This document shows positions 1 to 46,617 of a stretch of DNA of 46,617 bases, piece by piece. Source of the stretch: a virus (Duplodnaviria > Heunggongvirae > Uroviricota > Caudoviricetes); IMG/VR virus record IMGVR_UViG_2541047681_000006; one strand, 5' to 3'. Both the position numbers and the translations under genes were made by a program. Under the pieces are notes generated by a model. The model saw nothing but the letters and a program-made list of their open reading frames with translations, made no database searches and was not told where the DNA came from. Numbering within the stretch: the stretch's first letter is position 1; the number at the start of each line of letters is the position of its first letter.

Positions 1-1143
1 CTATGCTGTTTTGATATCTACGATAATCCAGTCTTTACCACGATCATCATTGTATCGGTCGGTCATTTTTCTGGATTTATGACCTAACAACTTTTGCGTA
101 TCCAGACCCTGTTCCCGATATAACCGTTCTGACAGAGATCGCTGCTCATGAAATGTGGGCGCAGTTCCTGGCTCCCATTTTATGCCACATTTTTCCCTGG
201 CCTTTTTAAAAGCCGTTGTAAGAGTATTTGCAGACACCTGGTCTCCTCTGTTTGCTTGAGAGGTAGTGTGACGGTAATGGACCAGATATTTACTAACAAC
301 AGCATCCCTGCACTGAGATATAACTTCACGAAGGGTAATATTCAGAGCATCGCATTTCAGGTTAAGCGGAATAGCAAGTTTTGAACCGGTTTTTTCCTGA
401 GTAATGTGCAACATGTCGTCCCAGATATCAGAGAATTTCAAATTGCAGATATCGCCTAAACGTTGTCCAGTGACAAGAGCAAGTAGCATCCCGCATTTTA
501 AATAGGGCTGCCGTCTGCTTACGCTGTCAAATATTGCCTGCCATTCGGGCAGTGATAATCTTTGGCGGTTTACTCGATTTCGCGGTTGTTTTGTTGCCTG
601 CGCTGGGTTAAATCCTGGCGGAACATGTCCTGCGTGTTGTGCTTCTTTGAAGACGTCGATCAACACCATTCTCACGACTTGCGCCATCCTGTTATGACCT
701 TCAGCCTTTACAGCATCAATTATTTCGGCAATATCAAGTGCGGTAATATCCTTGAGGTGTTGCATTCCACAATGCTCACGGAAAAGACGAATGGGTTTGC
801 CTTTTTGCCGATAGGAGTTGGGTCTTAGTTCATTATGTTGCAGCCTGTCCTCCTGGATAGAAATATATTTATCAAGCCATTCTGTCACCGTAATGTCTGA
901 GCGCCTGCCTTTCATTCTTTCTAGACGCTCATTGACGCTTAATATTTGTCGGGTACGTTGTTCAGCAATAATGGTATTTGCTTCAGTAGCAACTTGTTTT
1001 GCTTCATTCTCATCAGTTCCTAAGCTATGAAAACGACCGGATAGTGGATGTTTGTATTGCCAATATACCTTTCCGGTTCGCTTATCTAATTTGCAATATA
1101 AATTGGGTATAGAGATTTTGTGAGATCGGGGTCTAGCAGCCAT
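1..1143 (-). CDS. int: phage tyrosine integrase (lambda Int family)
   Basis: 380-aa ORF with stop at 1-3; colinear with lambda Int including the C-terminal catalytic region (TFHEQRSLSERLY, LLGHKS, DRGKDW); start overlapped by an Xis-like ORF as in lambda. Confidence 0.9.
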   Translation of the reverse strand: MAARPRSHKISIPNLYCKLDKRTGKVYWQYKHPLSGRFHSLGTDENEAKQVATEANTIIAEQRTRQILSVNERLERMKGRRSDITVTEWLDKYISIQEDRLQHNELRPNSYRQKGKPIRLFREHCGMQHLKDITALDIAEIIDAVKAEGHNRMAQVVRMVLIDVFKEAQHAGHVPPGFNPAQATKQPRNRVNRQRLSLPEWQAIFDSVSRRQPYLKCGMLLALVTGQRLGDICNLKFSDIWDDMLHITQEKTGSKLAIPLNLKCDALNITLREVISQCRDAVVSKYLVHYRHTTSQANRGDQVSANTLTTAFKKAREKCGIKWEPGTAPTFHEQRSLSERLYREQGLDTQKLLGHKSRKMTDRYNDDRGKDWIIVDIKTA

Positions 1144-1369
1144 CAGCGATTATCCGTTGGAGTTTTGGGTTTGCGTTTATTGGGAGTTGCGGTTCTGCAA
1201 GCGTTCCTACAAAACGGGAATTTCGGTCAATCATCCAGTAGCGACCAACTTTTATAGCGGGTGGGGCCATCATTTTCCCTTGCGCGTATTTTTTCAGAAC
1301 TCGCTCACTTGGTGCTAAGTCCCCAAATTCTTCTTTAGCCCAGTCCTGTAAAGTGATTAGTCGAGACAT
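1133..1369 (-). CDS. xis: excisionase (Xis-like)
   Basis: 78-aa ORF overlapping the int start by 11 nt; LTLQDW and PPAIKVGRYW motifs parallel lambda Xis (LTLQEW, PPPVKDGREY). Confidence 0.7.
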   Translation of the reverse strand: MSRLITLQDWAKEEFGDLAPSERVLKKYAQGKMMAPPAIKVGRYWMIDRNSRFVGTLAEPQLPINANPKLQRIIADGC

Positions 1370-1508
1370 TTGTCCTCCTCTTAGCTGCTGAGGGAGTTTG
1401 TGACCGATATATCTGACATGATATTAAGCTCATGGCAGGTACATCTCTTGACTGGTCATAGAGATAAATTTAATGCTGAGAAATGCAGTATTGAATTTAT
1501 CAATTTTT

Positions 1509-1748
1509 CTATTTCCTGCGTATGGCACGTAACTTCTTAATGTGTTCTGCTGTTTCGATCTCTTCAGCTATCCGATCTGCGTCAGCTTTATTCACAGGTT
1601 CAAAGTCATGATTAAAGCGGAACATGCTGGCGATACATGTTCTGCCTTTTCGGATGTAGTGAACTTTGTTGTGAGTGGAACGCAGGATTTTGCAGGGAGT
1701 GCCGTGGTGGTCGACGTACCAGGTGTTAGGGTAAATCACTCTGAACAT
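1509..1748 (-). CDS. hypothetical protein
   Basis: 79-aa ORF in the early-left accessory region, same strand as neighbours; no family recognised. Confidence 0.4.
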   Translation of the reverse strand: MFRVIYPNTWYVDHHGTPCKILRSTHNKVHYIRKGRTCIASMFRFNHDFEPVNKADADRIAEEIETAEHIKKLRAIRRK

Positions 1749-1773
1749 TCTTGACCTTGTGTTGTGCGGATTG

Positions 1774-2142
1774 TTATTCAGTGCCGATATTTACCTTTAT
1801 CGCGTATACCTTTACCGGTTTATCACCGAAGTGCGGATGTGTGATTGTCTTCACTTCATATCCGTCATACGGAACATCAACTCTGCGGCTGGAATCGTCG
1901 CGCTTCGGATATCCCTTTGTGATAATCAGGCGGTCATGCTTACGGTTAACGAGGCGCTTTTTCCAGTAGTCATTACACAGGCGATACTCTTCCGTTTTCT
2001 CTCCGCGAATCATGGCATCGAAGTATTCACCTTTAACGGCAAGTTGCAGGTTAGCCACGGTTAACTCCTTGCTGTGTGGCGTCGAGTAATAAATCCCACA
2101 ACCGCTGAGAGCAATTTCCGCATGTACAGCGTTGACCCACAA
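1774..2142 (-). CDS. ASCH-domain-like protein (start uncertain)
   Basis: GEYFDAMIRGEKTEEYR resembles the ASCH N-terminal signature; annotated ORF start overlaps the upstream ORF by about 90 nt, so the true start is probably internal. Confidence 0.45.
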   Translation of the reverse strand: MWVNAVHAEIALSGCGIYYSTPHSKELTVANLQLAVKGEYFDAMIRGEKTEEYRLCNDYWKKRLVNRKHDRLIITKGYPKRDDSSRRVDVPYDGYEVKTITHPHFGDKPVKVYAIKVNIGTE

Positions 2143-2791
2143 CGTTTATCGCGTTGCTGATTTCCGGCGTTACCTGTTTAGGAACCATAACCCAACCATC
2201 CGGAGTTACCGGAAGCGAGAACGGCAGCACATCTCTGTGAACAAGTTTTTGCTGTGACAGGTTATCCAGAACTTTCTGTACTGCTGCATCACCGAATACA
2301 CCAAGCGCATCTGCCATAACTCCTACAACCTGATAAGCCTCAGCGCATACCGTGGATAAACCATCCGGAATTACCGGAGAGTTGCCGGGTTCTTTAATGT
2401 GCAAGCGAGGCTCACCATCTTTTGGCTCAGGCCACTGGCGCTCCATGTTGATCTTCAATTTATCTTCCATAGCAACGGTAATTTCAGCATCGCTGATGCC
2501 AGCACGGCGCTGTGCATCCCACAACAGAAACTGCATATCAGCCCACTCGCTAAGATCGTCTGGTTCGGCTGCGGCTTCCAGTGCCTCTTTTGAGAGGTGT
2601 TTCAGTGGACCAATGGGGCCAACGCAGCCAAATGTGGAGTCAGACCATTTGGCATGCTCGTGGCGAATCTGTTCGCGTTCCAGTGATGCCAGTGCAATTC
2701 GTGCTAGTTCCATTTGTTCGCCACGAGTAAGCCCGTTTTCAAGCGGATTTTTAATGAACAATTCAATACGTTCTTTGGTAATAGTGGTCAT
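2051..2791 (-). CDS. DUF550-type dATP/dGTP pyrophosphohydrolase-like protein
   Basis: 246-aa ORF; recalled similarity to the DUF550/MazG-like proteins common in E. coli lambdoid prophages; not verified by search. Confidence 0.5.
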   Translation of the reverse strand: MTTITKERIELFIKNPLENGLTRGEQMELARIALASLEREQIRHEHAKWSDSTFGCVGPIGPLKHLSKEALEAAAEPDDLSEWADMQFLLWDAQRRAGISDAEITVAMEDKLKINMERQWPEPKDGEPRLHIKEPGNSPVIPDGLSTVCAEAYQVVGVMADALGVFGDAAVQKVLDNLSQQKLVHRDVLPFSLPVTPDGWVMVPKQVTPEISNAINVVGQRCTCGNCSQRLWDLLLDATQQGVNRG

Positions 2792-3039
2792 GTGTTAATC
2801 CTCAAAACTTTATGCCCGGGCGCAAAAGTACGTGTTTTGTCTTTGCTTATTCGCCACCCGTCTTTACGGGCCTCTTTTGCACAACCAGACCATGACGTAC
2901 CGATATACTCACCGAAGTCTGGCACTGGATATACACCTTCCGTACACTGGCGACAATCACAATAGAGATGCATGGTGTAACTTGCGGCAATAGCCATATC
3001 ACTCTCTTTTTCCCTGAAGCATGGCAGCGTGGCAGGCAT
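2788..3039 (-). CDS. hypothetical Cys-rich protein
   Basis: 83-aa ORF, stop/start coupled to neighbours; several Cys residues (CDCRQC). Confidence 0.4.
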   Translation of the reverse strand: MPATLPCFREKESDMAIAASYTMHLYCDCRQCTEGVYPVPDFGEYIGTSWSGCAKEARKDGWRISKDKTRTFAPGHKVLRINT

Positions 3040-3607
3040 CCTCTACGCCCTTAACTGCATCTGCGCAGTAGTTATAGCGATTGCATTCCACTAACTTCTG
3101 CCTGAGATTTTCAATTGCTTGCGCGACATCAGCCTGTATTACAGGAACTGGCGGAACGGCTGTCTGCTGCTCTCGAACGTCATTAGTCGCTATCGGTTCT
3201 GCTGCCAACTGACTGGCATATTTGTTAATGGTAACGATAAGCTCTTGCTCAGCCTCATCCAGACAATCACCGATACCTCGCCTGTCGCCGTCAAAATCAT
3301 CGAAATCAGCACGAACTCTGGCAAATTTCAGGATTGCGGACAACACCTCACCAGGAATTACCGGAGAGTTGGTTGACGTTTCCGAAATTTCCCGAAAATT
3401 ATTGGTTGACGAATTCGCGTTTTCCCGAAAGTTTCCGGCATGAAGCATAGCCGCGCGGCAGGCGTTCCAGCCTCTCACCTCTGCAATAGCGGCAACAGCA
3501 TCGACCGCGTACATGCTAAGAGGGTTAGGCATTGGTTTTTCTTCAGGTACTACTGGCACTGGCTTGGCATATATAGCGGCTGAACATACCAACCCTTTGA
3601 TAACCAA
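2999..3607 (-). CDS. hypothetical protein with repeated PV(V/I)P linker motifs
   Basis: 202-aa ORF; contains KPVPVVPEE, NSPVIPGEV and PPVPVIQ motifs also seen in adjacent ORFs. Confidence 0.45.
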   Translation of the reverse strand: MVIKGLVCSAAIYAKPVPVVPEEKPMPNPLSMYAVDAVAAIAEVRGWNACRAAMLHAGNFRENANSSTNNFREISETSTNSPVIPGEVLSAILKFARVRADFDDFDGDRRGIGDCLDEAEQELIVTINKYASQLAAEPIATNDVREQQTAVPPVPVIQADVAQAIENLRQKLVECNRYNYCADAVKGVEDACHAAMLQGKRE

Positions 3608-3804
3608 CTGTCAGCAATGTTTTTACTCCTCGTTATTGCCGGAATACCTAAGCCATTGTCTGAATGCAGCCATGCCACCGGATTCTCTTCCAGCGATGCC
3701 AGAGCAATTTCATAAGCCCGGCGCTCAACATTGTCTCGCACATCCAAACTGCTGATACGCTCTTTGATTTCTTTAATCAGTTCTTTGTCGGTAAAAGTGC
3801 TCAT
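3550..3804 (-). CDS. hypothetical protein
   Basis: ORF trimmed to the ATG at 3804 (MSTFTDKELIKEIK), which abuts the stop of the upstream Ea22-like gene. Confidence 0.4.
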   Translation of the reverse strand: MSTFTDKELIKEIKERISSLDVRDNVERRAYEIALASLEENPVAWLHSDNGLGIPAITRSKNIADSWLSKGWYVQPLYMPSQCQ

Positions 3805-3805
3805 A

Positions 3806-4570
3806 TCAATCTCCATTGGTATCAATGTTTACAGCCTGACAAGACTCTTTGAGCACCCAGTCAATAGCGTCTTTCCATGCCTCTGTTTCGACTGGTGGAT
3901 TTTCACGCTTAACCTGTTCATAGAAGCGCACTGCTTTAACCAGTCCTTCCGGTACTACTGGTGATGGCTGTTTAGCTTCTAAATCAGCAATTCTGTCAAC
4001 CACGGCATCGACAGCATCTGAAAAGCCGAACCAGTTGCTCCACTCCGGCTCATCCCCGGTTGCTGCAAAGTACATATCTGCTAAAGCAGATTCAGCATGG
4101 TCACGCTCGTTAATGAGTTGCTCTTCGCTTTTCTCCAGTTCAGCAATACGCTTACCCCCATCCGAGATAACACCTTCGTAATACTCACGCTGCTCGTTGA
4201 GTTTTGATTTTGTCTCCTCAAGCTCAACTCTCAGCTTCCCAACAGTAAGAGCAATATCCTCGTTCTCCTGGTCGCGGCGTTTTATGTATTGCTGGTTTCT
4301 TTCCCGTTCATCCAGCAGTGCCAGCACAGTAGCCGGATTGGCTGCGGCGATGAATTCAGCATTGGCCTGCTGTTCCATTTGGAAATCTTCATCGAAACCG
4401 CTTTCTGGATGCGCTCCTTCAATTCTGCAAATGGGAATATATCCAGCAACTTCACGATGAATTAGCGCATAATCACCATCAAATCGGCTCTCTCCATATT
4501 CGAGCGACCACTCACCACACGTTGCTTTTTCTGCCGCTTCACGCAGTGCCTGATAGTTAATTTCGCTCAC
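3806..4570 (-). CDS. Ea22-like protein (coiled-coil)
   Basis: 254-aa ORF; acidic coiled-coil central region (ELEETKSKLNEQREYYEG, IAELEKSEEQLINERD) typical of the ead/Ea22-like family of lambdoid early-left regions. Confidence 0.55.
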   Translation of the reverse strand: MSEINYQALREAAEKATCGEWSLEYGESRFDGDYALIHREVAGYIPICRIEGAHPESGFDEDFQMEQQANAEFIAAANPATVLALLDERERNQQYIKRRDQENEDIALTVGKLRVELEETKSKLNEQREYYEGVISDGGKRIAELEKSEEQLINERDHAESALADMYFAATGDEPEWSNWFGFSDAVDAVVDRIADLEAKQPSPVVPEGLVKAVRFYEQVKRENPPVETEAWKDAIDWVLKESCQAVNIDTNGD

Positions 4571-4788
4571 TTCGAACCTCTCTGTTTACTGATAAGCTCC
4601 AGATCCTCCTGGCAACTTGCACAAGTCCGACAACCCTGAACGACCAGGCGTCTTCGTTCATCTATGGGATCGCCACACTCACAACAATGAGTGGCGGATA
4701 TAGTCTGGTAGTTCAGACGACGCATTTTTATTGCTGTATTGCGCTGTAATTCTTCAATTTCTGATGCTGAATCAATGATGTCCGCCAT
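4567..4788 (-). CDS. TraR/DksA-family C4 zinc-finger protein
   Basis: 73-aa ORF with CxxC...CxxC (CCECGDPIDERRRLVVQGCRTCASC), typical of phage TraR/DksA-like zinc fingers. Confidence 0.6.
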   Translation of the reverse strand: MADIIDSASEIEELQRNTAIKMRRLNYQTISATHCCECGDPIDERRRLVVQGCRTCASCQEDLELISKQRGSK

Positions 4789-4886
4789 CTTTCATTAATC
4801 CCTGAATTGTTGGTTAATACGCTTGAGGGTGAATGCGAATAATAAAAAAGGAGCCTGTAGCTCCCTGATGATTTTGCTTTTCATGT

Positions 4887-5168
4887 TCACCGTTCCTTAA
4901 AGACGCCGTTTAACATGCCGATCGCCAGGCTTAAATGAGTCGGTGTGAATCCCATCAGCGTTACCGTTTCGCGGTGCTTCTTTAGTACGCTACGGCAAAT
5001 GTCATCGACGTTTTTATCCGGAAACTGCTGTCTGGCTTTTTTGATTTCAGAATTAGCCTGACGGGCAATGCTGCGAAGGGCGTTTTCTTGCTGAGGTGTC
5101 ACTGAACAAGCCCCATGTCGGCAAGCATAAGCACACAGAATATGAAGCCCGCTGCCAGAAAAATGCAT
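4887..5168 (-). CDS. hypothetical protein
   Basis: 93-aa ORF between the zinc-finger gene and exo-proximal small ORFs; start uncertain. Confidence 0.3.
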   Translation of the reverse strand: MHFSGSGLHILCAYACRHGACSVTPQQENALRSIARQANSEIKKARQQFPDKNVDDICRSVLKKHRETVTLMGFTPTHLSLAIGMLNGVFKER

Positions 5169-5178
5169 TCAGTGGTTG

Positions 5179-5370
5179 TCATACCTGGTCTCTCTCATCT
5201 GCTTCTGCTTTCGCCACCATCATTTCCAGCTTTTGTGAAAGGGATGTGGCTAACGTATGAAATTCTTCGTCTGTTTCTACTGGTATTGGCACAAACCTGA
5301 CTCCAATTTGAGCAAGGCTATGTGCCATCTCAATACTCGTTCTTAACTCAACAGGAGATGCTTTGTGCAT
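5179..5370 (-). CDS. hypothetical small protein (lambda orf60a-region-like)
   Basis: 63-aa ORF in the position of the small lambda ORFs upstream of exo. Confidence 0.4.
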   Translation of the reverse strand: MHKASPVELRTSIEMAHSLAQIGVRFVPIPVETDEEFHTLATSLSQKLEMMVAKAEADERDQV

Positions 5371-5531
5371 ACCGCCTCCCGTTTATTATTTATCTTCTCA
5401 GCCAGCCGCTGTGCTTTCAGTGGATTTCTGATAACAGAAAGGCCGGGAAATACCCAGCCTCGCTTTGTAACGGAGTAGACGAAAGTGATCGCGCCTACCC
5501 GGATATTATCGTGAGGATGCGTCATCGCCAT
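5343..5531 (-). CDS. hypothetical small protein
   Basis: 62-aa ORF immediately downstream of exo on the same strand. Confidence 0.4.
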
Positions 5532-6202
5532 TGCTCCCCAAATACAAAACTAATTTCAGCCAGTGCCTCGTCCATTTTTTCGATGAACTCCGGCACCATC
5601 TCGTCAAAACTCGCCATGTACTTTTCATCCCGCTCAACCACGACATAATGCAGTCCTTCACGCTTCATACGCGGGTCATAGTTGGCAAAGTACCAGGCAT
5701 CTTTTCGCGTCACCCACATGCTGTACTGCACCTGGGCCATGTAAGCCGATTTTATGGCCTCGAAACCACCGAGCCGGAACTTCATGAAATCCCGGGAGGT
5801 AAACGGGCATTTCAGCTCAAGGCCGTTGCCGTCACTGCATAAACCATCGGGAGAGCAGGCGGTGCGCATACTTTCGTCGCGATAGATGATCGGGGATTCA
5901 GTAACATTCACGCCGGAAGTAAACTCAAACAGGGCTCTGGCGTCGTTCTCGTACTGTTTTCCCCAAGCCAGCGCCTTAGCGTTAACTTCCGGAGCCACAC
6001 CGGTGCAAACCTCAGCAAGCAGGGTGTGGAAGTAGGACATTTTCATGTCAGGCCATTTCTTTCCGGAGCGGGGTTTTGCTATCACGTTGTGAACTTCTGA
6101 AGCGGTGATGACGCCGAGCCGTAATTTGTGCCATGCATCATCCCCCTGTTCGACAGCTCTCACGTCGATCCCGGTACGCTGCAGGATAATGTCCGGTGTC
6201 AT
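5522..6202 (-). CDS. exo: lambda exonuclease (Red alpha)
   Basis: 226-aa ORF near-identical to remembered lambda Exo ([40 protein letters not shown]...). Confidence 0.95.
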
Positions 6203-6984
6203 GCTGCCACCTTCTGCTCAGTGGCTTTCTGTTTCAGGAATCCAAGAGCTTTCACTGCTTCGGCCTGTGTCAGTTCTGACGATGCGCGAATGTCGCGGCG
6301 AAATATCTGGGAACAGAGCGGCAATAAGTCGTCATCCCATGTTTTATCCAGGGCGATCAGCAGAGTGTTAATCTCCTGCATGGTTTCATCGTTAACCGGA
6401 GTGATGTCGCGTTCCGGCTGACGTTCTGCAGTGTATGCGGTATTTTCGACAATGCGCTCGGCTTCATCCTTGTCATAGATACCAGCAAATCCGAAGGCGA
6501 GACGGGCACACTGAATCATGGCTTTATGCCGTAACATCCGTTTGGGATGCGACTGCCACGGCCCCGTGATTTCTCTGCCTTCGCGGGTTTTGAATGGTTC
6601 GCGGCGGCATTCATCCATCCACTCGGTAACGCAGATCGGATGATTGCGGTCTTTGCGGTAAATCCGGCATGTACATGATTCATTGTCCTGCTCAAAGTCC
6701 ATACCATCAAACTGCTGGTTTTCATTGATGATGCGGGACCAGCCATCAACGCCCACCACCGGAACAATGCCGTTCTGCTTATCAGGGAAGGCGTAAATTT
6801 CTTTCGTCCACGGATTAAGGCCGTACTGGTTGGCGACGATCAACAATGCGATGAACTGCGCATCGCTGGCATCACCTTTAAATGCCGTCTGGCGAAGAGT
6901 GGTGATCAGTTCCTGTGGGTCGACAGAATCCATGCCGACACGTTCAGCCAGCTTCCCTGCCAGCGTTGCGAGTGCTGTACTCAT
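6199..6984 (-). CDS. bet: Red beta single-strand annealing protein
   Basis: 261-aa ORF matching lambda Bet; 4-nt overlap with exo. Confidence 0.95.
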
Positions 6985-6989
6985 CCGTT

Positions 6990-7286
6990 TTATACCTCTG
7001 AATCAATATCAGCCTGATGGTGAGCAATGGTTTCAACTATGTACCGGATGTGTTCTGCCATGCGCTCCTGAAACTCAACATCGTCATCAAACGCACGGGT
7101 AATGGCTTTTTTGCTGGCCCCGTGGCGTTGTAAATGATCGATGCATAGCGATTCAAACAGGTGCTGGGGCAGGCCTTTTTCCATGTCGTCTGCCAGTTCT
7201 GCCTCTTTCTCTTCACGGGCGATCTGCTGGTAGTGACGCGCCCAGCTCTGAGCCTCAAGACGATCCTGAATGTAATAAGCGTTCAT
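6990..7286 (-). CDS. gam: Gam, RecBCD inhibitor
   Basis: 98-aa ORF matching the short form of lambda Gam ([21 protein letters not shown]...DIDSEV). Confidence 0.9.
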
Positions 7287-7361
7287 GGCTGAACTCCTGA
7301 AAATGGCTGTGAAAATATCGCCCGCGAAATGCCAGGCTGATTAGGAAAACAGGAAAGGGGG

Positions 7362-7505
7362 TTAGTGAATGCTTTTGCTTGATCTCAGTTTCAGTATTAA
7401 TATCCATTTTTTATAAGCGTCGACGGCCTCACGAAACATCTTTTCATCGCCAATAAAAGTGGCGATAGTGAATTTAGTCTGGATAGCCATAATTGTTTGA
7501 TCCAT
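7362..7505 (-). CDS. kil: Kil, host cell-division inhibitor
   Basis: Internal ATG at 7505 gives a 47-aa product [47 protein letters not shown] matching lambda Kil. Confidence 0.8.
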
Positions 7506-7638
7506 TTTTTGGGACTCCTGGCTGATTAAGTATGTCGATAAGGCGTTTCCATCCGTCACGTAATTTACGGGTGATTCGTTCAAGTAAAGATTCGGAAGGG
7601 CAGCCAGCAACAGGCCACCCTGCAATGGCATATTGCAT
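7474..7638 (-). CDS. cIII: CIII, FtsH inhibitor / CII stabiliser
   Basis: 54-aa ORF (below the ORF-track cutoff) translated by hand: [54 protein letters not shown], matching lambda CIII; overlaps kil in another frame. Confidence 0.8.
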   Translation of the reverse strand: MQYAIAGWPVAGCPSESLLERITRKLRDGWKRLIDILNQPGVPKNGSNNYGYPD

Positions 7639-7710
7639 GGTGTGCTCCTTATTTATACATAACGAAAAACGCCTCGAGTGAAGCGTAATTGGTATGCGGT
7701 AACGCCGCGC

Positions 7711-8079
7711 TCAGGCGGCCTTGATAGTCATATCATCTGAATCAAATATTCCTGATGTATCGATATCGGTAATTCTTATTCCTTCACTACCATCCATTGG
7801 AGGCCATCCTTCCTGACCATTTCCATCATTCCAGTCGAACTCACACACAACACCATATGCATTTAAGTCGCTTGAAATTGCTATAAGCAGAGCATGTTGC
7901 GCCAGCATGATTAATACAGCATTTAATACAGAGCCGTGTTTATTGAGTCGGTATTCAGAGTCTGACCAGAAATTATTAATCTGGTGAAGTTTTTCCTCTG
8001 TCATTACGTCATGGTCAATTTCAATTTCTATTGATGCTTTCCAGTCGTAATCAATGATGTATTTTTTGATGTTTGACAT
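7711..8079 (-). CDS. ea10: Ea10-like protein
   Basis: 122-aa ORF in the lambda ea10 position between cIII and ral; matches remembered Ea10. Confidence 0.65.
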   Translation of the reverse strand: MSNIKKYIIDYDWKASIEIEIDHDVMTEEKLHQINNFWSDSEYRLNKHGSVLNAVLIMLAQHALLIAISSDLNAYGVVCEFDWNDGNGQEGWPPMDGSEGIRITDIDTSGIFDSDDMTIKAA

Positions 8080-8093
8080 CTATTCATATCCTC

Positions 8094-8125
8094 ATAGATA
8101 AAAAATCGCCCTCACACTGGAGGGC
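8094..8125 (-). terminator. intrinsic terminator between ral and ea10 (tL2-like)
   Basis: On the minus strand: stem GCCCTC/GAGGGC with 6-nt loop, followed by a T-run (GATTTTTTAT). Confidence 0.45.
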
Positions 8126-8261
8126 AAAGAAGATTTCCAATAATCAGAACAAGTCGGCTCCTGTTTAGTTACGAGCGACATTGCTCCGTGTATTCACTCG
8201 TTGGAATGAATACACAGTGCAGTGTTTATTCTGTTATTTATGCCAAAAATAAAGGCCACTA

Positions 8262-8462
8262 TCAGGCAGCTTTGTTGTTCTGTTTACCAAGTTCTCTGGC
8301 AATCATTGCCGTCGTTCGTATTGCCCATTTATCGACATATTTCCCATCTTCCATTACAGGAAACATTTCTTCAGGCTTAACCATGCATTCCGATTGCAGC
8401 TTGCATCCATTGCATCGTTTGAATTGTCCACACCATTGATTTGTATCAATAGTCGTAGTCAT
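8262..8462 (-). CDS. ral: Ral, restriction alleviation protein
   Basis: 66-aa ORF matching lambda Ral (MTTTIDTNQWCGQFKRCNGCKLQSECMVKPEEMFPVMEDGKYVDKW...). Confidence 0.85.
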   Translation of the reverse strand: MTTTIDTNQWCGQFKRCNGCKLQSECMVKPEEMFPVMEDGKYVDKWAIRTTAMIARELGKQNNKAA

Positions 8463-8532
8463 ACGGATAGTCCTGGTATTGTTCCATCACATCTTGAGGA
8501 TGCTCTTCGAACTCTTCAAATTCTTCTTCCAT
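8446..8532 (-). CDS. orf28-like acidic peptide
   Basis: 28-aa ORF translated by hand (MEEEFEEFEEHPQDVMEQYQDYPYDYDY); corresponds to the small lambda ORF upstream of ral. Confidence 0.45.
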   Translation of the reverse strand: MEEEFEEFEEHPQDVMEQYQDYPYDYDY

Positions 8533-8675
8533 ATATCACCTTAAATAGTGGATTGCGGTAGTAAAGATTGTGCCTGTCTTTTAACCACATCAGGCTCGGT
8601 GGTTCTCGTGTACCCCTACAACGAGAAATCGGATAAACTCTATTCACCCCTACAGAGAGCAAAAGAGAAACGCCG

Positions 8676-9257
8676 ATGAACAACTCATGGTGGCAGGAAC
8701 TAATGCATTTTTTCCTGCAAGGAATGACACTTAAACAGTTGATTCATATGCTAATCATCCTGATCATATTGATTATTGTTATGCCGGTAAGCGTAAAAGA
8801 ATGGATAAACCTGCATAGTCCAGAAATCCTTCCTCATTACTGGATGTATTACATCCTGTTGTTTTGCGTTAGCTATGTGCTTAACGGCGTTGTTAATTCC
8901 GCTTATCACGCTGTGACTGAAAGAATTGAGGTATTCGCTGCTCAGAAGCGCAAATCTAAAGAAGAAAAATATGTGCAAGATTTGTTTGATTCGTTAACTC
9001 TTGGAGAAAGAGCGTATTTGGCATTCGCTGTAGCCGCTAATAACCAGCTACAAACGGAAAAGGGCGCTCATGAATCAATTTCATTGCTCAAAAAAGGACT
9101 CCTCGTTCGAAGGCCTCCTGCTGTTGGATATCCTGATACCGACCGTTTCGTTATCCCTGAAAGCTATAGACATGAGTGCTACATTAGGTTTGCCGGGAAG
9201 GCAGACAGCCTTATGGATGAACTTATCGCTCAGGATAAGCATGGCAAAAACAAGTAA
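8676..9257 (+). CDS. sieB: SieB superinfection exclusion protein
   Basis: 193-aa ORF with N-terminal hydrophobic segment, on the strand opposite the pL operon as in lambda; matches remembered lambda SieB. Confidence 0.85.
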   Translation: MNNSWWQELMHFFLQGMTLKQLIHMLIILIILIIVMPVSVKEWINLHSPEILPHYWMYYILLFCVSYVLNGVVNSAYHAVTERIEVFAAQKRKSKEEKYVQDLFDSLTLGERAYLAFAVAANNQLQTEKGAHESISLLKKGLLVRRPPAVGYPDTDRFVIPESYRHECYIRFAGKADSLMDELIAQDKHGKNK

Positions 9258-9273
9258 TTAGCAAATGAATTTA

Positions 9274-9546
9274 TCATCTCGCCGTCAGTTGTTTTGATTT
9301 CCGGTAGCCTGCCGCGTAAAGAGCTACGTTCGGAAGACAAGTTGAACCTTCATATTTTCTGGTCAACGTTGTCAGAGTTATCACTTCTGCTCTCATTGCT
9401 GGTTTGAGCTTGCATTGCAAGACCACTCGTGAAGGGGTTGGCCTGTGTAGCTTGTCGGAGCTGATCGCCTCCTGACTTTGCAGATTTGCGCGACGAGCTC
9501 TACGGCGAGAAGCTGCGGTGCCTTTAAATTCTGTTTTTCTGGACAT
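9274..9546 (-). CDS. N: N-like transcription antitermination protein
   Basis: First gene downstream of nutL on the leftward operon; start set at ATG 9546 (MSRKTEFKGTAASRRRARRANLQ) giving an N-terminal arginine-rich motif like lambda N (TRRRERRAEKQ); rest of protein is not lambda N. Confidence 0.6.
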   Translation of the reverse strand: MSRKTEFKGTAASRRRARRANLQSQEAISSDKLHRPTPSRVVLQCKLKPAMRAEVITLTTLTRKYEGSTCLPNVALYAAGYRKSKQLTAR

Positions 9547-9643
9547 GGATTCCTCCCGAATAAACTTTGGCGATGCAATCTCGAAGCTCCTCCTGAGACG
9601 GTTGCTTCGGCATTGCATCCCACAGCTTATGTGGTTGGGTGAT

Positions 9644-9689
9644 CTGGCTTTTCAGCCACGTAGTCGAGAGTCGACGTTGTTTAAAGAGC
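9644..9689 (-). promoter_or_regulatory. nutL (boxA + boxB)
   Basis: Minus strand reads GCTCTTTAAACAA (boxA-like, 9677-9689) followed by hairpin TGGCT-GAAA-AGCCA (9644-9657), about 100 nt upstream of the N-like gene. Confidence 0.55.
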
Positions 9690-9739
9690 CTGCCAGTCTG
9701 TTCCATTTGGCTTCCAGCGTCCTGCTGACGGTTAAATAG

Positions 9740-9790
9740 TACGATATGTACTTTACAAGATCAATACAATTTGTTGTAAGTTGGCGTGGT
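9740..9790 (-). promoter_or_regulatory. putative oL/pL operator-promoter region
   Basis: Contains ATATGTACTTTACAAG and AATACAAT elements that recur, inverted, in the cI-cro intergenic region. Confidence 0.35.
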
Positions 9791-9949
9791 TTTTTATAAC
9801 GCTTTGTATTTAATAGTGTTGTTTTTTAGCGTGGATGTATTGCCTCGGCGATGTAAGGAGAGATCAGAATTGCGTGGTTTAGTGGGTTGCATCTATTTAT
9901 TTTTCAATAAATATAATTGGTTATGTGTTTTTAGGTGGGCAAACGTGAG

Positions 9950-9980
9950 GCAAAGAAAACCCGGCGCTGAGGCCGGGTTG
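9950..9980 (-). terminator. intrinsic terminator downstream of the cI-moron operon
   Basis: Minus strand: CCCGGC-CTCAGC-GCCGGG stem-loop followed by TTTTCTTTG, directly after the stop at 9983. Confidence 0.55.
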
Positions 9981-9982
9981 TA

Positions 9983-10735
9983 TTATGCTGCAAGTCTCTT
10001 AACCCAAGTCTCTCTTTTGGAGAATGGTAGAACTTGGCTTGATTCATGGAAGAGTAAGGAGAGTTGTTGCATTTGATCACCAATTGCTTCGCTGTCTATA
10101 ACAACAAATCTGTTGTTATACTCCTCACTTGAAGCTTTAAGATCAATTAGTTTCCCAAGCAATGAGTAAGCACTATTCCAGCTTCCTCCGTGTTTCACGC
10201 TTGATGTAAAAACGTATTTAGGTATGTCGGTTTTTATTGTTACAGGGACGGTAATTTGATGTCCACTCAAGCCATATACGTTTTCACGAAGAGAAAGTGC
10301 GTCTCTAAGCTCTGTGTGATATAGATAATCAATAACCATACTTTCAAACTTTTCAGCTTGAACTGGCTGATACCAGTCTAACGACAAAGTTGATGCGAGT
10401 ATACCAGCTCTAATTATGTTCGATGTAATCGCACCGACATCCTTTTCTGTTGCCCAAGCAATGATTTCTCCTCGAGCATTGAGTTCTGCGCCTTCTTTAA
10501 GCAGTAATTGTCGTATCTCATCAAGTCGTTTTTTGGTAAGCGAGATCCCTCTTGCCTCCATATTCATTAAGGCATCGCATCTGTCACTAACTAAATACCT
10601 ACCATTGACTTCACGGATAAAGGCACCGACATGCTCTCCATCATCACAGTAAGTGAATGGACTGATAATTCTCAAGGTCTTGCCTATTGGATGGCATTCG
10701 AAACCTAGTTGTGAGATCACTGTTGAGCACATCAT
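9983..10735 (-). CDS. hypothetical protein (distal gene of the rex-position operon)
   Basis: 250-aa ORF; start ATG overlaps the upstream stop (ATGA at 10732-10735); AT-rich; no family recognised. Confidence 0.6.
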   Translation of the reverse strand: MMCSTVISQLGFECHPIGKTLRIISPFTYCDDGEHVGAFIREVNGRYLVSDRCDALMNMEARGISLTKKRLDEIRQLLLKEGAELNARGEIIAWATEKDVGAITSNIIRAGILASTLSLDWYQPVQAEKFESMVIDYLYHTELRDALSLRENVYGLSGHQITVPVTIKTDIPKYVFTSSVKHGGSWNSAYSLLGKLIDLKASSEEYNNRFVVIDSEAIGDQMQQLSLLFHESSQVLPFSKRETWVKRLAA

Positions 10736-11289
10736 ATTCCAAACCCCATTTGCCCCGACTCATCTTCAAGCGGTAAAGGTATTCTCCCAGAGTAAGTTAT
10801 GTTCAGATGTTTACAGAAGTAATTCCAATACCCTACCAGGTCATCTGGGTTTATGTCATCTTCGATTGGAAACGCTATTCTATCACTATAGTATCCAGCT
10901 TCTTCATAGTATACATGGTAGTGAGCACCGTAAATGATATCTTGGTACTTCGGATGATCGACCTTGTAACTATTCGTGTGTTTGTCAAAGTGATAGGTAT
11001 CTACCGCGAAAACCCTCTTGTTATGATAGAAAGCAATAATATTTATTTTAGGGTAAGAAATCGGGTCATCAGGTTCTGAATCCTGATCTGGTTTCCATTT
11101 CAGTTCAAACTTTAGCCCTTGTATAGGTATACAATCCTCATCCAAGGGGATGATATGGGCTTGTAGCCACATATCAGAGCGACTTGGTTTCTGTTTCCAT
11201 TTAACGCCAGAAAAGTTAACTATTTTTTTACAATAAAGTATTGTATCAACTTCTACTTGGCTTGGCTGATAATCATCTATTTTTGCCAA
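10732..11289 (-). CDS. hypothetical protein (proximal gene of the rex-position operon)
   Basis: 185-aa ORF 40 nt downstream of cI on the same strand; acidic, Tyr/His-rich (YHVYYEEAGYY); AT-rich; no family recognised. Confidence 0.6.
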   Translation of the reverse strand: MAKIDDYQPSQVEVDTILYCKKIVNFSGVKWKQKPSRSDMWLQAHIIPLDEDCIPIQGLKFELKWKPDQDSEPDDPISYPKINIIAFYHNKRVFAVDTYHFDKHTNSYKVDHPKYQDIIYGAHYHVYYEEAGYYSDRIAFPIEDDINPDDLVGYWNYFCKHLNITYSGRIPLPLEDESGQMGFGI

Positions 11290-11328
11290 TGTTTACCGCC
11301 CTGTAAATTGTAGATAAAAGTGGTTTCA

Positions 11329-11988
11329 TCACCCAAACGTCTCTTCAGGCCATTGGCTGGCGATAACTTTCCCCACAACGGAACAACTCTCATTGCATGG
11401 GATCATTGGGTATTGTGGGTTTAGTGGCTGTAGAAACACCTGACCGCTATCCCTGATCAGTTTCTTGAAGGTAAATTCATCACCACCAAGTCTGGCTATG
11501 CAGAAATCGCCGGGCTCAACAGCTTGCTCAGGGTCAACCAGAATTAACATCCCGTCAGGAAAGCTGGGTTTGGAACCTGTTGGTGCGGTCATTGAGTTAC
11601 CTTCAACCTCAAGCCAGAATGCAGAGTCACTGGCTTTTTTGGTTGTGCTTACCAATCTCTCCGCATCGCCTTTGGTAAAGGTTCTGAGTTCTGGAGAGAA
11701 CATCCCAGCCTGAACATGAGAAAAAACAGGGTACTCATATTGTTTTTTAACTGGGGCCGATGAGTATTCGCCAACAGGTGAAAATGTCCCGTCGTGGTTG
11801 AATGATATGTTATCAATACCAAGGTATTTAAACACCACACCAATATCACTAAGAGATGGATGACGAGATCCGCGCAACCAGTGTCCAATCCCACCCTGCG
11901 TCATACCTAGCTCTTCGGCTAACTTCTCTTGAGTTATGCCGAGCTCTTTCATTCTGGATCTAGCCAGTTCATACCATTTCATTTTCAT
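11329..11988 (-). CDS. cI: CI-type prophage repressor (hybrid: novel N-terminal HTH, lambda-type S24 C-terminal domain)
   Basis: C-terminal ~140 aa match lambda CI ([21 protein letters not shown]...[14 protein letters not shown]) including the Ser/Lys autocleavage domain; N-terminal HTH domain is different; start set at ATG 11988 (MKMKWY), preceded by AAGGA. Confidence 0.85.
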
Positions 11989-12030
11989 GTCCTTATTATT
12001 ACGCTCTGTACTGGAACCATCCATGCACAA

Positions 12031-12099
12031 TGTGTATTTTTACTTGTATTCGCAAAGTACATATTGTATTTTTTTATTCGTGTTTACTATGGAGGGCAT
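12031..12099. promoter_or_regulatory. oR / pR / pRM divergent control region
   Basis: About 110-bp gap between divergent cI and cro starts; AAAGTACATAT and TTGTATT elements shared with the putative oL region. Confidence 0.4.
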
Positions 12100-12315
12100 A
12101 TGAGCAACCTACGAAAATATCGAGAGTCACTGAATATCTCTCAAACAACACTTGCTAAGGCAGTTGGATGCACACAGGGAGCTATCGGACATTGGGAATC
12201 TGGTCGTCGCTTCCCAGACCTTAAAACATGCCGTGCTCTTGTTGCGTGCCTAAACAAGTTAGGCGCAAAAGTCAGTCTTGATGACGTGTTCCCGCCGGAA
12301 CACAAAGCCGCTTAA
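12100..12315 (+). CDS. cro: Cro-like HTH repressor
   Basis: 71-aa product from ATG 12100 (MSNLRKYRESLNISQTTLAKAVGCTQGAIGHWESGRR...) with GGAGGG RBS; HTH motif; divergent from cI; not lambda Cro. Confidence 0.8.
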   Translation: MSNLRKYRESLNISQTTLAKAVGCTQGAIGHWESGRRFPDLKTCRALVACLNKLGAKVSLDDVFPPEHKAA

Positions 12316-12325
12316 TAAGCGGATC

Positions 12326-12371
12326 CGCTCTTTGTAACAACGGACATTCGTCCTACGTCGCTGAAAAGCGA
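12326..12371 (+). promoter_or_regulatory. nutR (boxA + boxB)
   Basis: CGCTCTTTGTAACAA (boxA-like, 12326-12340) followed by hairpin TCGCT-GAAA-AGCGA (12358-12371), just downstream of cro. Confidence 0.55.
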
Positions 12372-12456
12372 GTTCCAAGATATCTGACCAACTAAGGCCA
12401 TATGCGTTTCCACGCATACCTTTCAACTAACTATTCACTATTGGAAATCTTAAGAA

Positions 12457-12753
12457 ATGGAAAGAACAAGTTACAGCAAACTATCACAGCGTGACGTTGA
12501 TCGCGCAGAAACAGATTTACTTATCAATCTGTCAGCTATTACCCAGCGCGGTCTGGCAAAGATGATTGGCTGTCATGAATCGAAGATAAGCAGAACGGAC
12601 TGGAGATTTATTGCTTCGGTCTTGTGTGCTTTCGGAATGGCATCAGACATCAGTCCGATTAGCAGGGCTTTTAAGTATGCGCTTGATGGACTCACCAATA
12701 AAAAACGCCCGGCGGCAACCGAGCGTTCTGAACAAATCCAGATGGAATTCTGA
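12457..12753 (+). CDS. cII: CII-type transcriptional activator
   Basis: 98-aa ORF; C-terminus identical to lambda CII (LTNKKRPAATERSEQIQMEF); N-terminal part divergent. Confidence 0.85.
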   Translation: MERTSYSKLSQRDVDRAETDLLINLSAITQRGLAKMIGCHESKISRTDWRFIASVLCAFGMASDISPISRAFKYALDGLTNKKRPAATERSEQIQMEF

Positions 12754-12785
12754 GGTCATTACTGGATCAATCCACAGGAGTCATT

Positions 12786-13685
12786 ATGACAAATACAGCA
12801 AAAATACTCAACTTCTGCAGAGGTAACTTTGCCAAACAGGAGCGTAATGTGGCAGATCTCGATGATGGTTACGCCAGACTATCAAATATGCTGCTTGAGG
12901 CTTATTCAGGCGCAGATCTGACCAAGCGACAGTTTAAAGTGCTGCTTGCCATTCTGCGTAAAACCTATGGATGGAATAAACCAATGGACAGAATCACCGA
13001 TTCTCAACTTAGCGAGATTACAAAGTTACCCGTCAAACGGTGCAATGAAGCCAAGTTAGAACTCGTCAGAATGAATATTATCAAGCAGCAAGGCGGCATG
13101 TTTGGACCAAATAAAAACATCTCAGAATGGTGTATCCCTCAAAACGAGGGAAAATCCCCTAAAACGAGGGATAAAACATCCCTCAAATTGGGGGATTGCT
13201 ATCCCTCAAAACAGGGGGACACAAAAGACACTATTACAAAAGAAAAAAGAAAAGATTATTCGTCAGAGAATTCTGGCGAATCCTCTGACCAGCCAGAAAA
13301 CGACCTTTCTGTGGTGAAACCGGATGCTGCAATTCAGAGCGGCAGCAAGTGGGGGACAGCAGAAGACCTGACCGCCGCAGAATGGATGTTTGACATGGTG
13401 AAGACCATCGCGCCATCAGCCAGAAAACCGAATTTTGCAGGGTGGGCTAACGATATCCGCCTGATGCGTGAACGTGACGGACGTAACCATCGCGACATGT
13501 GTGTACTGTTCCGCTGGGCATGCCAGGACAACTTCTGGTCCGGTAACGTGCTGAGCCCGGCCAAACTCCGCGACAAGTGGACCCAGCTCGAAATCAACCG
13601 TAACAAGCAACAGGCAGGTGTGACAGCCTGCAAACCAAAACTCGACCTGACAAACACTGACTGGATTTACGGGGTGGATTTATGA
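12786..13685 (+). CDS. O: replication initiator O
   Basis: 299-aa ORF matching lambda O (MTNTAKILNF...); contains the ori iterons internally. Confidence 0.95.
   Translation: MTNTAKILNFCRGNFAKQERNVADLDDGYARLSNMLLEAYSGADLTKRQFKVLLAILRKTYGWNKPMDRITDSQLSEITKLPVKRCNEAKLELVRMNIIKQQGGMFGPNKNISEWCIPQNEGKSPKTRDKTSLKLGDCYPSKQGDTKDTITKEKRKDYSSENSGESSDQPENDLSVVKPDAAIQSGSKWGTAEDLTAAEWMFDMVKTIAPSARKPNFAGWANDIRLMRERDGRNHRDMCVLFRWACQDNFWSGNVLSPAKLRDKWTQLEINRNKQQAGVTACKPKLDLTNTDWIYGVDL
13133..13260 (+). repeat. ori-lambda iterons plus AT-rich region
   Basis: Four about 18-bp direct repeats of the form ATCCCTCAAAACGAGGGA between 13134 and 13219, followed by an A-rich stretch, inside the O gene. Confidence 0.8.
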
Positions 13686-14383
13686 AAAACATCGCCGCAC
13701 AGATGGTTAATTTTGACCGTGAGCAGATGCGTCGGATCGCCAACAACATGCCGGAACAGTACGACGAAAAGCCGCAGGTACAGCAGGTAGCGCAGATAAT
13801 CAACGGTGTATTCAGCCAGTTACTGGCAACTTTCCCGGCGAGCCTGGCTAATCGTGACCAGAACGAACTGAACGAAATCCGCCGCCAGTGGGTTCTGGCT
13901 TTCCGGGAAAACGGGATCACCACGATGGAACAGGTGAGCGCCGGAATGCGTGTTGCCCGTCGGCAGAATAGACCATTTCTGCCATCACCCGGGCAGTTTG
14001 TTGCATGGTGCCGGGAAGAAGCATCCGTTACCGCCGGGCTGCCAAACGTCAGCGAGCTGGTTGATATGGTTTACGAGTATTGCCGGAAGCGTGGTCTGTA
14101 TCCGGATGCAGAGTCTTATCCGTGGAAATCAAACGCGCACTACTGGCTGGTTACCAACCTGTATCAGAACATGCGGGCCAATGCGTTGACTGACGCGGAA
14201 TTACGGCGCAAGGCTGCCGATGAACTGTCCTGTATGACCGCGCGAATTAACCGTGGTGAGGCGATACCTGAACCAGTAAAACAACTTCCTGTCATGGGCG
14301 GTAGACCTCTAAATCGTGCACAGGCTCTGGCGAAGATCGCAGAAATCAAAGCTAAGTTTGGGCTGAAAGGAGCAATTGTATGA
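13682..14383 (+). CDS. P: replication protein P (DnaB helicase loader)
   Basis: 233-aa ORF matching lambda P; 4-nt overlap with O. Confidence 0.95.
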   Translation: MKNIAAQMVNFDREQMRRIANNMPEQYDEKPQVQQVAQIINGVFSQLLATFPASLANRDQNELNEIRRQWVLAFRENGITTMEQVSAGMRVARRQNRPFLPSPGQFVAWCREEASVTAGLPNVSELVDMVYEYCRKRGLYPDAESYPWKSNAHYWLVTNLYQNMRANALTDAELRRKAADELSCMTARINRGEAIPEPVKQLPVMGGRPLNRAQALAKIAEIKAKFGLKGAIV

Positions 14384-14670
14384 CGGGCAAAGAGGCAATT
14401 ATTCATTACTTGGGGACTCATAAGAACTTCTGTGCGCAGGACGTTGCCGCGGTAACAGGTGCAACCGTAACCAGCATAAATCAGGCTGCGGCTAAAATGC
14501 CGCGGGCAGGAATCCTGGTCGTTGATGGTAAGGTCTGGCGAACGGTGTATTATCGGTTCGCTACCAGAGAAGAATGGGAAGGAAAGGTGAGCACGAATTT
14601 GATTTTTAAGGAGTGTCGCCAGAGTGCCACGATGAAACGGATATTGGCGGTATATGGAGTTAAAAGATGA
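14380..14670 (+). CDS. ren: Ren
   Basis: 96-aa ORF matching lambda Ren; overlaps the P stop. Confidence 0.85.
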   Translation: MTGKEAIIHYLGTHKNFCAQDVAAVTGATVTSINQAAAKMPRAGILVVDGKVWRTVYYRFATREEWEGKVSTNLIFKECRQSATMKRILAVYGVKR

Positions 14671-14694
14671 CCATCTACATCACTGAGCTAATAA

Positions 14695-14727
14695 CAGGCC
14701 TGCAGGTAATCGCAGGCCTTTTTATTT
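14695..14727 (+). terminator. intrinsic terminator (tR2-like) between ren and ninB
   Basis: AGGCCTGC...GCAGGCCT stem-loop followed by TTTTTATTT. Confidence 0.5.
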
Positions 14728-14743
14728 GGGGGAGAGGGAAGTC

Positions 14744-15184
14744 ATGAAAAAACTAACCTTTGAAATTCGATCTCCGGCACATCAGCAAAACGCTATTCAC
14801 GCAGTACAGCAAATCCTTCCAGACCCAACCAAACCAATCGTAGTAACCATTCAGGAACGCAACCGCAGCTTAGACCAAAACAGGAAGCTATGGGCCTGCT
14901 TAGGTGACGTCTCTCGTCAGGTTGAATGGCATGGTCGCTGGCTGGATGCAGAAAGCTGGAAGTGTGTGTTTACCGCAGCATTAAAGCAGCAGGATGTTGT
15001 TCCTAACCTTGCCGGGAATGGCTTTGTGGTAATAGGCCAGTCAACCAGCAGGATGCGTGTAAGCGAATTTGCGGAGCTATTAGAGCTTATACAGGCATTC
15101 GGTACAGAGCGTGGCGTTAAGTGGTCAGACGAAGCGCGACTGGCTCTCGAATGGAAAGCGCGATGGGGAGATCGGGCTGCATGA
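14744..15184 (+). CDS. ninB: NinB recombination protein
   Basis: 146-aa product from ATG 14744 (MKKLTFEIRSPAHQQNAIHAV...) matching lambda NinB. Confidence 0.85.
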   Translation: MKKLTFEIRSPAHQQNAIHAVQQILPDPTKPIVVTIQERNRSLDQNRKLWACLGDVSRQVEWHGRWLDAESWKCVFTAALKQQDVVPNLAGNGFVVIGQSTSRMRVSEFAELLELIQAFGTERGVKWSDEARLALEWKARWGDRAA

Positions 15185-15708
15185 CTATCAAATCAAATAC
15201 GCCAGCACACGACAAGGACTGCTGGCAAACGCCGCTTTGGCTTTTTGATGCACTGGATATTGAGTTTGGATTCTGGCTGGATTCGGCAGCGAGCGACAAA
15301 AATGCTCTGTGCGCTCACTGGCTAACTGAGGACGACGACGCGCTCAATTCTGAGTGGGTAAGCCACGGTGCAATCTGGAATAACCCACCGTACAGCAATA
15401 TCAGGCCGTGGGTGGAAAAAGCCGCTGAGCAGTGTATACAACAGCGACAGACGGTAGTGATGCTTGTGCCAGAGGATATGTCTGTCGGATGGTTCAGCAA
15501 GGCTCTGGAGAGTGTTGACGAAGTTCGTATTATCACTGATGGACGGATTAATTTTATCGAACCATCGACAGGGCTGGAGAAGAAGGGAAACAGCAAAGGC
15601 TCCATGCTGCTGATTTGGCGACCGTTCATCAGTCCTCGACGGATGTTTACTACCGTATCCAAAGCGGCATTGATGGCGATCGGGCAGGGCGTCAGGAGGG
15701 CTGCATGA
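15181..15708 (+). CDS. phage DNA N6-adenine methyltransferase
   Basis: 175-aa product from ATG 15181 overlapping the ninB stop; NPPY catalytic motif ([10 protein letters not shown]). Confidence 0.8.
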
Positions 15709-15881
15709 GACGACAGCGACGAAGCATCACCGACATAATCTGCGAAAACTGCAAATACCTTCCAACGAAACGCTCCAGAAATAAACGCAAGCTAATCCCA
15801 AAAGAATCTGACGTAAAAACCTTCAATTACACAGCCCACCTGTGGGATATCCGGTGGCTAAGATATCGTGCGAGGAAATGA
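15705..15881 (+). CDS. ninE: NinE
   Basis: 58-aa product ([29 protein letters not shown]...) consistent with NinE; ATG overlaps the methyltransferase stop. Confidence 0.65.
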
Positions 15882-16225
15882 CAATGGATTATTCACAGTT
15901 AAGTGATTTTGAAATTAACAGAATGGTAGGAGACATAATTTTTAAAGGCCTTTGGGCAAGTAAACCGGAAACATCAGGGAATAACACCAACAAATGGTAT
16001 TACGGAAATGCTGATACAACTTTTGAGCCATTAAATCATTTGCCTGACTACTGCAATGATCCGAGCGCTTCATGGCCGATTATTGAGAAATACAGGATTT
16101 CTATCTTAGACCAGTTAACTGAATGGTGTGTGGATGCAAAAGGCGTAAGCCCAATATTTGATACCAGACCTCTCCGCGCCGCCATGATTGTCTTTCTCCT
16201 GATGCAGGAGGCCAATAATGCTTAG
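15878..16225 (+). CDS. hypothetical nin-region protein
   Basis: ATGA-coupled to the ninE stop; product [15 protein letters not shown]...; family not verified. Confidence 0.5.
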
Positions 16226-16412
16226 CCCATCTCAATCCCTTCAATACCTGAAAGAAAGCATAGAGCGGGCTTCAATGTGCACAGAGTGGATTCTATCTAG
16301 GTTTAGCGCATACAGAAGATTGCCGGTAAAGGGCATGCCAAGCAAGTCGATGCTGCATATGCAAAAGAATGCGCGCTGGAAGGTATGGCGAGAACACAGG
16401 TTATGTGGCTGA
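16218..16412 (+). CDS. NinF-like N-terminus with divergent C-terminus
   Basis: 64-aa ORF starting [10 protein letters not shown] as remembered for NinF, then unrelated and lacking the Cys cluster. Confidence 0.45.
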
Positions 16413-16431
16413 AAGAGGGGGTTATTAAGGC

Positions 16432-16794
16432 GTGAATACCTACAGCATCACATTACCCTGGCCTCCGAGCAATAATCGCTATTACCGCCATAATCGCGGG
16501 CGCACGCACGTCAGCGCAGAGGGGCAGGCATACCGCGATAACGTCGCCCGAATCATTAAAAACGCAATGCTGGATATCGGCCTGGCTATGCCTGTGAAAA
16601 TCCGCATTGAGTGCCACATGCCGGATCGCCGTCGCCGTGACCTGGATAATCTGCAAAAAGCCGCTTTTGACGCACTCACTAAAGCAGGTTTCTGGCTGGA
16701 TGATGCTCAGGTCGTTGATTACCGCGTTGTGAAGATGCCTGTTACCAAAGGTGGGAGGCTGGAACTGACCATCACCGAAATGGGGAATGAATGA
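16432..16794 (+). CDS. rusA: RusA Holliday-junction resolvase
   Basis: 120-aa ORF matching E. coli DLP12 RusA ([18 protein letters not shown]...). Confidence 0.9.
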
Positions 16795-16931
16795 TGTTTG
16801 AGTTTAATATGGCAGAACTTCTTCGCCACCGCTGGGGGCGTCTGCGCTTATATCGTTTCCTCGGTTCTGTTTTGACCGATTACCGAATACTGAAGAATTA
16901 CGCCAAAACCCTGACAGGAACAGGAGTATGA
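16791..16931 (+). CDS. ylcG: YlcG-like small protein
   Basis: 46-aa ORF translated by hand ([23 protein letters not shown]...), ATGA-coupled to rusA as in DLP12. Confidence 0.55.
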
Positions 16932-17016
16932 AGTCAGAGATAACAATCAACTAATACTGTTTTGTTGATTTTTGCTTGTAATTGGCGTTCTGGTCTGATT
17001 TTTGTGGAGTAAGTTG

Positions 17017-17400
17017 ATGCGTGATATTCAGATGGTTCTTGAGCGTTGGGGGGCGTGGGCGGCTAATAATCATGAAGATGTGACCTGGTCGTCCATTGCC
17101 GCCGGTTTTAAGGGATTAATTCCTTCAAAAGTAAAATCTCGCCCGCAATGTTGTGACGATGACGCGATGATCATTTGCGGGTGCATGGCCCGTCTGAAAA
17201 AGAACAACAGCGATTTACACGATTTATTAGTAGATTATTATGTATGTGGTATGACATTCATGTCACTGGCAAGTAAGCATTGCTGCTCGGATGGTTATAT
17301 CGGGAAAAGGTTACAGAAGGCTGAGGGCATAATTGAAGGGATGTTAATGGCATTAGATATCCGGTTAGATATGGATATCGTTGCTAATAATTCTAATTGA
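17017..17400 (+). CDS. Q: late-gene antiterminator Q (QuuD / phage-82 type)
   Basis: 127-aa product from ATG 17017 ([24 protein letters not shown]...) matching DLP12 QuuD; Cys-rich zinc-binding region. Confidence 0.8.
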
Positions 17401-17540
17401 TATGCAATTGTTTACTAAAAGTTATTAAAAATGGGGCGTGGAAACGCCCCCAAAATAAAGGGTAATATATAACAGAAGGTTTATATAGTAAGAAGCAAGG
17501 TAGTGCTTCTAAAGGAAGTGGCTTGAGGGCTCCACTTATA

Positions 17541-17578
17541 TGTTGCGGAGGCAAAGCCTCCCGCAACATATCTTTTTC
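17541..17578 (+). terminator. intrinsic terminator downstream of Q (tR'-like)
   Basis: GTTGCGGAGGC-AAA-GCCTCCCGCAAC stem-loop followed by ATATCTTTTTCG; lies in the convergent gap between Q and the porin gene. Confidence 0.5.
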
Positions 17579-17588
17579 GTAAGTCAGA

Positions 17589-18671
17589 TTAGAACTGATA
17601 AACCAGACCTACAGCGACGATGTCGTCGGTATCAATACCAGCTGTTTTGGTAAACTTACTATCGTCAATTAAGTTGATTTTGTAATCAACAAAAGTGGAC
17701 ATGTTTTTATTAAAGTAGTAAGTAGCACCGACATCGACATACTTGACTAAGTCTCGGTCACCATGAACACCAAGGTCTTTACCTTTTGACTGAAGGTAAG
17801 CAACAGATGGACGCAGACCGAAGTCAAACTGATATTGTGCTACTGCTTCAAAGTTTTGTGCTTTGTTTGCAATATGGTTATTACCAAAAACGGTCATATT
17901 CTGAGTTTCAGAATATGTGGTAGCCAGATAGATATTGTTCGCATCATATTTCAGGCCTGCAGCCCATACTTCCGCATTTTTGCCGGAGGCATTGAATTTG
18001 CTCTTACCATAGGCGACCTGACCGTCAGTGCGATCTGATTTAGCATAGGTTGCACCCACGCCGAATCCTTCATACTCATAAGTAGTGGAGAAACCGAAAC
18101 CATCACCATTGGCTTCAGTTACGTCAGTGCGGTCATTTTTACCCTGATACTGAGCAGCAAAGTTCAGGCCATCGACCAGACCAAAGAAGTCGTTGTTACG
18201 ATAAGTTGCAACACCAGTAGTGCGACCAGTCATGAACACATCTGTTTGGGTCCAGGTATCACCACCGAATTCTGGCAGAACGTCAGTCCACGCACCGATG
18301 TCGTATGCTACACCGTAGTTACGGCCGTAATCGATTGAGCCGTAATCACCAAATTTCAGGCCTGCAAATGCAAGACGGGTTTTGTCTTTGGAAGAACCTT
18401 GAGATTCAGCACGGTTGCCTTTGAATTCATATTCCCACTGACCGAAACCAGTCAGTTGATCGTTGATTTGGGTTTCACCTTTGAAGCCAAGACGGGCATA
18501 AGTAGTATCACCATCATCTGCATCATTAGAGGAGAAGTAGTGCTTGGCATTAACTTTCCCGTATAGATCCAGCTTGTTACTGTCTTTATTATAAATTTCA
18601 GCTGCCTGAGCAGACATCGCCATCAGTACTGATGCAGCTACAGCAGAAATTGCCACTGTTAATTTTTTCAT
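17589..18671 (-). CDS. OmpC-family outer-membrane porin (NmpC / Lc type), phage-borne
   Basis: 360-aa product from ATG 18671 with signal peptide [23 protein letters not shown] and C-terminal ...VGLVYQF beta-barrel signature; located between Q and the lysis genes as in DLP12 and phage PA-2. Confidence 0.9.
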
Positions 18672-19097
18672 TGTACGCCCTTTTTTTGAACTATTATTAA
18701 AAAATGATGTCACTGCGCGATAAATATTCATCTAATCAATGTGATTATTTCAAGATGTAAGTTTTAGTTTCTCATTTAATTTGTGAAGTAGATCTCTATT
18801 TTTATCTGAACCTTTTCTATCTAATCCTATTCATGGCTCTTGTCTGAACAAAAATAAATCTATTAGCTAATTTATATTAATGGCACTTATTTATAAGTGC
18901 TCTATAATTCTTTAGCTTAATTTAAACAAACTAAAAATAACATCGGAAATTATTAACTGGTTATTTGTTGAAGTTTTCTTATGCATTTGTGGTGGTGTTT
19001 TGAACACTCGGTGGCATTCTCACAAATATCATTTAGTAGTTTACGTACGTAAAAAATTGGTTATGCTGTTAAGAGTGGTTACTTCGTCACACAGCTT

Positions 19098-19130
19098 AAA
19101 CCCGCCGTCGAGCGGGTTTTTCCATTTTTT
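19098..19130 (+). terminator. terminator-like hairpin upstream of the lysis cassette
   Basis: CCCGC-CGTCGA-GCGGG stem followed by TTTTTCCATTTTTT. Confidence 0.35.
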
Positions 19131-19259
19131 GAGTCTCGATATTAGCTGATAACCCAATACCTGAGTTATTCACTGACTCCGAATCTGTTACGTTTCTGCC
19201 TTTATTGCGATACGTAGTATCCCCTTAATTTACACCCGCTTTGTCTGCGAGGTGGGGTT

Positions 19260-19475
19260 ATGAAATCCATGGATAAGTTAACAACGGGTGTCGCCTATGG
19301 TACCTCAGCAGGTAGTGCCGGGTACTGGTTTTTACAGTTGCTCGATAAAGTCACGCCCTCACAGTGGGCGGCAATAGGTGTGCTGGGTAGCCTGGTATTT
19401 GGCCTGCTGACGTACCTGACAAACCTTTATTTCAAGATTAAAGAAGATAAGCGCAAGGCTGCGAGAGGTGAATAA
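19260..19475 (+). CDS. S: pinholin (S21-type class II holin) with dual-start motif
   Basis: 71-aa ORF starting MKSMDK (two Met starts separated by Lys), two predicted TM segments, charged C-terminus; matches phage 21 S. Confidence 0.85.
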
Positions 19476-19972
19476 TGCCTCCATCATTACGAAAAGCCGT
19501 TGCTGCTGCTATTGGTGGCGGAGCAATTGCTATAGCATCAGTGTTAATCACTGGCCCAAGTGGTAACGATGGTCTGGAAGGTGTCAGCTACATACCATAC
19601 AAAGATATTGTTGGTGTATGGACTGTATGTCACGGGCATACAGGAAAAGACATCATGCTCGGTAAAACGTATACCAAAGCAGAATGCAAAGCCCTCCTGA
19701 ATAAAGACCTTGCCACGGTCGCCAGACAAATTAACCCGTACATCAAAGTCGATATACCGGAAACAATGCGCGGCGCTCTTTACTCATTCGTTTACAACGT
19801 GGGTGCTGGCAATTTCAGAACATCGACGCTTCTTCGCAAAATAAACCAGGGCGATATCAAAGGCGCATGTGATCAGCTACGTCGCTGGACATATGCTGGC
19901 GGTAAGCAATGGAAAGGTCTCATGACTCGTCGTGAGATTGAGCGTGAAATCTGTTTGTGGGGTCAGCAATGA
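19475..19972 (+). CDS. R: SAR endolysin (lysozyme R21 type)
   Basis: 165-aa ORF with N-terminal Gly/Ala-rich signal-anchor-release segment ([18 protein letters not shown]) and lysozyme-like core; ATG overlaps the holin stop. Confidence 0.9.
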
Positions 19973-20430
19973 ACAGAGTAACCGCGATTATCTCCGCTCT
20001 GGTTATCTGCATCATCGTCTGCCTGTCATGGGCTGTTAATCATTACCGTGATAACGCCATTACCTACAAAGCCCAGCGCGACAAAAATGCCAGAGAACTG
20101 ACGCTGGCGAACGCGGCAATTACTGACATACAGATGCGTCAGCGTGATGTTGCTGCGCTCGATGCAAAATACACGAAGGAGTTAGCTGATGCGAAAGCTG
20201 AAAATGATGCTCTGCGTGATGATGTTGCCGCTGGTCGTCGTCGGTTGCACATCAAAGCAGTCTGTCAGTCAGTGCGTGAAGCCACCACCGCCTCCGGCGT
20301 GGATAATGCAGCCTCCCCCCGACTGGCAGACACCGCTGAACGGGATTATTTCACCCTCAGAGAGAGGCTGATCACTATGCAAAAACAACTGGAAGGAACC
20401 CAGAAGTATATTAATGAGCAGTGCAGATAG
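19969..20430 (+). CDS. Rz: Rz i-spanin
   Basis: 153-aa product from ATG 19969 with N-terminal TM segment and coiled-coil periplasmic domain. Confidence 0.8.
20189..20371 (+). CDS. Rz1: Rz1 o-spanin lipoprotein (embedded in Rz, +1 frame)
   Basis: 60-aa ORF with lipobox (LVVVGC) and proline-rich mature part, wholly inside Rz. Confidence 0.7.
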
Positions 20431-20461
20431 AGCTGCCCATATCGATGGGCAACTCATGCAA

Positions 20462-20755
20462 TTATTGTGAGCAATACACACGCGCTTCCAGCGGAGTATA
20501 AATGCCTAAAGTAATAAAACCGAGCAATCCATTTACGAATGTTTGCTGGGTTTCTGTTTTAACAACATTTTCTGCACCACCACAAATTTTTGCTGCATCG
20601 ACAGTTTTCTTCTGCCCAATTCCCGAAACGAAGAAATGATGGGTGATGGTTTCCTTTGGTGTTACTGCTGTAGGTTTGTTTCCAACAGTAAACGTCTGTT
20701 GAGCACATCCTGTAATAAGCATTGCCAGAGCGGCAGAAAACAACATTTTTTTCAT
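20462..20755 (-). CDS. bor: Bor lipoprotein (serum-resistance factor)
   Basis: 97-aa product from ATG 20755 (MKKMLFSAALAMLITGCAQQTFTV...) matching lambda Bor; opposite strand to the late operon. Confidence 0.85.
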   Translation of the reverse strand: MKKMLFSAALAMLITGCAQQTFTVGNKPTAVTPKETITHHFFVSGIGQKKTVDAAKICGGAENVVKTETQQTFVNGLLGFITLGIYTPLEARVYCSQ

Positions 20756-21235
20756 CTTATTATCCTGCATTGTTAAAAACGGCAGAATCCTATGTGACAA
20801 CAATTAAACGATAGTTAAATGGATTGATGAAAATTAAAACTACACAGGTGGGCTCAGACTATTGGAGGAAGTTGGGGACACTCAGAATCCTGTGGAATGA
20901 AATAAACCGGTCTATCCGTCCATTACCCTTTTAGCTGCGCTGTATCGTCGCCGTATTCCCGCATTAACCATGACCGTAGCCCGACGGGGAATTCCTTCTG
21001 CGTGAGTGTGCGGGAATAATTAAAAACGATGCACACCGGGTTTTTACCGCGTTAATGATTCGCGGGTTTATCCCGGTGCGATGGTGGAAGAAACAGGAAG
21101 CTGTATTACAGAAAGTGCTACTACTGTATCCCGATGCGATGTATGTAATGTGAGTCAGATAATGGCACAGGATGTGGTGATGTGGCAGTCTGGAACACAG
21201 GATATATTGTCAGAATAAGACCCGTAGGAATAAAA

Positions 21236-21562
21236 ATGAAAAGACGCCTTTTACTACTTTTTCTGTTATCTGTCCTGGCAGTGGGATGCTCGCAGCAAAA
21301 AGCTGATGAGCCCCGGCAATTAGTGACGGTGTATCCACGATATCCGGAATATGCTGCAGCAAATTATATCAAGGGGCTGGTTGAGGTTAAGTTCGATATT
21401 GGTGCTGATGGGACTGTGACACGGATCGTTTTTCTCCGCTCAGAGCCTCATAATTTGTTTCGTGATGAAGTGGTGAAGGCCATGGCGAAATGGCGATTTG
21501 AAAAGAATCGCCCCTGTCAGGGAGTGAAGAGACAATTTATCTTTACGCCGTCACGTCCTTGA
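21236..21562 (+). CDS. lipoprotein with TonB C-terminal-like domain
   Basis: 108-aa product from ATG 21236 with RBS AGGAA; lipobox LAVGCSQ; YPRYPEYAAANYIKGLVEVKFDIGADGTV...WRFE resembles the TonB C-terminal domain. Confidence 0.6.
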   Translation: MKRRLLLLFLLSVLAVGCSQQKADEPRQLVTVYPRYPEYAAANYIKGLVEVKFDIGADGTVTRIVFLRSEPHNLFRDEVVKAMAKWRFEKNRPCQGVKRQFIFTPSRP

Positions 21563-21684
21563 TGCTTCCAGGTAGAGAGGGGCTGGAAGCAGGAGAAAAA
21601 TGAAAGAGCCAGCGGTTATATTTTTGTCATGGCTGACGAGGAATGATGGAAGAAGGCGTTGTATGCCACACAACGCCTCACTGT

Positions 21685-22038
21685 TCATTTCTTCTTTTTC
21701 TCTGGTGGAACCCGATGAATAAGAGTTGCACTGGTTTCCGATGAGATGGCGATATACTCGGGCAAAGTATGCTGGCAGTTTTCCAACTGGTCAAAAATAC
21801 CTGCTCTCGTCTGTTGCAATGCCTGCAGCATGCGGCGGCAATGCGCCTTGCTTTTACTAACCATCTTTCCTTCCTCTATCAGTCGCTGCGTGAACTCATC
21901 ATGGAATACCAGGTAAATGCGGATGTTATCGGTTTTGGCTACGCAGCATAGTACAAAACGGACAGGTGCATCCCGGGACGGGGGAGGCGTCACATGTCCC
22001 TGTGATGGTTGTTCCGGGTAATGTACTGTGTGGGGCAT
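21685..22038 (-). CDS. hypothetical protein (doubtful)
   Basis: 117-aa ORF in the cargo region; overlaps a plus-strand ORF; no support beyond ORF length. Confidence 0.25.
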   Translation of the reverse strand: MPHTVHYPEQPSQGHVTPPPSRDAPVRFVLCCVAKTDNIRIYLVFHDEFTQRLIEEGKMVSKSKAHCRRMLQALQQTRAGIFDQLENCQHTLPEYIAISSETSATLIHRVPPEKKKK

Positions 22039-22177
22039 AAAAATGTCCGATAATTTTACTTTCTACCGCAGTTAGTTGATTCGTTGGTCCTGGTAGCACA
22101 TTGGGCGAGGATTTAAATGCCAGGCAACTGAAGGATGATGTCGCAAGGGAGATAGCGAGAATATTTCTGATTTTCAT
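21926..22177 (-). CDS. hypothetical small secreted Cys-rich protein
   Basis: Internal ATG at 22177 gives an 83-aa product with a signal-peptide-like N-terminus (MKIRNILAISLATSSFSCLA) and Cys-rich C-terminus. Confidence 0.35.
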   Translation of the reverse strand: MKIRNILAISLATSSFSCLAFKSSPNVLPGPTNQLTAVESKIIGHFYAPHSTLPGTTITGTCDASPVPGCTCPFCTMLRSQNR

Positions 22178-22325
22178 TTGATGATGCCTCTGTGTGAAAT
22201 GACGGTAAACGACGCACTTGTGCCGGCACATAATAGCAAGCACCATAATAGATCAGATTCGATTCTTGCTGTAAGTGATAATTATTCTCGTTTTCGGGTC
22301 CTTTCCGTCGATCCAACAGGTTACG

Positions 22326-22337
22326 GGGCGGCGACCT
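22326..22337 (+). other. cosN cohesive-end site (lambda-type)
   Basis: Exact GGGCGGCGACCT followed by CGCGGTTTTTCACTATTTATGAAAATTTT, nearly identical to lambda cos; cosB region continues to the Nu1 start. Confidence 0.8.
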
Positions 22338-22513
22338 CGCGGTTTTTCACTATTTATGAAAATTTTTCAGGGAAAATCGTGTCGGTACTTCTCGAATATA
22401 ACTTTTTGTTTTTTTTAATATTGCATCCGTAAAGGTCCGACATGAAAGTGTCCGAAAATGCCTTTTTCTGGCGTTTTCATGTCGGGCCTTGTATTTGATA
22501 ATGGGTTGTTTTC

Positions 22514-23062
22514 ATGAAGGTTAATAAAAAGAGGCTTGCCGAAATTTTCAACGTGGACCCGCGGACGATTGAACGCTGGCAGTCTCAGGGACTCCCTTGC
22601 GCCTCCAAAGGTAGTAAGGGCATTGAATCTGTATTTGATACTGCCATGGCAATTCAGTGGTATGCGCAGAGGGAAACTGATATCGAAAACGAAAAGCTCC
22701 GCAAAGAACTGGACGATTTGCGTGCGGCAGCGGAGTCAGATTTACAACCCGGCACCATTGACTATGAACGCTACCGGCTCACAAAAGCGCAGGCAGATGC
22801 GCAGGAACTGAAAAATGCCCGTGAAGACGGAGTAGTGCTGGAAACTGAACTGTTTACCTTCATTCTGCAACGTGTGGCACAGGAGATTTCGGGGATACTT
22901 GTGCGTGTGCCGTTGACATTACAGCGTAAATATCCGGACATTTCACCATCACACCTTGATGTGGTGAAAACTGAAATCGCGAAAGCCTCCAATGTTGCAG
23001 CTAAGGCCGGTGAAAACGTGGGCGGGTGGATCGATGATTTCAGACGCGCAGAAGGCAGCTAA
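22514..23062 (+). CDS. nu1: terminase small subunit (Nu1)
   Basis: 182-aa ORF matching lambda Nu1 (M.VNKK.LA.IF...ENEKLR...[25 protein letters not shown]). Confidence 0.9.
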
Positions 23063-24962
23063 TGCAGCCGGTGCGATAGCTACAGGGCTTTTATCTCTCA
23101 TTATTCCTGTTCCACTGACGACAGTTCAGTGGGCCAATAAACATTATTACCTTCCTAAAGAGTCGTCTTATACCCCGGGGCGATGGGAAACACTGCCGTT
23201 TCAGGTTGGCATCATGAACTGTATGGGCAACGATCTGATTCGCACGGTTAACCTGATTAAATCTGCCCGTGTTGGTTATACAAAGATGTTGCTGGGAGTG
23301 GAGGCTTATTTTATTGAGCATAAATCACGCAACAGCCTTCTTTTTCAGCCCACGGACTCAGCTGCTGAAGATTTTATGAAATCTCATGTTGAGCCAACGA
23401 TAAGGGATGTTCCTGCATTGCTGGAGCTGGCTCCATGGTTCGGAAGAAAACACCGCGATAATACGCTCACCCTGAAGCGTTTTTCCTCCGGTGTGGGGTT
23501 CTGGTGTCTGGGTGGTGCGGCAGCAAAAAACTACCGTGAAAAATCCGTGGATGTGGTCTGTTATGACGAGCTTTCCTCGTTCGAACCGGATGTTGAAAAA
23601 GAGGGTTCGCCAACCCTGCTGGGGGATAAACGTATTGAGGGCTCTGTATGGCCAAAATCCATTCGCGGCTCGACGCCTAAAATCAAAGGCTCCTGCCAGA
23701 TCGAAAAAGCCGCTAACGAGTCGGCACACTTCATGCGTTTTTATGTGCCCTGTCCGCACTGTGGGGAGGAGCAGTATCTGAAATTTGGCGATGATGCCTC
23801 GCCTTTCGGTCTTAAGTGGGAGAAGAATAAGCCAGAAAGTGTTTTCTACCTTTGTGAGCATCATGGCTGTGTGATCCATCAGTCTGAGCTTGACCAGAGT
23901 AACGGGCGGTGGATCTGTGAAAACACGGGCATGTGGACCCGTGACGGCCTGATGTTTTTCAGCGCCCGGGGTGATGAAATTCCGCCGCCGCGCTCCATCA
24001 CTTTCCATATCTGGACGGCGTACAGTCCGTTCACCACCTGGGTACAGATTGTCTATGACTGGCTGGATGCACTGAAAGATCCCAACGGCCTGAAAACCTT
24101 TGTGAACACCACGCTGGGCGAGACCTGGGAAGAGGCTGTGGGCGAAAAACTCGATCACCAGGTGCTGATGGATAAGGTTGTGCGTTACACGGCGGCGGTG
24201 CCTGCCCGGGTGGTTTATCTGACGGCGGGCATTGACTCGCAGCGAAACCGTTTTGAGATGTATGTCTGGGGATGGGCTCCGGGAGAGGAAGCCTTTCTGG
24301 TGGATAAAATCATCATTATGGGGCGTCCCGATGAGGAAGAGACGCTGTTACGTGTGGATGCGGCGATCAACAAAAAATACCGCCATGCAGACGGAACCGA
24401 AATGACCATTTCCCGTGTCTGCTGGGACATCGGGGGGATCGATGGCGAAATCGTTTATCAGAGGTCAAAAAAACACGGTGTTTTCCGGGTGCTGCCGGTA
24501 AAAGGCGCATCTGTCTATGGCAAGCCGGTGATCACCATGCCAAAAACCCGCAATCAGCGGGGCGTGTATCTGTGTGAAGTGGGGACGGACACCGCAAAAG
24601 AAATTCTCTATGCCCGTATGAAAGCCGATCCCACGCCTGTGGATGAAGCCACGTCGTATGCTATCCGTTTTCCTGATGATCCGGAGATTTTTTCGCAGAC
24701 AGAGGCGCAGCAACTGGTCGCGGAAGAGCTTGTGGAGAAGTGGGAAAAAGGAAAGATGCGTCTGCTGTGGGATAACAAAAAGCGGCGTAACGAAGCGCTG
24801 GACTGCCTGGTGTATGCCTACGCGGCATTACGTGTGTCCGTGCAACGCTGGCAGCTTGATCTGGCTGTACTGGCAAAATCCCGGGAAGAAGAGACGACCC
24901 GGCCAACCCTTAAAGAACTGGCAGCGAAGCTGTCCGGAGGAGTGAATGGTTACAGTCGCTGA
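23034..24962 (+). CDS. A: terminase large subunit (gpA)
   Basis: 642-aa product from ATG 23034; colinear with lambda gpA ([13 protein letters not shown], Walker-like region, C-terminal nuclease domain). Confidence 0.95.
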
Positions 24963-25152
24963 ACTGCAGGCGCTGCGTCAGGCGCGCCTTGATTTATTAA
25001 CCGGTAAACGGGTGGTGTCTGTCCAGAAAGATGGTCGCAGAATTGAATATACGGCGGCTTCTCTGGATGAGCTTAACCGGGCGATCAATGATGCGGAGTC
25101 GGTACTGGGGACAACCCGGTGTCGCCGTCGTCCGCTGGGAGTGAGGTTATGA
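24946..25152 (+). CDS. W: head-tail joining protein gpW
   Basis: 68-aa ORF matching lambda W (LTGKRVVSVQKDGRRIEYTAAS). Confidence 0.85.
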   Translation: MVTVAELQALRQARLDLLTGKRVVSVQKDGRRIEYTAASLDELNRAINDAESVLGTTRCRRRPLGVRL

Positions 25153-26741
25153 AACGAACGCCTGTCCTGATTGATGTGAACGGCGTTCCGCTTCGTGAGA
25201 GTCTCAGCTACAACGGGGGCGGTGCAGGATTTGGCGGGCAAATGGCTGAGTGGTTGCCACCGGCGCAGAGTGCCGATGCGGCCCTGCTGCCCGCGTTGCG
25301 TCTGGGGAATGCCCGGGCAGATGATCTGGTGCGCAATAACGGAATAGCGGCTAATGCGGTGGCTCTGCATAAGGATCACATTGTCGGGCATATGTTTCTG
25401 ATCAGCTACCGTCCGAACTGGCGCTGGCTGGGGATGCGGGAGACCGCAGCAAAAAGCTTTGTCGATGAGGTGGAGGCGGCCTGGTCGGAATACGCCGAAG
25501 GGATGTTTGGCGAGATCGACGTGGAAGGAAAACGCACGTTCACGGAATTTATCCGTGAAGGTGTGGGCGTTCATGCGTTTAACGGCGAAATCTTTGTGCA
25601 GCCGGTCTGGGATACGGAAACCACGCAGTTATTCCGTACGCGTTTTAAAGCCGTGAGTCCGAAACGGGTGGACACGCCTGGACACGGTATGGGGAACCGT
25701 TTTCTGCGGGCCGGTGTGGAGGTCGATCGATATGGCCGTGCCGTCGCGTACCATATCTGTGAGGATGATTTTCCGTTCTCTGGTAGTGGACGATGGGAAC
25801 GGATCCCGCGTGAACTTCCCACCGGGCGTCCGGCCATGCTGCATATTTTCGAGCCGGTGGAGGACGGGCAGACCCGTGGGGCTAATCAGTTTTACAGCGT
25901 CATGGAACGGCTGAAGATGCTCGATTCCCTGCAGGCAACACAGCTTCAGTCGGCCATAGTGAAGGCGATGTATGCAGCGACGATTGAAAGTGAACTTGAT
26001 ACCGAAAAGGCCTTTGAATATATCGCCGGCGCGCCACAGGAGCAGAAGGATAATCCGCTTATTAATATTCTGGAGAAGTTTTCCAGCTGGTATGACACGA
26101 ATAACGTGACACTGGGCGGTGTCAAAATTCCGCACCTTTTCCCTGGTGATGATCTGAAACTACAGACTGCGCAGGATTCAGACAATGGATTTTCTGCGCT
26201 TGAACAGGCGCTGCTGCGGTATATCGCCGCCGGTCTTGGCGTTTCCTACGAACAGTTGTCCCGTGATTACTCGAAGGTCAGTTACTCAAGTGCCCGCGCC
26301 TCCGCCAATGAGTCGTGGCGCTATTTTATGGGGCGGCGAAAATTTATTGCGGCCCGGCTGGCCACGCAGATGTTTTCCTGCTGGCTGGAAGAGGCACTTC
26401 TTCGGGGGATTATTCGTCCGCCACGGGCACGTTTTGATTTTTATCAGGCGCGATCAGCCTGGTCACGGGCAGAGTGGATTGGTGCCGGAAGAATGGCCAT
26501 TGACGGGCTCAAGGAAGTCCAGGAATCAGTGATGCGCATTGAGGCCGGACTGAGCACGTATGAGAAAGAGCTGGCGCTGATGGGCGAGGATTATCAGGAC
26601 ATTTTCCGCCAGCAGGTCAGGGAATCTGCTGAGCGGCAAAAAGCCGGACTCTCACGTCCGGTGTGGATAGAGCAGGCGTATCAGCAGCAGATAGCGGAGA
26701 GTCGTAGGCCGGAAGAGGAGACAACACCACGTGAGACGTAA
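25149..26741 (+). CDS. B: portal protein gpB
   Basis: 530-aa product from ATG 25149; colinear with lambda gpB. Confidence 0.95.
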   Translation: MKRTPVLIDVNGVPLRESLSYNGGGAGFGGQMAEWLPPAQSADAALLPALRLGNARADDLVRNNGIAANAVALHKDHIVGHMFLISYRPNWRWLGMRETAAKSFVDEVEAAWSEYAEGMFGEIDVEGKRTFTEFIREGVGVHAFNGEIFVQPVWDTETTQLFRTRFKAVSPKRVDTPGHGMGNRFLRAGVEVDRYGRAVAYHICEDDFPFSGSGRWERIPRELPTGRPAMLHIFEPVEDGQTRGANQFYSVMERLKMLDSLQATQLQSAIVKAMYAATIESELDTEKAFEYIAGAPQEQKDNPLINILEKFSSWYDTNNVTLGGVKIPHLFPGDDLKLQTAQDSDNGFSALEQALLRYIAAGLGVSYEQLSRDYSKVSYSSARASANESWRYFMGRRKFIAARLATQMFSCWLEEALLRGIIRPPRARFDFYQARSAWSRAEWIGAGRMAIDGLKEVQESVMRIEAGLSTYEKELALMGEDYQDIFRQQVRESAERQKAGLSRPVWIEQAYQQQIAESRRPEEETTPRET

Positions 26742-28236
26742 TCTTTCACACATTATTGCCGCAGCATTCAATGAACCGCTGCTTCTGGAGCCCGCCTATG
26801 CGCGGGTTTTCTTTTGCGCGCTCGGGCGCGAGATGGGGGCAGCAAGTCTTTCGGTACCACAACAGCAGGTACAGTTTGATGCTCCCGGAATGCTGGCTGA
26901 AACGGACGAGTACATGGCCGGAGGTAAACGACCGGCCCGTGTTTACCGGGTGGTGAACGGTATTGCTGTACTGCCGGTGACCGGCACGCTGGTGCACCGG
27001 CTGGGTGGTATGCGGCCATTTTCCGGAATGACAGGCTATGACGGCATTGTCGCCTGTCTTCAGCAGGCAATGGCGGATAGCCAGGTGCGGGGCGTACTGC
27101 TGGACATTGACAGTCCGGGCGGGCAGGCCGCCGGCGCGTTTGACTGCGCTGACATGATTTACCGCCTCCGTCAGCAGAAGCCGGTCTGGGCACTGTGCAA
27201 TGACACGGCCTGTTCTGCAGCCATGCTGCTGGCGTCGGCCTGCTCCCGACGGCTGGTTACCCAGACATCCTGTATCGGCTCCATTGGCGTGATGATGAGC
27301 CATGTCAGCTATGCCGGTCATCTGGCGCAGGCCGGTGTGGATATCACGCTGATTTACTCAGGGGCGCACAAGGTGGATGGCAATCAGTTTGAAGCGTTGC
27401 CGGCAGAGGTTCGCCAGGACATGCAGCAGCGGATTGATGCGGCGCGCCGGATGTTTGCCGAAAAAGTGGCGATGTATACCGGTCTGTCTGTTGATGCCGT
27501 CACGGGAACAGAGGCTGCCGTTTTTGAAGGTCAGTCCGGCATTGAGGCCGGGCTGGCGGATGAATTAATCAATGCGTCGGATGCCATCAGTGTGATGGCC
27601 ACGGCGCTGAACAGTAATGTCAGAGGAGGCACTATGCCGCAATTAACTGCAACGGAAGCCGCCGCGCAGGAGAACCAGCGAGTGATGGGGATCCTGACAT
27701 GCCAGGAAGCGAAAGGACGTGAACAGCTTGCCACGATGCTGGCAGGACAACAGGGCATGAGCGTTGAACAGGCCCGGGCGATTCTGGCCGCGGCGGCACC
27801 GCAGCAGCCGGTGGCATCCACGCAGAGTGAAGCCGATCGCATTATGGCGTGTGAAGAAGCGAACGGTCGTGAACAACTGGCGGCAACGCTGGCGGCGATG
27901 CCGGAGATGACGGTGGAAAAAGCCCGCCCGATCCTGGCTGCTTCACCGCAGGCGGATGCCGGACCATCACTCCGTGATCAGATCATGGCACTGGATGAGG
28001 CAAAAGGGGCTGAGGCGCAGGCTGAACAGCTGGCTGCCTGCCCGGGAATGACAGTGGAGAGCGCCCGGGCTGTGCTGGCTGCGGGATCAGGTAAGGCAGA
28101 ACCGGTCTCTGCATCCACAACCGCCATGTTTGAACATTTCATGGCGAACCATTCACCGGCAGCGGTACAGGGTGGCGTGGCACAGACGTCAGCAGACGGT
28201 GATGCGGACGTGAAAATGCTCATGGCCATGCCATGA
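26731..28236 (+). CDS. C: head maturation protease / scaffold gpC (with nested Nu3-like scaffold region)
   Basis: 501-aa ORF (GTG start at 26731) matching lambda gpC, S49/ClpP-like N-terminal protease domain; C-terminal region carries three tandem copies of a motif present once in lambda. Confidence 0.9.
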   Translation: MRRNLSHIIAAAFNEPLLLEPAYARVFFCALGREMGAASLSVPQQQVQFDAPGMLAETDEYMAGGKRPARVYRVVNGIAVLPVTGTLVHRLGGMRPFSGMTGYDGIVACLQQAMADSQVRGVLLDIDSPGGQAAGAFDCADMIYRLRQQKPVWALCNDTACSAAMLLASACSRRLVTQTSCIGSIGVMMSHVSYAGHLAQAGVDITLIYSGAHKVDGNQFEALPAEVRQDMQQRIDAARRMFAEKVAMYTGLSVDAVTGTEAAVFEGQSGIEAGLADELINASDAISVMATALNSNVRGGTMPQLTATEAAAQENQRVMGILTCQEAKGREQLATMLAGQQGMSVEQARAILAAAAPQQPVASTQSEADRIMACEEANGREQLAATLAAMPEMTVEKARPILAASPQADAGPSLRDQIMALDEAKGAEAQAEQLAACPGMTVESARAVLAAGSGKAEPVSASTTAMFEHFMANHSPAAVQGGVAQTSADGDADVKMLMAMP

Positions 28237-28272
28237 AGTCAGTGCTGACCATCAATAGGAGGTTTTTACAAT

Positions 28273-28620
28273 ATGGTGACGAAAACCATCACTGAACAGC
28301 GTGCGGAAGTACGTATTTTTGCCGGTAATGATCCGGCTCATACCGCCACAGGCAGCAGCGGGATTTCCTCGCCAACACCGGCACTGACGCCCCTGATGCT
28401 GGATGAAGCCACCGGGAAACTGGTGGTCTGGGACGGACAGAAAGCCGGTAGTGCGGTTGGCATACTGGTACTGCCGCTTGAAGGCACAGAGACGGCGCTG
28501 ACGTATTACAAGTCGGGAACCTTTGCGACGGAGGCAATCCACTGGCCTGAAAGTGTGGATGAACACAAAAAGGCCAACGCCTTTGCTGGCAGTGCCCTGA
28601 GTCACGCGGCGCTGCCGTAA
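28273..28620 (+). CDS. D: head decoration protein gpD
   Basis: 115-aa ORF matching lambda D (DPAHTAT...TPLMLD...KSGTF). Confidence 0.9.
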   Translation: MVTKTITEQRAEVRIFAGNDPAHTATGSSGISSPTPALTPLMLDEATGKLVVWDGQKAGSAVGILVLPLEGTETALTYYKSGTFATEAIHWPESVDEHKKANAFAGSALSHAALP

Positions 28621-28677
28621 CACGTTATCAGGCCACCGCGGTGGCCTGACTGATTTCTGAATGAAAGGAACTGATTT

Positions 28678-29706
28678 ATGGGATTGTTTACGACCCGCCA
28701 GTTACTCGGTTATACCGAACAAAAAGTTAAATTTCGTGCGCTGTTTCTGGAGCTGTTTTTCCGCCGTACGGTGAATTTCCATACCGAAGAGGTGATGCTG
28801 GACAAAATTACCGGAAAAACGCCGGTGGCGGCCTATGTCTCCCCGGTTGTTGAAGGAAAAGTGCTGCGTCATCGTGGTGGTGAAACCCGCGTGTTGCGTC
28901 CGGGCTACGTCAAGCCGAAACACGAATTTAATTACCAGCAGGCGGTTGAGCGCCTTCCTGGTGAAGATCCATCTCAACTGAATGATCCGGCTTACCGCCG
29001 TCTGCGTATCATTACCGATAACCTCAAACAGGAAGAGCACGCGATTGTCCAGGTGGAAGAAATGCAGGCGGTAAATGCTGTGTTGTATGGCAAATACACC
29101 ATGGAAGGAGACCAGTTCGAGAAAATTGAGGTCGATTTTGGCAGGTCGACGAAGAATAACATCACTCAGGGTAGTGGTAAGGAGTGGTCAAAACAGGATC
29201 GTGACACGTTCGATCCTACACATGATATTGACCTCTACTGCGACCTGGCCAGCGGTCTTGTGAATATTGCCATTATGGACGGTACCGTCTGGCGTCTTCT
29301 GAATGGTTTTAAGCTGTTCCGCGAAAAACTGGATACCCGTCGCGGTTCAAATTCTCAACTCGAAACGGCAGTGAAAGATCTGGGCGCAGTGGTGTCCTTC
29401 AAGGGGTATTACGGCGATCTGGCCATTGTGGTGGCGAAAACGTCTTATATAGCAGAAGACGGTATCGAAAAACGTTATCTTCCAGATGGCATGCTGGTTC
29501 TGGGGAATACTGCTGCAGATGGGATCCGTTGTTACGGTGCCATTCAGGATGCTCAGGCGTTGTCCGAAGGTGTGGTGGCCTCTTCCCGTTATCCGAAACA
29601 CTGGCTGACGGTAGGGGATCCCGCCCGTGAATTTACCATGACGCAGTCCGCGCCGCTGATGGTGTTGCCGGACCCGGATGAGTTTGTGGTGGTACAGGTG
29701 AAATAA
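28678..29706 (+). CDS. E: major capsid protein gpE
   Basis: 342-aa ORF matching lambda E along its length. Confidence 0.95.
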   Translation: MGLFTTRQLLGYTEQKVKFRALFLELFFRRTVNFHTEEVMLDKITGKTPVAAYVSPVVEGKVLRHRGGETRVLRPGYVKPKHEFNYQQAVERLPGEDPSQLNDPAYRRLRIITDNLKQEEHAIVQVEEMQAVNAVLYGKYTMEGDQFEKIEVDFGRSTKNNITQGSGKEWSKQDRDTFDPTHDIDLYCDLASGLVNIAIMDGTVWRLLNGFKLFREKLDTRRGSNSQLETAVKDLGAVVSFKGYYGDLAIVVAKTSYIAEDGIEKRYLPDGMLVLGNTAADGIRCYGAIQDAQALSEGVVASSRYPKHWLTVGDPAREFTMTQSAPLMVLPDPDEFVVVQVK

Positions 29707-29714
29707 TCCGTGAG

Positions 29715-29743
29715 CGGGGGCGAAATGCCCCCGTGTCTTTTTT
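29715..29743 (+). terminator. hairpin plus T-run after the major capsid gene (possible attenuator)
   Basis: CGGGGGC-GAAAT-GCCCCCG stem-loop followed by TGTCTTTTTT, between E and FI. Confidence 0.4.
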
Positions 29744-29757
29744 CACAGGGGGCTGAT

Positions 29758-30132
29758 ATGGCAACGAAAGAGCAAAATCTGAAACGGCTTGATGAACTGG
29801 CCCTGATTCTGGGGCGTGAGCCGGATATATCCGGGAGTGCCGCAGAGATAGCGCAGCGGGTGGCAGAATGGGAAGAGGAAATGCAGTCATCCGGCGATGA
29901 TGTACAGGTTATGAATATGGATATCCGGGAGCGGGAAACCGCGGCTCATGATGTTCGTGAGGAAACATCCGGCGCGTTAACGCGCATCAGAGTTCTGACC
30001 TGCCTCCATCTCTGTGGCGTTGATGGTGAAACGGGGGAATCCGTTGAGCTTGCGGATGTTGGTCGGGTGATTCTGATTATGTCCTCAGATGCAAAAACAC
30101 ACGTTGATGGTGGAATGGCTGTTTATGCGTGA
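29758..30132 (+). CDS. FI: DNA-packaging protein gpFI-like
   Basis: Position between E and FII; start set at ATG 29758 (MATKEQNLKRLDELALILG...); sequence similarity to lambda FI is weak. Confidence 0.6.
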   Translation: MATKEQNLKRLDELALILGREPDISGSAAEIAQRVAEWEEEMQSSGDDVQVMNMDIRERETAAHDVREETSGALTRIRVLTCLHLCGVDGETGESVELADVGRVILIMSSDAKTHVDGGMAVYA

Positions 30133-30478
30133 TTTTCAGAATGCCTTTGATGCCGCCCTTGCCGGGGTGGACAGTACGATTGTTGAAGTGATGGGCATCA
30201 GTGCGCAGTTCACCTCCGGTGCACAGCGTGGCGGCGAGGTTCATGGCGTTTTTGACGATCCGGAGTCGCTGGGTTTTGCCAGTAGTGGGATCCGTATTGA
30301 AGGAAGTAACCCGTCATTATTTGTGCTTACGGATACGGTTTGTGCTGTACGGCGTGGTGACACGCTGACCATTAACGGCGAGATGTTCTGGGTGGACCGT
30401 GTTTCTCCGGATGACGGAGGGAGTTGTTATCTCTGGCTCAACCGGGGGCAACCACCTGCCGCCAGCCGTCGCCGCTGA
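30125..30478 (+). CDS. FII: head-tail connector gpFII
   Basis: 117-aa product from ATG 30125 matching lambda FII (WVDRVSPDDGGSC.LWL). Confidence 0.85.
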   Translation: MRDFQNAFDAALAGVDSTIVEVMGISAQFTSGAQRGGEVHGVFDDPESLGFASSGIRIEGSNPSLFVLTDTVCAVRRGDTLTINGEMFWVDRVSPDDGGSCYLWLNRGQPPAASRRR

Positions 30479-30489
30479 AAGGGGGATGT

Positions 30490-31068
30490 ATGGCCATAAA
30501 AGGTCTTGAGCAGGCCGTTGAAAACCTCAGCCGTATCAGCAAAACGGCAGTGCCTGGTGCCGCCGCAATGGCCATTAACCGCGTTGCTTCATCCGCGATA
30601 TCGCAGTCGGCGTCACTGGTTGCCCGTGAGACAAAGGTACGCCGGAAACTGGTAAAGGAAAGGGCCAGGCTGAAAAGGGCCACGGTCAAAAATCCGCAGG
30701 CCAGAATCAAAGTTAACCGGGGGGATTTGCCCGTAATCAGGCTGGGTAATGCGCGGGTTGTCCTTTCGCGCCGCAGGCGTCGTAAAAAGGGGCAGCGTTC
30801 ATCCCTGAAAGGTGGCGGCAGCGTGCTTGTGGTGGGTAACCGTCGTATTCCCGGCGCGTTTATTCAGCAACTGAAAAATGGCCGCTGGCATGTCATGCAG
30901 CGTGTGGCCGGGAAAAACCGTTACCCCATTGATGTGGTGAAAATTCCGATGGCGGTGCCGCTGACCACGGCGTTTAAACAGAATATTGAGCGGATACGGC
31001 GTGAGCGTCTTCCGAAAGAGCTGGGCTATGCGCTGCAGCATCAACTGAGGATGGTAATAAAGCGATGA
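30490..31068 (+). CDS. Z: tail completion protein gpZ
   Basis: 192-aa product from ATG 30490, near-identical to lambda Z (MAIKGLEQAVENLSRISKTAVPGAAAMAINRVASSAISQSAS). Confidence 0.9.
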   Translation: MAIKGLEQAVENLSRISKTAVPGAAAMAINRVASSAISQSASLVARETKVRRKLVKERARLKRATVKNPQARIKVNRGDLPVIRLGNARVVLSRRRRRKKGQRSSLKGGGSVLVVGNRRIPGAFIQQLKNGRWHVMQRVAGKNRYPIDVVKIPMAVPLTTAFKQNIERIRRERLPKELGYALQHQLRMVIKR

Positions 31069-31460
31069 AACATACTGAATTCCGTGCAGCCGTACTGGAT
31101 GCACTGGAAAAACATGACACCGGGGCGACGCTTTTTGATGGTCGCCCCGCTGTTTTTGATGAGGCGGATTTTCCGGCAATTGCCGTTTATCTCACCGGCG
31201 CTGAATACACGGGCGAAGAGCTGGACAGCGATACCTGGCAGGCGGAGCTGCATATTGAAGTTTTCCTGCCTGCTCAGGTGCCGGATTCAGAGCTGGATTC
31301 GTGGATGGAAAGCCGGATTTATCCGGCGATGAGCGATATCCCGGCACTGTCAGATTTGATCACCAGTATGGTGGCCAGTGGCTATGACTACCGGCGCGAC
31401 GATGATGCGGGCCTGTGGAGTTCAGCCGATCTGACTTATGTCATTACCTATGAAATGTGA
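31065..31460 (+). CDS. U: tail terminator gpU
   Basis: 131-aa ORF matching lambda U. Confidence 0.9.
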
Positions 31461-31812
31461 GGACGATATGCCAACACCAAATCCTCTGGCACCGGTGAAA
31501 GGGGCCGGAACCACACTGTGGGTTTATAACGGGAGCGGCGACCCTTATGCAAACCCGCTTTCAGACAATGACTGGTCGCGTCTGGCAAAAATTAAAGACC
31601 TGACGCCCGGCGAACTGACCGCTGAGTCCTATGACGACAGTTATCTCGATGATGAAGATGCGGACTGGACCGCGACCGGGCAGGGGCAGAAATCCGCCGG
31701 AGATACCAGCTTCACGCTGTATGAGACGACAATAACTCAGTCCGCCTGGCGCCGATTATTCTGGCCGGTTTTGTAACCTGAGTGTCATTTACATGATCCA
31801 ACAGGAAATGGC

Positions 31813-33312
31813 GTGACGCTCAATACTTCTCAGGTCAGTTACTATATGACTCAGCGTAAGAAAGGTATAACTCAGCATATCTCGGCCATGAAGGCTGGTA
31901 TCTCAGTCCGTTCTGGTCGTCGGATCGAAAAAGGAGAGTGGGCAAAAAACAGTGTTCGGCACTGGCGCACACGCAAAGATCCTCTGGAAGCTGTGTGGGA
32001 CAGCATGCTTGTTCCTCTGTTGAAAGAGAGGCCGGCTCTGACACCAACAACTCTGCTGGAGATGCTACAGGATAAATATCCCGGCCAGTACCCCAACAGC
32101 CTTCGAAGAACAATGCAACGGCGGGTCCGCGAATGGAAGCTACAGTATGGTGCAGAGCAGGAGGTCATGTTCCGCCAGCGACATCAGCCCGGTCTGCGAG
32201 GTCTGTCGGACTTTACTGAACTGAAAGGTGTAGTTGTCACCATCGCCGGTAAGTTGTTGGCGCATAAGTTGTATCACTTCCGTCTGGAATGGAGCCACTG
32301 GAGCTGGATGCGGGTTGTGCTGGGTGGTGAGAGCTTCTCTGCTCTGGCTGAAGGTCTGCAGGAAGCCCTCGGACAACTGGGCGGAGTGCCGGTAGAACAT
32401 AAAACGGACAGCCTGAGGGCAGCATGGAAACAACAGGGCGAAGATGGACGCCGCGAGCTGACTGAGCGTTATGCTGCTCTCTGTCAGCACTACGGAATGC
32501 AGGGCGTACACAATAATGCCGGTCGGGGCCACGAAAATGGCTCGGTTGAAAGTGCCCACGGACATCTGAAAAGGCGTATCTGTCAGGCGCTGATACTGCG
32601 GGGCAGTAACGACTTCAGCACCATAGAAGAATATCAGGCCTTCATCACTCAGCAGGTTATGCGGCACAACCGTAACAATCAGGATCTGGTCAAGGAAGAA
32701 CGTCTTCATCTGAAACCGCTGCCGCTTCGTCGCAGTGCTGACTATGATGAGCTGACTGTGAGGGTTAGCCGCAGCAGTACCATCAATGTGAAGCACGTCG
32801 TCTACAGCGTACCTTCCCGGCTTGTAGGTCAACTGTTACGGGTCCGGTTATGGGACGATCGTCTGAGCTGTTACGTTGGCAGCAGCGAGGTCATGAGCTG
32901 CCCACGTGTCAGACCAGAAAAAGGGAAGACGCGGGCCCGTCGTATCGACTTCCGACATGTGATCGACAGTCTGGCAAAAAAGCCCGGTGCGTTCTGCCAT
33001 GCAACGCTGAGAAATGACATCCTGCCAGACGATGAATGGCGGAGGCTGTGGCGTCGCTTATGTAATCATCTGGAACCCGACATGGCAGGCAGGCTGATGG
33101 TACATGCTCTGAAACTGGCTGCAGGATACGACGATATCTCAGTCGTGGCAAAAGGTATGGAGCAGATGCTGAATACCCCGGGAAACGTGGATCTGCACCG
33201 GCTGATGCGCTTCCTGGGTATAAAGGAAAAGGCGTTGCCGGTAGTCAATGTGAAACAGCATAACCTGAGCAGTTATGAGCAACTACTGCGTGGCAAGGGA
33301 GGTTCGCAGTGA
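31813..33312 (+). CDS. istA: IS21-family transposase IstA
   Basis: 499-aa ORF (GTG start), overlapping istB by 4 nt; IS21-family organisation; later ATG start at 31846 also possible. Confidence 0.8.
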   Translation: MTLNTSQVSYYMTQRKKGITQHISAMKAGISVRSGRRIEKGEWAKNSVRHWRTRKDPLEAVWDSMLVPLLKERPALTPTTLLEMLQDKYPGQYPNSLRRTMQRRVREWKLQYGAEQEVMFRQRHQPGLRGLSDFTELKGVVVTIAGKLLAHKLYHFRLEWSHWSWMRVVLGGESFSALAEGLQEALGQLGGVPVEHKTDSLRAAWKQQGEDGRRELTERYAALCQHYGMQGVHNNAGRGHENGSVESAHGHLKRRICQALILRGSNDFSTIEEYQAFITQQVMRHNRNNQDLVKEERLHLKPLPLRRSADYDELTVRVSRSSTINVKHVVYSVPSRLVGQLLRVRLWDDRLSCYVGSSEVMSCPRVRPEKGKTRARRIDFRHVIDSLAKKPGAFCHATLRNDILPDDEWRRLWRRLCNHLEPDMAGRLMVHALKLAAGYDDISVVAKGMEQMLNTPGNVDLHRLMRFLGIKEKALPVVNVKQHNLSSYEQLLRGKGGSQ

Positions 33313-34064
33313 GCAATATCCATCACCTTGAACGCAGCCTGCGTAAACTACGCCTGACACGAGTTGGAGCTGAATGGCACGCTCTGGAAAAACGAGCACT
33401 GGCAGAAGGCTGGACACCATCGCGCTATCTTCTGACGCTATGCAATGAAGAACTCCTGTGGCGCGAGAGTGAAAAACTGCGTCGTTATAAAAAGGAGGCC
33501 CGGTTGCCAGTTGCCAAAACGCTAAGCGAATACGACTTCAGTCAGGTGCCGGAACTGAATGGAGCTCAGTTCCGGCAACTCTGTGAAACGACAGACTGGG
33601 TTGATGCAGGAGAAAACGTTCTGCTGTTCGGAGCCAGCGGGTTGGGGAAAAGCCATCTGGCGGCAGCGATCGTGGATGGCGTAGTAGGCCAGGGCTACCG
33701 GGCCCGGTTCTACAGCGCAGGAGAGTTGTTGCAGGAACTACGTAAAGCCAGAGCGCAGTTGAAACTGAATGAGCTGCTACTGAAACTGGATCGCTACCGG
33801 GTGATAGTGGTGGATGATCTTGGCTATGTCAAACGCGACAGCGCCGAAACGGGAGTACTGTTCGAGTTAATAGCGCATCGCTATGAACGTGGGAGCCTGG
33901 TGATAACCAGTAACCATCCGTTCAGCATGTGGGGCAGCATCTTCGTGGATGAGACTATGGCGGTGGCGGCGGCAGACCGGCTGATCCATCACGGATATAT
34001 GTTCGAACTGAAAGGTGAAAGCTACAGGAAAAAGACAGCGAAGGCAGTAACAAGCGCGACTTGA
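33309..34064 (+). CDS. istB: IS21-family ATP-binding helper IstB
   Basis: 251-aa ORF with Walker A (GASGLGKSH) and Walker B (VIVVDDLGY) motifs. Confidence 0.85.
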   Translation: MSNIHHLERSLRKLRLTRVGAEWHALEKRALAEGWTPSRYLLTLCNEELLWRESEKLRRYKKEARLPVAKTLSEYDFSQVPELNGAQFRQLCETTDWVDAGENVLLFGASGLGKSHLAAAIVDGVVGQGYRARFYSAGELLQELRKARAQLKLNELLLKLDRYRVIVVDDLGYVKRDSAETGVLFELIAHRYERGSLVITSNHPFSMWGSIFVDETMAVAAADRLIHHGYMFELKGESYRKKTAKAVTSAT

Positions 34065-34639
34065 TGTCGCACTGAAGGGTGCGGCCAGTATAGTTGGCGC
34101 GAGTCGGCAAAACTAGTTGACGTCTAATAACGCTGGCGTGGATGCCCGGAGAGCAGGGGCAGCAGGCGCTGCTGGCGTGGTTTAATGAAGGTGATACCCG
34201 TGCCTATAAAATCCGCTTCCCGAACGGCACGGTCGATGTGTTCCGTGGCTGGGTCAGCAGTATCGGTAAGGCGGTGACGGCGAAGGAAGTGATCACCCGT
34301 ACGGTGAAGGTCACCAATGTGGGCCGTCCGTCAATGGCAGAAGATCGCAGTACGGTGACGGCGGCAACCGGTATGACCGTGACGCCTGCCAGCTCCTCGG
34401 TGGTGAAAGGGCAGAGCACCACGCTGACCGTGGCCTTCCAGCCGGAGGGCGCAACTGACAAGAGCTTCCGTGCGGTGTCAGCGGATAAAACAAAAGCCAC
34501 CGTGTCGGTCAGTGGTATGACCATCACCGTGAACGGCGTTGCTGCAGGCAAGGTCAACATTCCGGTTGTATCCGGTAATGGTGAACTTGCTGCGGTTGCA
34601 GAAATCACTGTCACCGACAGTTAATCCGGAGAGTCAGCG

Positions 34640-35062
34640 ATGTTCCTGAAAACCGAATCATTTGAACATAACGGCGTGACCGTCACGCTTTCTGAACTGT
34701 CAGCCCTGCAGCGTATTGAGCATCTCGCCCTGATGAAACAGCAGGCAGAACAGGCGGAGTCAGACAGCAACCGGCAGGTTACTGTGGAAGACGCCATCAG
34801 AACCGGTGCTTTTGTGGTGGCGATGTCCCTGTGGCATAACCATCCGCAGAAGACAAAGCAGCCTTCCATGAATGAAGCCGTTAAACAGATTGAGCAGGAA
34901 GTGCTTACCACCTGGCCCGCGGAGGCAATTTCTCATGCTGAAAACGTGGTGTACCGGCTGTCCGGTATGTATGGGTTTGTGGTGAATGATGCCCCTGACC
35001 AGGCAGAGGACTCCGGGCCTGCAGAGCCTGTTTCTGCGGGAAAGTGTTCGACGGTGAGCTGA
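34640..35062 (+). CDS. G: tail assembly chaperone gpG
   Basis: 140-aa ORF matching lambda G; slippery heptamer GGGAAAG near its 3' end. Confidence 0.9.
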   Translation: MFLKTESFEHNGVTVTLSELSALQRIEHLALMKQQAEQAESDSNRQVTVEDAIRTGAFVVAMSLWHNHPQKTKQPSMNEAVKQIEQEVLTTWPAEAISHAENVVYRLSGMYGFVVNDAPDQAEDSGPAEPVSAGKCSTVS

Positions 35063-35478
35063 GTTTTGCCCTGAAACTGGCGCGAGAGATGGGGCGACCT
35101 GACTGGCGCGCCATGCTTGCCGGGATGTCATCCACGGAGTATGCCGACTGGCACCGCTTTTACAGTACCCATTATTTTCATGATGTTCTGCTGGATATGC
35201 ACTTTTCCGGGCTGACGTACACTGTGCTCAGCCTGTTTTTCAGCGATCCGGATATGCATCCGCTGGATTTCAGTTTGCTGAACCGGCGTGAGGATGACGA
35301 AGAGCCTGAAGATGATGTGCTGATGCAGAAAGCGGCAGGGCTTACCGGAGGCGTCCGCTTTGACCCGGACGGAAATGAAGTTATCCCCGCTTCCCCGGAT
35401 ATGGCGGGCATGACGGAGGATGACGTAATGCTGATGACAGTATCAGAAGGGATCGCAGGAGGAGTCCGGTATGGCTGA
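34640..35478 (+). CDS. GT: tail assembly chaperone gpG-T (programmed -1 frameshift product)
   Basis: Slippery site GGGAAAG at 35038-35044; the -1 frame continues as VFDGELSFALKLAREMGRPDW... (lambda gpT) to 35478. Confidence 0.75.
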
Positions 35479-38032
35479 ACCGGTAGGCGATCTGGTCGTT
35501 GATTTAAGTCTGGATGCGGCCAGATTTGACGAGCAGATGGCCAGAGTCAGGCGTCATTTTTCCGGTACGGAAAGTGATGCGAAAAAAACAGCGGCAGTCG
35601 TTGAACAGTCGCTGAGCCGACAGGCGCTGGCTGCACAGAAAGCGGGGATTTCCGTCGGGCAGTATAAAGCCGCCATGCGTATGCTGCCTGCACAGTTCAC
35701 CGACGTGGCCACGCAGCTTGCAGGCGGGCAAAGCCCGTGGCTGATCCTGCTGCAACAGGGTGGTCAGGTTAAGGACTCCTTCGGCGGGATGATCCCCATG
35801 TTCCGGGGGCTTGCCGGTGCGATCACCCTGCCGATGGTCGGGGCCACCTCGCTGGCGGTGGCGACCGGTGCGCTGGCGTATGCCTGGTATCAGGGTAACT
35901 CAACCCTGTCCGATTTCAACAAAACGCTGGTCCTTTCCGGCAATCAGTCGGGTCTGACGGCAGATCGTATGCTGGTCCTGTCCAGAGCCGGGCAGGCGGC
36001 AGGGCTGACGTTTAACCAGACCAGCGAGTCACTCAGCGCACTGGTTAAGGCGGGAGTAAGCGGTGAGGCTCAGATTGCATCCATCAGCCAGAGTGTGGCG
36101 CGTTTCTCCTCTGCATCCGGCGTGGAGGTGGACAAGGTCGCTGAAGCCTTCGGGAAGCTGACCACTGACCCGACGTCGGGGCTGACGGCGATGGCGCGCC
36201 AGTTCCATAACGTAACGGCGGAGCAGATTGCGTATGTTGCTCAGTTGCAGCGTTCCGGCGATGAATCCGGGGCATTGCAGGCGGCGAACGAGGCCGCAAC
36301 GAAAGGGTTTGATGACCAGACCCGACGCCTGAAAGAGAACATGGGCACGCTGGAAACCTGGGCAGACAGGACAGCACGGGCATTCAAATCCATGTGGGAT
36401 GCGGTGCTGGATATTGGTCGTCCTGATACCGCTCAGGAGATGCTGATTAAGGCAGAGGCTGCGTTTAAGAAAGCGGACGACATCTGGAATCTGCGCAAGG
36501 ATGATTATTTTGTTAACGATGAAGCGCGGGCGCGTTACTGGGATGATCGTGAAAAGGCCCGTCTTGCGCTTGAAGCCGCCCGAAAGAAGGCTGAACAGCA
36601 GAGTCAACAGGACAAAAATGCGCAGCAGCAGAGCGATACCGAAGCATCACGGCTGAAATATACCGAAGAGGCGCAGAAGGCTTACGAACGGCTGCAGACA
36701 CCGCTGGAGAAATATACCGCCCGTCAGGAAGAACTGAACAAGGCACTGAAAGACGGGAAAATCCTGCAGGCAGATTACAACACGCTGATGGCGGCGGCGA
36801 AAAAGGATTATGAAGCGACGCTGAAAAAGCCGAAACAGTCCGGCGTGAAGGTGTCTGCGGGCGATCGTCAGGAAGACAGTGCTCATGCTGCCCTGCTGAC
36901 GCTTCAGGCTGAACTCCGGACGCTGGAGAAGCATGCCGGAGCAAATGAGAAAATCAGCCAGCAGCGCCGGGATTTGTGGAAGGCGGAGAGTCAGTTCGCG
37001 GTACTGGAGGAGGCGGCGCAACGTCGCCAGCTGTCTGCACAGGAGAAATCCCTGCTGGCGCATAAAGATGAGACGCTGGAGTACAAACGCCAGCTGGCTG
37101 CACTTGGCGACAAGGTTACGTATCAGGAGCGCCTGAACGCGCTGGCGCAGCAGGCGGATAAATTCGCACAGCAGCAACGGGCAAAACGGGCCGCTATTGA
37201 TGCGAAAAGCCGGGGGCTGACTGACCGGCAGGCAGAACGGGAAGCCACGGAACAGCGCCTGAAGGAACAGTATGGCGATAATCCTCTGGCGCTGAATAAC
37301 GTCATGTCAGAGCAGAAAAAGACCTGGGCGGCTGAAGACCTGCTTCGCGGGAACTGGATGGCAGGCCTGAAGTCCGGCTGGAGTGAGTGGGAAGAGAGTG
37401 CCACGGACAGTATGTCGCAGGTTAAAAGTGCTGCCACGCAGACCTTTGATGGTATTGCGCAGAATATGGCGGCGATGCTGACCGGCAGTGAACAGAACTG
37501 GCGCAGCTTCACCCGTTCCGTGCTGTCCATGATGACAGAAATTCTGCTTAAGCAGGCAATGGTGGGGATTGTCGGGAGTATCGGCAGCGCTATTGGCGGG
37601 GCTGTTGGTGGCGGCGCATCCGCGTCAGGCGGTACAGCCATTCAGGCCGCTGCGGCGAAACTCCATTTTGCAACCGGAGGATTTACGGGAACCGGCGGCA
37701 AATATGAGCCAGCGGGGATTGTTCACCGTGGTGAATTTGTCTTCACGAAGGAGGCAACCAGCCGGATTGGCGTGGGAAATCTCTACCGGCTGATGCGCGG
37801 CTATGCCACCGGCGGTTATGTCGGTGGCACCGGAAGTCCGGCGCAAATGCGGCGTTCAGAGGGTATCAGGTTTGAGCAGAACAACAACGTGGTGATTCAG
37901 AACGACGGTACGAATGGTCTGCCAGGTCCACAGATGATGAAGGCGGTGTATGACATGGCCCGCAAGGGTGCCCGTGATGAAATCCAGGCACAGATGCGCG
38001 ATGGTGGTCTGTTCTCCGGAGGTGGACGATGA
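35471..38032 (+). CDS. H: tail tape measure protein gpH
   Basis: 853-aa ORF, same length as and colinear with lambda H. Confidence 0.95.
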   Translation: MAEPVGDLVVDLSLDAARFDEQMARVRRHFSGTESDAKKTAAVVEQSLSRQALAAQKAGISVGQYKAAMRMLPAQFTDVATQLAGGQSPWLILLQQGGQVKDSFGGMIPMFRGLAGAITLPMVGATSLAVATGALAYAWYQGNSTLSDFNKTLVLSGNQSGLTADRMLVLSRAGQAAGLTFNQTSESLSALVKAGVSGEAQIASISQSVARFSSASGVEVDKVAEAFGKLTTDPTSGLTAMARQFHNVTAEQIAYVAQLQRSGDESGALQAANEAATKGFDDQTRRLKENMGTLETWADRTARAFKSMWDAVLDIGRPDTAQEMLIKAEAAFKKADDIWNLRKDDYFVNDEARARYWDDREKARLALEAARKKAEQQSQQDKNAQQQSDTEASRLKYTEEAQKAYERLQTPLEKYTARQEELNKALKDGKILQADYNTLMAAAKKDYEATLKKPKQSGVKVSAGDRQEDSAHAALLTLQAELRTLEKHAGANEKISQQRRDLWKAESQFAVLEEAAQRRQLSAQEKSLLAHKDETLEYKRQLAALGDKVTYQERLNALAQQADKFAQQQRAKRAAIDAKSRGLTDRQAEREATEQRLKEQYGDNPLALNNVMSEQKKTWAAEDLLRGNWMAGLKSGWSEWEESATDSMSQVKSAATQTFDGIAQNMAAMLTGSEQNWRSFTRSVLSMMTEILLKQAMVGIVGSIGSAIGGAVGGGASASGGTAIQAAAAKLHFATGGFTGTGGKYEPAGIVHRGEFVFTKEATSRIGVGNLYRLMRGYATGGYVGGTGSPAQMRRSEGIRFEQNNNVVIQNDGTNGLPGPQMMKAVYDMARKGARDEIQAQMRDGGLFSGGGR

Positions 38033-38358
38033 AAACCTTCCGCTGGAAAGTGAAACCCGGGATGGATGTGACATCGGCTCCTTCCGTCAGGGAGGTGCGC
38101 TTTGGTGATGGCTATTCCCAGCGTGCGCCTGCCGGGCTGAACGCTGACCTGAAAACGTACAGCGTGACGCTGTCTGTCTCCCGTGAGGAGGCCACGGCGC
38201 TGGAGTCGTTTCTGGCTGAGCACGGGGGCTGGAAGGCCTTTCTGTGGACGCCGCCTTATGGTTACAGGCAGATAAAGGTGACCTGCGCAAAATGGTCGTC
38301 GCGGGTCAGTATGCTGCGTGTTGAGTTCAGCGCAGAGTTTGAACAGGTGGTGAACTGA
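38029..38358 (+). CDS. M: minor tail protein gpM
   Basis: 109-aa ORF matching lambda M. Confidence 0.9.
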   Translation: MKTFRWKVKPGMDVTSAPSVREVRFGDGYSQRAPAGLNADLKTYSVTLSVSREEATALESFLAEHGGWKAFLWTPPYGYRQIKVTCAKWSSRVSMLRVEFSAEFEQVVN

Positions 38359-39056
38359 TGCAGGATATCCGGCAGGAAACATTGAATGAATGCACCCGTG
38401 CGGAGCAGTCGGCCAGCGTGGTGCTCTGGGAAATCGATCTGACAGAGGTCGGTGGAGAACGTTATTTTTTCTGTAATGAGCAGAACGAAAAAGGTGAGCC
38501 GGTCACCTGGCAGGGGCGACAGTATCAGCCGTATCCCATTCAGGGGAGTAGTTTTGAACTGAATGGCAAAGGCACCAGTACGCGCCCCACGCTGACGGTT
38601 TCTAACCTGTACGGTATGGTCACCGGGATGGTGGAAGATCTGCAGAGTCTGGTCGGCGGAACGGTGGTCAGGCGTAAGGTTTACGCCCGTTTTCTGGATG
38701 CGGTGAACTTCGTCAACGGAAACAGCGACGCCGATCCGGAGCAGGAGGTGATCAGCCGCTGGCGCATCGAGCAGTGCAGCGAACTGAGTGCGGTCAGTGC
38801 CTCCTTTGTACTGTCCACACCGACGGAAACGGATGGTGCCGTTTTTCCGGGGCGCATCATGCTGGCTAATACCTGCACCTGGACCTATCGCGGTGATGAG
38901 TGCGGTTATCACGGTCCGGCGGTCGCGGATGAATATGATCAGCCGACTTCCGATATCACGAAGGATAAATGCAGCAAATGCCTGAGCGGCTGTAAGTTTC
39001 GCAATAACGTCGGCAACTTTGGCGGCTTCCTTTCCATTAACAAACTTTCGCAGTAA
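38358..39056 (+). CDS. L: minor tail protein gpL
   Basis: 232-aa ORF matching lambda L (C-terminal Cys cluster). Confidence 0.9.
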   Translation: MQDIRQETLNECTRAEQSASVVLWEIDLTEVGGERYFFCNEQNEKGEPVTWQGRQYQPYPIQGSSFELNGKGTSTRPTLTVSNLYGMVTGMVEDLQSLVGGTVVRRKVYARFLDAVNFVNGNSDADPEQEVISRWRIEQCSELSAVSASFVLSTPTETDGAVFPGRIMLANTCTWTYRGDECGYHGPAVADEYDQPTSDITKDKCSKCLSGCKFRNNVGNFGGFLSINKLSQ

Positions 39057-39061
39057 ATCCC

Positions 39062-39805
39062 ATGACAGAGACAGAATCAGCGATTCTGGCGCATGCCCGG
39101 CGATGTGCGCCAGCGGAGTCGTGCGGCTTCGTGGTGAGAGCGCCGGAGGGGGAAAGATATTTTCCCTGCGTGAATATCTCCGGTGAGCCGGAGGCGTATT
39201 TCCGGATGGCTCCGGAGGACTGGCTGCAGGCAGAGATGCAGGGTGAGATTGTGGCGCTGGTCCACAGTCATCCCGGTGGTCTGCCCTGGCTGAGTGAGGC
39301 CGACCGGCGGCTGCAGGTGCAGAGTGATTTGCCGTGGTGGCTGGTCTGCCGGGGGGCGATTCATAAGTTCCGCTGTGTGCCGCATCTCACCGGGCGGCGC
39401 TTTGAGCACGGGGTGACGGACTGTTACACGCTGTTCCGGGACGCTTACCATCTGGCGGGGATTGAGATGCCGGACTTTCATCGTGAGGATGACTGGTGGC
39501 GTAACGGCCAGAATCTCTATCTTGATAATCTGGAGGCCACAGGGCTGTATCAGGTGCCGTTGTCAGCGGCGCAGCCGGGCGATGTGCTGCTGTGCTGCTT
39601 TGGTTCATCGGTGCCGAATCATGCCGCTATTTACTGTGGTGACGGCGAGCTGCTGCACCATATTCCTGAACAACTGAGTAAACGAGAGAGGTATACCGAC
39701 AAATGGCAGCGACGCACACACTCCCTCTGGCGTCACCGGGCATGGCGCGCATCTGCCTTTACGGGGATTTACAACGATTTGGCCGCCGCATCGACCTTCG
39801 TGTGA
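39062..39805 (+). CDS. K: tail assembly protein gpK (JAB/MPN + NlpC/P60-like)
   Basis: ORF matching lambda K (HSHPGG metalloprotease-like motif; Cys/His peptidase motifs); overlaps the start of I. Confidence 0.85.
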   Translation: MTETESAILAHARRCAPAESCGFVVRAPEGERYFPCVNISGEPEAYFRMAPEDWLQAEMQGEIVALVHSHPGGLPWLSEADRRLQVQSDLPWWLVCRGAIHKFRCVPHLTGRRFEHGVTDCYTLFRDAYHLAGIEMPDFHREDDWWRNGQNLYLDNLEATGLYQVPLSAAQPGDVLLCCFGSSVPNHAAIYCGDGELLHHIPEQLSKRERYTDKWQRRTHSLWRHRAWRASAFTGIYNDLAAASTFV

Positions 39806-40374
39806 AAACGGGGGCTGAAGCCATCCGCGCACTGGCCACACAGCTCCCGGTGTTTCGTCAGAAACTGAGCGACGGCTGGTATCAGGTACGGATTGCCGGG
39901 CGGGACGTCAGCACGTCCGGGTTAACGGCGCAGTTACATGAGACTCTGCCTGATGGCGCTGTGATTCATATTGTTCCCAGAGTCGCCGGGGCCAAGTCAG
40001 GTGGCGTATTCCAGATTGTCCTGGGGGCTGCCGCCATTGCCGGATCATTCTTTACCGCCGGAGCCACCCTTGCAGCATGGGGGGCAGCCATTGGGGCCGG
40101 TGGTATGACCGGCATCCTGTTTTCTCTCGGTGCCAGTATGGTGCTCGGTGGTGTGGCGCAGATGCTGGCACCGAAAGCCAGAACTCCCCGTACACAGACA
40201 ACGGATAACGGCAAACAGAACACCTATTTCTCCTCACTGGATAACATGGTTGCCCAGGGCAATGTTCTGCCGGTTCTGTACGGTGAAATGCGCGTGGGGT
40301 CACGCGTGGTTTCTCAGGAGATCAGCACGGCAGACGAAGGGGATGGTGGTCAGGTTGTGGTGATTGGTCGCTGA
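39703..40374 (+). CDS. I: tail assembly protein gpI
   Basis: 223-aa ORF matching lambda I. Confidence 0.9.
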   Translation: MAATHTLPLASPGMARICLYGDLQRFGRRIDLRVKTGAEAIRALATQLPVFRQKLSDGWYQVRIAGRDVSTSGLTAQLHETLPDGAVIHIVPRVAGAKSGGVFQIVLGAAAIAGSFFTAGATLAAWGAAIGAGGMTGILFSLGASMVLGGVAQMLAPKARTPRTQTTDNGKQNTYFSSLDNMVAQGNVLPVLYGEMRVGSRVVSQEISTADEGDGGQVVVIGR

Positions 40375-40434
40375 TGCAAAATGTTTTATGTGAAACCGCC
40401 TCCGGGCGGTTTTATCGTTTATGGAGCATGAGGA

Positions 40435-43400
40435 ATGGGTAAAGGCAGCAGTAAGGGGCATACCCCGCGCGAAGCGAAGGACAACCTGAAATCATCCCAG
40501 ATGCTGAGCGTGATAGACGCCATCAGCGAAGGGCCGGTTGAAGGTCCGGTGGATGGATTAAAAAGCGTGCTGCTGAACAGTACGCCGGTGCTGGACAGTG
40601 AGGGGAATACCAATATATTCGGCGTCACGGTGGTGTTCCGGGCCGGTGAGCAGGAGCAGACACCGCCGGAGGGATTTGAATCCTCCGGCTCCGAGACGGT
40701 GCTCGGTACAGAAGTGAAATATGACACGCCGATCACCCGGACCATCACGTCGGCAAACATTGACCGTCTGCGTTTTACTTTCGGCGTGCAGGCACTGGTG
40801 GAAACCACCTCAAAGGGGGACAGGAATCCATCGGAAGTCCGCCTGCTGGTTCAGATTCAACGTAACGGTGGCTGGGTGACGGAAAAAGACATCACCATTA
40901 AGGGCAAAACCACGTCGCAGTATCTGGCCTCGGTGGTGGTGGATAACCTGCCGCCGCGCCCGTTTAATATCCGGATGCGCAGGATGACGCCGGACAGCAC
41001 CACAGACCAGTTGCAGAACAAAACGCTCTGGTCGTCATACACCGAAATCATCGATGTGAAACAGTGCTACCCGAACACGGCACTGGTCGGCGTACAGGTG
41101 GACTCGGAGCAGTTCGGCAGCCAGCAGGTGAGCCGTAATTATCATCTTCGCGGGCGCATTCTGCAGGTGCCGTCGAACTATAACCCGCAGACGCGGCAAT
41201 ACAGCGGTATCTGGGACGGAACGTTTAAGCCAGCATACAGCAACAACATGGCCTGGTGTCTGTGGGATATGCTGACCCATCCGCGCTACGGCATGGGGAA
41301 ACGTCTTGGTGCGGCAGATGTGGATAAATGGGCGCTGTATGTCATCGGCCAGAATTGCGACCAGTCAGTGCCGGACGGCTTTGGCGGCACGGAGCCGCGC
41401 ATCACCTGTAATGCGTACCTGACCACACAGCGCAAGGCGTGGGATGTGCTCAGTGATTTTTGCTCGGCGATGCGCTGTATGCCGGTATGGAACGGGCAGA
41501 CGCTGACATTCGTGCAGGACCGACCGTCGGATAAGGTGTGGACCTATAACCGCAGTAATGTGGTGATGCCGGATGATGGCGCGCCGTTCCGCTACAGCTT
41601 CAGCGCCCTGAAAGACCGCCATAATGCCGTTGAGGTGAACTGGATTGACCCGGATAACGGCTGGGAGACGGCGACAGAGCTTGTGGAGGACACGCAGGCC
41701 ATTGCCCGTTACGGTCGTAACGTCACGAAGATGGATGCCTTTGGCTGTACCAGCCGGGGGCAGGCACACCGCGCCGGGCTGTGGCTGATTAAAACGGAGC
41801 TGCTGGAAACGCAGACCGTGGACTTCAGCGTGGGTGCAGAAGGGCTTCGCCATGTACCGGGCGATGTCATTGAAATCTGTGATGATGACTATGCGGGGAT
41901 CAGCATCGGCGGGCGCGTGCTGGCGGTGAACAACCAGACGCGGACACTGACGCTCGACCGTGAAATCACGCTGCCATCCTCCGGCACCACGCTGATAAGC
42001 CTGGCTGACGGACAGGGGAATCCGGTCAGCGTGGAGGTCCAGTCCGTCACCGACGGCGTGAAGGTAAAAGTGAGCCGTGTTCCTGACGGCGTTGCAGAAT
42101 ACAGCGTGTGGGGGCTGAAGTTGCCAACGTTGCGCCAGCGCCTGTTCCGCTGTGTGAGTATCCGTGAGAACGATGACGGCACGTATGCCATCACTGCCGT
42201 GCAGCATGTACCGGAAAAAGAGGCCATCGTGGATAACGGGGCGCACTTTGACGGCGACCAGAGCGGCACGGTGAATGGTGTCACGCCGCCAGCGGTGCAG
42301 CACCTGACTGCCGAAGTCACCGCAGACAGCGGGGAATATCAGGTGCTGGCGCGCTGGGACACGCCGAAGGTGGTGAAGGGGGTGAGCTTTATGCTTCGCC
42401 TGACCGTGGCAGCGGATGACGGCAGTGAGCGGCTGGTCAGCACGGCCCGGACGACGGAAACCACATACCGCTTCAGGCAACTGGCGCTGGGGAACTACAG
42501 GCTGACAGTCCGGGCGGTAAATGCGTGGGGGCAGCAGGGCGATCCGGCATCGGTATCGTTCCGGATTGCCGCACCGGCAGCGCCGTCGCAGATTGAGCTG
42601 ACACCGGGGTATTTTCAGATAACCGCCACGCCGCATCTTGCGGTTTATGATCCGACGGTACAGTTTGAGTTCTGGTTCTCGGAAAAGCGGATTGCGGATA
42701 TCAGGCAGGTTGAAACCACAGCACGCTATCTTGGCACGGCGCTGTACTGGATAGCCGCCAGTATCAATATCAAACCGGGCCATGATTATTATTTTTACAT
42801 CCGCAGTGTGAACACCGTTGGCAAATCGGCATTTGTGGAGGCTGTTGGCCAGCCGAGTGATGATGCATCCGGCTATCTGAATTTTTTCAAAGGAGAGATA
42901 GGGAAAACCCATCTGGCTCAGGAGTTGTGGACGCAGATTGATAACGGTCAGCTTGCGCCTGACCTGGCTGAAATCAGGACGTCCATTACGGGTGTCAGCA
43001 ATGAAATCACGCAGACCGTCAATAAGAAACTGGAAGACCAGAGTGCGGCAATTCAGCAGATACAGAAGGTTCAGGTTGATACAAATAATAACCTGAACAG
43101 CATGTGGGCTGTGAAGCTGCAGCAGATGCAGGACGGACGCCTTTATATCGCGGGTATTGGTGCCGGTGTTGAGAATACTCCTGACGGTATGCAGAGTCAG
43201 GTGCTGCTGGCGGCGGACAGGATTGCGATGATTAATCCTGCGAATGGCAACACAAAGCCGATGTTTGTTGGGCAGGGCGATCAGATATTCATGAACGAAG
43301 TGTTCCTGAAATATCTGACGGCTCCCACCATTACCAGCGGTGGCAATCCCCCAACGTTTTCACTGACACCTGATGGTCGACTTTCTGCGAAAAATGCGGA

Positions 43401-43917
43401 TATCAGCGGTAACGTGAACGCGAACTCCGGGACGCTCAACAACGTCACGATTAATCAGAACTGTCGGATTCTGGGAAAACTGTCAGCTAACCAGATTGAA
43501 GGTGATATTGTCAAAACGGTGGGAAAAGCCTTTCCGAGAAATGGCAGTTATGCCAGCGGTACAATAACGGTCACTGTGTACGATGACCAGGCTTTTGACC
43601 GTCAGATAGTAGTCCCCCCCGTTCTGTTTCGTGGGGGTAAGCATGAAAACTTCAACAGCAACAACCAACAGTCATACTGGTATTCAACCTGTAAGCTGCA
43701 GGTACTGAAGAACGGACAGGAAATCTTTCAGCAACCCGCGACGGATGTCAGCAGGGTATTTTCATCAGTCATTGATATGCCTGCCGGACACGGCCATGTC
43801 ACCCTGACTTTCAATGTTTCTTCATATGGTGCTAATAACTGGACGCCAACGACCAGTATCAGCGACCTTCTTGTTGTTGTGATGAAGAAATCTACAGCCG
43901 GTATCAGTATCAGTTGA
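40435..43917 (+). CDS. J: central tail fiber / host-specificity protein gpJ
   Basis: 1160-aa ORF; N-terminus matches lambda J ([22 protein letters not shown]...); fibronectin-III-like central region. Confidence 0.95.
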
Positions 43918-43936
43918 ATTTTATAACCCAGATACG

Positions 43937-43964
43937 GGCGCCAGAAATGGCGCCTTTTTTATTT
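43937..43964 (+). terminator. intrinsic terminator after J
   Basis: GGCGCC-AGAAAT-GGCGCC stem-loop followed by TTTTTTATTT. Confidence 0.6.
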
Positions 43965-43975
43965 GTGGAGTGAAT

Positions 43976-46036
43976 ATGGCAGTACAGATTTCAGGCGTGC
44001 TGAAAGACGGTGCAGGAAAACCGATACAGAACTGCACCATTCAGCTCAAAGCAAAACGTAACAGCACCACGGTTGTGGTGAACACGGTGGCCTCAGAAAA
44101 TCCGGATGAAGCCGGACGTTACAGCATGGATGTCGAGTATGGCCAGTACAGCGTTATCCTGCTGGTTGAAGGTTTTCCGCCTTCACATGCCGGGGCCATC
44201 ACCGTGTATGAGGATTCTAAGCCGGGGACATTGAATGATTTTCTGGGCGCTGCAACAGAAGATGATGTTCGTCCGGAGGCACTGTATCGTTTTGAAAAGA
44301 TGGTGGAAGAGGTGGCACGCAACGCTGAAGCCGCCTCTCAGAGCGCAGCGGCAGCAAAGAAATCAGAAACAGCAGCGGCATCGTCCAGGAATGCGGCGAA
44401 AACATCAGAGACGAATGCAGGTAACAGCGCGAAAGCGGCAGCTTCTTCAAAAACAGCCGCACAAAACGCAGCAACAGCGGCAGAACGTTCAGAGACAAAT
44501 GCCCGTGCGTCAGAAGAAGCCTCCGCAGACAGTGAAGAGGCTTCCCGCCGTAATGCAGAGTCAGCCGCTGAAAATGCCGGAGTCGCCACCACAAAAGCGC
44601 GGGAGGCCGCAGCAGACGCAACAAAGGCCGGGCAGAAAAAGGATGAGGCTCTGTCGGCAGCGACACGGGCTGAAAAGGCGGCAGACCGCGCAGAAGTCGC
44701 AGCGGAAGTGACTGCAGAGCCCTATGCGAATATAGTGCCGCCGCTGCCTGATGTGTGGATACCGTTTAACGATTCACTGGATATGATTGCGGGTTTTTCT
44801 CCGGGCTATAAAAAAATAGCTATTGGTGACGATGTGGTTCAGGTCGCCAGTGATAAACAGGTTAATTTCAGTCGCGCATCAACGGCAACATATATCAACA
44901 AATCTGGCGAACTGAAAACGGCGGAAATTAATGAGCCGCGATTTGAGTGTGATGGCCTGCTTATTGAGGGACAAAGAACGAACTACATGCTCAATTCGGA
45001 AAGTCCAGCCAGCTGGGGGAAGTCATCAAACATGGATGTGCCCGAAACCGGGACAGATAGTTTTGGTTTTACTTATGGAAAGTTTGTCTGCAACGATTCT
45101 CTGGTTGGGCAAACTTCGGCTATTAATATGGCATCAATTGCTGCAACAAAGTCAGTTGATGTCTCAGGCGATAACAAGTACGTGACAACCTCATGCCGTT
45201 TTAAAACAGAACGACAGGTAAGGTTACGTATACGGTTTGATAAGTATGATGGTAGTGCAACAACTTTTCTTGGCGATGCGTACATTGATACGCAAACGCT
45301 TGAAATTAATATGACAGGTGGGGCTGCCGGCAGAATTACGGCACGAGTCAGGAAGGATAAGACCACAGGCTGGATTTTTGCAGAGGCAACGATTCAGGCA
45401 ATTGATGGTGAGTTAAAAATAGGCTCTCAGATACAGTATTCTCCTGAGCGGGGTGGGGCAACAGTATCTGGTGACTATATTTATCTTGCCACCCCACAAG
45501 TAGAGAATGGGCCGTGTGTATCATCATTTATTATTTCAGGAGGCAGCGCAACGACAAGAGCCAGTGATTTGGTTAGTATCCCCACCAGAAATAATCTTTA
45601 TAAGTTACCATTTACTTTTTTACTTGAGATTCATAAAAACTGGGATATTGCACCAAACGCCGCACCCCGCGTGTGGGATATAGCAGCAGCCAATACCGGG
45701 CAATCAGCAATTGCAGCAATCAACAGAGGTAGTGGTAAGTTATATATGAGTCTGTCAAACCCTTCAGGCTTGTATGTTAATAGCGCAGCGACAGATGTAT
45801 TTGCAGAGAAAACCACATTTGGATGTATTGCAAAAGCTGATGGTCACTTTCATGTGGTGACAAATGGTAAAGCGGTTAATGAAGTTTATTGTGAATATAA
45901 TGGTGTGACCGCTGATAAAAATATCCGATTTGGAGGGCAGACGAATACTGGAGAACGACATCTGTTTGGCCATATTCGCAATTTCCGCATATGGCATAAA
46001 GAATTAAATGACAGGCAATTAAAAGAGGTCGTATGA
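43976..46036 (+). CDS. stf: side tail fiber protein (Stf-like) with divergent C-terminal domain
   Basis: N-terminal ~90 aa match lambda Stf (MAVQISGVLKDGAGKPIQNCTIQLKA...); Ala-rich repetitive stalk; C-terminal ~400 aa not lambda-like. Confidence 0.8.
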   Translation: MAVQISGVLKDGAGKPIQNCTIQLKAKRNSTTVVVNTVASENPDEAGRYSMDVEYGQYSVILLVEGFPPSHAGAITVYEDSKPGTLNDFLGAATEDDVRPEALYRFEKMVEEVARNAEAASQSAAAAKKSETAAASSRNAAKTSETNAGNSAKAAASSKTAAQNAATAAERSETNARASEEASADSEEASRRNAESAAENAGVATTKAREAAADATKAGQKKDEALSAATRAEKAADRAEVAAEVTAEPYANIVPPLPDVWIPFNDSLDMIAGFSPGYKKIAIGDDVVQVASDKQVNFSRASTATYINKSGELKTAEINEPRFECDGLLIEGQRTNYMLNSESPASWGKSSNMDVPETGTDSFGFTYGKFVCNDSLVGQTSAINMASIAATKSVDVSGDNKYVTTSCRFKTERQVRLRIRFDKYDGSATTFLGDAYIDTQTLEINMTGGAAGRITARVRKDKTTGWIFAEATIQAIDGELKIGSQIQYSPERGGATVSGDYIYLATPQVENGPCVSSFIISGGSATTRASDLVSIPTRNNLYKLPFTFLLEIHKNWDIAPNAAPRVWDIAAANTGQSAIAAINRGSGKLYMSLSNPSGLYVNSAATDVFAEKTTFGCIAKADGHFHVVTNGKAVNEVYCEYNGVTADKNIRFGGQTNTGERHLFGHIRNFRIWHKELNDRQLKEVV

Positions 46037-46311
46037 AAGATTTAACTTTGAAGTTTCATGACAAACTGCAGTTTAAGGCCTTCCTGTCATCTCTTGACTG
46101 GGAGGAGGATGAAGACCTCCAGAATAAACTGTTAGTCGATGAAATTGGTTTCACCTACACAGAAACAGGGGTAACAGAAGAGGGAGAACCTGTCTGTGTC
46201 CGGAATGACGGTTATTTTGTCAACATTCGCATTCTTGATGACTTGTTTGATGTTTCTGTATTCTCTGATTATGTCGTGGAGCTGGAAACACCGCTTCGGG
46301 AATGGAGCTGA
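46033..46311 (+). CDS. hypothetical acidic protein downstream of stf
   Basis: 92-aa ORF overlapping the stf stop by 4 nt; does not resemble Tfa tail-fiber assembly proteins. Confidence 0.35.
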   Translation: MKDLTLKFHDKLQFKAFLSSLDWEEDEDLQNKLLVDEIGFTYTETGVTEEGEPVCVRNDGYFVNIRILDDLFDVSVFSDYVVELETPLREWS

Positions 46312-46323
46312 AAGGAGGAAATA

Positions 46324-46617
46324 ATGGATATAAGCCCCTTACTTCATGCGCTTTGTGCTGTGGCTGCGCAGATACTGGTTGGTCTTTTTACCGGAAACTG
46401 GGCTTACGGAGCGATAGCCGGTTGTACGTTCTTCATTGCGCGTGAACATACCCAGGCAGAATATCGCTGGATTGAAATGTTCGGGCATGGCAAGCGAATG
46501 AATATGCCGTGGTGGGGCGGTTTTGATCCGCGAGCTTGGGATGTGGCAAGCCTGATGGATTTTGCTGTGCCGGTGGTGGCGTGTCTGCTGGTCTGGCTGT
46601 TGGTTAATCGTGGGTGA
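46324..46617 (+). CDS. hypothetical small membrane protein
   Basis: 97-aa ORF with RBS-like GGAGGAA upstream; two hydrophobic segments at the N- and C-termini; stop at the window end. Confidence 0.4.
   Translation: MDISPLLHALCAVAAQILVGLFTGNWAYGAIAGCTFFIAREHTQAEYRWIEMFGHGKRMNMPWWGGFDPRAWDVASLMDFAVPVVACLLVWLLVNRG

Follow-up and report, generated by a model that had tools for sequence, protein, structure and literature searches.

A near-invariant coding linker within early-left phage genes as a probable in-frame joint for the exchange of protein modules

We found that EaA, Ea22, DUF550 and DUF551 proteins of temperate Enterobacterales phages share a short coding linker, and we propose that it probably acts as an in-frame homology patch at which the modules of these early-left proteins are swapped by homologous recombination. 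The 18-bp repeat from which the analysis started is the core of this linker, which is 27–30 nt long and lies in frame between exchangeable modules. Among 319 related viral loci, which were compared by local blastn, the linker connects 14 or more unrelated upstream modules with nine or more downstream modules in 44 combinations that include 73 complete 2x2 squares, a massive reassortment. The first-pass annotation had proposed a conserved linker as a recombination joint for domain shuffling. This is supported by breakpoints that coincide with the motif and by its position at domain edges, and our results go beyond it in scale (14 x 9 module families, many Enterobacterales genera), in the near-fixed synonymous sites and in the several joint motifs found besides the PV motifs.

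The region of interest in the window (the whole stretch of DNA that was analysed, 46,617 nt) is the early-left arm (int–xis–ea–exo/bet) of Escherichia phage PhiR57_1. Its features are collected in Table 1. Pfam profile searches bear out the earlier DUF550/Ea22-like assignment for two ORFs: ORF 2051-2791 (ORF1) passes the gathering score of PF04447 (cut-off 23 bits) and is a DUF550 family member, and ORF 3806-4570 passes that of PF13935 (cut-off 27 bits) and is an Ead/Ea22-like member. The assignment does not hold at this level for ORF 2999-3607 (ORF2), which has no Pfam match, as is also the case for ORF 3550-3825; the GenBank record names both EaA/Ea22. DUF551 (PF04448) was not matched by any ORF of the window in these searches. 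Moreover, ORF2 is not a gene of its own, as had been assumed, but the 3' part of a gene starting at 3804 and ending at 2999, which a 1-nt deletion splits into ORF 3550-3804 and ORF 2999-3607/3514. Unsplit homologues of 263 aa exist (P0122, P0123), and the two halves are annotated as separate ORFs in PV340572.1 and NC_049948.1. The exo, bet and gam genes are found at 5522-7286; the Redβ/Exo genes are located 2-4 kb from the linker region, in the same operon. The only site-specific recombinase near the linkers is the prophage integrase, and no Chi site occurs within the first 9 kb.

Table 1. Linkers, joint motifs, modules and genes of the early-left region (window coordinates).
Feature	Position	Strand	Details
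Class-1 linker copy 1	2360..2386	-	G136-N-S-P-V-I-P-D-G144 of the DUF550 protein; contains 18-mer 2367-2384
Class-1 linker copy 2	3350..3373	-	T-N-S-P-V-I-P-G, CCT GGT GAG variant; contains 18-mer 3354-3371; junction ends 3354, 3364, 3371
Class-1 linker copy 3	2192..2218	-	S-L-P-V-T-P-D-G-W; 23/24 nt match the consensus on the 3' side; junction ends 2192 (19 flank signatures), 2213
Optional module, ~50 aa (LSTVCAEAYQVV...)	2213..2359	-	Flanked by linker copies 1 and 3, spacing 165 nt
DUF550 / dATP-dGTP pyrophosphohydrolase domain	2381..2668	-	aa 42-137 of ORF 2051-2791; PF04447, E = 8e-42, 141.8 bits, profile positions 1-96 of 97
Ead/Ea22-like gene	3806..4570	-	PF13935, E = 4e-40, 138.1 bits; domain aa 2-146 (4133-4567)
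Frameshift, 1 nt lost in TA run	3569..3575	-	Alignment with L244 and L172, which have one frame through ...GWYVQPLYIAKPVPVVPEE...
I-A-L-A-S-L-E joint	2678..2698	-	End of the N-terminal leader module of ORF1; hot spot 2671-2680, 13 distinct junctions
I-A-L-A-S-L-E joint in the split gene (ORF 3550-3804)	3688..3708	-	Breakpoint hot spot 3687-3688, 6 junctions
Class-2 Pro/Val linker A-K-P-V-P-V-V-P-E-E	3539..3568	-	Holds 11-mer 3546-3556; repeat family D4; 17 distinct junctions 3537-3569
Class-2 linker Q-P-S-P-V-V-P-E-G of the Ea22-like protein	3944..3969	-	Holds 11-mer 3951-3961; junctions 3946-3969
P-P-V-P-V-I-Q linker	3134..3154	-	Precedes C-terminal helical module (ADVAQAIENL...ACHAAMLQG); junction ends 3130-3160

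Both repeats reported earlier are present at the positions given in Table 1. For the 18-mer GGAATTACCGGAGAGTTG there is no further site in the window even when up to two mismatches are allowed, and none of 100 dinucleotide shuffles yielded two matches; for the 11-mer GGTACTACTGG 0 matches are expected, and no shuffle reached two. The two copies of the 18-mer are indeed in the minus-strand coding frame of two different ORFs, but the peptide they share is shorter than the NSPVIPG that had been read in both: N-S-P-V-I-P is common, and the next residues are D-G-L in ORF1 and G-E-V in ORF2. The related peptides KPVPVVPEE, PPVPVIQ and SPVVPEGL are all found as described. A third, degenerate copy of the linker, which had been missed, is closer to the consensus (repeat family D2). 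This class-1 consensus spans 27–30 nt, GGC AAC TCT CCG GTA AYT CCG GAT GGT TGG, and encodes G-N-S-P-V-T/I-P-D-G-W. Tandem Repeats Finder detected nothing over 1700-4900, and a 33-bp duplication was detected only by a separate repeat search.

The optional module between copies 1 and 3 is absent in three relatives (L130, L132, L148), in which DUF550-NSPV(I/T)PDG continues directly with W-VMVPK..., and in two others (L064, L168) it sits behind another upstream module. At copy 1, relatives sharing the coding-upstream side have their junction ends at 2355-2361 and those sharing the coding-downstream side at 2379/2386.

In keeping with its earlier description as a linker, the motif appears to lie outside the folded core. 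The PF04447 domain ends at residue 137, where the linker starts, and in relatives the closing G-W of the linker is where PF04448 (DUF551) sets in. In the close relatives P0025 and P0037 this is residue 199; in the window the linker is followed by VMVPKQ.... AlphaFold2 models were built for ORF1 and for the intact homologue P0122 from alignments of ~50 sequences, and only the secondary-structure pattern was used: in these low-confidence models (mean pLDDT 40 and 48) all motif sites are non-helical (coil). Together, the Pfam boundaries and the low-confidence models hint that the linker may be interdomain and flexible. Searches of PDB sequences with P0025, the Ea22-like ORF and P0122 returned no relative.

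Homology breakpoints of related phages coincide with the motifs, as the idea of a recombination joint had implied; megablast matches end at 2359, 2192, 3354, 3371, 3139-3160 and 3556-3562. In the 319 loci, 26 of the 124 distinct intragenic junctions, which are not phylogenetically independent events, are at most 8 nt away from five motif sites that cover 8.9% of the positions (p = 3e-5). The sixth site, PVPVVPEE, with 17 additional junctions, was conservatively left out of this test. All six motif sites bear homology ends of both the left and the right kind. Moreover, there are triads in which relatives are identical as far as the end of the linker and unrelated from there on, and this is seen in both directions. 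Finally, the linkage of variable sites passes from the upstream to the downstream module across the linker, with its minimum at the S/Y site. By this measure, crossovers appear to fall inside the linker. Further hot spots lie outside the PV motifs, at 2671-2680, 3439-3451 and 3466-3473, and many more are found in the Ea22 coiled coil.

PVVPE, which holds the 11-mer, and IALASLE are weaker and less strictly conserved joints of the same kind. The two IALASLE copies are identical in 19 of 21 nt, and across related loci the motif connects 10 upstream with 22 downstream contexts in 49 combinations. The contexts of the class-2 linker of the split gene are reassorted in relatives. Behind the class-2 linker of the Ea22-like protein, one and the same upstream module continues in relatives as EGLVKAV..., EEKPMPNPL... 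or DNASGSL.... At the PPVPVIQ site tblastn matches begin at residue 152 or end at residue 156, and GWNACRAAML is a further joint motif beside the PV motifs and IALASLE. The codons of the class-2 linkers vary, which indicates that identity at the DNA level is not necessary at every joint.

The class-1 linker, in contrast, is conserved as DNA. Nucleotide conservation is ~0.9-1.0 over its ~30 nt and 0.3-0.5 on either side. Its codons are near fixation among copies that were ascertained at the amino-acid level (TCT 87/87, CCG 119/120, GTA 116/117, ACT 81/81, ATT 39/39, GAT 96/96). The mean minor-codon fraction is 0.015, compared to 0.21 for IALASLE and 0.13 for GWNACRAAML at the same loci. When 185,579 species genomes were searched with a fully codon-degenerate pattern, these codons were recovered again, beside strongly diverged modules, in prophages of, among others, Proteus, Hafnia, Brenneria, Erwinia, Kluyvera, Enterobacter and Citrobacter. 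In this cross-genus set codon identity is 0.85 for the linker (all pairs) and 0.69-0.73 for the homologous flanks, a difference at synonymous sites that, coming from only 15 pairs, is suggestive.

The linker 30-mer occurs in 535 phage records; among complete E. coli genomes, 1277 of 5426 have it, with a maximum of six copies in one genome. Thus, about a quarter of these genomes carry the linker, often in several copies, which provides opportunity for exchange. Its carriers include phages whose integrases differ as well as P1-like plasmid prophages. 'Solo' linkers surrounded by stop codons, in Proteus and Shimwellia, were considered as candidates for a non-coding function and rejected: the Shimwellia sequence is a CRISPR spacer and the Proteus one a ~48-nt gene fragment in a Q-holin spacer. 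That a host CRISPR spacer is directed against the linker shows that such conservation also comes at a cost to the phages.

Because the linker is nearly letter-identical in otherwise unrelated genes and its reading frame never changes, recombination of any two copies would give an in-frame chimera with a new combination of modules. The partners could be two co-infecting phages, a phage and a resident prophage, or neighbouring genes. Allelic crossovers would exchange everything downstream of the linker, and ectopic ones between copies of one genome would gain or lose cassettes. We infer that the homology within the linker is what causes the exchanges. The most likely catalyst would be the single-strand-annealing recombination of the phage (Redβ/Exo), with host RecA as the alternative. 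Redβ is reported to need a pairing segment of at least 23-27 bp and RecA one of 31-34 bp, and mosaicism on short, diverged homology is driven by Rad52-like recombinases (PMC3945230). At 27-30 nt, the fully conserved block is about as long as the Redβ minimum. The 18-mer pair of the window (18 bp perfect, 21/23 overall) falls below it, and this particular pair may therefore be nearly inert.

Other explanations have to be weighed against homologous exchange. That the repeats are meaningless products of chance, for which nothing but their shortness (18 and 11 bp) speaks, is virtually impossible and already refuted by the shuffles and by the recurrence of the same linker sequence, which was found 330 times at module boundaries in related loci. 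A more serious alternative, though in our estimate an unlikely one, holds that joints form at random by illegitimate recombination, that selection tolerates only those in a flexible, function-neutral spacer, and that the shared nucleotides are inherited from one parent (Hendrix-type). Survival of random junctions only in a tolerant linker would also yield coinciding breakpoints and reassortment; the joints do lie between domains, where selection would allow them, some hot spots are without a strongly conserved nucleotide motif, and class-2 codons vary. Such a process should, however, leave junctions of heterogeneous sequence and length, whereas in all 44 combinations the linker is equally long and almost identical in its nucleotides, despite the unrelated flanks. 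In addition, the identity of upstream-sharing and of downstream-sharing relatives overlaps exactly on the linker, and De Paepe et al. found illegitimate exchange to be far rarer than recombinase-dependent exchange (PMC3945230). It is also improbable that the conservation mainly reflects a role of the peptide, which would cap a domain, be bound or cleaved as a short motif or act as a rigid Pro-rich spacer, with the DNA identity due to recent ancestry in a young gene pool. The peptide is conserved, its W is the first residue of DUF551 and of W-[VL]-x-V-P modules, and single-family modules of the E. coli/Salmonella pool are likewise low in synonymous diversity (module B 0.017, DUF550 tail 0.032). 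However, the linker is common to five unrelated downstream and at least 14 upstream families and is thus part of no single domain, its codons are constant across genera whose flanking proteins have strongly diverged, and other conserved peptide motifs of the same loci are synonymously polymorphic. A role of the peptide and homologous exchange at the linker are not mutually exclusive.

Two related ideas assign the linker a more active part. The consensus is an imperfect palindrome, CAACT-C-TCCGG-TAACT-CCGGA-T-GGTTG, that is predicted to form a hairpin, and it is conceivable, if distinctly unlikely, that the linker is an active nucleic-acid element whose hairpin promotes exchange (template switching, nuclease breaks) or acts on the transcript (a pause of translation from one domain to the next, or processing). 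The consensus 30-mer folds at -14.1 kcal/mol, a stability reached by just 0.6% of synonymous recodings (z = -2.3 compared to shuffles), and the variable sites (second base of S/Y, third base of V, second base of T/I) are all unpaired. This observation is post hoc, though, and the three copies of the window are not unusually stable (fractions 0.07, 0.34, 0.20). The unpaired synonymous sites ACT/ATT-3 and GAT-3 are conserved like the paired ones, GGC/GGG variants disrupt the outer stem, and Rfam covariance models gave no match over 1500-5200 at E <= 1. Each base pair has one partner set by the amino acid, and none has two free positions. A promoter/terminator scan stayed at chance level and merely flagged the linker hairpin at 2364-2378. 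We regard it as doubtful that the linker is more than a passive spacer, namely a maintained recombination signal in the form of an imperfect palindrome of ~27 nt whose synonymous sites are kept constant throughout Enterobacterales phages. Maintenance might come about by recombinational drive, in which only modules with the canonical sequence would reach new contexts, or by an active step that depends on the hairpin, for instance template switching or a cut made by a structure-specific nuclease. In that case the phages would own a dedicated frame-preserving system for shuffling domains of their early accessory proteins, the viral counterpart of phase-compatible exon shuffling. A shufflon/Rci-type site-specific system was rejected as a candidate: all copies are direct repeats that point the same way, a dedicated recombinase is missing, and blastn against the loci revealed no inverted variants.

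EaA, Ea22, DUF550 and DUF551 proteins, which each match 8-21 PHROG families, defeat family-based annotation because their modules are shuffled at the linker. The joint motifs provide a rule for cutting such proteins into modules ahead of structure or function prediction. For 40 years it has been argued whether phage mosaics arise by exchange at short conserved sequences or from random junctions filtered by selection. The linker (~30 nt, intragenic, in a fixed frame, with dozens of combinations) is a compact and very abundant test case for this debate, the homologous and illegitimate sides of which are summarised in PMC3945230. In the searchable full text of the literature, the nucleotide-level joint and its distribution are undescribed; the peptide strings returned unrelated matches only, and searches for DUF551/EaA found no joint described.

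Several known systems resemble the linker in part. Ea22 of lambda and of Stx phages combines a common N-terminal coiled coil with unrelated C-terminal domains, including DUF551 as a 'portable domain' (PMC10834534). That study concerns the same gene family and genome region; however, it treats mosaic blocks at the protein level, and the words 'linker' and 'recombination' are absent from its text. In the T-even tail-fibre adhesins gp37/gp38, host-range segments are exchanged by recombination between conserved motifs, among them glycine-rich ones (Tétart et al., 1998, as cited in PMC3157838). The glycine-rich motifs of gp38 build the structural core of a single domain, in a fixed order, whereas the linker spaces unrelated domains in accessory early proteins whose modules differ in order and number. 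Redβ, RecT and Erf can recombine homologies that are short or diverged, and intragenic segments of ~100 bp are often exchanged (PMC3945230). Such relaxed, Rad52-like recombination supplies the enzymology, including the minimal pairing length, but it is a general mechanism measured on homologies of 650-3350 bp, with no dedicated, reusable short joint (PMC3945230).

The linker also shares features with PeSLs: both are short conserved repeats that could form stem-loops and are scattered among hyperplastic accessory genes; PeSLs, unlike the linker, which is coding and in frame, are intergenic regulatory elements. A study of 2010 reportedly described them as short conserved stem-loop repeats and proposed them as mediators of recombination. 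Closest are the conserved boundary or linker sequences of the modular theory of lambdoid phages, reportedly due to Botstein (in 1980) and to Susskind and Botstein, with boundary sequences said to have been described in HK620 by Clark and colleagues in 2001. As in that theory, we found a short, nucleotide-conserved segment between unrelated flanks, at module edges, where junctions coincide and flanks are reassorted, and both have been proposed as sites of homologous exchange that makes mosaics. The classical boundary sequences are intergenic, whereas the linker lies inside ORFs, where it is translated, always in one frame, into a peptide between domains, and it recurs several times in a single protein and in adjacent genes, so that domains rather than genes are shuffled. 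Thus, the linker is a new form of the known idea of a conserved boundary sequence.

Essentially the same sequence as in the window region is found in Escherichia phage PhiR57_1 (PV340572.1), which is a prophage of E. coli ECOR13, and in phage ev017. The region represents the early-left arm, in which every gene lies on the minus strand, and the first-pass assignment to DUF550 and Ea22-like proteins holds for ORF1 and for the ORF at 3806-4570, respectively. The 18-bp perfect repeat was recovered at both of its sites and nowhere else, even with up to two mismatches; two matches were reached in none of 100 shuffles. Likewise, both sites of the 11-mer were found (expected number, 0). The 18-mer had been read as encoding NSPVIPG in both ORFs: the common peptide is N-S-P-V-I-P, followed by D-G-L in ORF1 and by G-E-V in ORF2. 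A repeat search additionally detected a third copy of the surrounding linker, encoding L-P-V-T-P-D-G-W. Directly upstream of linker copy 2 lies a 33-bp tandem duplication (78% identical; NFRENANSSTN/NFREISETSTN), whose 5' end (TTGGTTGAC) overlaps the end of the 18-mer. All joint motifs of the window are confined to genes between 2051 and 4570.

Genes, joint motifs and other features of the early-left arm
Feature	Position	Strand	Remark
int	1-1143	-	
xis	1133-1369	-	
ASCH-domain gene	1774-2058	-	
ORF1	2051-2791	-	DUF550/dATP-dGTP pyrophosphohydrolase protein
Small Cys-rich ORF	2788-2997/3039	-	
ORF2	2999-3607	-	no match in Pfam search
ORF91	3550-3804	-	
Split EaA-like gene	3804 to 2999	-	
Ea22-like gene	3806-4570	-	Ead/Ea22-like
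TraR-like gene	4567-4788	-	
orf61/63/60a, exo, bet, gam, kil, cIII	beyond TraR-like gene, in this order	-	
18-mer	2367-2384; 3354-3371		
Linker copies 1; 2	2360-2386; 3350-3373		
Third linker copy	2197-2219		
11-mer	3546-3556; 3951-3961		
I-A-L-A-S-L-E	2678-2698; 3688-3708		ORF1; ORF91
GWNACRAAML/ACHAAML	3439-3473		breakpoint hot spots
C-R-A-A-M-L; C-H-A-A-M-L	3443-3460; 3017-3034		ends of helical modules
TA run	3569-3575		
33-bp tandem duplication	3369-3433		
Inner hairpin stem	2364-2378	-	

ORF2 corresponds to the 3' portion of a split EaA-like gene. In the TA run, a 1-nt deletion relative to the related loci L244 and L172 turns one gene into two annotated ORFs; with one extra base, these loci read ...GWYVQPLYIAKPVPVVPEE... 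in one frame, and intact homologues are 263 aa long (P0122, P0123). Since ev017 and several identical IMG/VR contigs carry the same lesion, it is a shared allele rather than a sequencing error of one record. The two helical modules of the split gene are each preceded by a Pro/Val-containing (PV) linker; in relatives, xEPVSQxYKLNxLSG separates AAMLQG from the class-1 linker downstream of it.

This class-1 linker is an in-frame joint of ~30 nt with the 18-mer as its core. Allowing up to three mismatches, the 18-mer gave 330 matches in the fetched loci, and in every one of them G-N-[SY]-P-V-[TI]-P-D-G-W stands between two unrelated sequences. Clustering sorted the upstream modules into 14 families (for example the DUF550 tail ERQWPEPKDGEPRLHIKEPG, ...RIEAVKAVLRRLAG, ...AMLHGAEPVSQTYKLNELSG and ...CSHNQHHDDTLYVRADLVNG) and the downstream modules into nine, including several DUF551 variants beginning WISCSERMP as well as WVMVPKRLTAENG, WVMVPKELTPEMM, LSTVCAEAYQ, EVLSAILKFARVRADFDDF and SSVPAPGKG. 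They occur in 44 combinations with 73 complete 2x2 squares, in which two upstream families are each found with both of two downstream families. In line with the linker proposed in the first-pass annotation, the motif adjoins Pfam domain edges: the PF04447 match stops at residue 137, next to the linker, and in the relatives P0025 and P0037 the G-W of the linker is the start (residue 199) of PF04448 (DUF551). In ORF1, linker copies 1 and 3 enclose a module of ~50 residues that behaves as a cassette, because L130, L132 and L148 lack it and join DUF550-NSPV(I/T)PDG straight to W-VMVPK....

The anticipated coincidence of homology breakpoints with the motifs was borne out. In megablast searches of 50,697 phage records, partial matches to ORF1 end at query positions 309 and 142 (window 2359 and 2192), and those to ORF2 at 373 and 356 (3371 and 3354), the exact ends of the 18-mer, as well as at 141-162 (3139-3160, PPVPVIQ) and 558-564 (3556-3562, PVPVVPEE). 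Moreover, 319 IMG/VR loci fetched via the four proteins were compared by local blastn, and the ends were collapsed to distinct junctions by the sequence beyond them. Five motif sites, which make up 8.9% of eligible positions, have 26 of the 124 intragenic junctions no more than 8 nt away (binomial p = 3e-5), or 26 of 75 when the Ea22 coiled coil is omitted (p = 3e-7). The PVPVVPEE site, left out because it adjoins the frameshift stop, has 17 more. Both kinds of homology end are present at all six motif sites. Finally, triads show both sides of the joint: in L138 and L149, identity to the window covers DUF550 and the linker, and what follows is unrelated, and in L064 and L168 the sequence ahead of the linker is unrelated, with identity setting in at the linker. 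This two-sided pattern recurs at 2192-2218 and 3350-3373.

The PV motifs are the most conspicuous among several joint motifs. A second linker, rich in Pro and Val and approximately [LV]-Y-A-[AT]-P-P-[VA]-P-V-V-P-E-E, contains the 11-mer; its codons vary (CCG/CCA/CCT, GTA/GTG) and its contexts are reassorted too: the middle part of Ea22, ...DRIADLEAKQPS, continues with EGLVKAV..., EEKPMPNPL... or DNASGSL..., depending on the phage. I-A-L-A-S-L-E, the end of an N-terminal leader module, is identical at 19 of 21 nt between its two window copies and is a strong breakpoint hot spot (10 x 22 contexts, 49 upstream/downstream combinations in the loci). These proteins are thus strings of small modules. 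PHROG matches cover only parts of each protein and involve 14 families for ORF1, 8 for the intact split-gene homologue and 21 for the Ea22-like protein; all three match the chimeric phrog_60, and shuffling confounds such clustering-based families.

In the class-1 linker, nucleotide conservation is 0.9-1.0 across ~30 nt and at background level on both sides, and the span exceeds the searched 18-mer (GGC before, G GAT GGT TGG after). When the motif was located on six-frame translations, which avoids ascertainment by nucleotide sequence, 120 unique contexts used AAC (115/120), TCT (87/87), CCG (119/120), GTA (116/117), ACT (81/81) or ATT (39/39), CCG (93) or CCT (26), GAT (96/96) and GGT (84/86). 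The mean minor-codon fraction, 0.015, is as low as in the least diverse single-family modules, whereas in the same loci it is far higher for IALASLE (0.21) and GWNACRAAML (0.13). Codon identity at identical residues is 0.85 over all linker pairs vs 0.69-0.73 in the flanks, for which there are few homologous pairs.

The fully codon-degenerate pattern AAYTMNCCNGTNAYNCCNGAYGGNTGG was scanned against 185,579 species, each represented by one genome, and gave 37 matches, nearly all in Enterobacterales (Proteus, Hafnia, Brenneria, Erwinia, Kluyvera, Enterobacter, Citrobacter, Shimwellia, Mangrovibacter, Trabulsiella, Scandinavium and others). Across genera the codons are retained, with appreciable variation only at GTA/GTG and ACT/ATT, and the adjoining modules are very different at the protein level. 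The 30-mer occurs in 535 phage records (lambdoid, Stx-converting, P22-like, P1-like, Klebsiella, Serratia and Proteus phages) and in 1277 of 5426 complete E. coli genomes, at up to six places per genome, with 68 places on plasmids. The same modules and linker are found in P1-like plasmid prophages (phage P7 upf89.5, AF503408.1 89857-90318; SJ46, D6, P1). Since these prophages and plasmid places carry the linker, the module pool is shared beyond lambdoid and P22-like phages.

Prophage sequence of E. coli or Scandinavium type that carries the linker in a Segatella copri MAG (L323, L324) and in Chryseobacterium sp. 18061 (L326, equal to Scandinavium L341 over the 147 nt, or 49 codons, compared) probably reflects contamination or mis-binning. 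In Proteus prophages (L320, 1217-1243; L331; L348; L359, 1233-1255, Proteus phage Pm34), the Q-holin intergenic region contains a ~48-nt fragment that resembles ...LVNG-NSPVTPDGW-ISCS, has no real ORF and in Pm34 shows TGG changed to TGA; it is a solo linker relic. The match in Shimwellia pseudoproteus DSM 3038 (NZ_WBXP01000006.1; L336, 5399-5430) is a CRISPR spacer, AACTCTCCGGTAATTCCGGATGGTTGGATACC, consisting of exactly the linker plus five bases. It lies in an array (~4831-6434) of 32-nt spacers and 27 copies of a 28-nt repeat, TTTCTAAGCTGCCTGTACGGCAGTGAAC, presumably type I-F-like, with a 60-nt period. A host has thus gained immunity directed at the conserved linker itself.

Crossovers within a shared patch of homology would fit these observations, because identity overlaps on the linker in the triads, joint length and sequence are uniform in all combinations, and variable sites, as the linker is crossed, change from linkage with the upstream module to linkage with the downstream one. 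Rad52-like phage recombinases are known to generate mosaics from short or diverged homology, and the minimal efficient pairing segment is 23-27 bp for Redβ and 31-34 bp for RecA (PMC3945230). The fully conserved block of 27-30 nt matches the quoted Redβ minimum; the window's own pair, with 18 perfect bp, falls below it. The operon of the linker genes also encodes exo and bet. We infer that a single linker crossover between collinear phages would give a viable genome with an in-frame chimera, and that ectopic crossovers between linker copies would add or remove cassettes.

A minority hypothesis is that the linker palindrome acts as a nucleic-acid element. The consensus, CAACT-C-TCCGG-TAACT-CCGGA-T-GGTTG, is an imperfect palindrome with a folding energy of -14.1 kcal/mol, which only 0.6% of synonymous recodings equal, and all variable sites are unpaired in the hairpin. 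However, unpaired synonymous sites are conserved equally, some variants disrupt the outer stem, the window's own copies are not unusually stable, and in each base pair the amino acid fixes one partner. The inner stem (TCCGGTAATTCCGGA then TGGTTTATCC) registered as a weak terminator-like site, and the region as a whole has not many more such sites than shuffled sequence.

The concept is an old one, known from boundary or linker sequences in modular theory and, for T-even adhesins, from exchanges between conserved motifs (PMC3157838). That Ea22 proteins are mosaics and that DUF551 is portable has been published, without any linker or recombination analysis (PMC10834534), and neither the peptide strings nor any description of the joint was found in the searchable literature. 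What is new here is a specific joint within genes that keeps the reading frame, shows almost no variation at synonymous sites and is reused very widely.

Follow-up and report, generated by a model that had tools for sequence, protein, structure and literature searches.

The window analyzed here, the whole 46,617-nucleotide stretch of IMG/VR record IMGVR_UViG_2541047681_000006, very probably encodes the N-dependent module for early processive antitermination in a lambdoid Escherichia coli phage, of a class apart from those of phages H-19B and P22. The module comprises a leftward N-utilization site (nutL) and the N gene on the minus strand, and a second site (nutR) after cro on the plus strand. 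Both sites are 45 nt long from GCTCTTT to the final base of the boxB hairpin. This is an already annotated and very common lambdoid N/nut system and is not new. Its distinctive trait is a true GNRA-tetraloop boxB coupled to its own type of arginine-rich motif, a trait already implied by existing annotations and by what was predicted in 2008 for Salmonella phage epsilon34.

The minus-strand order, downstream of the immunity genes, is leader, boxA, spacer hairpin, CTACG, boxB, and N gene. The pL transcript probably begins at positions 9717–9729 (GTCAGCAGGACGC), which are homologous to the pL RNA starts of lambda and P22, and the ATCAGCAGGACGC leader matches the start of the annotated P22 pL RNA as well as the lambda pL leader. 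A consensus promoter scan produced no site over threshold for pL, which was located by its position and by the homology of the transcript 5′ end only. The nutL boxA (9681–9690) reads G-GCUCUUUAA in the RNA, with the DNA letters GCTCTTTAA at 9689–9681 and the preceding G at 9690. It is of the rrn type with an extra U, is followed by ACAAC, and is identical to the annotated nutL of phage VT2-Sakai. According to Prasch et al. (PMC2724277), the boxA of rrn is UGCUCUUUA, with a spacer that begins ACAA, and that of lambda is CGCUCUUA. Both boxAs in the window carry the extra U when set against these sequences, and nutL continues A-ACAA. Because the nutL boxA of P22 is also of the rrn type (CGCUCUUUAAC), this feature is not unusual among lambdoid phages. 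Fold prediction identified a spacer hairpin at 9663–9675 (GUCGA-CUC-UCGAC), the last C of which is the first C of an invariant CUACG (9663–9659) directly 5′ of boxB. The boxB hairpin itself (9645–9658, UGGCU-GAAA-AGCCA) has a 5-bp stem and a GNRA tetraloop (9653–9650), as indicated by folding, covariation, and motif coupling, and is presumably the binding site for the arginine-rich motif of N. The first-pass annotation had placed nutL at 9644–9689, with an rrn-like boxA and a GAAA-tetraloop boxB. That range is right to within one base and both elements lie where it put them; the spacer hairpin and CUACG are additions to its description.

An imperfect hairpin of ~30 bp (9556–9634) lies between boxB and the N ribosome-binding site, which it reaches. 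The fold of the whole N leader has a predicted energy of −68.3 kcal/mol (z −3.4), and the hairpin appears to resemble the RNase III-processed N leader of lambda. By eye, an analogous long-range stem seems formable from a different sequence in the H-19B leader. Lambda, P22, H-19B, and the window phage all have a CCAAAG motif 5′ of this ribosome-binding site.

The N gene (9274–9546, minus strand) encodes 90 amino acids plus a stop codon. Its start codon (ATG, 9546) follows a ribosome-binding GGAGGA at 9556–9551 and lies 98 nt past boxB, in agreement with the distance of about 100 nt first given for an N-like open reading frame. The product begins MSRKTEFKGTAASRRRARRANLQ and matches Pfam family PF25694 (N_peptide) over residues 1–90 with an E value of 1.5e-32 and a score of 112.5 bits (cut-off 27.9). 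The arginine-rich motif that the first-pass annotation recognized in this protein occupies residues 10–23 (TAASRRRARRANLQ) and aligns with the motifs of lambda, P22, H-19B, and epsilon34. A comparison with the N of P22, which the same annotation had suggested, placed both proteins in one Pfam family with a conserved C-terminus; the C-terminal CLPNVALYAAGYRKSKQLTAR is common to the window N, P22 gp24, and H-19B N. An alignment of the window N with the proteins of POCJ13, H-19B, epsilon34, and P22 has an invariant LP..ALYAAG.RK...TAR, and all five share the N-terminal motif F.G...RR. A longer in-frame open reading frame starting at 9618 (114 amino acids) also includes the arginine-rich motif, so an alternative start would not remove it. 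The ATG of this longer frame is within the leader hairpin. We assigned the start to 9546 because of its strong ribosome-binding site, the alignment with the N-termini of relatives, and the Pfam coverage. A sequence search of the PDB with N returned nothing at E values up to 10. The Nun protein of HK022, which occupies the position of N, binds boxB through an arginine-rich motif and terminates transcription instead, and it is without the C-terminal antitermination segment of N. On the question of a Nun-type protein, the complete conserved C-terminus and the N_peptide match of the window protein are indirect evidence. The end of N faces a convergent SieB superinfection-exclusion gene (8676–9257, plus strand; PF14163, E value 9e-22), an arrangement also seen in lambda and P22.

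On the plus strand, cro (12100–12315; HTH_3, E value 4e-12) is followed 11 nt past its stop codon by nutR. The nutR boxA (12326–12334) reads C-GCUCUUUG in the RNA and CGCTCTTTG in DNA letters, is followed by UAACAAC, and is identical to the annotated nutR of VT2-Sakai; the unit as a whole (12327–12371, with the C before it) opens C-GCTCTTTG-TAACAAC. A predicted spacer hairpin (12342–12353, GGAC-AUUC-GUCC) again shares its last C with the first C of CUACG (12353–12357). The boxB that follows (12358–12371, UCGCU-GAAA-AGCGA) differs from that of nutL by one compensated change of G-C to C-G. The matching nutR that had been reported after cro is thus present with the same 45-nt architecture. A hairpin region at 12401–12426 is identical to the sequence annotated in VT2-Sakai as "putative rho dependent terminator for pR transcript" (tR1) and would be the first rightward terminator that N would need to override.

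The composite pattern GCTCTTT-N18–30-CTACGTNGCTGAAAAGCNA occurs at exactly two places in the 46.6-kb window, nutL and nutR, and in none of 100 shuffled versions, and chance occurrence of the nut sites was rejected on this basis. Neither the bare 9-mer boxA nor the bare 14-mer hairpin was significant against chance by itself. In fold predictions, the two boxB hairpins each form 5 bp and a 4-nt loop, with −7.1 kcal/mol (z −3.4) for nutL and −6.5 kcal/mol (z −2.7) for nutR. No U-run follows boxB, and the possibility that it is an intrinsic terminator was rejected. A search of Rfam identified no nut or boxB family, and the sole match, a sub-threshold chance match, lay elsewhere.

Distinct nut sites for comparison were drawn from a phage collection, IMG/VR, and one Citrobacter genome. 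A scan of genome contigs gave only four loci and a first scan of viral contigs gave only N genes that were 97%–100% identical, so N diversity was taken from the phage collection and from a second scan with the N of epsilon34. MAFFT placed pentaloop members out of register, and for this reason the covariation count was restricted to tetraloop members. Across eight distinct tetraloop sequences, pairing in the boxB helix is complete (100%). Two of the five pairs change on both sides: the outermost pair is UA, AU, or CG, and the second is GC, CG, or AU. The inner GCU/AGC, including the closing U-A pair, is constant. The loop reads GAAA except in POCJ13, which has GCAA; both are GNRA. The covariation score was reached in 0 of 500 shuffles, and pairing collapses when the partner is slid out of position. 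The spacer stem is likewise retained with different sequences (GUCGA/UCGAC, GGAC/GUCC, GGCC/GGCC, and GAUUC/GAAUC). In loci related to nutL the stem persists while its loop varies (CUC, ACAC, ACUC, AUC, or GCAC), and nutR, Citrobacter, epsilon34, and H-19B have other stems at this position. Together, spacer hairpin and boxB form the predicted minimum-energy fold for 10 of the 12 distinct related sites. These patterns support the boxB stem of 5 bp and its 4-nt GNRA loop as a real structure.

For 161 related loci, we recorded which N-terminal motif occurs with which boxB loop. The motif G[ST][AS].[SG]RRR[AE][RH]RA.LQ was found in 116 loci from several lineages, on both 90- and 120-amino-acid N backbones, and wherever a nut site was found, left or right, its loop is a G[AC]AA tetraloop. 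Written out, the class motif is G[ST][AS][AS/E][SG]RRR[AE][RH]RA.LQ with the loop G[A/C]AA, and the tetraloop is present in all 115 loci of the RRR[AE][RH]RA.LQ class in which a nut site was found. The remaining 45 loci carry either the H-19B-type motif RRRERLK[AV][KQ]A or the P22 type and have a GACAA pentaloop wherever a nut site was found. The coupling has no exceptions in the 161 loci, and no tetraloop-class motif occurs with a pentaloop; many of these loci are near-identical prophages, and the independent support comes from a handful of lineages (Sakai-type, POCJ13, epsilon34/S137, and Citrobacter). An informative comparison is between epsilon34 and Oslo, whose nutR flanks are identical. 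Their N proteins match residue for residue from HRPTLSRV to LYAAG and differ again over the final few residues. Otherwise the two differ in the motif, the boxB loop (GAAA versus GACAA), and one stem base. The comparison provides good evidence that motif and loop behave as a matched pair, and it supports the tetraloop module as a specificity class apart from the GACAA pentaloop classes of H-19B and P22. The first-pass proposal of an N/nut antitermination system of distinct specificity agrees with the Pfam match, the C-terminal alignment with P22 gp24 and H-19B N, and the nut positions of VT2-Sakai, and, with respect to specificity relative to H-19B and P22, with the exceptionless coupling of motif and loop. 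Relative to lambda, the evidence for a distinct specificity is weaker.

Further boxB classes exist inside the same N family. HK630, mEpX2, and ECP1 (loci L178, L179, and L180) have the motif DDNARNRRRARRQAQREQA with CCCGC-CGAAAU-GCGGG, in which GAAA is inside a hexaloop, ~100–140 nt upstream of N. The nutL of Oslo (L093, 4350–4375) reads GCUC-C-GUCAA-C-GAGC, yet its nutR reads UCGCU-GACAA-GGCGA. One Citrobacter N (MNRNQARRLAAFNAKKAAEKH) is accompanied by the boxB CCUCAG-AAU-CUGAGG (L010, about 4215–4240). Several relatives have no recognizable GCUCUUU boxA, including the nutR of epsilon34 (L092, ~2000–2060), the nutR of L093 and L095, and the nutL of H-19B (L003, ~2010–2075). The series from ACAAC to boxB, with the spacer hairpin and CUACG between them, is retained in these relatives. 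In the window, nutL and nutR each have a good rrn-type boxA. A reduced requirement for Nus factors has been reported for H-19B, and the missing boxA in these relatives may be linked to it.

A more far-reaching version of the specificity claim is that Sakai/epsilon34-type N with its GNRA-tetraloop boxB is orthogonal to lambda as well as to P22 and H-19B, and that the natural switch consists of a motif cassette of ~25 amino acids and a 1-nt change in loop length, for which epsilon34 and Oslo would be an example. We put this forward tentatively, at slightly less than even confidence. If true, with no extruded base and no stacking Trp, boxB-bound N could engage NusA unlike in lambda. The opposing possibility is that the module has the same effective specificity as lambda, with N proteins that cross-recognize each other's boxBs and a 4-nt loop that is a trivial variant. 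By flipping out one base, the lambda pentaloop takes on the fold of a GNRA tetraloop, and lambda Trp18 stacks on the loop. Legault et al. are said to have found in 1998 that a GAAA-tetraloop version of lambda boxB still bound N peptide, which would favor shared specificity, as would the alignment of the motif with that of lambda N (AASRRRARRANLQSQE versus AQTRRRERRAEKQAQW, pairwise E value 5e-4) and the closing U-A pair that the lambda loops GAAGA and GAAAA have in common with the window. Pentaloop boxBs have also been described as GNRA-like folds (PMC12550061). Shared specificity is nevertheless less likely than not, given that the boxB stems differ (UGGCU or UCGCU versus GCCCU), that Glu26 is found where lambda has Trp18, that the remainder of N belongs to the P22/H-19B family and not to that of lambda, and that the motif never occurs with a pentaloop in the 161-locus set.

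Two other readings concern the shape of the RNA. The U-A pair could be open, leaving a 4-bp stem and a UGAAAA hexaloop like the boxBs of phage 21 or the HK620 type; the pair is invariant, so covariation cannot prove that it forms, and hexaloop boxBs occur in the same N family (CCCGC-CGAAAU-GCGGG in HK630, mEpX2, and ECP1). However, the same U...A flanks the loops of lambda and P22, and the solved P22 complex is a GNRA-like pentaloop (PMC12550061). Thermodynamic folding closes the pair, and loop variation stays within GNRA (GAAA to GCAA), which makes an open pair improbable. For nutL, the predicted minimum-energy fold is one in which boxA (GGCU.CUUUA) and the 3′ half of boxB (UGAA.AGCC) pair with each other, at −14.1 kcal/mol, against −12.0 kcal/mol for the two-hairpin form, and could be read as an RNA switch resolved by the binding of N. 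This fold is absent from the nutR prediction and is not predicted in 10 of 12 distinct related sites, including close variants of nutL with a single base change ahead of boxA, and the base before boxA varies (G, U, A, or C) without compensation in boxB. It was rejected as not conserved; a switch of this kind is very improbable, and the pairing is probably incidental.

Under the preferred reading, a class-specific N/tetraloop module, and by homology with lambda, P22, and above all H-19B, the pL and pR transcripts would carry nutL and nutR, respectively, each presenting boxA GCUCUUU, ACAAC, the spacer hairpin, CUACG, and boxB. The N-terminal arginine-rich helix (residues ~10–26) would bind the boxB tetraloop and the 5′ side of the stem, boxA would recruit NusB/NusE, and NusA and NusG would join. 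The N C-terminus (CLPNVALYAAGYRKSKQLTAR) would then modify RNA polymerase, leading to read-through of tR1, tL1, and later terminators.

Two genes on the minus strand (9983–11289) lie downstream of cI at the position of lambda rexA/rexB and are followed by a strong intrinsic terminator (9979–9958). They encode a 185-amino-acid protein (11289–10732; DUF6978, E value 2.7e-4, below the cut-off; PADLOC PDC-M24A, E value 4.5e-4) and a 250-amino-acid protein (10735–9983; DUF1828, E value 5e-8; PADLOC PDC-M24B, E value 4.7e-10). The two look like a candidate prophage-encoded defense pair.

The 487-bp N-nutL segment is 100% identical in ev207, ev017, PhiR57_1 (at the same coordinates as in the window), and PhiR63_2; for VT2-Sakai and dozens of Stx phages, the identity is ~96%. 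At a coverage of at least 80%, the module is found in about 759 of 5,426 complete E. coli genomes, ATCC 11775 and Nissle 1917 among them. RefSeq PGAP labels N as "hypothetical protein" in hundreds of E. coli genomes, and five genome records among the matches listed have no nut feature under the match. The module is a standard early antitermination switch of common E. coli, Shigella, and Salmonella lambdoid prophages and, as a discovery, matters little. A clear definition of its elements helps annotation, since N is called hypothetical and those five records list no nut feature. Stx2 phages are among the carriers, and N-dependent read-through contributes to the development of these toxin phages. 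The tetraloop N-peptide/boxB combination is a natural minimal pair that could serve as an extra orthogonal RNA-tethering tag beside those of lambda and P22, and epsilon34 and Oslo provide a clean natural experiment in the co-evolution of peptide-RNA specificity. Villafane et al. wrote in 2008 that the N-like protein of epsilon34 "likely ... has a novel BoxB specificity" (PMC2629481). We found no experiment on the N/nut pair of the window in the searchable literature, and neither a description nor a structural or binding study of the tetraloop boxB class in the open-access literature searched.

One of the nearest known systems is VT2-Sakai, the Stx2 phage of E. coli O157:H7 Sakai (AP000422). 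Its features titled "putative N-utilization leftward" and "rightward" correspond base-for-base to window positions 9690–9650 and 12326–12365, its N is 98.9% identical to the window N, and the gene order is the same (N - pL ... cI - cro - nutR - tR1 - cII). It differs in the immunity region (cI, cro, and operators) and in the genes between cI and pL, with homology from approximately the pL transcript start. In GenBank, the nutL and nutR features of VT2-Sakai (L001, 3564–3604 and 920–959) stop within the boxB loop (...GGCTGAAA and ...CGCTGAA), and the deposited annotation therefore does not delimit the boxB hairpin.

H-19B and 933W have an N of the same family. Where the proteins align, 41% of residues are identical, and the last 20 amino acids are the same. 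Their nut sites share with the window ACAAC, the spacer hairpin (GAUUC-GAAUAU-GAAUC and then CUACG in H-19B nutL), and a boxB with a GCU...AGC inner stem. H-19B N differs in its length (127 amino acids), its motif (NSRSRRRERLKAKALA, RSRRRER-LK type), and its GACAA-pentaloop boxB; the window N is without ~37 central residues that H-19B N has, and there is no canonical GCUCUUU within the 60 nt read upstream in H-19B nutL. The nutR of H-19B has two hairpins, experiments have shown that H-19B N, its motif, and this nutR antiterminate and are required for read-through of tR1, and mutations in the N motif abolish function (PMC3526286). The same two-hairpin architecture is present in both nut sites of the window. 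P22 gp24 shares the Pfam family and the C-terminus, and P22 has the GCU...AGC inner boxB stem in addition to its rrn-type boxA, but it differs in its motif (GNAKTRRHERRRKLA), its GACAA loop, and the lack of a spacer hairpin. In the solved P22 complex, a flipped-out C is contacted by His and Arg in a GNRA-like pentaloop fold (PMC12550061).

The gp43 protein of epsilon34 has a motif of the same class (GSAAGRRRERRAALQ) and a C-terminus conserved with the window N. Its boxBs are tetraloops (CGGCU-GAAA-AGCCG in nutL and UCGCU-GAAA-AGCGA in nutR), and its GenBank record contains an annotated 14-nt "putative NutR - boxB". It differs in that gp43 is 120 amino acids long with an H-19B-type central region, and neither nutL nor nutR has a canonical boxA. 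Lambda is more distant. Its N has a similar motif core (A-x-[ST]-RRR-x-RRA-x-x-Q; AQTRRRERRAEKQAQ versus AASRRRARRANLQSQ), its boxB shares the closing U-A pair and the G...A loop ends, its nut sites are placed alike within the leaders of pL and pR, and its SieB is convergent with N. The differences are boxB pentaloops of the form G-N-R-N-A (GAAGA and GAAAA), a GCCC stem, a boxA that is one U shorter, no spacer hairpin, and the aromatic Trp18, whose position aligns with Glu26 in the window N. Lambda N is 107 amino acids long and, outside the motif, has 33% identity with the window N over 63 gapped residues (pairwise E value 5e-4), with the conserved C-terminus unaligned.

Follow-up and report, generated by a model that had tools for sequence, protein, structure and literature searches.

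A probable lambdoid immunity region of the VT2-Sakai type joins a phage-L-type DNA-binding module to a lambda-type repressor C-terminal domain

Which immunity does a phage carry when its repressor resembles lambda CI at one end but not at the other? A 987-bp region (11329–12315) of a 46,617-nucleotide stretch of Caudoviricetes DNA, here called the window and analysed at full length, raises this question. We propose, with a probability of about 0.9, that it serves as the genetic switch, or immunity region, of a lambdoid prophage whose immunity is of the VT2-Sakai / Stx1-converting-phage / Nil2 type. The sequence relationships, the junction within the repressor gene, the operator motif statistics and the identity with described phages are direct observations. 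The hybrid region is already known and documented in Stx phages; it is an ordinary mosaic, annotated in Shiga-toxin phages around 1999–2003.

We find the 987-bp region to be 98.6–100% identical to its counterparts in AP005153, AP005154, VT2-Sakai, Nil2, the PA phages and ev017/ev207, with complete identity in ev017, ev207 and PhiR57_1. By tblastn, the N-terminal domain of CI is 98.8–100% identical to those of VT2-Sakai-type relatives. The record of the Stx1-converting phage AP005153 annotates six operators together with promoters, and the VT2-Sakai record describes cI as 'similar to CI repressor of bacteriophage lambda' and cro as 'similar to C2 of bacteriophage L'. The same operator sequences were used as VT2-SA oligonucleotides in electrophoretic mobility shift assays (EMSA; Table S1 of PMC10742460). 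The epsilon34 genome paper describes repressors with a lambda-like C-terminal part and an N-terminal part related to L/VT2-Sa/Nil2, and gives the operator consensus WTACRAWWTGTAT (PMC2629481). Of 5426 complete E. coli genomes, 776 (14%, about 1 in 7) carry the module, Nissle 1917 and the type strain of the species among them.

Defective prophages may account for many of these 776 carrier genomes, and in Nissle 1917 the module sits in a prophage described as non-inducible (PMC5987069), as would suit a decayed cryptic-prophage remnant whose hybrid gene has no current regulatory role. We consider this very improbable: cI, cro, cII, N and all six operators are intact, the C-terminal block of cI has a dN/dS of 0.008, and identical regions are present in phage-genome records such as PhiR57_1, ev017, ev207 and the VT2-Sakai-type Stx phages. 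A 'phage repressor (pr)' of Nissle 1917 protects K-12 against lambda and Stx phages (PMC5987069); we rejected its identification with the hybrid CI because its primers map to cII (12411–12780), and the paper thus carries no information on CI.

The lambda-type part of the repressor is sharply delimited. The cI gene (11329–11988, minus strand; alternative ATG at 11982) encodes 219 residues with Pfam HTH_3 and Peptidase_S24 matches, and residues 84–219, numbered from the ATG at 11988, are identical to lambda CI at 135 of 136 positions, the sole substitution being Trp to Leu. The preliminary description, which had the C-terminal ~140 residues closely matching lambda CI, was correct on this point. 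This portion (11329–11739, minus strand) comprises the last ~30 linker residues, with Ala94-Gly95, and the S24 C-terminal domain, with the Ser132/Lys175 dyad (Peptidase_S24, PF00717; Pfam E 1.1e-28, full-length match). In the DNA, the lambda-like sequence forms a 412-bp block (11328–11739) with 93.4% nucleotide identity to lambda 37226–37637 and abrupt edges. Homology halts at the cI stop codon and at codon 84, where identity drops from ~93% to background within ~10 nt, 10 codons upstream of the Ala-Gly self-cleavage site. Against lambda, the dS of 0.37 and dN/dS of 0.008 show a block that is strongly constrained and functional. Residues A94-G95, S132 and K175 (A111-G112, S149 and K192 in the conventional lambda numbering) are invariant in an alignment of CI with the lambda, L/ST64T and SPN9CC repressors. 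From the 135/136 identity we infer that CI would undergo RecA-stimulated autocleavage upon SOS induction.

The remainder of the gene (11740–11988, minus strand; residues 1–83) encodes the helix-turn-helix (HTH) domain and the first part of the linker, and is of phage-L type by its identity to L/ST64T-family repressors. The N-terminal domain is ~21% identical to that of lambda across 81 aligned residues, as the earlier view of a differing ~90-residue HTH domain had it, and no nucleotide homology to lambda was found in cI past 11739. The same description had called the DNA-binding domain non-lambda, which is right for specificity type and wrong for fold: the HTH_3 class is common to both repressors. 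The domain matches Pfam HTH_3 (E 1.9e-10) and, weakly, the lambda repressor N-terminal domain (PDB 1LLI, E 2.7e-4), and is, as judged from these matches, a distant lambda homologue of the HTH_3 / lambda-repressor-like class that differs in specificity type but not in fold. Its recognition helix, TQGGIGHW, is unlike lambda GQSGVGAL and agrees with that of phage L.

Cro follows the same pattern. The cro gene (12100–12315, plus strand), preceded by the Shine-Dalgarno sequence GGAGG at 12091–12095, encodes a 71-residue HTH_3 protein (Pfam E 4.2e-12) that Pfam places in HTH_3, not in the Cro family. BLASTP against lambda Cro returned no alignment at E <= 100, in agreement with the initial claim of a non-lambda product. 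Cro is 69% identical to phage L/ST64T Cro, and P22 C2 N-terminal domain structures match it weakly. With 35% identity to its own repressor's N-terminal domain (E 7e-11) and a TQGxIGHW recognition-helix motif common to both, Cro is a paralogue of that domain.

Because identity to lambda collapses at codon 84, cI has the form of a mosaic joined in the linker. Comparison with relatives points the same way. N-terminal identity to the window is uniformly 47–52% in the L/ST64T, SPN9CC, Erwinia, Vibrio and Klebsiella phages, and C-terminal identity is 47% in L/ST64T, 80% in SPN9CC, 40% in Erwinia, 44% in Vibrio and 45% in Klebsiella phages. Since these identities are incongruent across relatives, the two halves of CI differ in history, and the repressor gene is a recombinant whose junction lies inside the inter-domain linker. 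The N-terminal domain, operators and cro are a pre-existing phage-L-type specificity module, and the lambda-like part is the oligomerisation/cleavage domain; across 11878–12003 the window is 71% identical to ST64T at the DNA level. The initial reading of a recombinant immunity specificity built by domain swap is thus upheld for the mosaic gene, through the junction and the incongruence, and withdrawn for the specificity, which is not new. Lambda-like and non-lambda segments alternate across 9737–13600, so either parent may have been the recipient of the swap.

Diversifying selection is expected to act on immunity determinants. A lambda-like cI might on this ground have descended vertically, its N-terminal domain, operators and cro diverging fast and its C-terminal domain being conserved, and the still detectable distant homology of the N-terminal domain to lambda (1LLI, E 2.7e-4) is compatible with such a history. 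The junction and the incongruence effectively refute it, and we regard it as most unlikely. Identity steps from ~93% to background in ~10 nt, and with a dS of just 0.37 in the C-terminal block, the neighbouring N-terminal DNA could not have been randomised by point mutation. The N-terminal and cro DNA is instead 68–71% identical to L/ST64T, the domain identities among relatives are incongruent, and the Cro proteins of the window and of lambda are of different families.

Returning to the recombinant repressor, we assessed the partner C-terminal domains by tblastn against a phage collection; a word-indexed protein search queried with just the N-terminal domain returned only fragments and near-identical sequences. 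At C-terminal identity of at least 95%, two N-terminal types only were seen. Phages ev099 and ev243, considered as carriers of a third N-terminal type on a near-identical lambda C-terminal domain, were rejected as lambda-immunity phages (237-residue CI, 66-residue Cro). A further candidate, vB_EcoP-720R6 (217-residue CI, 71-residue Cro), was taken as a VT2-Sa-type variant by these lengths alone.

The specificity module extends to the operators. From the AP005153 annotation together with motif and position weight matrix (PWM) analysis, we recognise six operators of 17 bp, three in each of oL and oR, all sharing the core TAC(A/G)N3TGTA. At oR, oR3 (TATTACGCTCTGTACTG, 11997–12013) matches a putative AP005153 operator exactly and scores 14.8 bits. 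Annotation and PWM place oR2 (ATGCACAATGTGTATTT, 12023–12039) next to the putative pRM -35 (12018–12023, minus strand), and the annotated oR1 (AAGTACATATTGTATTT, 12055–12071), with the top score of 20.6 bits, overlaps the putative pR -10 (12067–12072). The putative pR -35 is at 12044–12049 and the putative pRM -10 at 11995–12000. At oL, all three sites are marked by both annotation and PWM: oL1 (TAGTACGATATGTACTT, 9737–9753) overlaps the putative pL -10 (9736–9741, minus strand), oL2 (CAATACAATTTGTTGTA, 9762–9778) overlaps the putative pL -35 (9759–9764, minus strand), and oL3 (TATAACGCTTTGTATTT, 9795–9811) completes the set. Both oL2 and oL3 are 1 nt off the AP005153/VT2-Sakai sites, the other four operators being exact. 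Measured between centres, neighbouring sites are 32 and 26 bp apart at oR, and 25 and 33 bp apart at oL.

The six operators far exceed chance expectation: they score 14.8–20.6 bits, against a best non-operator score of 11.7 in 46.6 kb, and 7 of the 17 occurrences of ACRNNNTGTA in the whole window (6 sites) fall inside the two 75-bp operator regions. The positions given for pR, pL and pRM are weak 8/12-type hexamer matches, located by analogy and with the help of the AP005153 annotation; a sigma-70 consensus scan at a 9/12 threshold did not report them. Generic repeat finding on oR and oL failed to separate the operators, yielding no more than partial inverted and direct repeats.

Two elements had earlier been singled out as shared by oL and oR in inverted orientation. 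Both are found on opposite strands, ATATGTACTTT at 9744–9754 (plus) and 12054–12064 (minus), with 0.00 copies expected by chance, and AATACAAT at 9763–9770 (plus) and 12063–12070 (minus). They are fragments of the 17-bp operators, overlapping in oR1 and split between oL1 and oL2, but the 8-mer AATACAAT taken alone is within chance (1.6 expected). A third copy of ATATGTACTTT (4067–4077) was rejected as an operator, being only a half-site within an open reading frame. The boundaries first given need revision: oR is 11997–12071 and not 12031–12099, a span that leaves out oR3 and half of oR2 and takes in the cro leader. For oL, the span 9740–9790 does contain oL operators, and its proper extent is 9737–9811.

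Correct placement of oR bears on the start of cI. Relatives in GenBank put the start at 12024, and the open reading frame ends at 12030 with a TTG; both positions lie upstream of oR3, and neither is retained here. Repressors of relatives begin at an equivalent M-K/N-x-W directly past the third operator, and the cI start is most likely the ATG at 11988 (219 residues) or at 11982. The start at 12024 in several GenBank cI annotations is probably too far upstream. From the putative pRM -10 (11995–12000), we infer a transcript start near 11988, and the cI mRNA is probably leaderless.

Lambda operators are absent at oR and oL, where the lambda half-site TATCACCGC is matched at 6/9 positions at best, each operator agreeing with any lambda operator at no more than 9 of 17 positions. 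That the divergent N-terminal domain nonetheless reads lambda-type operators, leaving the phage homoimmune with lambda, is scarcely credible: lambda CI does shift VT2-SA operator oligonucleotides at micromolar concentrations, but with apparent Kd values 10–25 times weaker than at lambda oR1/oL1 (3.7–6.4 uM against 0.21–0.35 uM; PMC10742460), and the TQGGIGHW helix matches that of phage L in place of lambda GQSGVGAL.

We propose a switch that would operate on lambda principles with phage-L specificity. A repressor dimer would bind, through its phage-L-type HTH, the six two-fold-symmetric 17-bp operators with core TAC(A/G)-N3-TGTA, three overlapping pR/pRM and three pL, and thereby switch off the early lytic operons. 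The lambda C-terminal part would provide lambda-type dimerisation and dimer-dimer cooperativity, as well as self-cleavage between Ala94 and Gly95, stimulated by RecA and carried out by the Ser132/Lys175 dyad, and the SOS response would induce the prophage as it does lambda. Cro presumably occupies these operators too and favours lytic growth, as in 434, P22 and L. Binding, cooperativity, cleavage and promoter positions are modelled on the biology of lambda, 434 and L; a search of the accessible literature turned up no experiments on how this very repressor binds DNA, cooperates or is cleaved, and the mechanism accordingly rests on homology.

The region matters little as a discovery, and its practical value lies in immunity-group assignment, start-codon correction and a measure of constraint. 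It is a textbook case of how lambdoid phages evolve as mosaics of modules: with the joint in the flexible linker, DNA specificity is inherited apart from the oligomerisation and induction machinery, and dN/dS 0.008 at dS 0.37 quantifies how tightly the C-terminal domain is held. We can place the window phage in the VT2-Sakai immunity group, which also controls the Stx1 and Stx2 prophages of O157:H7. Given that role and how common the group is (14% of complete E. coli genomes), it is plausible that commensal prophages and incoming Stx phages show cross-immunity.

More speculatively, the C-terminal dimerisation and cooperativity domain is 99% identical to that of lambda CI and the DNA-binding domains are heterospecific, and CI subunits could for this reason mix with lambda-immunity subunits in polylysogens, or dimers could make contact across the operators of two phages. 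A mixed dimer, its two heads differing in specificity, would bind neither operator set well. Through either effect, two formally heteroimmune prophages would be linked in their stability and induction thresholds. Alternatively, because the L-type N-terminal family keeps one core in Escherichia, Salmonella, Erwinia, Klebsiella and Vibrio phages, partial cross-recognition may exist between immunities counted as different. We regard such coupling or cross-recognition as doubtful.

Among the closest known systems are VT2-Sakai (Sp5), AP005153, Stx2 phage II AP005154 and Nil2, which are 98.6% identical to the window in cI-oR-cro DNA and have the same six operators apart from the single-nucleotide differences in oL2 and oL3. 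N and the flanks are just 93% identical. Between cI and oL, the window carries a two-gene DUF6978-like/DUF1828 cassette (9983–11289), whereas the Stx phages have a single 522-bp open reading frame (b63/orf22); literature on PDC-M24 or DUF1828 in phage defence was sought and none was found.

Lambda has the same switch layout: cI and cro diverge, oL and oR each hold three 17-bp operators, and in the window a putative pRM -35 adjoins oR2. The CI cleavage site and Ser/Lys dyad are also common to both. The window differs in lacking the longer N-terminus of lambda CI (its repressor is ~18 residues shorter in total), in operators of the form TAC(A/G)N3TGTA, unrelated to the TATCACCGC half-sites, in operator spacing (25–33 bp against 20–24 bp; 23–24 bp at lambda oR), in the replacement of rexAB and in a Cro from another family. 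Lambda's N-terminal domain, operators and Cro, by which imm-lambda is defined, are all absent.

Salmonella phage L/ST64T has an N-terminal domain 47–55% identical to that of the window, the common TQGxIGHW motif and three oR sites with the same core at spacings of 26 and 34 bp, but its C-terminal domain is 47% identical and not of lambda type. More widely, the cI-cro spacers of the ST64T, SPN9CC, Erwinia, Vibrio and Klebsiella relatives have the same core in a similar layout, with spacings of ~26 and ~32–34 bp. SPN9CC and g341c, together with epsilon34 (PMC2629481), have the same architecture, an L-type N-terminal domain (52%) on a lambda-like C-terminal domain, and similar operators; in SPN9CC/g341c, however, the C-terminal domain shares 80% identity with that of lambda, against 99% for the window, and Cro is 46% identical. 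As in 434, P22 and L-style switches, Cro in the window is paralogous to the repressor N-terminal domain. Laboratory hybrid repressors, in which a 434 or P22 N-terminal domain was joined to the lambda C-terminal domain, served to map cooperativity determinants. The window repressor has the same design, one phage's DNA specificity with lambda oligomerisation and cooperativity, but is natural and widespread.

We identify a CI repressor whose two halves resemble lambda CI to very different degrees. Window and lambda CI share 151 of 212 residues across the whole BLASTP alignment, mostly in one unbroken run to the C-terminus (135/136, the sole change being Trp to Leu), whereas the N-terminal 83 residues are ~21% identical, which bears out the preliminary description of a lambda-like C-terminal part behind a differing N-terminal domain. 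Measured along the codons, identity to lambda cI is at background up to codon 84 (counting from the ATG at 11988) and 83–100% from there to the stop; the switch takes ~10 nt, and the homology has its second end directly past the stop codon. The joint falls between the two domains, in the linker, 10 codons ahead of the Ala94-Gly95 cleavage site, so the lambda-type block holds that site, the catalytic Ser132 and Lys175, and the entire oligomerisation domain. The 27 nucleotide differences between this block and lambda include 1 non-synonymous change (dS 0.37, dN 0.003, dN/dS 0.008). The block is therefore no very recent transfer from lambda itself, and purifying selection on the C-terminal domain is very strong. 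With a single amino-acid change over 136 codons at this dS, 11329-11739 is unusually constrained for a phage gene.

The N-terminal half has its own set of relatives. By tblastn, its 83 residues are 98.8–100% identical in VT2-Sakai, the Stx1-converting phage, Stx2 phages, Nil2, and PA phages, and 96.4% in vB_EcoP-683R2; the next tier, at 45–60%, comprises the Salmonella P22-like phages ST64T (which carries the phage L repressor), SPN9CC, and g341c, together with Erwinia, Vibrio, Klebsiella, and Pseudomonas phages. We computed identity to the window domain by domain for six phages. N-terminal, C-terminal, and Cro values, in that order, are 21%, 99%, and 30% for lambda; 47%, 47%, and 69% for L/ST64T; 52%, 80%, and 46% for SPN9CC; 52%, 40%, and 48% for Erwinia Midgardsormr38; 48%, 44%, and 32% for Vibrio H2; and 48%, 45%, and 34% for Klebsiella P18-100. 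The CI N-terminal half is thus about equidistant from all members of the L family, whereas the C-terminal half varies from 40 to 99%. DNA identity is 68–71% to ST64T in the N-terminal and cro parts and 74% to SPN9CC in the C-terminal part. Coupled with the step-like junction, these discordant identities show that cI is a recombinant and not a product of unequal divergence, in agreement with the domain swap proposed earlier. Among phage records, C-terminal domains at least 95% identical to the window's occur with two N-terminal types only, lambda's and the window's.

Mosaicism extends beyond cI. Blastn against lambda 34500-39500 returns lambda-like islands at 11328-11739 (93.4% to lambda 37226-37637), 9858-9979 (89% to lambda DNA just downstream of rexB, with a terminator-like hairpin at 9958-9979), and 12691-13600 (98%, the 3' end of cII and O). 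Since lambda-like and non-lambda segments are interleaved in this way across 9737-13600, the recipient parent could have been either lambda-like or L-type. The cII gene is also mosaic: lambda identity starts abruptly at 12691 (98%, lambda 38591) and runs on into O, so the non-lambda immunity module spans 11740-12690, with a joint inside a gene at either end: the cI linker on one side and the C-terminal region of cII on the other.

The operators belong with the N-terminal half. Six putative 17-bp operators, as well as pR, pRM, and pL hexamers, are annotated in GenBank entry AP005153, that of the Stx1-converting phage, in DNA 98.6% identical to the window. Mapped to the window, the putative operators are oL1 (9737-9753, TAGTACGATATGTACTT), oL2 (9762-9778, CAATACAATTTGTTGTA), oL3 (9795-9811, TATAACGCTTTGTATTT), oR3 (11997-12013, TATTACGCTCTGTACTG), oR2 (12023-12039, ATGCACAATGTGTATTT), and oR1 (12055-12071, AAGTACATATTGTATTT); four of the six are exact, and oL2 and oL3 are each one base off. 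Their in-register consensus is two-fold symmetric, NNN-TAC(A/G)-NNN-TGTA-NNN. With a symmetric PWM built from the six sites, these score 14.8–20.6 bits, against 11.7 for the best other site in the 46.6-kb window and 6.5 at the 99.9th percentile. Of 17 copies of the core ACRNNNTGTA in the window (8.2 expected), 7 (six sites) are within the two 75-bp operator regions. None of the six resembles a lambda operator, each matching at ≤9/17 positions with a best lambda half-site match of 6/9.

The preliminary description had noticed two DNA elements common to oR and oL; both are present, and each is part of an operator. ATATGTACTTT lies at 9744-9754 (+) and 12054-12064 (-), with a chance expectation of 0.00 copies, and AATACAAT at 9763-9770 (+) and 12063-12070 (-), an 8-mer that alone is not above chance. 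Both fall inside oR1 at oR and are split between oL1 and oL2 at oL. The oR interval proposed with them, 12031-12099, stops short of oR3 and takes in only half of oR2. A third exact copy of ATATGTACTTT, at 4067-4077 (minus strand) within ORF 3806-4570, is probably fortuitous because only a single operator half-site is found there (AAGTACATATCTGCTAA).

Centre-to-centre spacing is 32 bp for oR1-oR2, 26 bp for oR2-oR3, 25 bp for oL1-oL2, and 33 bp for oL2-oL3, compared with 23–24 bp at oR and 20–24 bp at oL in lambda. Phage L, with a C-terminal domain of an unrelated subtype, has matching spacings, which therefore belong to the L-type module. The cI-cro spacers of the relatives each contain two or three TAC(A/G)N3(T/C)GTA sites, spaced ~26 and ~32–34 bp where three were found. 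Sites in the ST64T, SPN9CC, Midgardsormr38, H2, and P18-100 spacers score 8.7–18.1 bits with the window PWM, although the N-terminal domains are 47–52% identical. Half-site recognition thus seems to have been kept across five genera in the L-type family, which raises the question of what determines immunity specificity. The shared operator core and spacing mark the N-terminal domain, operators, and cro as an old module that is widely distributed, the lambda-like part being the effector domain only.

Putative promoters fit the AP005153 annotation: pR on the plus strand (-35 12044-12049; -10 12067-12072, overlapping oR1), and, on the minus strand, pL (-35 9759-9764, overlapping oL2; -10 9736-9741, overlapping oL1) and pRM (-35 12018-12023, abutting oR2; -10 11995-12000, overlapping oR3). 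All three have weakly matching hexamers and were absent from generic promoter scan output. The position of pRM predicts a transcript start near the A of ATG 11988, similar to lambda, whose cI message is leaderless. The cI start at 12024 given in PV340572, AP005153, and other records, like the TTG at 12030 that opens the longest ORF, lies upstream of oR3 and the putative pRM -10 and would place both elements within coding sequence. Annotated starts in relatives are the equivalent M-K/N-x-W directly after the third operator (in phage L/ST64T, an aligned internal Met). We therefore favor, as an inference, a cI of 11329-11988 (219 aa) or 11329-11982. Across the family, the start is conserved as a pair of ATG codons (ATGAAAATGAAATGG, 11988 and 11982) with AGGA ahead of it, right after the third operator; the SPN9CC, Erwinia, and Vibrio relatives have this pair too. 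The first ATG could serve a leaderless pRM transcript and the second a transcript led by a Shine-Dalgarno sequence.

The surrounding layout is that of a standard lambdoid early-control region: N (9274-9546, minus; Pfam N_peptide), oL/pL, two minus-strand genes, cI (11329 to ~11988, minus; HTH_3 and Peptidase_S24), oR, cro (12100-12315, plus; HTH_3), cII (12457-12753; Phage_CII), O, and P. The two-gene cassette (9983-11289) sits exactly at the lambda rexA-rexB place, downstream of cI and followed by the hairpin in the 89% island, with ORFs at 10732-11289 (185 aa) and 9983-10735 (250 aa). Its proteins weakly match both components of the PADLOC candidate defence system PDC-M24 (M24A, E 4.5e-4; M24B, E 4.7e-10), as well as Pfam DUF6978 (below cut-off) and DUF1828. 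The cassette occurs in 7 phage records only, Stx phages of the same immunity having a different single ORF there, and we found no papers linking PDC-M24 or DUF1828 to phage defence; it probably represents an uncharacterised anti-phage module expressed from the prophage. EcN_1294, the 'phage repressor (pr)' of E. coli Nissle 1917, reportedly protected K-12 ~200-fold from lambda and Stx phages (PMC5987069). The published primers map to 12411-12780, the cII homologue rather than cI, so CII over-expression more likely explains this protection than repressor immunity.

The immunity region (11329-12315) is an already known, very common type and a standard case of lambdoid mosaicism. Its 987 bp are identical, at equal coordinates, in Escherichia phage PhiR57_1, and identical also in ev017, ev207, and PhiR63_2; of 5426 complete E. 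coli genomes, 776 carry the N-terminal/oR/cro DNA (11740-12315), Nissle 1917 and the type strain ATCC 11775 among them. As early as 1999, the VT2-Sakai entry carried the notes 'similar to CI repressor of bacteriophage lambda' for cI and 'similar to C2 of bacteriophage L' for cro. The epsilon34 genome paper (PMC2629481) reports repressors that pair a C-terminal domain like that of lambda and HK97 with an N-terminal domain akin to those of L, VT2-Sa, and Nil2, and gives WTACRAWWTGTAT as the operator consensus. OR1-3 and OL1-3 of Sakai-type Stx2a phages appear in Yin et al. 2015 (PMC4587872), with reference to Fattah et al. 2000, and these CI proteins fall with lambda CI in 'Clade I' of Llarena et al. 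2022 (PMC8951638). In EMSA, lambda CI bound the exact same operator sequences with an apparent Kd of 3.7–6.4 uM, versus 0.21–0.35 uM for lambda oR1/oL1 (PMC10742460). Heteroimmune repressors with one common oligomerisation domain may show functional cross-talk, or there may be cross-recognition within the L-type N-terminal family.

By homology, we propose that CI would dimerise and bind cooperatively through its lambda-type C-terminal domain, block pR and pL from oR1/oR2 and oL1/oL2, touch RNA polymerase at pRM from oR2, and be inactivated through RecA-stimulated self-cleavage. Cro gave no BLASTP alignment to lambda Cro at all and aligns instead with the window's own CI N-terminal domain (35% identity, E 7e-11), upholding its earlier assignment as non-lambda. 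A structure for this Cro family appears to exist, as PDB 28tn chain A, a 'lambda repressor-like protein' (82 aa), closely matches Cro residues 1-69 (E 4.5e-17). As a paralogue sharing the motif TQG(G/A)IGHW with the CI N-terminal domain at the recognition-helix position, Cro is predicted to act on the same sites as CI. Phages 434, P22, and L are arranged in this way, with a Cro that is a repressor paralogue using the repressor's sites; lambda is not.

What the first reader, a model, noticed from the sequence alone, without database searches (positions are those of the whole stretch)
20462..22246. Cargo cluster between the lysis cassette and cos: Bor, a TonB-C-terminal-domain lipoprotein and a small secreted Cys-rich ORF
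Seen in sequence: after Rz/Rz1 come bor (minus strand), a plus-strand gene with lipobox and a TonB C-terminal-like domain (21236-21562), and a minus-strand ORF with a signal-peptide-like N-terminus (21926-22177). Inference: a free TonB C-terminal domain anchored as a lipoprotein could compete with host TonB for TonB-box receptors (a possible exclusion mechanism against TonB-dependent phages or colicins) or act as an envelope virulence factor. This is speculative.
Basis: inference. Interest (0 to 1): 0.55.

Follow-up and report, generated by a model that had tools for sequence, protein, structure and literature searches.

The report
Prophage lipoprotein copy of TonB's tip
Between its lysis genes and cos, this phage-21-type E. 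coli prophage carries three small exported-protein genes; one is a lipid-anchored copy of only the receptor-binding end of TonB, found in about 30% of complete E. coli genomes, which probably jams the TonB-dependent entry routes used by rival phages and colicins, though this has not been tested.

Summary
The window is phage PhiR57_1. Its 19.3-22.3 kb region is identical to the right end of classic lambdoid phage 21 and to a prophage in Nissle 1917, LF82 and APEC strains.

Three real genes lie between Rz/Rz1 and cos:
- **bor/iss** (20462-20755, minus strand), 93% identical to lambda Bor.
- **A 108-aa lipoprotein** (21236-21562, plus strand). Its mature part is only a TonB C-terminal domain: Pfam 7e-13, AF2 pLDDT 87, 0.9-1.0 A rmsd to TonB in its FhuA and BtuB complexes.
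- **An 83-aa exported Cys-rich protein** (21926-22177, minus strand), conserved in Salmonella, Klebsiella and Citrobacter.

The last two are under purifying selection (dN/dS 0.10-0.17). The other ORFs annotated between them look spurious.

The TonB-domain gene is not a fragment of host tonB (41% identity). It has no membrane helix and no proline-rich rod. Its lipobox is conserved in diverged alleles, and it sits just after the lysis cassette in E. coli, Klebsiella and Rahnella phages. It occurs in 1617 of 5426 complete E. coli genomes and is transcribed in LF82 lysogens.

A non-energisable decoy for Ton boxes is the best-supported mechanism, but it remains inferred. I found no paper that tests it. 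The gene is already catalogued, so interest is moderate.

The parts
20462..20755 (-). bor/iss: outer-membrane lipoprotein Bor (97 aa, lipobox LITGC)
   Evidence: Pfam Lambda_Bor 1.1e-30. 93% identical to lambda Bor. RefSeq calls it Iss. Lambda DNA homology runs 19969-20809 at 94.7%.
20936..21105 (.). Conserved non-coding block. Main stem-loop arms at 20954-20963 and 21009-21018; second hairpin at 21034-21040 and 21072-21078. It forms the left part of the cassette shared with the EHEC-type allele.
   Evidence: Alignments A4 and A5. 97% of cells paired and 3 pairs with compensatory changes, with 1-3 of 500 shuffles reaching the observed values. RNA fold z = -2.55 on the plus strand. No Rfam match. 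Present in 432 phage records.
21208..21216 (+). Candidate extended -10 promoter element TGTCAGAAT (TGTTAGAAT in the EHEC-type allele). The ribosome-binding site AGGA lies at 21226-21229.
   Evidence: Read from the sequence and conserved in alignment A4. Not found by the consensus promoter scan. This is an inference.
21236..21562 (+). 108-aa lipoprotein made of a TonB C-terminal domain only. Signal peptide and lipobox: codons 1-18 (21236-21289). Tether: codons 19-25. TonB_C domain: codons 26-108 (21311-21559). Stop codon: 21560-21562.
   Evidence: 41% identity to E. coli TonB residues 150-230; dN/dS 0.12; lipobox; transcribed in an LF82 lysogen.
21926..22177 (-). 83-aa exported Cys-rich protein. 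N-terminal signal peptide with an invariant Cys18 (SSFSC|LAF). C-terminal motif GTCDASPVPGCxCPFCTMLRS.
   Evidence: Homologues at 54-78% identity and the same length in Salmonella, Klebsiella and Citrobacter. dN/dS 0.10-0.17. Intact in close variants. No Pfam, NCBIfam, PHROG or PADLOC match. AF2 pLDDT 49, so no fold could be assigned.
22296..22326 (+). cosQ (GGGTCCT, 22296-22302) and the cosN nick (22325/22326): the right-hand limit of the cargo region.
   Evidence: Register with the phage 21 record end and its cosQ feature, and the sequence itself.

Best explanation
This is the accessory-gene ('moron') region of a phage-21-type lambdoid prophage. It holds three small envelope-protein genes that are not needed for lytic growth.

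(1) Bor/Iss is the known outer-membrane serum-resistance lipoprotein.

[quoted passage not shown] A tether of about 7 residues holds a complete TonB C-terminal domain there. The protein has no TonB transmembrane helix and no proline-rich rod, so ExbB-ExbD cannot energise it. The most likely mode of action is that it pairs its beta3 strand with the Ton box of ligand-loaded TonB-dependent transporters (FhuA, FepA, CirA, BtuB and others), or with the Ton boxes of incoming colicins. That would occupy the site real TonB needs and so damp TonB-dependent import. The benefit to the lysogen, or to the late-infected cell, would be lower sensitivity to TonB-dependent phages (T1, phi80) and to group B colicins and microcins.

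(3) The 83-aa Cys-rich exported protein is a real, conserved gene. It travels with bor in Salmonella, and its function is unknown.

Shown here: gene reality, fold, lipobox, purifying selection, distribution, position in the genome and, from the literature, transcription in lysogens. Inferred: outer-membrane localisation, Ton-box binding and the exclusion phenotype. My confidence that the protein is a TonB C-terminal-domain lipoprotein is about 0.95. The figure given below is for the decoy mechanism.
For: - **Fold and extent.** The match covers TonB residues 150-235, and co-crystals of FhuA used TonB residues 158-235. The model superposes on TonB taken from the BtuB and FhuA complexes at 1.0 and 0.9 A.
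- **Signature residues kept.** Equivalents of P161, Y163, P164, G174, G186, F202 and W213 are invariant or nearly so across the family, and F230 is kept in this protein. The beta3 strand is present.
- **Position 160.** TonB residue 160 is the Ton-box contact region. The phage protein has Tyr there and the EHEC-type allele has Leu, the same residue as the classical suppressor TonB(Q160L).
- **Missing parts.** There is no transmembrane helix and no Pro-rich spacer. The N-terminus is a lipoprotein signal instead.
- **Conserved lipobox.** The lipobox, with no Asp at +2, is kept in alleles at 72%, 41% and 32% identity.
- **Conserved position.** The gene sits just downstream of the lysis cassette, on the late-operon strand, in E. 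coli, Klebsiella and Rahnella phages.
- **Selection.** dN/dS is 0.12.
- **Prevalence.** 1617 of 5426 complete E. coli genomes and 173 IMG/VR contigs carry it.
- **Expression.** In LF82 prophage Perceval it is transcribed 8-fold above the prophage background (PMC9928086 Table 1).
- **Precedents.** Howard et al. [quoted passage not shown] I confirmed the title; further details are from my own knowledge. T5 Llp and HK022 Cor are small phage outer-membrane lipoproteins that exclude phages through the TonB-dependent transporter FhuA.
Against: - There is no experimental test in any paper I could find.
- Two TonB residues implicated in receptor contact differ: Q160 becomes Y33 and R166 becomes Y39. 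Binding could be altered or lost.
- A potent TonB blocker would cost the host iron and B12 uptake, yet the gene is in about 30% of E. coli genomes. Either the dose is low (only 8-fold above background in lysogens) or the effect is weak or selective.
- A decoy has to titrate the abundant receptors, not the scarce TonB, so it needs a high copy number.
- Related exported TonB_C-only proteins sit in ordinary chromosomal contexts: Erwinia and a cellulose-synthesis locus. This hints at a housekeeping envelope role for the wider family.
- Phage 21's receptor is LamB, and the J C-terminus here is identical to phage 21's. There is therefore no self-exclusion logic.
- PADLOC has no model for it.
Confidence: 0.5

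Rival explanations
1. Envelope or virulence factor not based on Ton-box competition. The lipid-anchored TonB C-terminal domain would bind peptidoglycan or abundant envelope proteins (Lpp, OmpA) and stabilise or remodel the envelope. It would act alongside Bor/Iss and the prophage porin in serum or host survival.
For: It is co-located with bor/iss and, upstream of the lysis genes, a prophage OmpC/NmpC-type porin. All of these are transcribed in lysogens. Relatives occur in non-phage chromosomal loci. Reports that the TonB C-terminal domain contacts peptidoglycan, Lpp and OmpA are from my own knowledge and were not checked here.
Against: The conserved residues are the TonB signature residues around the Ton-box site. 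Nothing specific points to a peptidoglycan-binding surface. The EHEC-type phage cassette carries the gene without bor, so it is not tied to Bor.
Confidence: 0.2
2. Tuner of host nutrient uptake or signalling rather than a defence. It would bind Ton boxes, but the selected benefit would be throttling or biasing particular transporters. Examples are limiting iron or haem overload, or altering FecA-type surface signalling, in gut or extraintestinal niches.
For: It shares the structural basis of the main explanation. It is common in ExPEC, APEC, AIEC and Nissle-type strains, which are rich in siderophore systems. In LF82 the same prophage also carries the TonB-independent SitABCD Fe/Mn importer.
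Against: No Fur-box-like sequence was seen upstream when I compared the region with the consensus by eye (10 of 19 matches in both alleles, sequences). The gene lies in the late operon after the lysis genes, so it should be made in bulk in cells about to lyse, which fits a phage-centred role better. No data bear on this directly.
Confidence: 0.15
3. Lysis accessory (spanin-like) protein, as the label 'Rz-like spanin' on PHROG 1267 implies.
For: PHROG 1267 matches the full length at 5e-43 and is filed under lysis. The protein is an outer-membrane-type lipoprotein encoded just after the lysis cassette in several phages.
Against: The phage has its own Rz and embedded Rz1 (19969-20430 and 20189-20371). 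The gene lies 800 nt downstream, with bor on the opposite strand in between. Its mature part is a globular TonB_C domain, not a proline-rich o-spanin. It is transcribed in uninduced lysogens. The PHROG label most likely comes from position and the lipobox.
Confidence: 0.03
4. Dead fragment of a captured tonB gene, as labels such as 'TonB fragment' and 'partial tonB-like' suggest.
For: Those labels appear in several records.
Against: It is only 41% identical to E. coli TonB. It has its own signal peptide and lipobox, conserved across alleles. dN/dS is 0.12 with saturated synonymous sites. It is intact in 1612 genomes and transcribed.
Confidence: 0.02

Closest known systems
C-terminal domain of E. 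coli TonB (residues ~150-239; PDB 1U07, 1XX3, 2GSK, 2GRX)
   Same: Same fold (TM-score normalised to the target 0.84-0.92, rmsd 0.9-1.5 A) and 38-41% sequence identity. The YP motif, G186, F202 and W213 equivalents and the Ton-box-pairing beta3 strand are all kept.
   Different: There is no N-terminal transmembrane helix and no proline-rich rod, and no link to ExbBD. A lipoprotein signal replaces them. The Q160 and R166 equivalents are Tyr. The protein ends at the equivalent of TonB T235. It is phage-borne.
Engineered periplasmic TonB fragments (Howard, Herrmann, Stratilo and Braun 2001, J Bacteriol 183:5885)
   Same: A TonB C-terminal region exported without its membrane anchor. The paper's title states that it inhibits FecA- and FhuA-mediated transport (title seen).
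   Different: Those were laboratory constructs of host TonB, soluble in the periplasm and over-produced. This is a natural, diverged, lipid-anchored protein whose activity is untested. The paper itself was not held.
Phage superinfection-exclusion lipoproteins Cor (HK022, phi80, N15) and Llp (T5)
   Same: Small phage-encoded outer-membrane lipoproteins, 77 aa for Cor with lipobox MLSGC. Llp binds the TonB-dependent transporter FhuA from the inner leaflet side (abstract).
   Different: No sequence similarity beyond the signal peptide. Cor and Llp are specific for FhuA, the receptor of their own phage. This phage uses LamB, and a TonB domain would in principle address all Ton boxes.
Lambda Bor / plasmid and prophage Iss
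   Same: The bor gene here is 93% identical to lambda Bor, in the same place and orientation after Rz.
   Different: None of note. This is an ordinary family member.
Exported single-domain TonB_C proteins of other Gammaproteobacteria (e.g. Erwinia P0202, Serratia P0206, Rahnella P0111)
   Same: 100-130 aa, a signal peptide or lipobox followed by one TonB_C domain, 30-45% identity.
   Different: Some are chromosomal and not phage-linked. Several carry a C-terminal G-V/L-P-F/Y-R tail that is absent here. None has a described function in the literature I could search.

Membership tests
TonB_C domain (Pfam PF03544 / TIGR01352) | Profile score above the curated cut-off | tested here: met
   PF03544 at 49.2 bits against 24.6. 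TIGR01352 at 47.4 bits against 27.1.
TonB_C domain (Pfam PF03544 / TIGR01352) | The TonB C-terminal domain fold: short helix, beta-hairpin, helix, and a C-terminal strand completing a 3-stranded sheet | tested here: met
   AF2 elements H38-42, E47-55, E61-70, H76-83, E94-103 with pLDDT above 95. The top 16 Foldseek hits in the PDB are all TonB or FusB C-terminal domains.
TonB_C domain (Pfam PF03544 / TIGR01352) | Conserved YP motif and aromatic/Gly signature (TonB Y163, P164, F180, G186, F202, W213, F230) | tested here: met
   The phage protein has Y36, P37, F53, G59, F75, W86 and F103 at those positions. Y36, G59, F75 and W86 are invariant and P37 nearly so in the family alignment.
TonB energy transducer (bona fide TonB) | N-terminal transmembrane anchor that couples to ExbB-ExbD | tested here: not met
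   The N-terminus is a cleavable lipoprotein signal, MKRRLLLLFLLSVLAVGC|S. NCBIfam TonB equivalog models match only their C-terminal ~85 positions and score far below their cut-offs, for example 69 against 315.
TonB energy transducer (bona fide TonB) | Proline-rich periplasm-spanning spacer | tested here: not met
   Only about 7 residues (SQQKADE) lie between Cys18 and the first domain residue. The BLASTP alignment covers TonB 150-230 only.
Bacterial lipoprotein (SPase II substrate) | Lipobox with Cys at position 15-35 after a positively charged n-region and an uncharged h-region | tested here: met
   The PROSITE PS51257-style rule is met at C18. The lipobox is conserved in the EHEC-type (LVMGC|T), Klebsiella (MLLGC|S) and Rahnella (LSAC|T) homologues. 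No allele has Asp at +2.
Bacterial lipoprotein (SPase II substrate) | Actual acylation and outer-membrane localisation | not testable with these tools
   This needs globomycin or palmitate labelling and membrane fractionation.
Cor/Llp-type superinfection-exclusion lipoproteins | Sequence homology to Cor or Llp | tested here: not met
   BLASTP against HK022 Cor aligns only the signal peptide (E 0.08). Llp was not compared.
Cor/Llp-type superinfection-exclusion lipoproteins | Blocks infection through a TonB-dependent transporter | not testable with these tools
   No phenotype data were found. There is no PADLOC model.
Rz1-type o-spanin (label of PHROG 1267) | Lipoprotein gene embedded in, overlapping or adjacent to the i-spanin gene, with a proline-rich mature part that pairs with Rz | tested here: not met
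   A separate Rz1 lies at 20189-20371 inside Rz. This gene is 800 nt further on, beyond bor. Its mature part is a globular TonB_C domain.
Lambda Bor / Iss (PF06291) | Profile match, lipobox, and position after Rz on the opposite strand | tested here: met
   1.1e-30 at 106 bits against a cut-off of 25. 93% identical to lambda Bor. Synteny with lambda.

The most novel reading that the evidence does not exclude
A natural dominant-negative TonB is carried by temperate phages. An outer-membrane-tethered TonB C-terminal domain would cap the Ton boxes of many transporters, and of incoming colicins, at once. That would give lysogens broad tolerance to TonB-dependent phages, group B colicins and siderophore-microcins. 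It would be a receptor-independent, pathway-level exclusion determinant present in roughly 30% of E. coli genomes, including Nissle 1917, ExPEC, APEC and EHEC.
Probability: 0.4. Interest if true: 0.65.

Novelty: new variant of a known kind. Interest (0 to 1): 0.4.

Why it matters
If the decoy idea is right, a very common prophage gene would explain part of the strain-to-strain variation in E. coli sensitivity to group B colicins, microcins and TonB-dependent phages. It could also bear on sensitivity to siderophore-conjugated antibiotics, which rely on TonB-dependent uptake (my extrapolation, not examined here). It would add a pathway-level mode to the receptor-specific exclusion shown by Cor and Llp. 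It would also give a natural tool for probing TonB-transporter coupling.

If the idea is wrong, the locus is simply a well-conserved moron region of phage 21-type prophages. Either way, three annotation points are worth correcting:
- The gene is not a 'TonB fragment' and not an 'Rz-like spanin'.
- The 83-aa minus-strand gene is real but is missed by RefSeq and by the phage 21 annotation.
- The plus-strand hypothetical proteins annotated in its place are probably not genes.

Tried and rejected
- **Fur box upstream of the TonB-domain gene.** I compared the conserved GATAAT region by eye with the 19-bp consensus. It matches 10 of 19 positions in both alleles, which is not convincing (sequences).
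- **Consensus promoter and terminator scan.** It gave no more sites than shuffled sequence and nothing upstream of the gene. The extended -10 element I propose rests only on conservation.
- **Rfam.** No family matches the region.
- **PADLOC.** No hit for any of the three proteins.
- **Structure of the 83-aa protein.** pLDDT 49, so I ran no fold search.
- **The search for related loci with the family alignment.** It failed because no stretch was conserved enough. The single-protein scan returned almost only identical copies.
- **Colicin link.** A Serratia homologue lies next to a pore-forming colicin and its immunity gene. In another strain the same flank holds a SIR2 gene instead. The TonB_C gene therefore borders a variable island, and I do not count the adjacency as evidence.
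- **Self-exclusion through the phage's own receptor.** Rejected. The J C-terminus is identical to that of phage 21, whose native receptor is LamB.
- **ORFs annotated between 21563 and 21925** (plus-strand 40 aa and 60 aa, minus-strand 59 aa) **and 22113-22316.** In 98-99.6% identical variants they acquire stop codons or a frameshift. The last one spans cosQ. I rejected them as genes.
- **Literature.** Ten searches found no functional study. The source paper for the PhiR phages is not in the library, and Howard et al. 2001 is not held.
Full report
**Identity of the window and locus.** The window matches Escherichia phage PhiR57_1 (PV340572.1, host ECOR13) coordinate for coordinate across this region. 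The TonB-domain protein is 100% identical, and the DNA from 21563 to the cos end is identical, to the right end of the classic lambdoid phage 21 (OL657228). The whole 2.1-kb stretch 20400-22520 is identical to a prophage in E. coli Nissle 1917, ATCC 11775 and many ExPEC and APEC genomes. Of 5426 complete genomes, 821 hold at least 80% of it. The TonB-domain gene and the DNA downstream of it are also identical in LF82 phage Perceval. The gene order is a prophage OmpC/NmpC-type porin (minus strand), holin, SAR endolysin, Rz with embedded Rz1, bor (minus strand), the TonB-domain gene (plus strand), the 83-aa gene (minus strand), cos, then terminase Nu1 and A. cosQ (GGGTCCT) is at 22296-22302. The phage 21 record ends at window position 22325, and GGGCGGCGACCT follows directly.

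**Check of the observation.**
- Bor (20462-20755, minus strand) scores 1.1e-30 on Pfam Lambda_Bor and is 93% identical to lambda Bor.
- The 108-aa ORF (21236-21562, plus strand) passes the curated cut-offs of Pfam TonB_C and TIGR01352.
- A profile of this protein and its relatives matches the sequences of solved E. coli TonB C-terminal domains at about 1e-25 across the whole mature protein.
- An AlphaFold2 model built on a 20-sequence alignment has mean pLDDT 86.8, above 95 in the domain.
- Foldseek against the PDB returns only TonB or FusB C-terminal domains in its top 16. The model superposes on TonB taken from the BtuB complex (2GSK_B, 1.0 A over 79 columns) and the FhuA complex (2GRX_C, 0.9 A over 75).

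**What the TonB-domain protein is and is not.** BLASTP aligns residues 23-103 with E. coli TonB 150-230 at 41% identity. That is far too diverged for a recent fragment of the host gene. The N-terminus, MKRRLLLLFLLSVLAVGC|SQQ, fits the PROSITE-type lipoprotein rule with Cys18. Only about seven residues separate the lipid-modified Cys from the first residue of the domain. There is no TonB transmembrane helix and no proline-rich rod, so the protein fails two defining features of a TonB energy transducer while fully meeting those of the TonB_C domain.

The lipobox survives in three diverged alleles, and none has Asp at +2:
- the allele of EHEC Stx1a phages and JLK-2012 (72% identity, LVMGC|TQH),
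- a Klebsiella phage (41%, MLLGC|SSS),
- a Rahnella prophage (32%, LSAC|TAY).

By the Lol sorting rule, which is established knowledge and was not tested here, this predicts the inner leaflet of the outer membrane. Between the phage 21 and EHEC-type alleles dN/dS is 0.12 with synonymous sites near saturation, so the protein is under purifying selection. Cys94 is not conserved: it is Arg in a close variant and in most EHEC-type alleles. No structural disulfide is therefore implied.

**Family and distribution.** A full HMMER scan of 1.84 billion cluster representatives gave 2795 hits at E up to 1e-3. Among the best 150 are about 20 proteins of 100-130 aa made of an export signal plus one TonB_C domain. 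Of 33 short homologues inspected, 10 or 11 have a lipobox under the two automatic rules, and a few more have one after an alternative start. Others have ordinary signal peptides.

The lipoprotein versions found in phages occupy the same slot: directly after the lysis cassette, on the late-operon strand, and before the small terminase subunit. This holds in phage 21-type and EHEC-type E. coli phages, Klebsiella phage ST13-OXA48phi12.4 and a Rahnella prophage. More distant relatives in Erwinia, Serratia and an unassigned cellulose-synthesis locus are chromosomal and not phage-linked.

In complete E. coli genomes the gene is present in 1617 of 5426. Of these, 1225 carry the phage 21 allele at 95% identity or more, and 392 carry the roughly 73%-identical EHEC-type allele. 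A scan of IMG/VR found 173 contigs. Annotators call it 'TonB family protein', 'TonB C-terminal domain protein', 'TonB fragment' or 'partial tonB-like membrane protein of CP-933N'. PHROG 1267, which it matches at 5e-43, is labelled 'Rz-like spanin'. I reject that label because the phage has its own Rz and Rz1 and the mature protein is a globular TonB_C domain.

**Expression.** The gene is on the same strand as the late operon, downstream of S, R and Rz, so Q-antiterminated late transcription should read through it. This is an inference from the gene order. In uninduced LF82 lysogens the identical gene (LF82_160, 'TonB fragment', prophage Perceval) is transcribed 8-fold above the prophage background. 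The authors listed it among the prophage's morons, together with the NmpC porin at 10-fold (PMC9928086 Table 1). The preprint version reports bor at 50-fold. A conserved TGTCAGAAT (TGTTAGAAT in the EHEC-type allele) at 21208-21216 could be an extended -10 element, with an AGGA ribosome-binding site 6 nt before the ATG. The consensus scan did not find a promoter there.

**Mechanism.** The domain corresponds to the part of TonB that was crystallised on FhuA and BtuB. There the transporter's Ton box adds a strand to the three-stranded TonB sheet, and 'the region around residue 160' makes the contact. The phage protein keeps that sheet and the TonB signature residues. At the position of Q160 it has Tyr. 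The EHEC-type allele has Leu, the residue of the classical suppressor TonB(Q160L).

Residue 160 lies close to the N-terminal end of the domain, so I infer that a short lipid tether at that end is geometrically compatible with docking under a transporter barrel. A protein that binds Ton boxes but cannot be energised should compete with TonB. The laboratory precedent is Howard et al. 2001, whose title states that the periplasmic domain of TonB made in vivo inhibits FecA and FhuA transport (reference seen; the paper is not held).

The natural analogues in architecture are the exclusion lipoproteins Cor (77 aa, lipobox MLSGC) and T5 Llp, which binds FhuA from the inner leaflet of the outer membrane (abstract). 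Cor shares no sequence with this protein beyond the signal peptide.

Phage 21's native receptor is LamB (PMC11336670), and the last 250 residues of J here are identical to phage 21's. Any exclusion would therefore be aimed at other agents: TonB-dependent phages, group B colicins and microcins. I put this mechanism at about 0.5. The main doubts are:
- the absence of any experiment,
- the changed Q160 and R166 equivalents,
- the expected cost to iron and B12 uptake for a gene carried by 30% of genomes,
- the existence of chromosomal relatives that suggest a more general envelope role.

**The third gene.** The minus-strand ORF (coding 21929-22177, stop 21926-21928) has a GAGG ribosome-binding site 9 nt upstream of its ATG. 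Full-length homologues of about 83 aa occur in E. coli, Citrobacter, Klebsiella and Salmonella at 54-78% identity. Cys18, Cys70, Cys72 and Cys75 are invariant. Cys62 is present in all 16 intact homologues and missing only from two frame-shifted hybrid sequences, P0038 and P0041. The conserved tail is GTCDASPVPGCxCPFCTMLRS.

DNA similarity to the Salmonella and Klebsiella loci begins and ends with the ORF (21924-22185), and dN/dS is 0.10-0.17. The gene is intact in three close variants. No library has a family for it, and AF2 gives no confident fold.

The invariant SSFSC|LAF also satisfies the relaxed lipobox rule, so it may be a lipoprotein rather than a signal-peptidase-I substrate. In Salmonella enterica subsp. 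salamae it lies directly upstream of a bor homologue on the same strand, among virulence-type genes: an omptin, a NEL effector and a SPATE autotransporter. On a Klebsiella replicon it lies near a cos remnant and next to Fur-family and CobW genes. In the window the TonB-domain cassette sits between this gene and bor. That suggests an older 83-aa/bor pair into which the cassette was inserted, or the reverse; this is inference.

RefSeq and the phage 21 annotation miss this gene and instead call plus-strand ORFs of 40 and 60 aa. PhiR57_1 calls minus-strand ORFs at 21685-22038 and 22113-22316. In variants 98-99.6% identical these acquire stop codons (E37*, E46*) or a 1-nt insertion, and the last one spans cosQ. 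I regard them as spurious.

**Module boundaries and a conserved element.** Lambda homology covers Rz and bor (19969-20809, 94.7%) and a further block at 20933-21043. The cassette shared with the EHEC-type allele runs from 20936 to 21545, so it starts 300 nt upstream of the gene. Its first roughly 170 nt (20936-21105) are non-coding and conserved in lambda, HK629, VT2-Sakai, many Stx1 and Stx2 phages and a Salmonella phage, 432 records in all. In some of these the block begins about 10 nt after Rz, with no bor and no TonB-domain gene.

The block contains a 10-bp stem (20954-20963 with 21009-21018). In eight sequences 97% of cells pair and three pairs show compensatory changes, with 1-3 of 500 shuffles reaching the observed values. 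It has no Rfam match. HK629's annotators placed a minus-strand promoter inside it. Its role is open: it could be a boundary sequence for moron exchange, a terminator or processing site, or the regulatory region of bor.

**Verdict.** The locus is already catalogued and one gene (bor) is well understood. What remains open, and directly testable, is whether a lipid-anchored TonB C-terminal domain carried by about 30% of E. coli genomes acts as a natural TonB decoy. I rate it a new variant of known kinds (the TonB family and phage exclusion lipoproteins). Interest is moderate at 0.4, because the idea follows from known TonB biology and the gene is not a new discovery.

Noticed in passing
window 20936-21105 (stem 20954-20963 / 21009-21018; second hairpin 21034-21040 / 21072-21078): A conserved non-coding structured block lies downstream of the lysis cassette. 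It is shared with lambda (46865-46974), HK629, VT2-Sakai, many Stx phages and Salmonella phage S135, 432 phage records in all. The main stem shows compensatory changes, and there is no Rfam family. In some Stx phages it starts about 10 nt after Rz, with neither bor nor the TonB-domain gene present. Its function is unknown.
   Followed up: partly
window 21563-21925 and 22113-22316: Different annotators call different 'hypothetical proteins' here: plus-strand 21600-21722 and 21769-21951, and minus-strand 21685-22038 and 22113-22316. In near-identical variants they acquire stop codons or a frameshift, and the last one spans cosQ. They are probably not genes, whereas RefSeq and the phage 21 annotation miss the real 83-aa gene.
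   Followed up: yes
L092-L094 (Salmonella enterica subsp. salamae), 5001-5739: The homologue of the 83-aa gene sits directly upstream of a Bor homologue on the same strand, flanked by an omptin, a NEL-type effector and a SPATE autotransporter. This suggests an 83-aa/bor pair that moves together.
   Followed up: partly
L089-L091 (Klebsiella, CP024459.1 and related contigs), about 4820-5252: The homologue of the 83-aa gene lies next to a 43-nt match to the cos region of the window and beside Fur-family and CobW genes. Together with its CxCxxC tail this hints at a metal-related role. Not pursued.
   Followed up: no
L101/L102 (Serratia) 6001-8510; L104: A secreted TonB_C-only homologue (P0206) is immediately upstream of a colicin-immunity gene and convergent with a pore-forming colicin gene. 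In another strain the same flank carries a SIR2 gene instead. The TonB_C gene borders a variable competition/defence island.
   Followed up: partly
proteins P0063, P0093, P0107, P0142, P0206: Several short exported TonB_C proteins outside E. coli end in a shared C-terminal tail, G-(V/L)-P-(F/Y/S)-R, that the phage protein lacks. Its meaning is unknown.
   Followed up: no
window 21236-21559 vs PHROG 1267: The PHROG family that holds this protein is labelled 'Rz-like spanin' (lysis), which looks like a mislabel propagated from position and the lipobox.
   Followed up: yes
window 8676-9254 (+) and 9983-11286 (-): A SieB superinfection-exclusion homologue (Pfam 9e-22) lies beside N. Between N and the cI-like repressor, in the position of lambda rexAB, are two minus-strand genes: one with a DUF1828 domain and one with a weak, sub-threshold DUF6978 match. 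They may be a defence pair.
   Followed up: no
window 17589-18731 (-): A prophage OmpC/NmpC-type porin gene lies between Q and the holin. It is annotated OmpC or OmpD and is transcribed 10-fold above background in LF82 lysogens, so it is another envelope moron of the same prophage. The region upstream of it (about 18650-19100) is very AT-rich, with GC of 0.26-0.29.
   Followed up: no
L110 (E. coli FY26) 784-1997, equivalent to about window 20935: In several APEC and ExPEC genomes an IS3-family element is inserted between iss and the TonB-domain gene, at the left edge of the conserved block. Both genes remain intact.
   Followed up: partly

Follow-up and report, generated by a model that had tools for sequence, protein, structure and literature searches.

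What lies at the locus?

The stretch of DNA considered here, which we call the window, is 46,617 nucleotides long and comes from a virus of the class Caudoviricetes (IMG/VR record IMGVR_UViG_2541047681_000006); our interest is in its gene 5, a homologue of lambda gene C, and in gene 6, the homologue of lambda Nu3 that is nested within it (Table 1). Gene 5 starts with a GTG codon according to the ORF list, shares its first 11 nt with the end of the portal gene and specifies a product, gp5, of 501 amino acids. Pfam Peptidase_S49 (PF01343) matches gp5 at residues 146-293 (E 3.3e-35; 121.8 bits where 24.9 are required), the SppA domain models of NCBIfam give matches that stay under their own thresholds, and phrog_53, a head maturation protease profile, matches from end to end (E 2.8e-228). 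In addition, Ser162 and Lys214 of gp5 align with Ser166 and Lys218 of lambda gpC, which were reportedly described as its catalytic Ser/Lys by Medina and colleagues in 2010. Judging by its sequence, gp5 is a prohead protease of the lambda gpC type; an earlier note, made from the letters of this DNA alone, had taken the ORF to be exactly that, and the Peptidase_S49 and phrog_53 matches, together with the identity to phage 21 described below, bear it out.

The setting is equally familiar, since the portal gene (ending at 26741), the protease/scaffold pair, a decoration gene (28273-28620) and the major capsid gene (28678-29706) follow one another in the B-C/Nu3-D-E order of lambda. Gene 5 is identical to that of phage 21 (M81255.1) at 1504 of 1506 nt (99.9%), the two differences lying at 27271 and 27848, and the genes of ev017 and PhiR57_1 are likewise 99.9% identical to gene 5/6 at the nucleotide level. 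At 27848 the window has C and phage 21 has T, a change from Val to Ala that turns IMVCEE into IMACEE in repeat 2, and Ala is the residue found here in most relatives in the alignment. In the phage 21 record OL657228.1 the two products are called capsid protease/scaffolding protein and scaffolding protein. Over its first 25 kb the window is collinear with PhiR57_1 at 99.7% identity and, outside gene 5/6, it is a different lambdoid mosaic from phage 21, resembling PhiR57_1. We therefore consider it very probable that gene 5/6 is the head protease/scaffold pair of a phage-21-type lambdoid phage, with a shared C-terminal scaffold domain that carries three Tri-box modules.

The nested start deserves some attention. 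The GAGGAGG-N4-ATG of gene 6 spans 27623-27636, and its lambda counterpart, caGGAGGgcgaATG, lies at the homologous codon M309 and reads GGAGG-N4-ATG. Given such a strong Shine-Dalgarno sequence and an in-frame ATG homologous to lambda M309, the nested product is best seen as a Nu3-type scaffold of 200 amino acids, and by analogy with the annotation of lambda and phage 21 it would be translated from 27634 and would act as a scaffold in prohead assembly. For lambda itself, two annotations of the scaffold start disagree: RefSeq NC_001416 places nu3 at 2333-2938 (201 aa), beginning at codon 239 of C, with no obvious Shine-Dalgarno sequence upstream of that codon, and the GGAGG-N4-ATG at codon 309 (position 2543) would give a protein of 131 aa, which is the length of the PHROG Nu3 profile (131 positions).

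Table 1. Features of the gene 5/6 region, with positions in the window
Feature	Position	Strand	Basis
Gene 5, lambda C homologue: S49 prohead protease fused to scaffold domain	26731..28236	+	ORF, Pfam, PHROG, phage 21 identity
Shine-Dalgarno GAGGAGG, 4 nt 5' of ATG 27634	27623..27629	+	Sequence; putative RBS in M81255.1 and OL657228.1
Gene 6, predicted nested in-frame scaffolding protein, 200 aa, equal to the gp5 C-terminus	27634..28236	+	CDS in phage 21 records; phrog_8399
Repeat 1 (Tri1), aa 314-358, ENQRVMGILTCQEAKGREQLATMLAGQQGMSVEQARAILAAAAPQ	27670..27804	+	HMM 75 bits; Tri1 box, 27701-27804
Linker 1, QPVAST	27805..27822	+	pLDDT <50 at gp6 residues 57-62
Repeat 2 (Tri2), aa 365-407, QSEADRIMACEEANGREQLAATLAAMPEMTVEKARPILAASPQ	27823..27951	+	HMM 86 bits; 'Tri box', 27841-27951
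Linker 2, ADAG	27952..27963	+	Between HMM envelopes; mean pLDDT 62 at gp6 residues 101-110
Repeat 3 (Tri3), aa 412-455, PSLRDQIMALDEAKGAEAQAEQLAACPGMTVESARAVLAAGSGK	27964..28095	+	HMM 81 bits; Tri3 box, 27982-28095
C-terminal tail, aa 456-501, ending ...DADVKMLMAMP	28096..28233	+	dN/dS 0.48; two short predicted helices

Are there really three repeats?

The conserved Nu3 module (...IL.C.EA.GRE..A..LA..PGMTV..AR.ILAAAP) is present in three copies in gp6. A profile HMM built from the repeat units, with domain matches counted in the 501-aa gp5, recovers all three with domain E-values of 1e-23 to 1e-27, and phrog_8399, the Nu3 scaffolding protein profile, matches gp5 in three separate stretches. 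When the three C-terminal segments were aligned by Smith-Waterman among themselves and to the lambda segment, using 2000 composition-preserving shuffles, copies scored 83-101 against each other where the shuffle mean was ~26 (sd ~5), giving z values of 11.8-15.3, and not one of the 2000 shuffles reached an observed score. The best pairwise score of all, 137 (z 22.4), is that between repeat 1 and the lambda copy. A BLASTP self-comparison of gp5 returned the diagonal only, and tblastn with one repeat reports a single place per phage record, since the Ala-rich end is cut back by the low-complexity filter and weaker copies are lost.

The earlier note had described three tandem copies in the C-terminal region of gpC, within its Nu3-like scaffold part, and had offered self-alignment as a check. 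The HMM and alignment scores uphold the number, the phrog_8399 matches and the position inside nested gene 6 uphold the setting, and the copies are significantly similar to one another. It had also given the unit as ~35 residues, and here only the location stands, because the HMM defines a unit of ~43-45 residues. Its further statements, that the copies had diverged at the nucleotide level and were not the product of a recent duplication, and that lambda gpC has one copy, agree with the codon comparisons and the phage survey given below.

The beginning of the tail has some features of its own. At 28116-28160 (aa ~463-477, TTAMFEHFMANHSP) it resembles the opening helix of the unit, for which SEADRIMACEEA and SLRDQIMALDEA may be compared. 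In the DNA, 15 nt at 28131-28145 match the starts of repeats 2 and 3 in register, with spacings of 141 and 156 nt, and MAFFT aligns the start of the lambda tail (SDTALDRLMQG) to the start of repeat 2. From these likenesses, the tail of both phages may begin with a relic partial unit; no HMM match to such a unit was found in the tail.

Has this been seen before?

It has. The GenBank entry M81255.1 ("Bacteriophage 21 head gene operon") annotates gene 5, nested gene 6 and its ribosome-binding site, and in addition holds three repeat_region features called 'Tri1 box', 'Tri box' and 'Tri3 box', each noted as "function unknown; putative". Mapped onto the window, these boxes fall essentially where the earlier note had put its three copies. 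The primary phage 21 paper is, we believe, that of Smith and Feiss (1993, Gene 126:1-7). The novelty that the earlier note had implied does not stand, in view of the Tri boxes of M81255.1, of an identical architecture in Gifsy-1 (Salmonella) and of the presence of the repeat region in about a third of complete E. coli genomes. The triplication is a real, already annotated and widespread feature of phage-21-type head genes and, being both annotated in the phage 21 record and common, it is a correct but ordinary finding that matters little as a discovery.

How old is the triplication, and what maintains it?

At the DNA level, the copies have diverged. They share 58-66% of their nucleotides; among the 19-21 codons per pair of copies that specify the same residue, 11-13 use a different synonymous codon, and identity at the third codon position is 0.37-0.40. 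Tandem Repeats Finder detects no tandem repeat in the DNA, and the only remnants are in-register matches of 12-15 nt at spacings of 141-156 nt. In a neighbour-joining tree of the units, repeat 1 falls together with the sole copies of lambda and N15, and repeats 2 and 3 of phage 21 each join their Gifsy-1 counterparts. Repeat 1 is orthologous to the one module that lambda, N15 and phi80 have, and the repeat-by-repeat orthology with Gifsy-1, taken with the codon divergence, places the triplication before the split between phage 21 and Gifsy-1.

Measured against the Gifsy-1 homologue, dN/dS is ~0.11 for the repeats together (dS being saturated), 0.14 for the protease domain and 0.48 for the tail, which by this measure evolves ~4 times faster than the repeats. 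Each copy is under purifying selection, and this selection acts on the protein, not on the DNA.

How many copies do relatives carry?

A survey of gpC homologues for the copy number of the motif, which the earlier note had proposed, was run against 1.84 billion cluster representatives with the protease domain alone as query (aa 1-300), to avoid a bias towards repeat-rich proteins, and modules were counted by an iterated HMM in the best 150 representatives. Among the 115 of these that are at least 400 aa long, 81 have one module, 33 have none that is detectable and a single protein (P0095, 64% identical in the protease domain) has three. The module is therefore found in 82 of these 115 protease representatives, no other element of the C-terminal extension being so widely conserved, and the 33 homologues with no detectable copy indicate that it is not obligatory for fusions of an S49 protease to a scaffold. 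Of the named phages, phage 21 and Gifsy-1 have three modules by HMM and lambda (a single match, at aa 356-400), N15 and phi80 have one, with no further copies in the latter three even when thresholds were relaxed very far; a search of this kind for a relic second copy in lambda found none.

In single-copy homologues the module typically comes after a linker of ~48 aa, and the median length of the C-terminal extension is 140 aa; in gp5 a lead-in of about 12-14 aa precedes repeat 1 and the extension is 201 aa. In all homologues surveyed, the last module is followed by a tail of ~46-53 aa.

Close to home, the picture is uniform: each of the 77 complete close relatives from IMG/VR carries three modules, although the locus search with the protease domain returns relatives that are 98-99% identical only and is a population check, not a survey of diversity. 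The repeat region was found in 1870 of 5426 complete E. coli genomes. Searches with the scaffold itself are less informative, since the 200-aa sequence retrieves mostly fragments at contig ends and was used only to spot variants, and the three-repeat alignment retrieved 16 short fragments with no new contexts.

These variants, which occur among E. coli and Salmonella sequences and of which those listed here are from E. coli, are nonetheless worth describing. P0018 has two copies, repeat 2 having been lost precisely, and P0022 also has two, after a crossover between repeats 1 and 2; P0016, P0009 and P0011 have lost part of repeat 2 in frame, P0011 standing for a cluster of 53 sequences. The existence of such repeat-2 deletion alleles means that repeat 2 is dispensable or that those prophages are defective. 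In the other direction, P0032 (a partial sequence) has four copies, of which copies 2-4 are far more alike than those of phage 21, and this likeness suggests that the module was amplified there independently and more recently.

A few unusual architectures also came to light. P0046 (270 aa) joins a DNA methyltransferase-like N-terminus (...DLIVCDPPYG...) to a three-repeat scaffold C-terminus, and is probably a rearranged prophage or a mis-assembly. In P0101 (844 aa) and P0228 (698 aa), the gpC-like protease domain begins only at residue ~411 or ~347, which implies large N-terminal fusions, possibly of portal to protease; phrog_21 ('portal protein', 1362 positions) matches gpC as well.

What might the module look like?

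Structure prediction on the repeat region, another course that the earlier note had suggested, gives a simple answer for the single unit, which AlphaFold models as three helices (pLDDT 82.9, pTM 0.58). The 200-aa gp6, predicted from an alignment of 17 sequences (pLDDT 65.5, pTM 0.26), shows the same pattern of helices three times over with low-confidence linkers between them; at this pTM the model does not define the arrangement of the modules relative to one another. Each unit is thus predicted to fold by itself into a small three-helix bundle, and short linkers in which Pro, Gln, Ser and Ala abound are predicted to connect the units like beads on a string. Further helices are predicted in the tail, at gp6 residues 160-173 and 190-197, with low pLDDT, and no coat-binding helix-turn-helix domain of the P22 type was recognised at the extreme C-terminus of gp5/gp6.

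The predicted fold of a single unit superposes at 2-3 Å, over 42-46 residues, on protein A and the affibodies, on domain III of RuvA and on UBA/CUE domains, and protein A resembles the Tri repeats in being built of tandem modules too. A Foldseek comparison of the 200-aa model (pTM 0.26) with the PDB gave no match below E = 1, and a sequence search of the PDB gave no relative. A helix-hairpin-helix motif was considered and rejected: the Pfam HHH model matches repeat 3 alone, with 13 bits where 24 are required (E 0.096).

What might the module do?

Lambda Nu3 has been reported to interact with itself and with C, B and E (PMC3224144). We think that the module is most likely a protein-protein interaction unit of Nu3-type scaffolds, through which the scaffold would bind to itself and/or touch the inner surface of the major capsid protein or the portal. 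With the module shared by gp5 and gp6, the same contacts would bring a few protease molecules and many scaffold molecules into the prohead and, once the shell has been assembled, the scaffold would be broken down by the S49 protease (Ser162/Lys214), just as happens in lambda. With three copies the scaffold would be longer and trivalent, the copies filling the space that is taken in lambda by the low-complexity linker of ~45-50 aa. The earlier note had supposed a variant scaffold that could alter head assembly or protease docking, which is plausible, but none of the results speaks for a different head phenotype, and the triplication implies none. More speculatively, the module might be the elementary capsid- or portal-binding unit, its copy number (1, 2, 3 or 4) tuning the valency of the scaffold, with unequal recombination yielding working alleles and the repeat-2 deletion variants being functional phages; in this full form we hold the proposal only tentatively and rate it as possible, if somewhat doubtful.

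The main rival is that the modules are mostly spacers or protease substrates, which set the length or volume of the scaffold core and supply cleavage sites, and that the specific contacts with capsid or portal are made by the tail. Such a division of labour would resemble that of the P22, P2 and herpesvirus scaffolds, with their specific contacts at the C-terminal ends, and a tail does follow the last module in every homologue that we surveyed. In addition, three-copy proteins do without the ~48-aa linker of their single-copy homologues and have a longer extension (201 aa against a median of 140), and variants that have dispensed with repeat 2 exist. However, a pure spacer would not be expected to have a dN/dS of 0.11, nor the near-invariant surface residues E-A-K-G-R-E in every copy, and it is the tail, the supposed contact surface, that evolves so much faster than the repeats. 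This pattern of conservation counts against the modules as spacers or substrates, and we consider that explanation unlikely.

Far less probable is the idea that the boxes act as DNA or RNA, for example as protein-binding sites or translational signals, and are not protein modules at all. The historical name 'box' and the words "function unknown" in the record lend themselves to it, and in OL657228.1 two minus-strand sites within gene 6 are marked as matching the CII consensus TTGYNNNNNNTTGY. However, these matches (~27639-27652 and ~27873-27886) are out of register with the repeats, one of them lying upstream of repeat 1, and the copies share amino acids, not codons, with no tandem repeat found by TRF and selection acting on the protein; maintenance at the protein level and an old divergence argue together against a 'box' function in the DNA. 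To our eyes, the CII matches look like simple pattern matches. The most sceptical explanation, to which we give almost no credence, is that the repeat is a chance similarity in an Ala-rich region of low complexity, or else a recent duplication or an artefact of assembly. The region is certainly rich in Ala, Gln and Glu, and the low-complexity filter of BLAST masks part of it, but the shuffles and the HMM E-values refute chance, the low nucleotide identity between copies refutes a recent duplication, and the recurrence of three copies in independent phage 21 records, in Gifsy-1, in 77 IMG/VR contigs and in 1870 E. coli genomes refutes an artefact.

An interaction unit of Nu3-type scaffolds is the reading of the module with which we stay. 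In structural terms, the mechanism of the lambda scaffold is still poorly defined. The sole strongly conserved part of Nu3-type scaffolds would, if the models are right, be an autonomous three-helix module, and the natural alleles with 1, 2, 3 and 4 copies make up a ready series with which to ask what the module binds and whether its valency plays a part.

How does this compare with known systems?

In herpesviruses (UL26/UL26.5) and in phage P2 (gpO), the protease has its C-terminal assembly domain in common with an abundant scaffold, so that both enter the procapsid, and the protease later removes the scaffold. The recruitment of gp5 along with gp6 through a shared C-terminus would follow the same logic, although this is an analogy only, the folds and the protease families being unrelated, and we know of no tandem three-helix modules in UL26/UL26.5 or gpO. 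Much nearer is the gpC homologue of Gifsy-1, from Salmonella, which has three modules at the same positions, each orthologous to a repeat here, and which is ~70% identical to gp5 in amino acid sequence, with a tail that has diverged to 30%. Nearest of all are genes 5 and 6 of phage 21, where the same gene, the same nested start and three annotated repeat regions are found and nothing of substance is different. Lambda gpC/gpNu3, finally, is 57% identical to gp5 over the aligned positions and has in common with gp5/gp6 the gene order, the catalytic Ser/Lys, the position of the internal Shine-Dalgarno sequence and ATG, the module and the kind of C-terminal tail; the difference is that lambda has one module, placed after its low-complexity linker, so that Nu3 counted from M309 comes to 131 aa, compared with the 200 aa of the three-module scaffold in the window.

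What the first reader, a model, noticed from the sequence alone, without database searches (positions are those of the whole stretch)
31468..34624. Major tail protein gene V split by an IS21-family element: prophage probably tail-defective
Seen in sequence: the gpV reading frame breaks after ...SAGDTSFTL at 31719 and resumes at 34130 with [10 protein letters not shown]..., residues that are adjacent in lambda V. The intervening 2.4 kb encodes IstA-like and IstB-like proteins, with ACGCTG present at both junctions. Inference: an insertion after prophage establishment that inactivates the major tail tube protein while every other structural gene looks intact, so the element could make heads but not tails.
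Basis: partly seen in the sequence, partly recalled or inferred. Interest (0 to 1): 0.6.

Follow-up and report, generated by a model that had tools for sequence, protein, structure and literature searches.

The report
ISEc10 splits prophage tail-tube gene
A common E. coli jumping gene (ISEc10) has landed in the middle of the tail-tube gene V of an otherwise complete phage-21/lambda-like prophage, which very probably stops that prophage from building tails on its own; the event is real and recent but ordinary.

Summary
Window 31720-34129 is a complete 2410-bp ISEc10 (IS21 family: istA, istB, imperfect 48-nt terminal inverted repeats). It is 100% identical to copies in CFT073 and many other E. 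coli. It lies between codons 84 and 85 of a lambda-type major tail (tube) gene V and is flanked by a 6-bp target duplication, ACGCTG.

A near-identical prophage in strain EC5654 differs by 7 SNPs over 44.2 kb. It carries the empty site with ACGCTG once and an intact 246-codon V. None of 5,426 complete E. coli genomes has this junction. No metagenome contig or representative genome contig matched it either. At least 30 genomes listed carry the uninterrupted V at 100% identity. The insertion is therefore recent and strain-specific.

The break lies inside the tube-forming N-terminal domain of V, and the window holds no second V. All other lambda head and tail genes are full length. The prophage is phage-21-like, sits at icd in relatives, and is 99.8% identical to the deposited phage PhiR57_1.

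The tail-less phenotype is inferred, not shown. Three caveats apply:
- A co-resident lambdoid prophage could supply V in trans.
- A private Arg-to-Cys change sits in the head protease gene C.
- The likely genome length of about 51.9 kb is near the cos packaging limit.

This is a known kind of event and of low interest.

The parts
31468..31719 (+). 5' fragment of major tail (tube) gene V, codons 1-84
   Evidence: tblastn with lambda V residues 1-84, 92.9% identity; PF16461 model positions 1-67
31468..31776 (+). Truncated V' reading frame: V residues 1-84 plus 18 residues read from the IS left end ([18 protein letters not shown]), then a stop
   Evidence: Translation
31714..31719 (.). Left copy of the 6-bp target-site duplication ACGCTG (V codons Thr83-Leu84)
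   Evidence: Present once in the EC5654 empty site. 7 of 9 independent ISEc10 copies have exact 6-bp duplications
31720..34129 (+). Complete ISEc10 (IS21 family), 2410 bp, in the same orientation as V and the late operon
   Evidence: 100% identity over exactly these 2410 bp to copies in CFT073 and many other genomes and plasmids in unrelated contexts, annotated 'IS21-like element ISEc10 family'
31720..31767 (.). Left terminal inverted repeat (imperfect)
   Evidence: the repeat finder pair I1: 48 nt, 71% complementary, lying exactly at the element's two ends
31813..33312 (+). istA, transposase, 499 aa, GTG start
   Evidence: NF033546 IS21 family transposase, 227 bits against a cut-off of 160; PF22483
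33309..34064 (+). istB, AAA+ helper ATPase, 251 aa; its start overlaps the istA stop (GTGA)
   Evidence: NF038214 267 bits against a cut-off of 200; PF01695 209 bits. Walker A GASGLGKS and Walker B VIVVDD are visible in the translation
34082..34129 (.). Right terminal inverted repeat; contains an outward-facing TTGACG at 34117-34122
   Evidence: the repeat finder pair I1; sequence
34130..34135 (.). Right copy of the target-site duplication ACGCTG
34136..34624 (+). 3' fragment of V, codons 85-246 plus the stop: second half of the tube domain and the C-terminal Ig-like (Big_2) domain
   Evidence: tblastn with lambda V residues 82-246, 97% identity; PF16461 model positions 66-135 and PF02368

Best explanation
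A transposition-competent copy of ISEc10 inserted into the major tail-tube gene V of a resident phage-21/lambda-type prophage. ISEc10 is an IS21-family element encoding the IstA DDE transposase and the IstB AAA+ helper.

The insertion lies between codons 84 and 85 and made the 6-bp staggered-cut duplication ACGCTG. V is now two non-functional pieces. One is an 84-residue N-terminal stub fused to 18 IS-encoded residues. The other is a promoterless 3' piece with no good ribosome-binding site.

The break is in the middle of the tube-forming N-terminal domain, and the prophage has no other tube gene. Acting alone, the prophage should therefore be unable to polymerise tails. On induction it would still excise, replicate, lyse the cell and probably fill heads, but it would release no infectious particles.

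Shown: the insertion, its identity, its boundaries, the target duplication, its recency, and the intactness of the other reading frames. Inferred: the phenotype. I also infer that downstream tail genes G to J stay expressed, because Q-antiterminated late transcription reads through the IS.
For: - Identity and boundaries of the IS: exact 2410-bp, 100% matches in unrelated contexts; IstA and IstB above NCBIfam equivalog cut-offs; terminal inverted repeats at the very ends.
- Empty site: the EC5654 prophage is collinear with the window at 99.98% identity (7 SNPs) and holds ACGCTG once. The deposited phage PhiR57_1 is 99.8% identical with intact V.
- A 6-bp duplication is the rule for ISEc10.
- V pieces correspond to lambda V residues 1-84 and 82-246. 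The reconstructed V is 246 aa and in frame.
- Solved structures show the N-terminal tube domain spans about residues 1-156 and the Ig domain 158-245. Residue 84 is therefore inside the tube domain.
- There is no other V-like sequence in the window.
- nu1, A, W, B, C, D, E, FII, Z, U, G, T, H, M, L, K, I and J all give full-length, uninterrupted matches. The G-T slippery site GGGAAAG is present.
- The junction is absent from 5,426 complete E. coli genomes, from metagenome contigs and from GTDB representatives. The uninterrupted V occurs at >=99% identity in 223 records.
- ISEc10 transposes de novo in the related strain CFT073 (PMC7482066).
Against: - No phenotype was measured.
- The host genome outside the window is unknown. 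Close relatives with the same prophage carry 1-3 V-like genes. Defective lambdoid prophages can be complemented by co-resident ones (PMC2669165).
- Only one strong + strand terminator-like site was seen inside the IS, but polarity on G-J was not tested.
- A private R181C change in head gene C means that 'heads are made' is not certain either.
Confidence: 0.9

Rival explanations
1. The insertion is real but phenotypically masked. Another lambdoid prophage in the same cell supplies a compatible V protein, or recombines to repair V, so tailed infectious particles carrying this genome are still produced.
For: - Genomes carrying the identical uninterrupted V often have 2-3 V-like places, for example CFT073 with 3 and ATCC 25922 with 2.
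- Complementation of morphogenetic defects among lambdoid prophages is documented in O157 Sakai (PMC2669165).
- Clustered synonymous differences in J (43047, 43050, 43053) look like a gene-conversion patch from a homologous prophage.
Against: - Some close relatives (EC5654, ABU 83972, D8) have only one V-like place.
- The host of this window is not visible.
- With sitABCD, as in PhiR57_1, plus the IS, the genome would be about 51.9 kb. By my own knowledge that is roughly 107% of lambda length, at or above the efficient cos packaging limit.
Confidence: 0.2
2. The prophage was already non-functional for other reasons. The IS insertion would then be a neutral hit in decaying DNA rather than the inactivating lesion.
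For: - There is a private non-synonymous change, R181C, in head protease/scaffold gene C. It affects an Arg conserved with lambda, and no match was found among 1,864 genomes carrying this segment.
- Relatives carry a few annotated pseudogene remnants in non-essential nin and ea regions.
Against: - There are only 7 SNPs against EC5654 over 44.2 kb.
- It is 99.8% identical and collinear to a genome deposited as a complete phage with a propagation host.
- Head genes are 99.8% identical to phage 21.
- All structural reading frames are open.
- int, xis, cI, cro, O, P, Q, S, R and Rz are present as in relatives.
Confidence: 0.1
3. It is an assembly artefact: an IS copy wrongly placed into V by the assembler.
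For: ISEc10 is multicopy in related strains, up to 7 full copies in CFT073. Repeats of this kind can confuse short-read assemblies.
Against: Both junctions are exact to the base, with a perfect 6-bp target duplication of the length typical for this IS. A misjoin would not create a duplication of V codons 83-84.
Confidence: 0.02

Closest known systems
ISEc10 (IS21 family) copies in E. coli CFT073, ST131 and plasmids
   Same: 100% nucleotide identity over all 2410 bp. Same istA-istB organisation with a GTGA stop/start overlap, the same ends and a 6-bp target duplication. ISEc10 is known to be mobile in CFT073 and to disrupt or modulate genes (PMC7482066, PMC8764528).
   Different: Only the insertion site differs. 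This V junction was found in no other sequence searched.
ISEc10 insertion in gene V of a lambdoid prophage of E. coli N96 (NZ_CM169999.1)
   Same: Same IS, same orientation and same target gene family. PGAP annotates it there as two V pseudogene pieces flanking istA and istB.
   Different: It is an independent event in a different prophage. The insertion is about 513 nt into V, near the junction of the tube and Ig domains, with different flanking sequence.
IS-disrupted morphogenesis genes in the defective lambdoid prophages of E. coli O157 Sakai (Asadulghani et al. 2009, PMC2669165)
   Same: An IS insertion knocks out a single packaging or morphogenesis gene of an otherwise lambda-like prophage. 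Such prophages remain inducible and may be complemented by co-resident prophages.
   Different: The IS differs (the Sakai example quoted disrupts nu1), as do the target gene and the host lineage (extra-intestinal ST73-type relatives). Here the lesion appears to be the only gross defect.
Phage lambda V amber mutants (classical genetics; own knowledge)
   Same: Loss of the tube protein with all other genes intact. Such mutants make DNA-filled heads that are active in in-vitro complementation, but no tails.
   Different: Here the loss is by insertion rather than a nonsense codon. The head module is of phage-21 type, 52-67% identical to lambda proteins, while Z, U, G, T, H, M, L, K and I are 91-99% identical to lambda and J is 83%. 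The phenotype was not tested.
Phage 21 (OL657228) and Escherichia phage PhiR57_1 (PV340572)
   Same: The head module and Z-U are 99.8-99.9% identical. The whole window is collinear with PhiR57_1 at 99.8%. Relatives integrate next to icd, the phage 21 attachment locus (the attachment locus is my own knowledge).
   Different: Those genomes have an intact V. The window carries the 2416-bp insertion.

Membership tests
IS21 family insertion sequence | A long transposase gene istA with the IS21-type HTH and DDE core | tested here: met
   NF033546 'IS21 family transposase' (equivalog), 227 bits against a cut-off of 160, model positions 2-293 of 294
IS21 family insertion sequence | A second, shorter gene istB directly downstream in the same orientation, encoding an AAA+ helper ATPase | tested here: met
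   NF038214 267 bits against a cut-off of 200, and PF01695 209 bits. Walker A and B motifs are present. The istA stop and istB start overlap as GTGA at 33309-33312
IS21 family insertion sequence | Imperfect terminal inverted repeats at both ends | tested here: met
   48-nt arms, 71% complementary, at 31720-31767 and 34082-34129, exactly at the ends defined by cross-genome matches
IS21 family insertion sequence | Short direct target duplication (4-8 bp for this family; range from own knowledge) | tested here: met
   6 bp ACGCTG, proven by the empty site. 7 of 9 independent ISEc10 copies have an exact 6-bp duplication
ISEc10 (the named element) | Near-identity in nucleotide sequence to the reference element over its full length | tested here: inconclusive
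   100% identity over 2410 bp to elements that RefSeq/PGAP names 'IS21-like element ISEc10 family'. The ISfinder reference sequence itself could not be consulted. One paper gives 2,530 bp for an ISEc10 insertion (PMC8764528)
Lambda-type major tail (tube) protein gpV | N-terminal tail-tube domain (PF16461) followed by a C-terminal Ig-like Big_2 domain, encoded between U and G | tested here: met
   The two pieces cover PF16461 positions 1-67 and 66-135, plus PF02368. The reconstructed protein matches solved lambda gpV over residues 1-245, E=2e-152. Gene order is Z-U-V-G-T-H
Lambda-type major tail (tube) protein gpV | A single uninterrupted reading frame giving a functional tube subunit | tested here: not met
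   The frame is interrupted after codon 84 by 2416 bp. The gene is a pseudogene in this window
Phage 21-like lambdoid prophage | Phage-21-type head and terminase module, and integration next to icd | tested here: met
   99.8% nucleotide identity to phage 21 over 9.3 kb. In the near-identical EC5654 prophage the integrase gene abuts icd. The window itself ends at int, so its own attachment site was not seen

The most novel reading that the evidence does not exclude
ISEc10 lies in the sense orientation inside the Q-antiterminated late operon. Prophage induction (SOS) could therefore drive strong read-through transcription of istA and istB, coupling a burst of ISEc10 transposition to induction. 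If a co-resident prophage supplies V, the IS could also ride out of the cell inside particles. The evidence shows only the orientation, a plausible AGGA ribosome-binding site before the istA GTG, and the absence of a strong terminator upstream of it. Nothing tests expression.
Probability: 0.1. Interest if true: 0.35.

Novelty: already known. Interest (0 to 1): 0.1.

Why it matters
This matters little beyond this strain. It is a clean, datable example of the first step of prophage decay: one IS hit in an essential tail gene of an otherwise viable phage. The phage carries cargo of clinical interest, namely iss/bor, a porin and, in relatives, sitABCD.

For annotation, V should be called a pseudogene and the prophage should be scored as 'incomplete tail module' despite looking intact to prophage finders. 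For strain typing, the V::ISEc10 junction is a unique marker.

Tried and rejected
1. Is there a hot spot for ISEc10 in phage tail genes? The top-ranked hits included insertions in V, tape-measure and other tail genes. An evenly spaced sample of 60 ISEc10 records showed none in tail genes. The ranking had favoured copies whose flanks happen to resemble the V flank, so I rejected this as an ascertainment effect.

2. Is the element 2412 bp with terminal TG and a 4-bp duplication? The dinucleotide left of the element differs among independent copies, and the duplications are 6 bp. Rejected.

3. Does the same junction occur elsewhere? I searched complete E. coli genomes and ran exact 33-mer searches of metagenome contigs and GTDB representative genomes. 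Nothing was found.

4. Is there a second V in the window? tblastn found none.

5. Does the outward TTGACG at the right IS end form a hybrid promoter for the V 3' fragment? No acceptable -10 lies at 16-18 nt, and the promoter scan found no + strand promoter. Rejected.

6. Is there a paper describing PhiR57_1? None is in the library.

7. Rfam scan of the window: only the lambda cIII thermoregulator was found, and nothing in the IS or V region.

Full report
**1. The observation**

Gene V starts at 31468. Its frame reads ...[14 protein letters not shown] up to 31719, then runs 18 codons into foreign sequence and stops at 31776. A second frame ending at 34624 contains ...[20 protein letters not shown]....

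Using the real lambda V from NC_001416, tblastn places residues 1-84 at 31468-31719 (92.9% identity) and residues 82-246 at 34127-34621 (97.0%). Pfam PF16461 (lambda tail tube protein) matches model positions 1-67 in the first piece. It matches positions 66-135 in the second, followed by a Big_2 Ig-like domain.

Deleting 31720-34135 gives an in-frame 246-codon gene, the same length as lambda V. ACGCTG is present at 31714-31719 and at 34130-34135.

**2. What the insert is**

A megablast of 31720-34129 against 5,426 complete E. coli genomes gave 100% matches over exactly these 2410 bases. The matches lie in many unrelated chromosomal and plasmid contexts, including seven places in CFT073. They are annotated 'IS21-like element ISEc10 family' transposase (istA) and helper ATPase (istB).

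- IstA (31813-33312, 499 aa) scores 227 bits on NF033546 (cut-off 160).
- IstB (33309-34064, 251 aa) scores 267 bits on NF038214 (cut-off 200) and 209 bits on PF01695.
- The istA stop and istB start overlap (GTGA).
- The longest inverted repeat in the region is a 48-nt, 71% complementary pair lying exactly at the two ends.

Eight other independent ISEc10 copies were fetched. Six have exact 6-bp duplications of different sequence, one has 7 bp and one is imperfect. This fixes the element's ends at TATGAG...CTAATA and shows that a 6-bp duplication is its normal footprint. ISEc10 has been seen to make new insertions in CFT073 in the laboratory (PMC7482066).

**3. Proof of insertion and its age**

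The first 12 kb of the window is 100% identical to prophages in many E. coli strains, for example ATCC 25922 and EC5654.

The EC5654 prophage (NZ_CP095086.1) was fetched whole. Window 1-31719 aligns to it with 4 mismatches, and window 34130-46617 aligns with 3 mismatches. The two alignments overlap by the six bases ACGCTG, so EC5654 has the empty site with the target sequence once. V is annotated there as an intact 741-nt gene.

The reconstructed V is found uninterrupted at 100% identity in at least 30 listed genomes, including CFT073, ATCC 25922 and ABU 83972. It is found at >=99% in 223 records.

By contrast, no complete genome contains the junction. An exact 33-mer across the left junction is absent from the metagenome contigs and from the GTDB representative genomes. 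The insertion is therefore recent and, as far as the data go, private to the source strain. It happened in an already resident prophage.

**4. The prophage**

The head and terminase module plus Z-U is 99.8-99.9% identical to phage 21 and to Escherichia phage PhiR57_1. The whole window is collinear with PhiR57_1 at 99.8%, apart from the IS. In EC5654 the integrase gene abuts icd.

Against lambda proteins, nu1, A, W, B, C, D, E and FII are 52-67% identical. Z, U, G, T, H, M, L, K and I are 91-99% identical, and J is 83%. All give single uninterrupted matches of essentially full length. The G-T slippery heptamer is present. No other V-like sequence exists in the window.

Of the 7 differences from EC5654, four are synonymous: one in U and three clustered in J. 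Two fall in a hypothetical immunity-region gene. One changes Arg181 to Cys in the head protease/scaffold gene C. That Arg is conserved in lambda C. No other genome carrying this segment has the window's exact sequence (best match 99.5%).

**5. Mechanism and consequences**

*Shown.* IS21-type transposition produced a simple insertion with a 6-bp duplication and split V at codon 84/85. Solved structures of gpV show the tube-forming domain spans about residues 1-156 and the dispensable Ig domain 158-245. The break is therefore inside the essential domain.

*Inferred from lambda genetics (own knowledge).* Without V the tail initiator cannot grow a tube, so no tails and no infectious particles are made. 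Heads are still filled, and lysis still occurs because S, R and Rz are intact as in relatives.

*Inferred.* Downstream tail genes remain transcribed, because late transcription is Q-antiterminated. Only one weak + strand terminator-like hairpin is seen in the IS. G has its own GGAGAG ribosome-binding site.

*Caveats.*
- (a) Another lambdoid prophage in the unseen host genome may supply V. Relatives have 1-3 V-like genes, and such complementation is documented (PMC2669165).
- (b) R181C in C may affect head maturation.
- (c) The prophage may extend through sitABCD, as in PhiR57_1 (49,482 bp). The IS would then raise it to about 51.9 kb, near or above the efficient cos packaging limit (own knowledge).

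**6. Comparison with what is known, and verdict**

Both partners are well known, and standard annotation already labels an analogous case. In strain N96 an independent ISEc10 insertion splits V of another lambdoid prophage, and PGAP marks the two pieces as pseudogenes. IS knock-outs of prophage morphogenesis genes are a textbook route of prophage decay.

I tested whether ISEc10 prefers tail genes. An even sample of insertion sites showed no such bias.

The finding is real, correctly interpreted and ordinary. Its novelty class is 'already known', and only the particular allele is new. Interest is 0.1.

Noticed in passing
window 27271 (gene C, 26731-28236, codon 181): There is a private non-synonymous change in the head protease/scaffold gene. 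The window has Cys where EC5654, PhiR57_1 and lambda (R185) have Arg, five residues before the conserved GSIGV motif. None of the 1,864 E. coli genomes with this segment matches the window exactly. It may be a second lesion or a harmless variant.
   Followed up: partly
window 43047, 43050, 43053 (gene J) and 11241, 11243: Five of the seven differences from the EC5654 prophage are clustered: three synonymous third-position changes within 7 bp in J, and two within 3 bp in a hypothetical gene. The pattern looks like short gene-conversion patches from a homologous prophage rather than independent mutations.
   Followed up: no
window 17589-18731 (-), 20462-20755 (-), 21182-21562 (+); beyond 46617 in relatives: Cargo genes lie in the late region: an OmpC/OmpD-like porin between Q and S, iss/bor, and a partial TonB-like gene. 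In EC5654 and in the deposited phage genome PhiR57_1, sitABCD follows directly after the last gene of the window. The true prophage therefore probably extends about 5 kb beyond the window.
   Followed up: partly
window 7593-7651 (-): Rfam Lambda_thermo, the cIII thermoregulator element, matches at 88.5 bits against a gathering score of 50. It was the only Rfam match in the window.
   Followed up: no
L001 (E. coli N96, NZ_CM169999.1) 3755-6922; L006; L007; L009: ISEc10 has independently disrupted V of another lambdoid prophage (N96, about 513 nt into the gene). It has also disrupted tape-measure genes (strains 510016 and 06-00048) and other 'phage tail protein' genes (AHB1, plasmid pe1-39_A). 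An even sample of ISEc10 sites shows no enrichment for tail genes.
   Followed up: yes
window 34117-34122: An outward-facing TTGACG lies 7 nt inside the right end of ISEc10. It resembles the -35 half of the junction promoter described for IS21 tandems (own knowledge). It may relate to reports, cited in PMC7482066, that ISEc10 insertions upstream of ampC raise its expression. No matching -10 lies in the adjacent V fragment.
   Followed up: partly
window 43976-46036 (+): The side tail fibre reading frame is continuous (686 codons, as annotated in PhiR57_1). RefSeq splits the near-identical EC5654 sequence into a pseudogene and a separate gene. This looks like an annotation artefact rather than a lesion.
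   Followed up: partly
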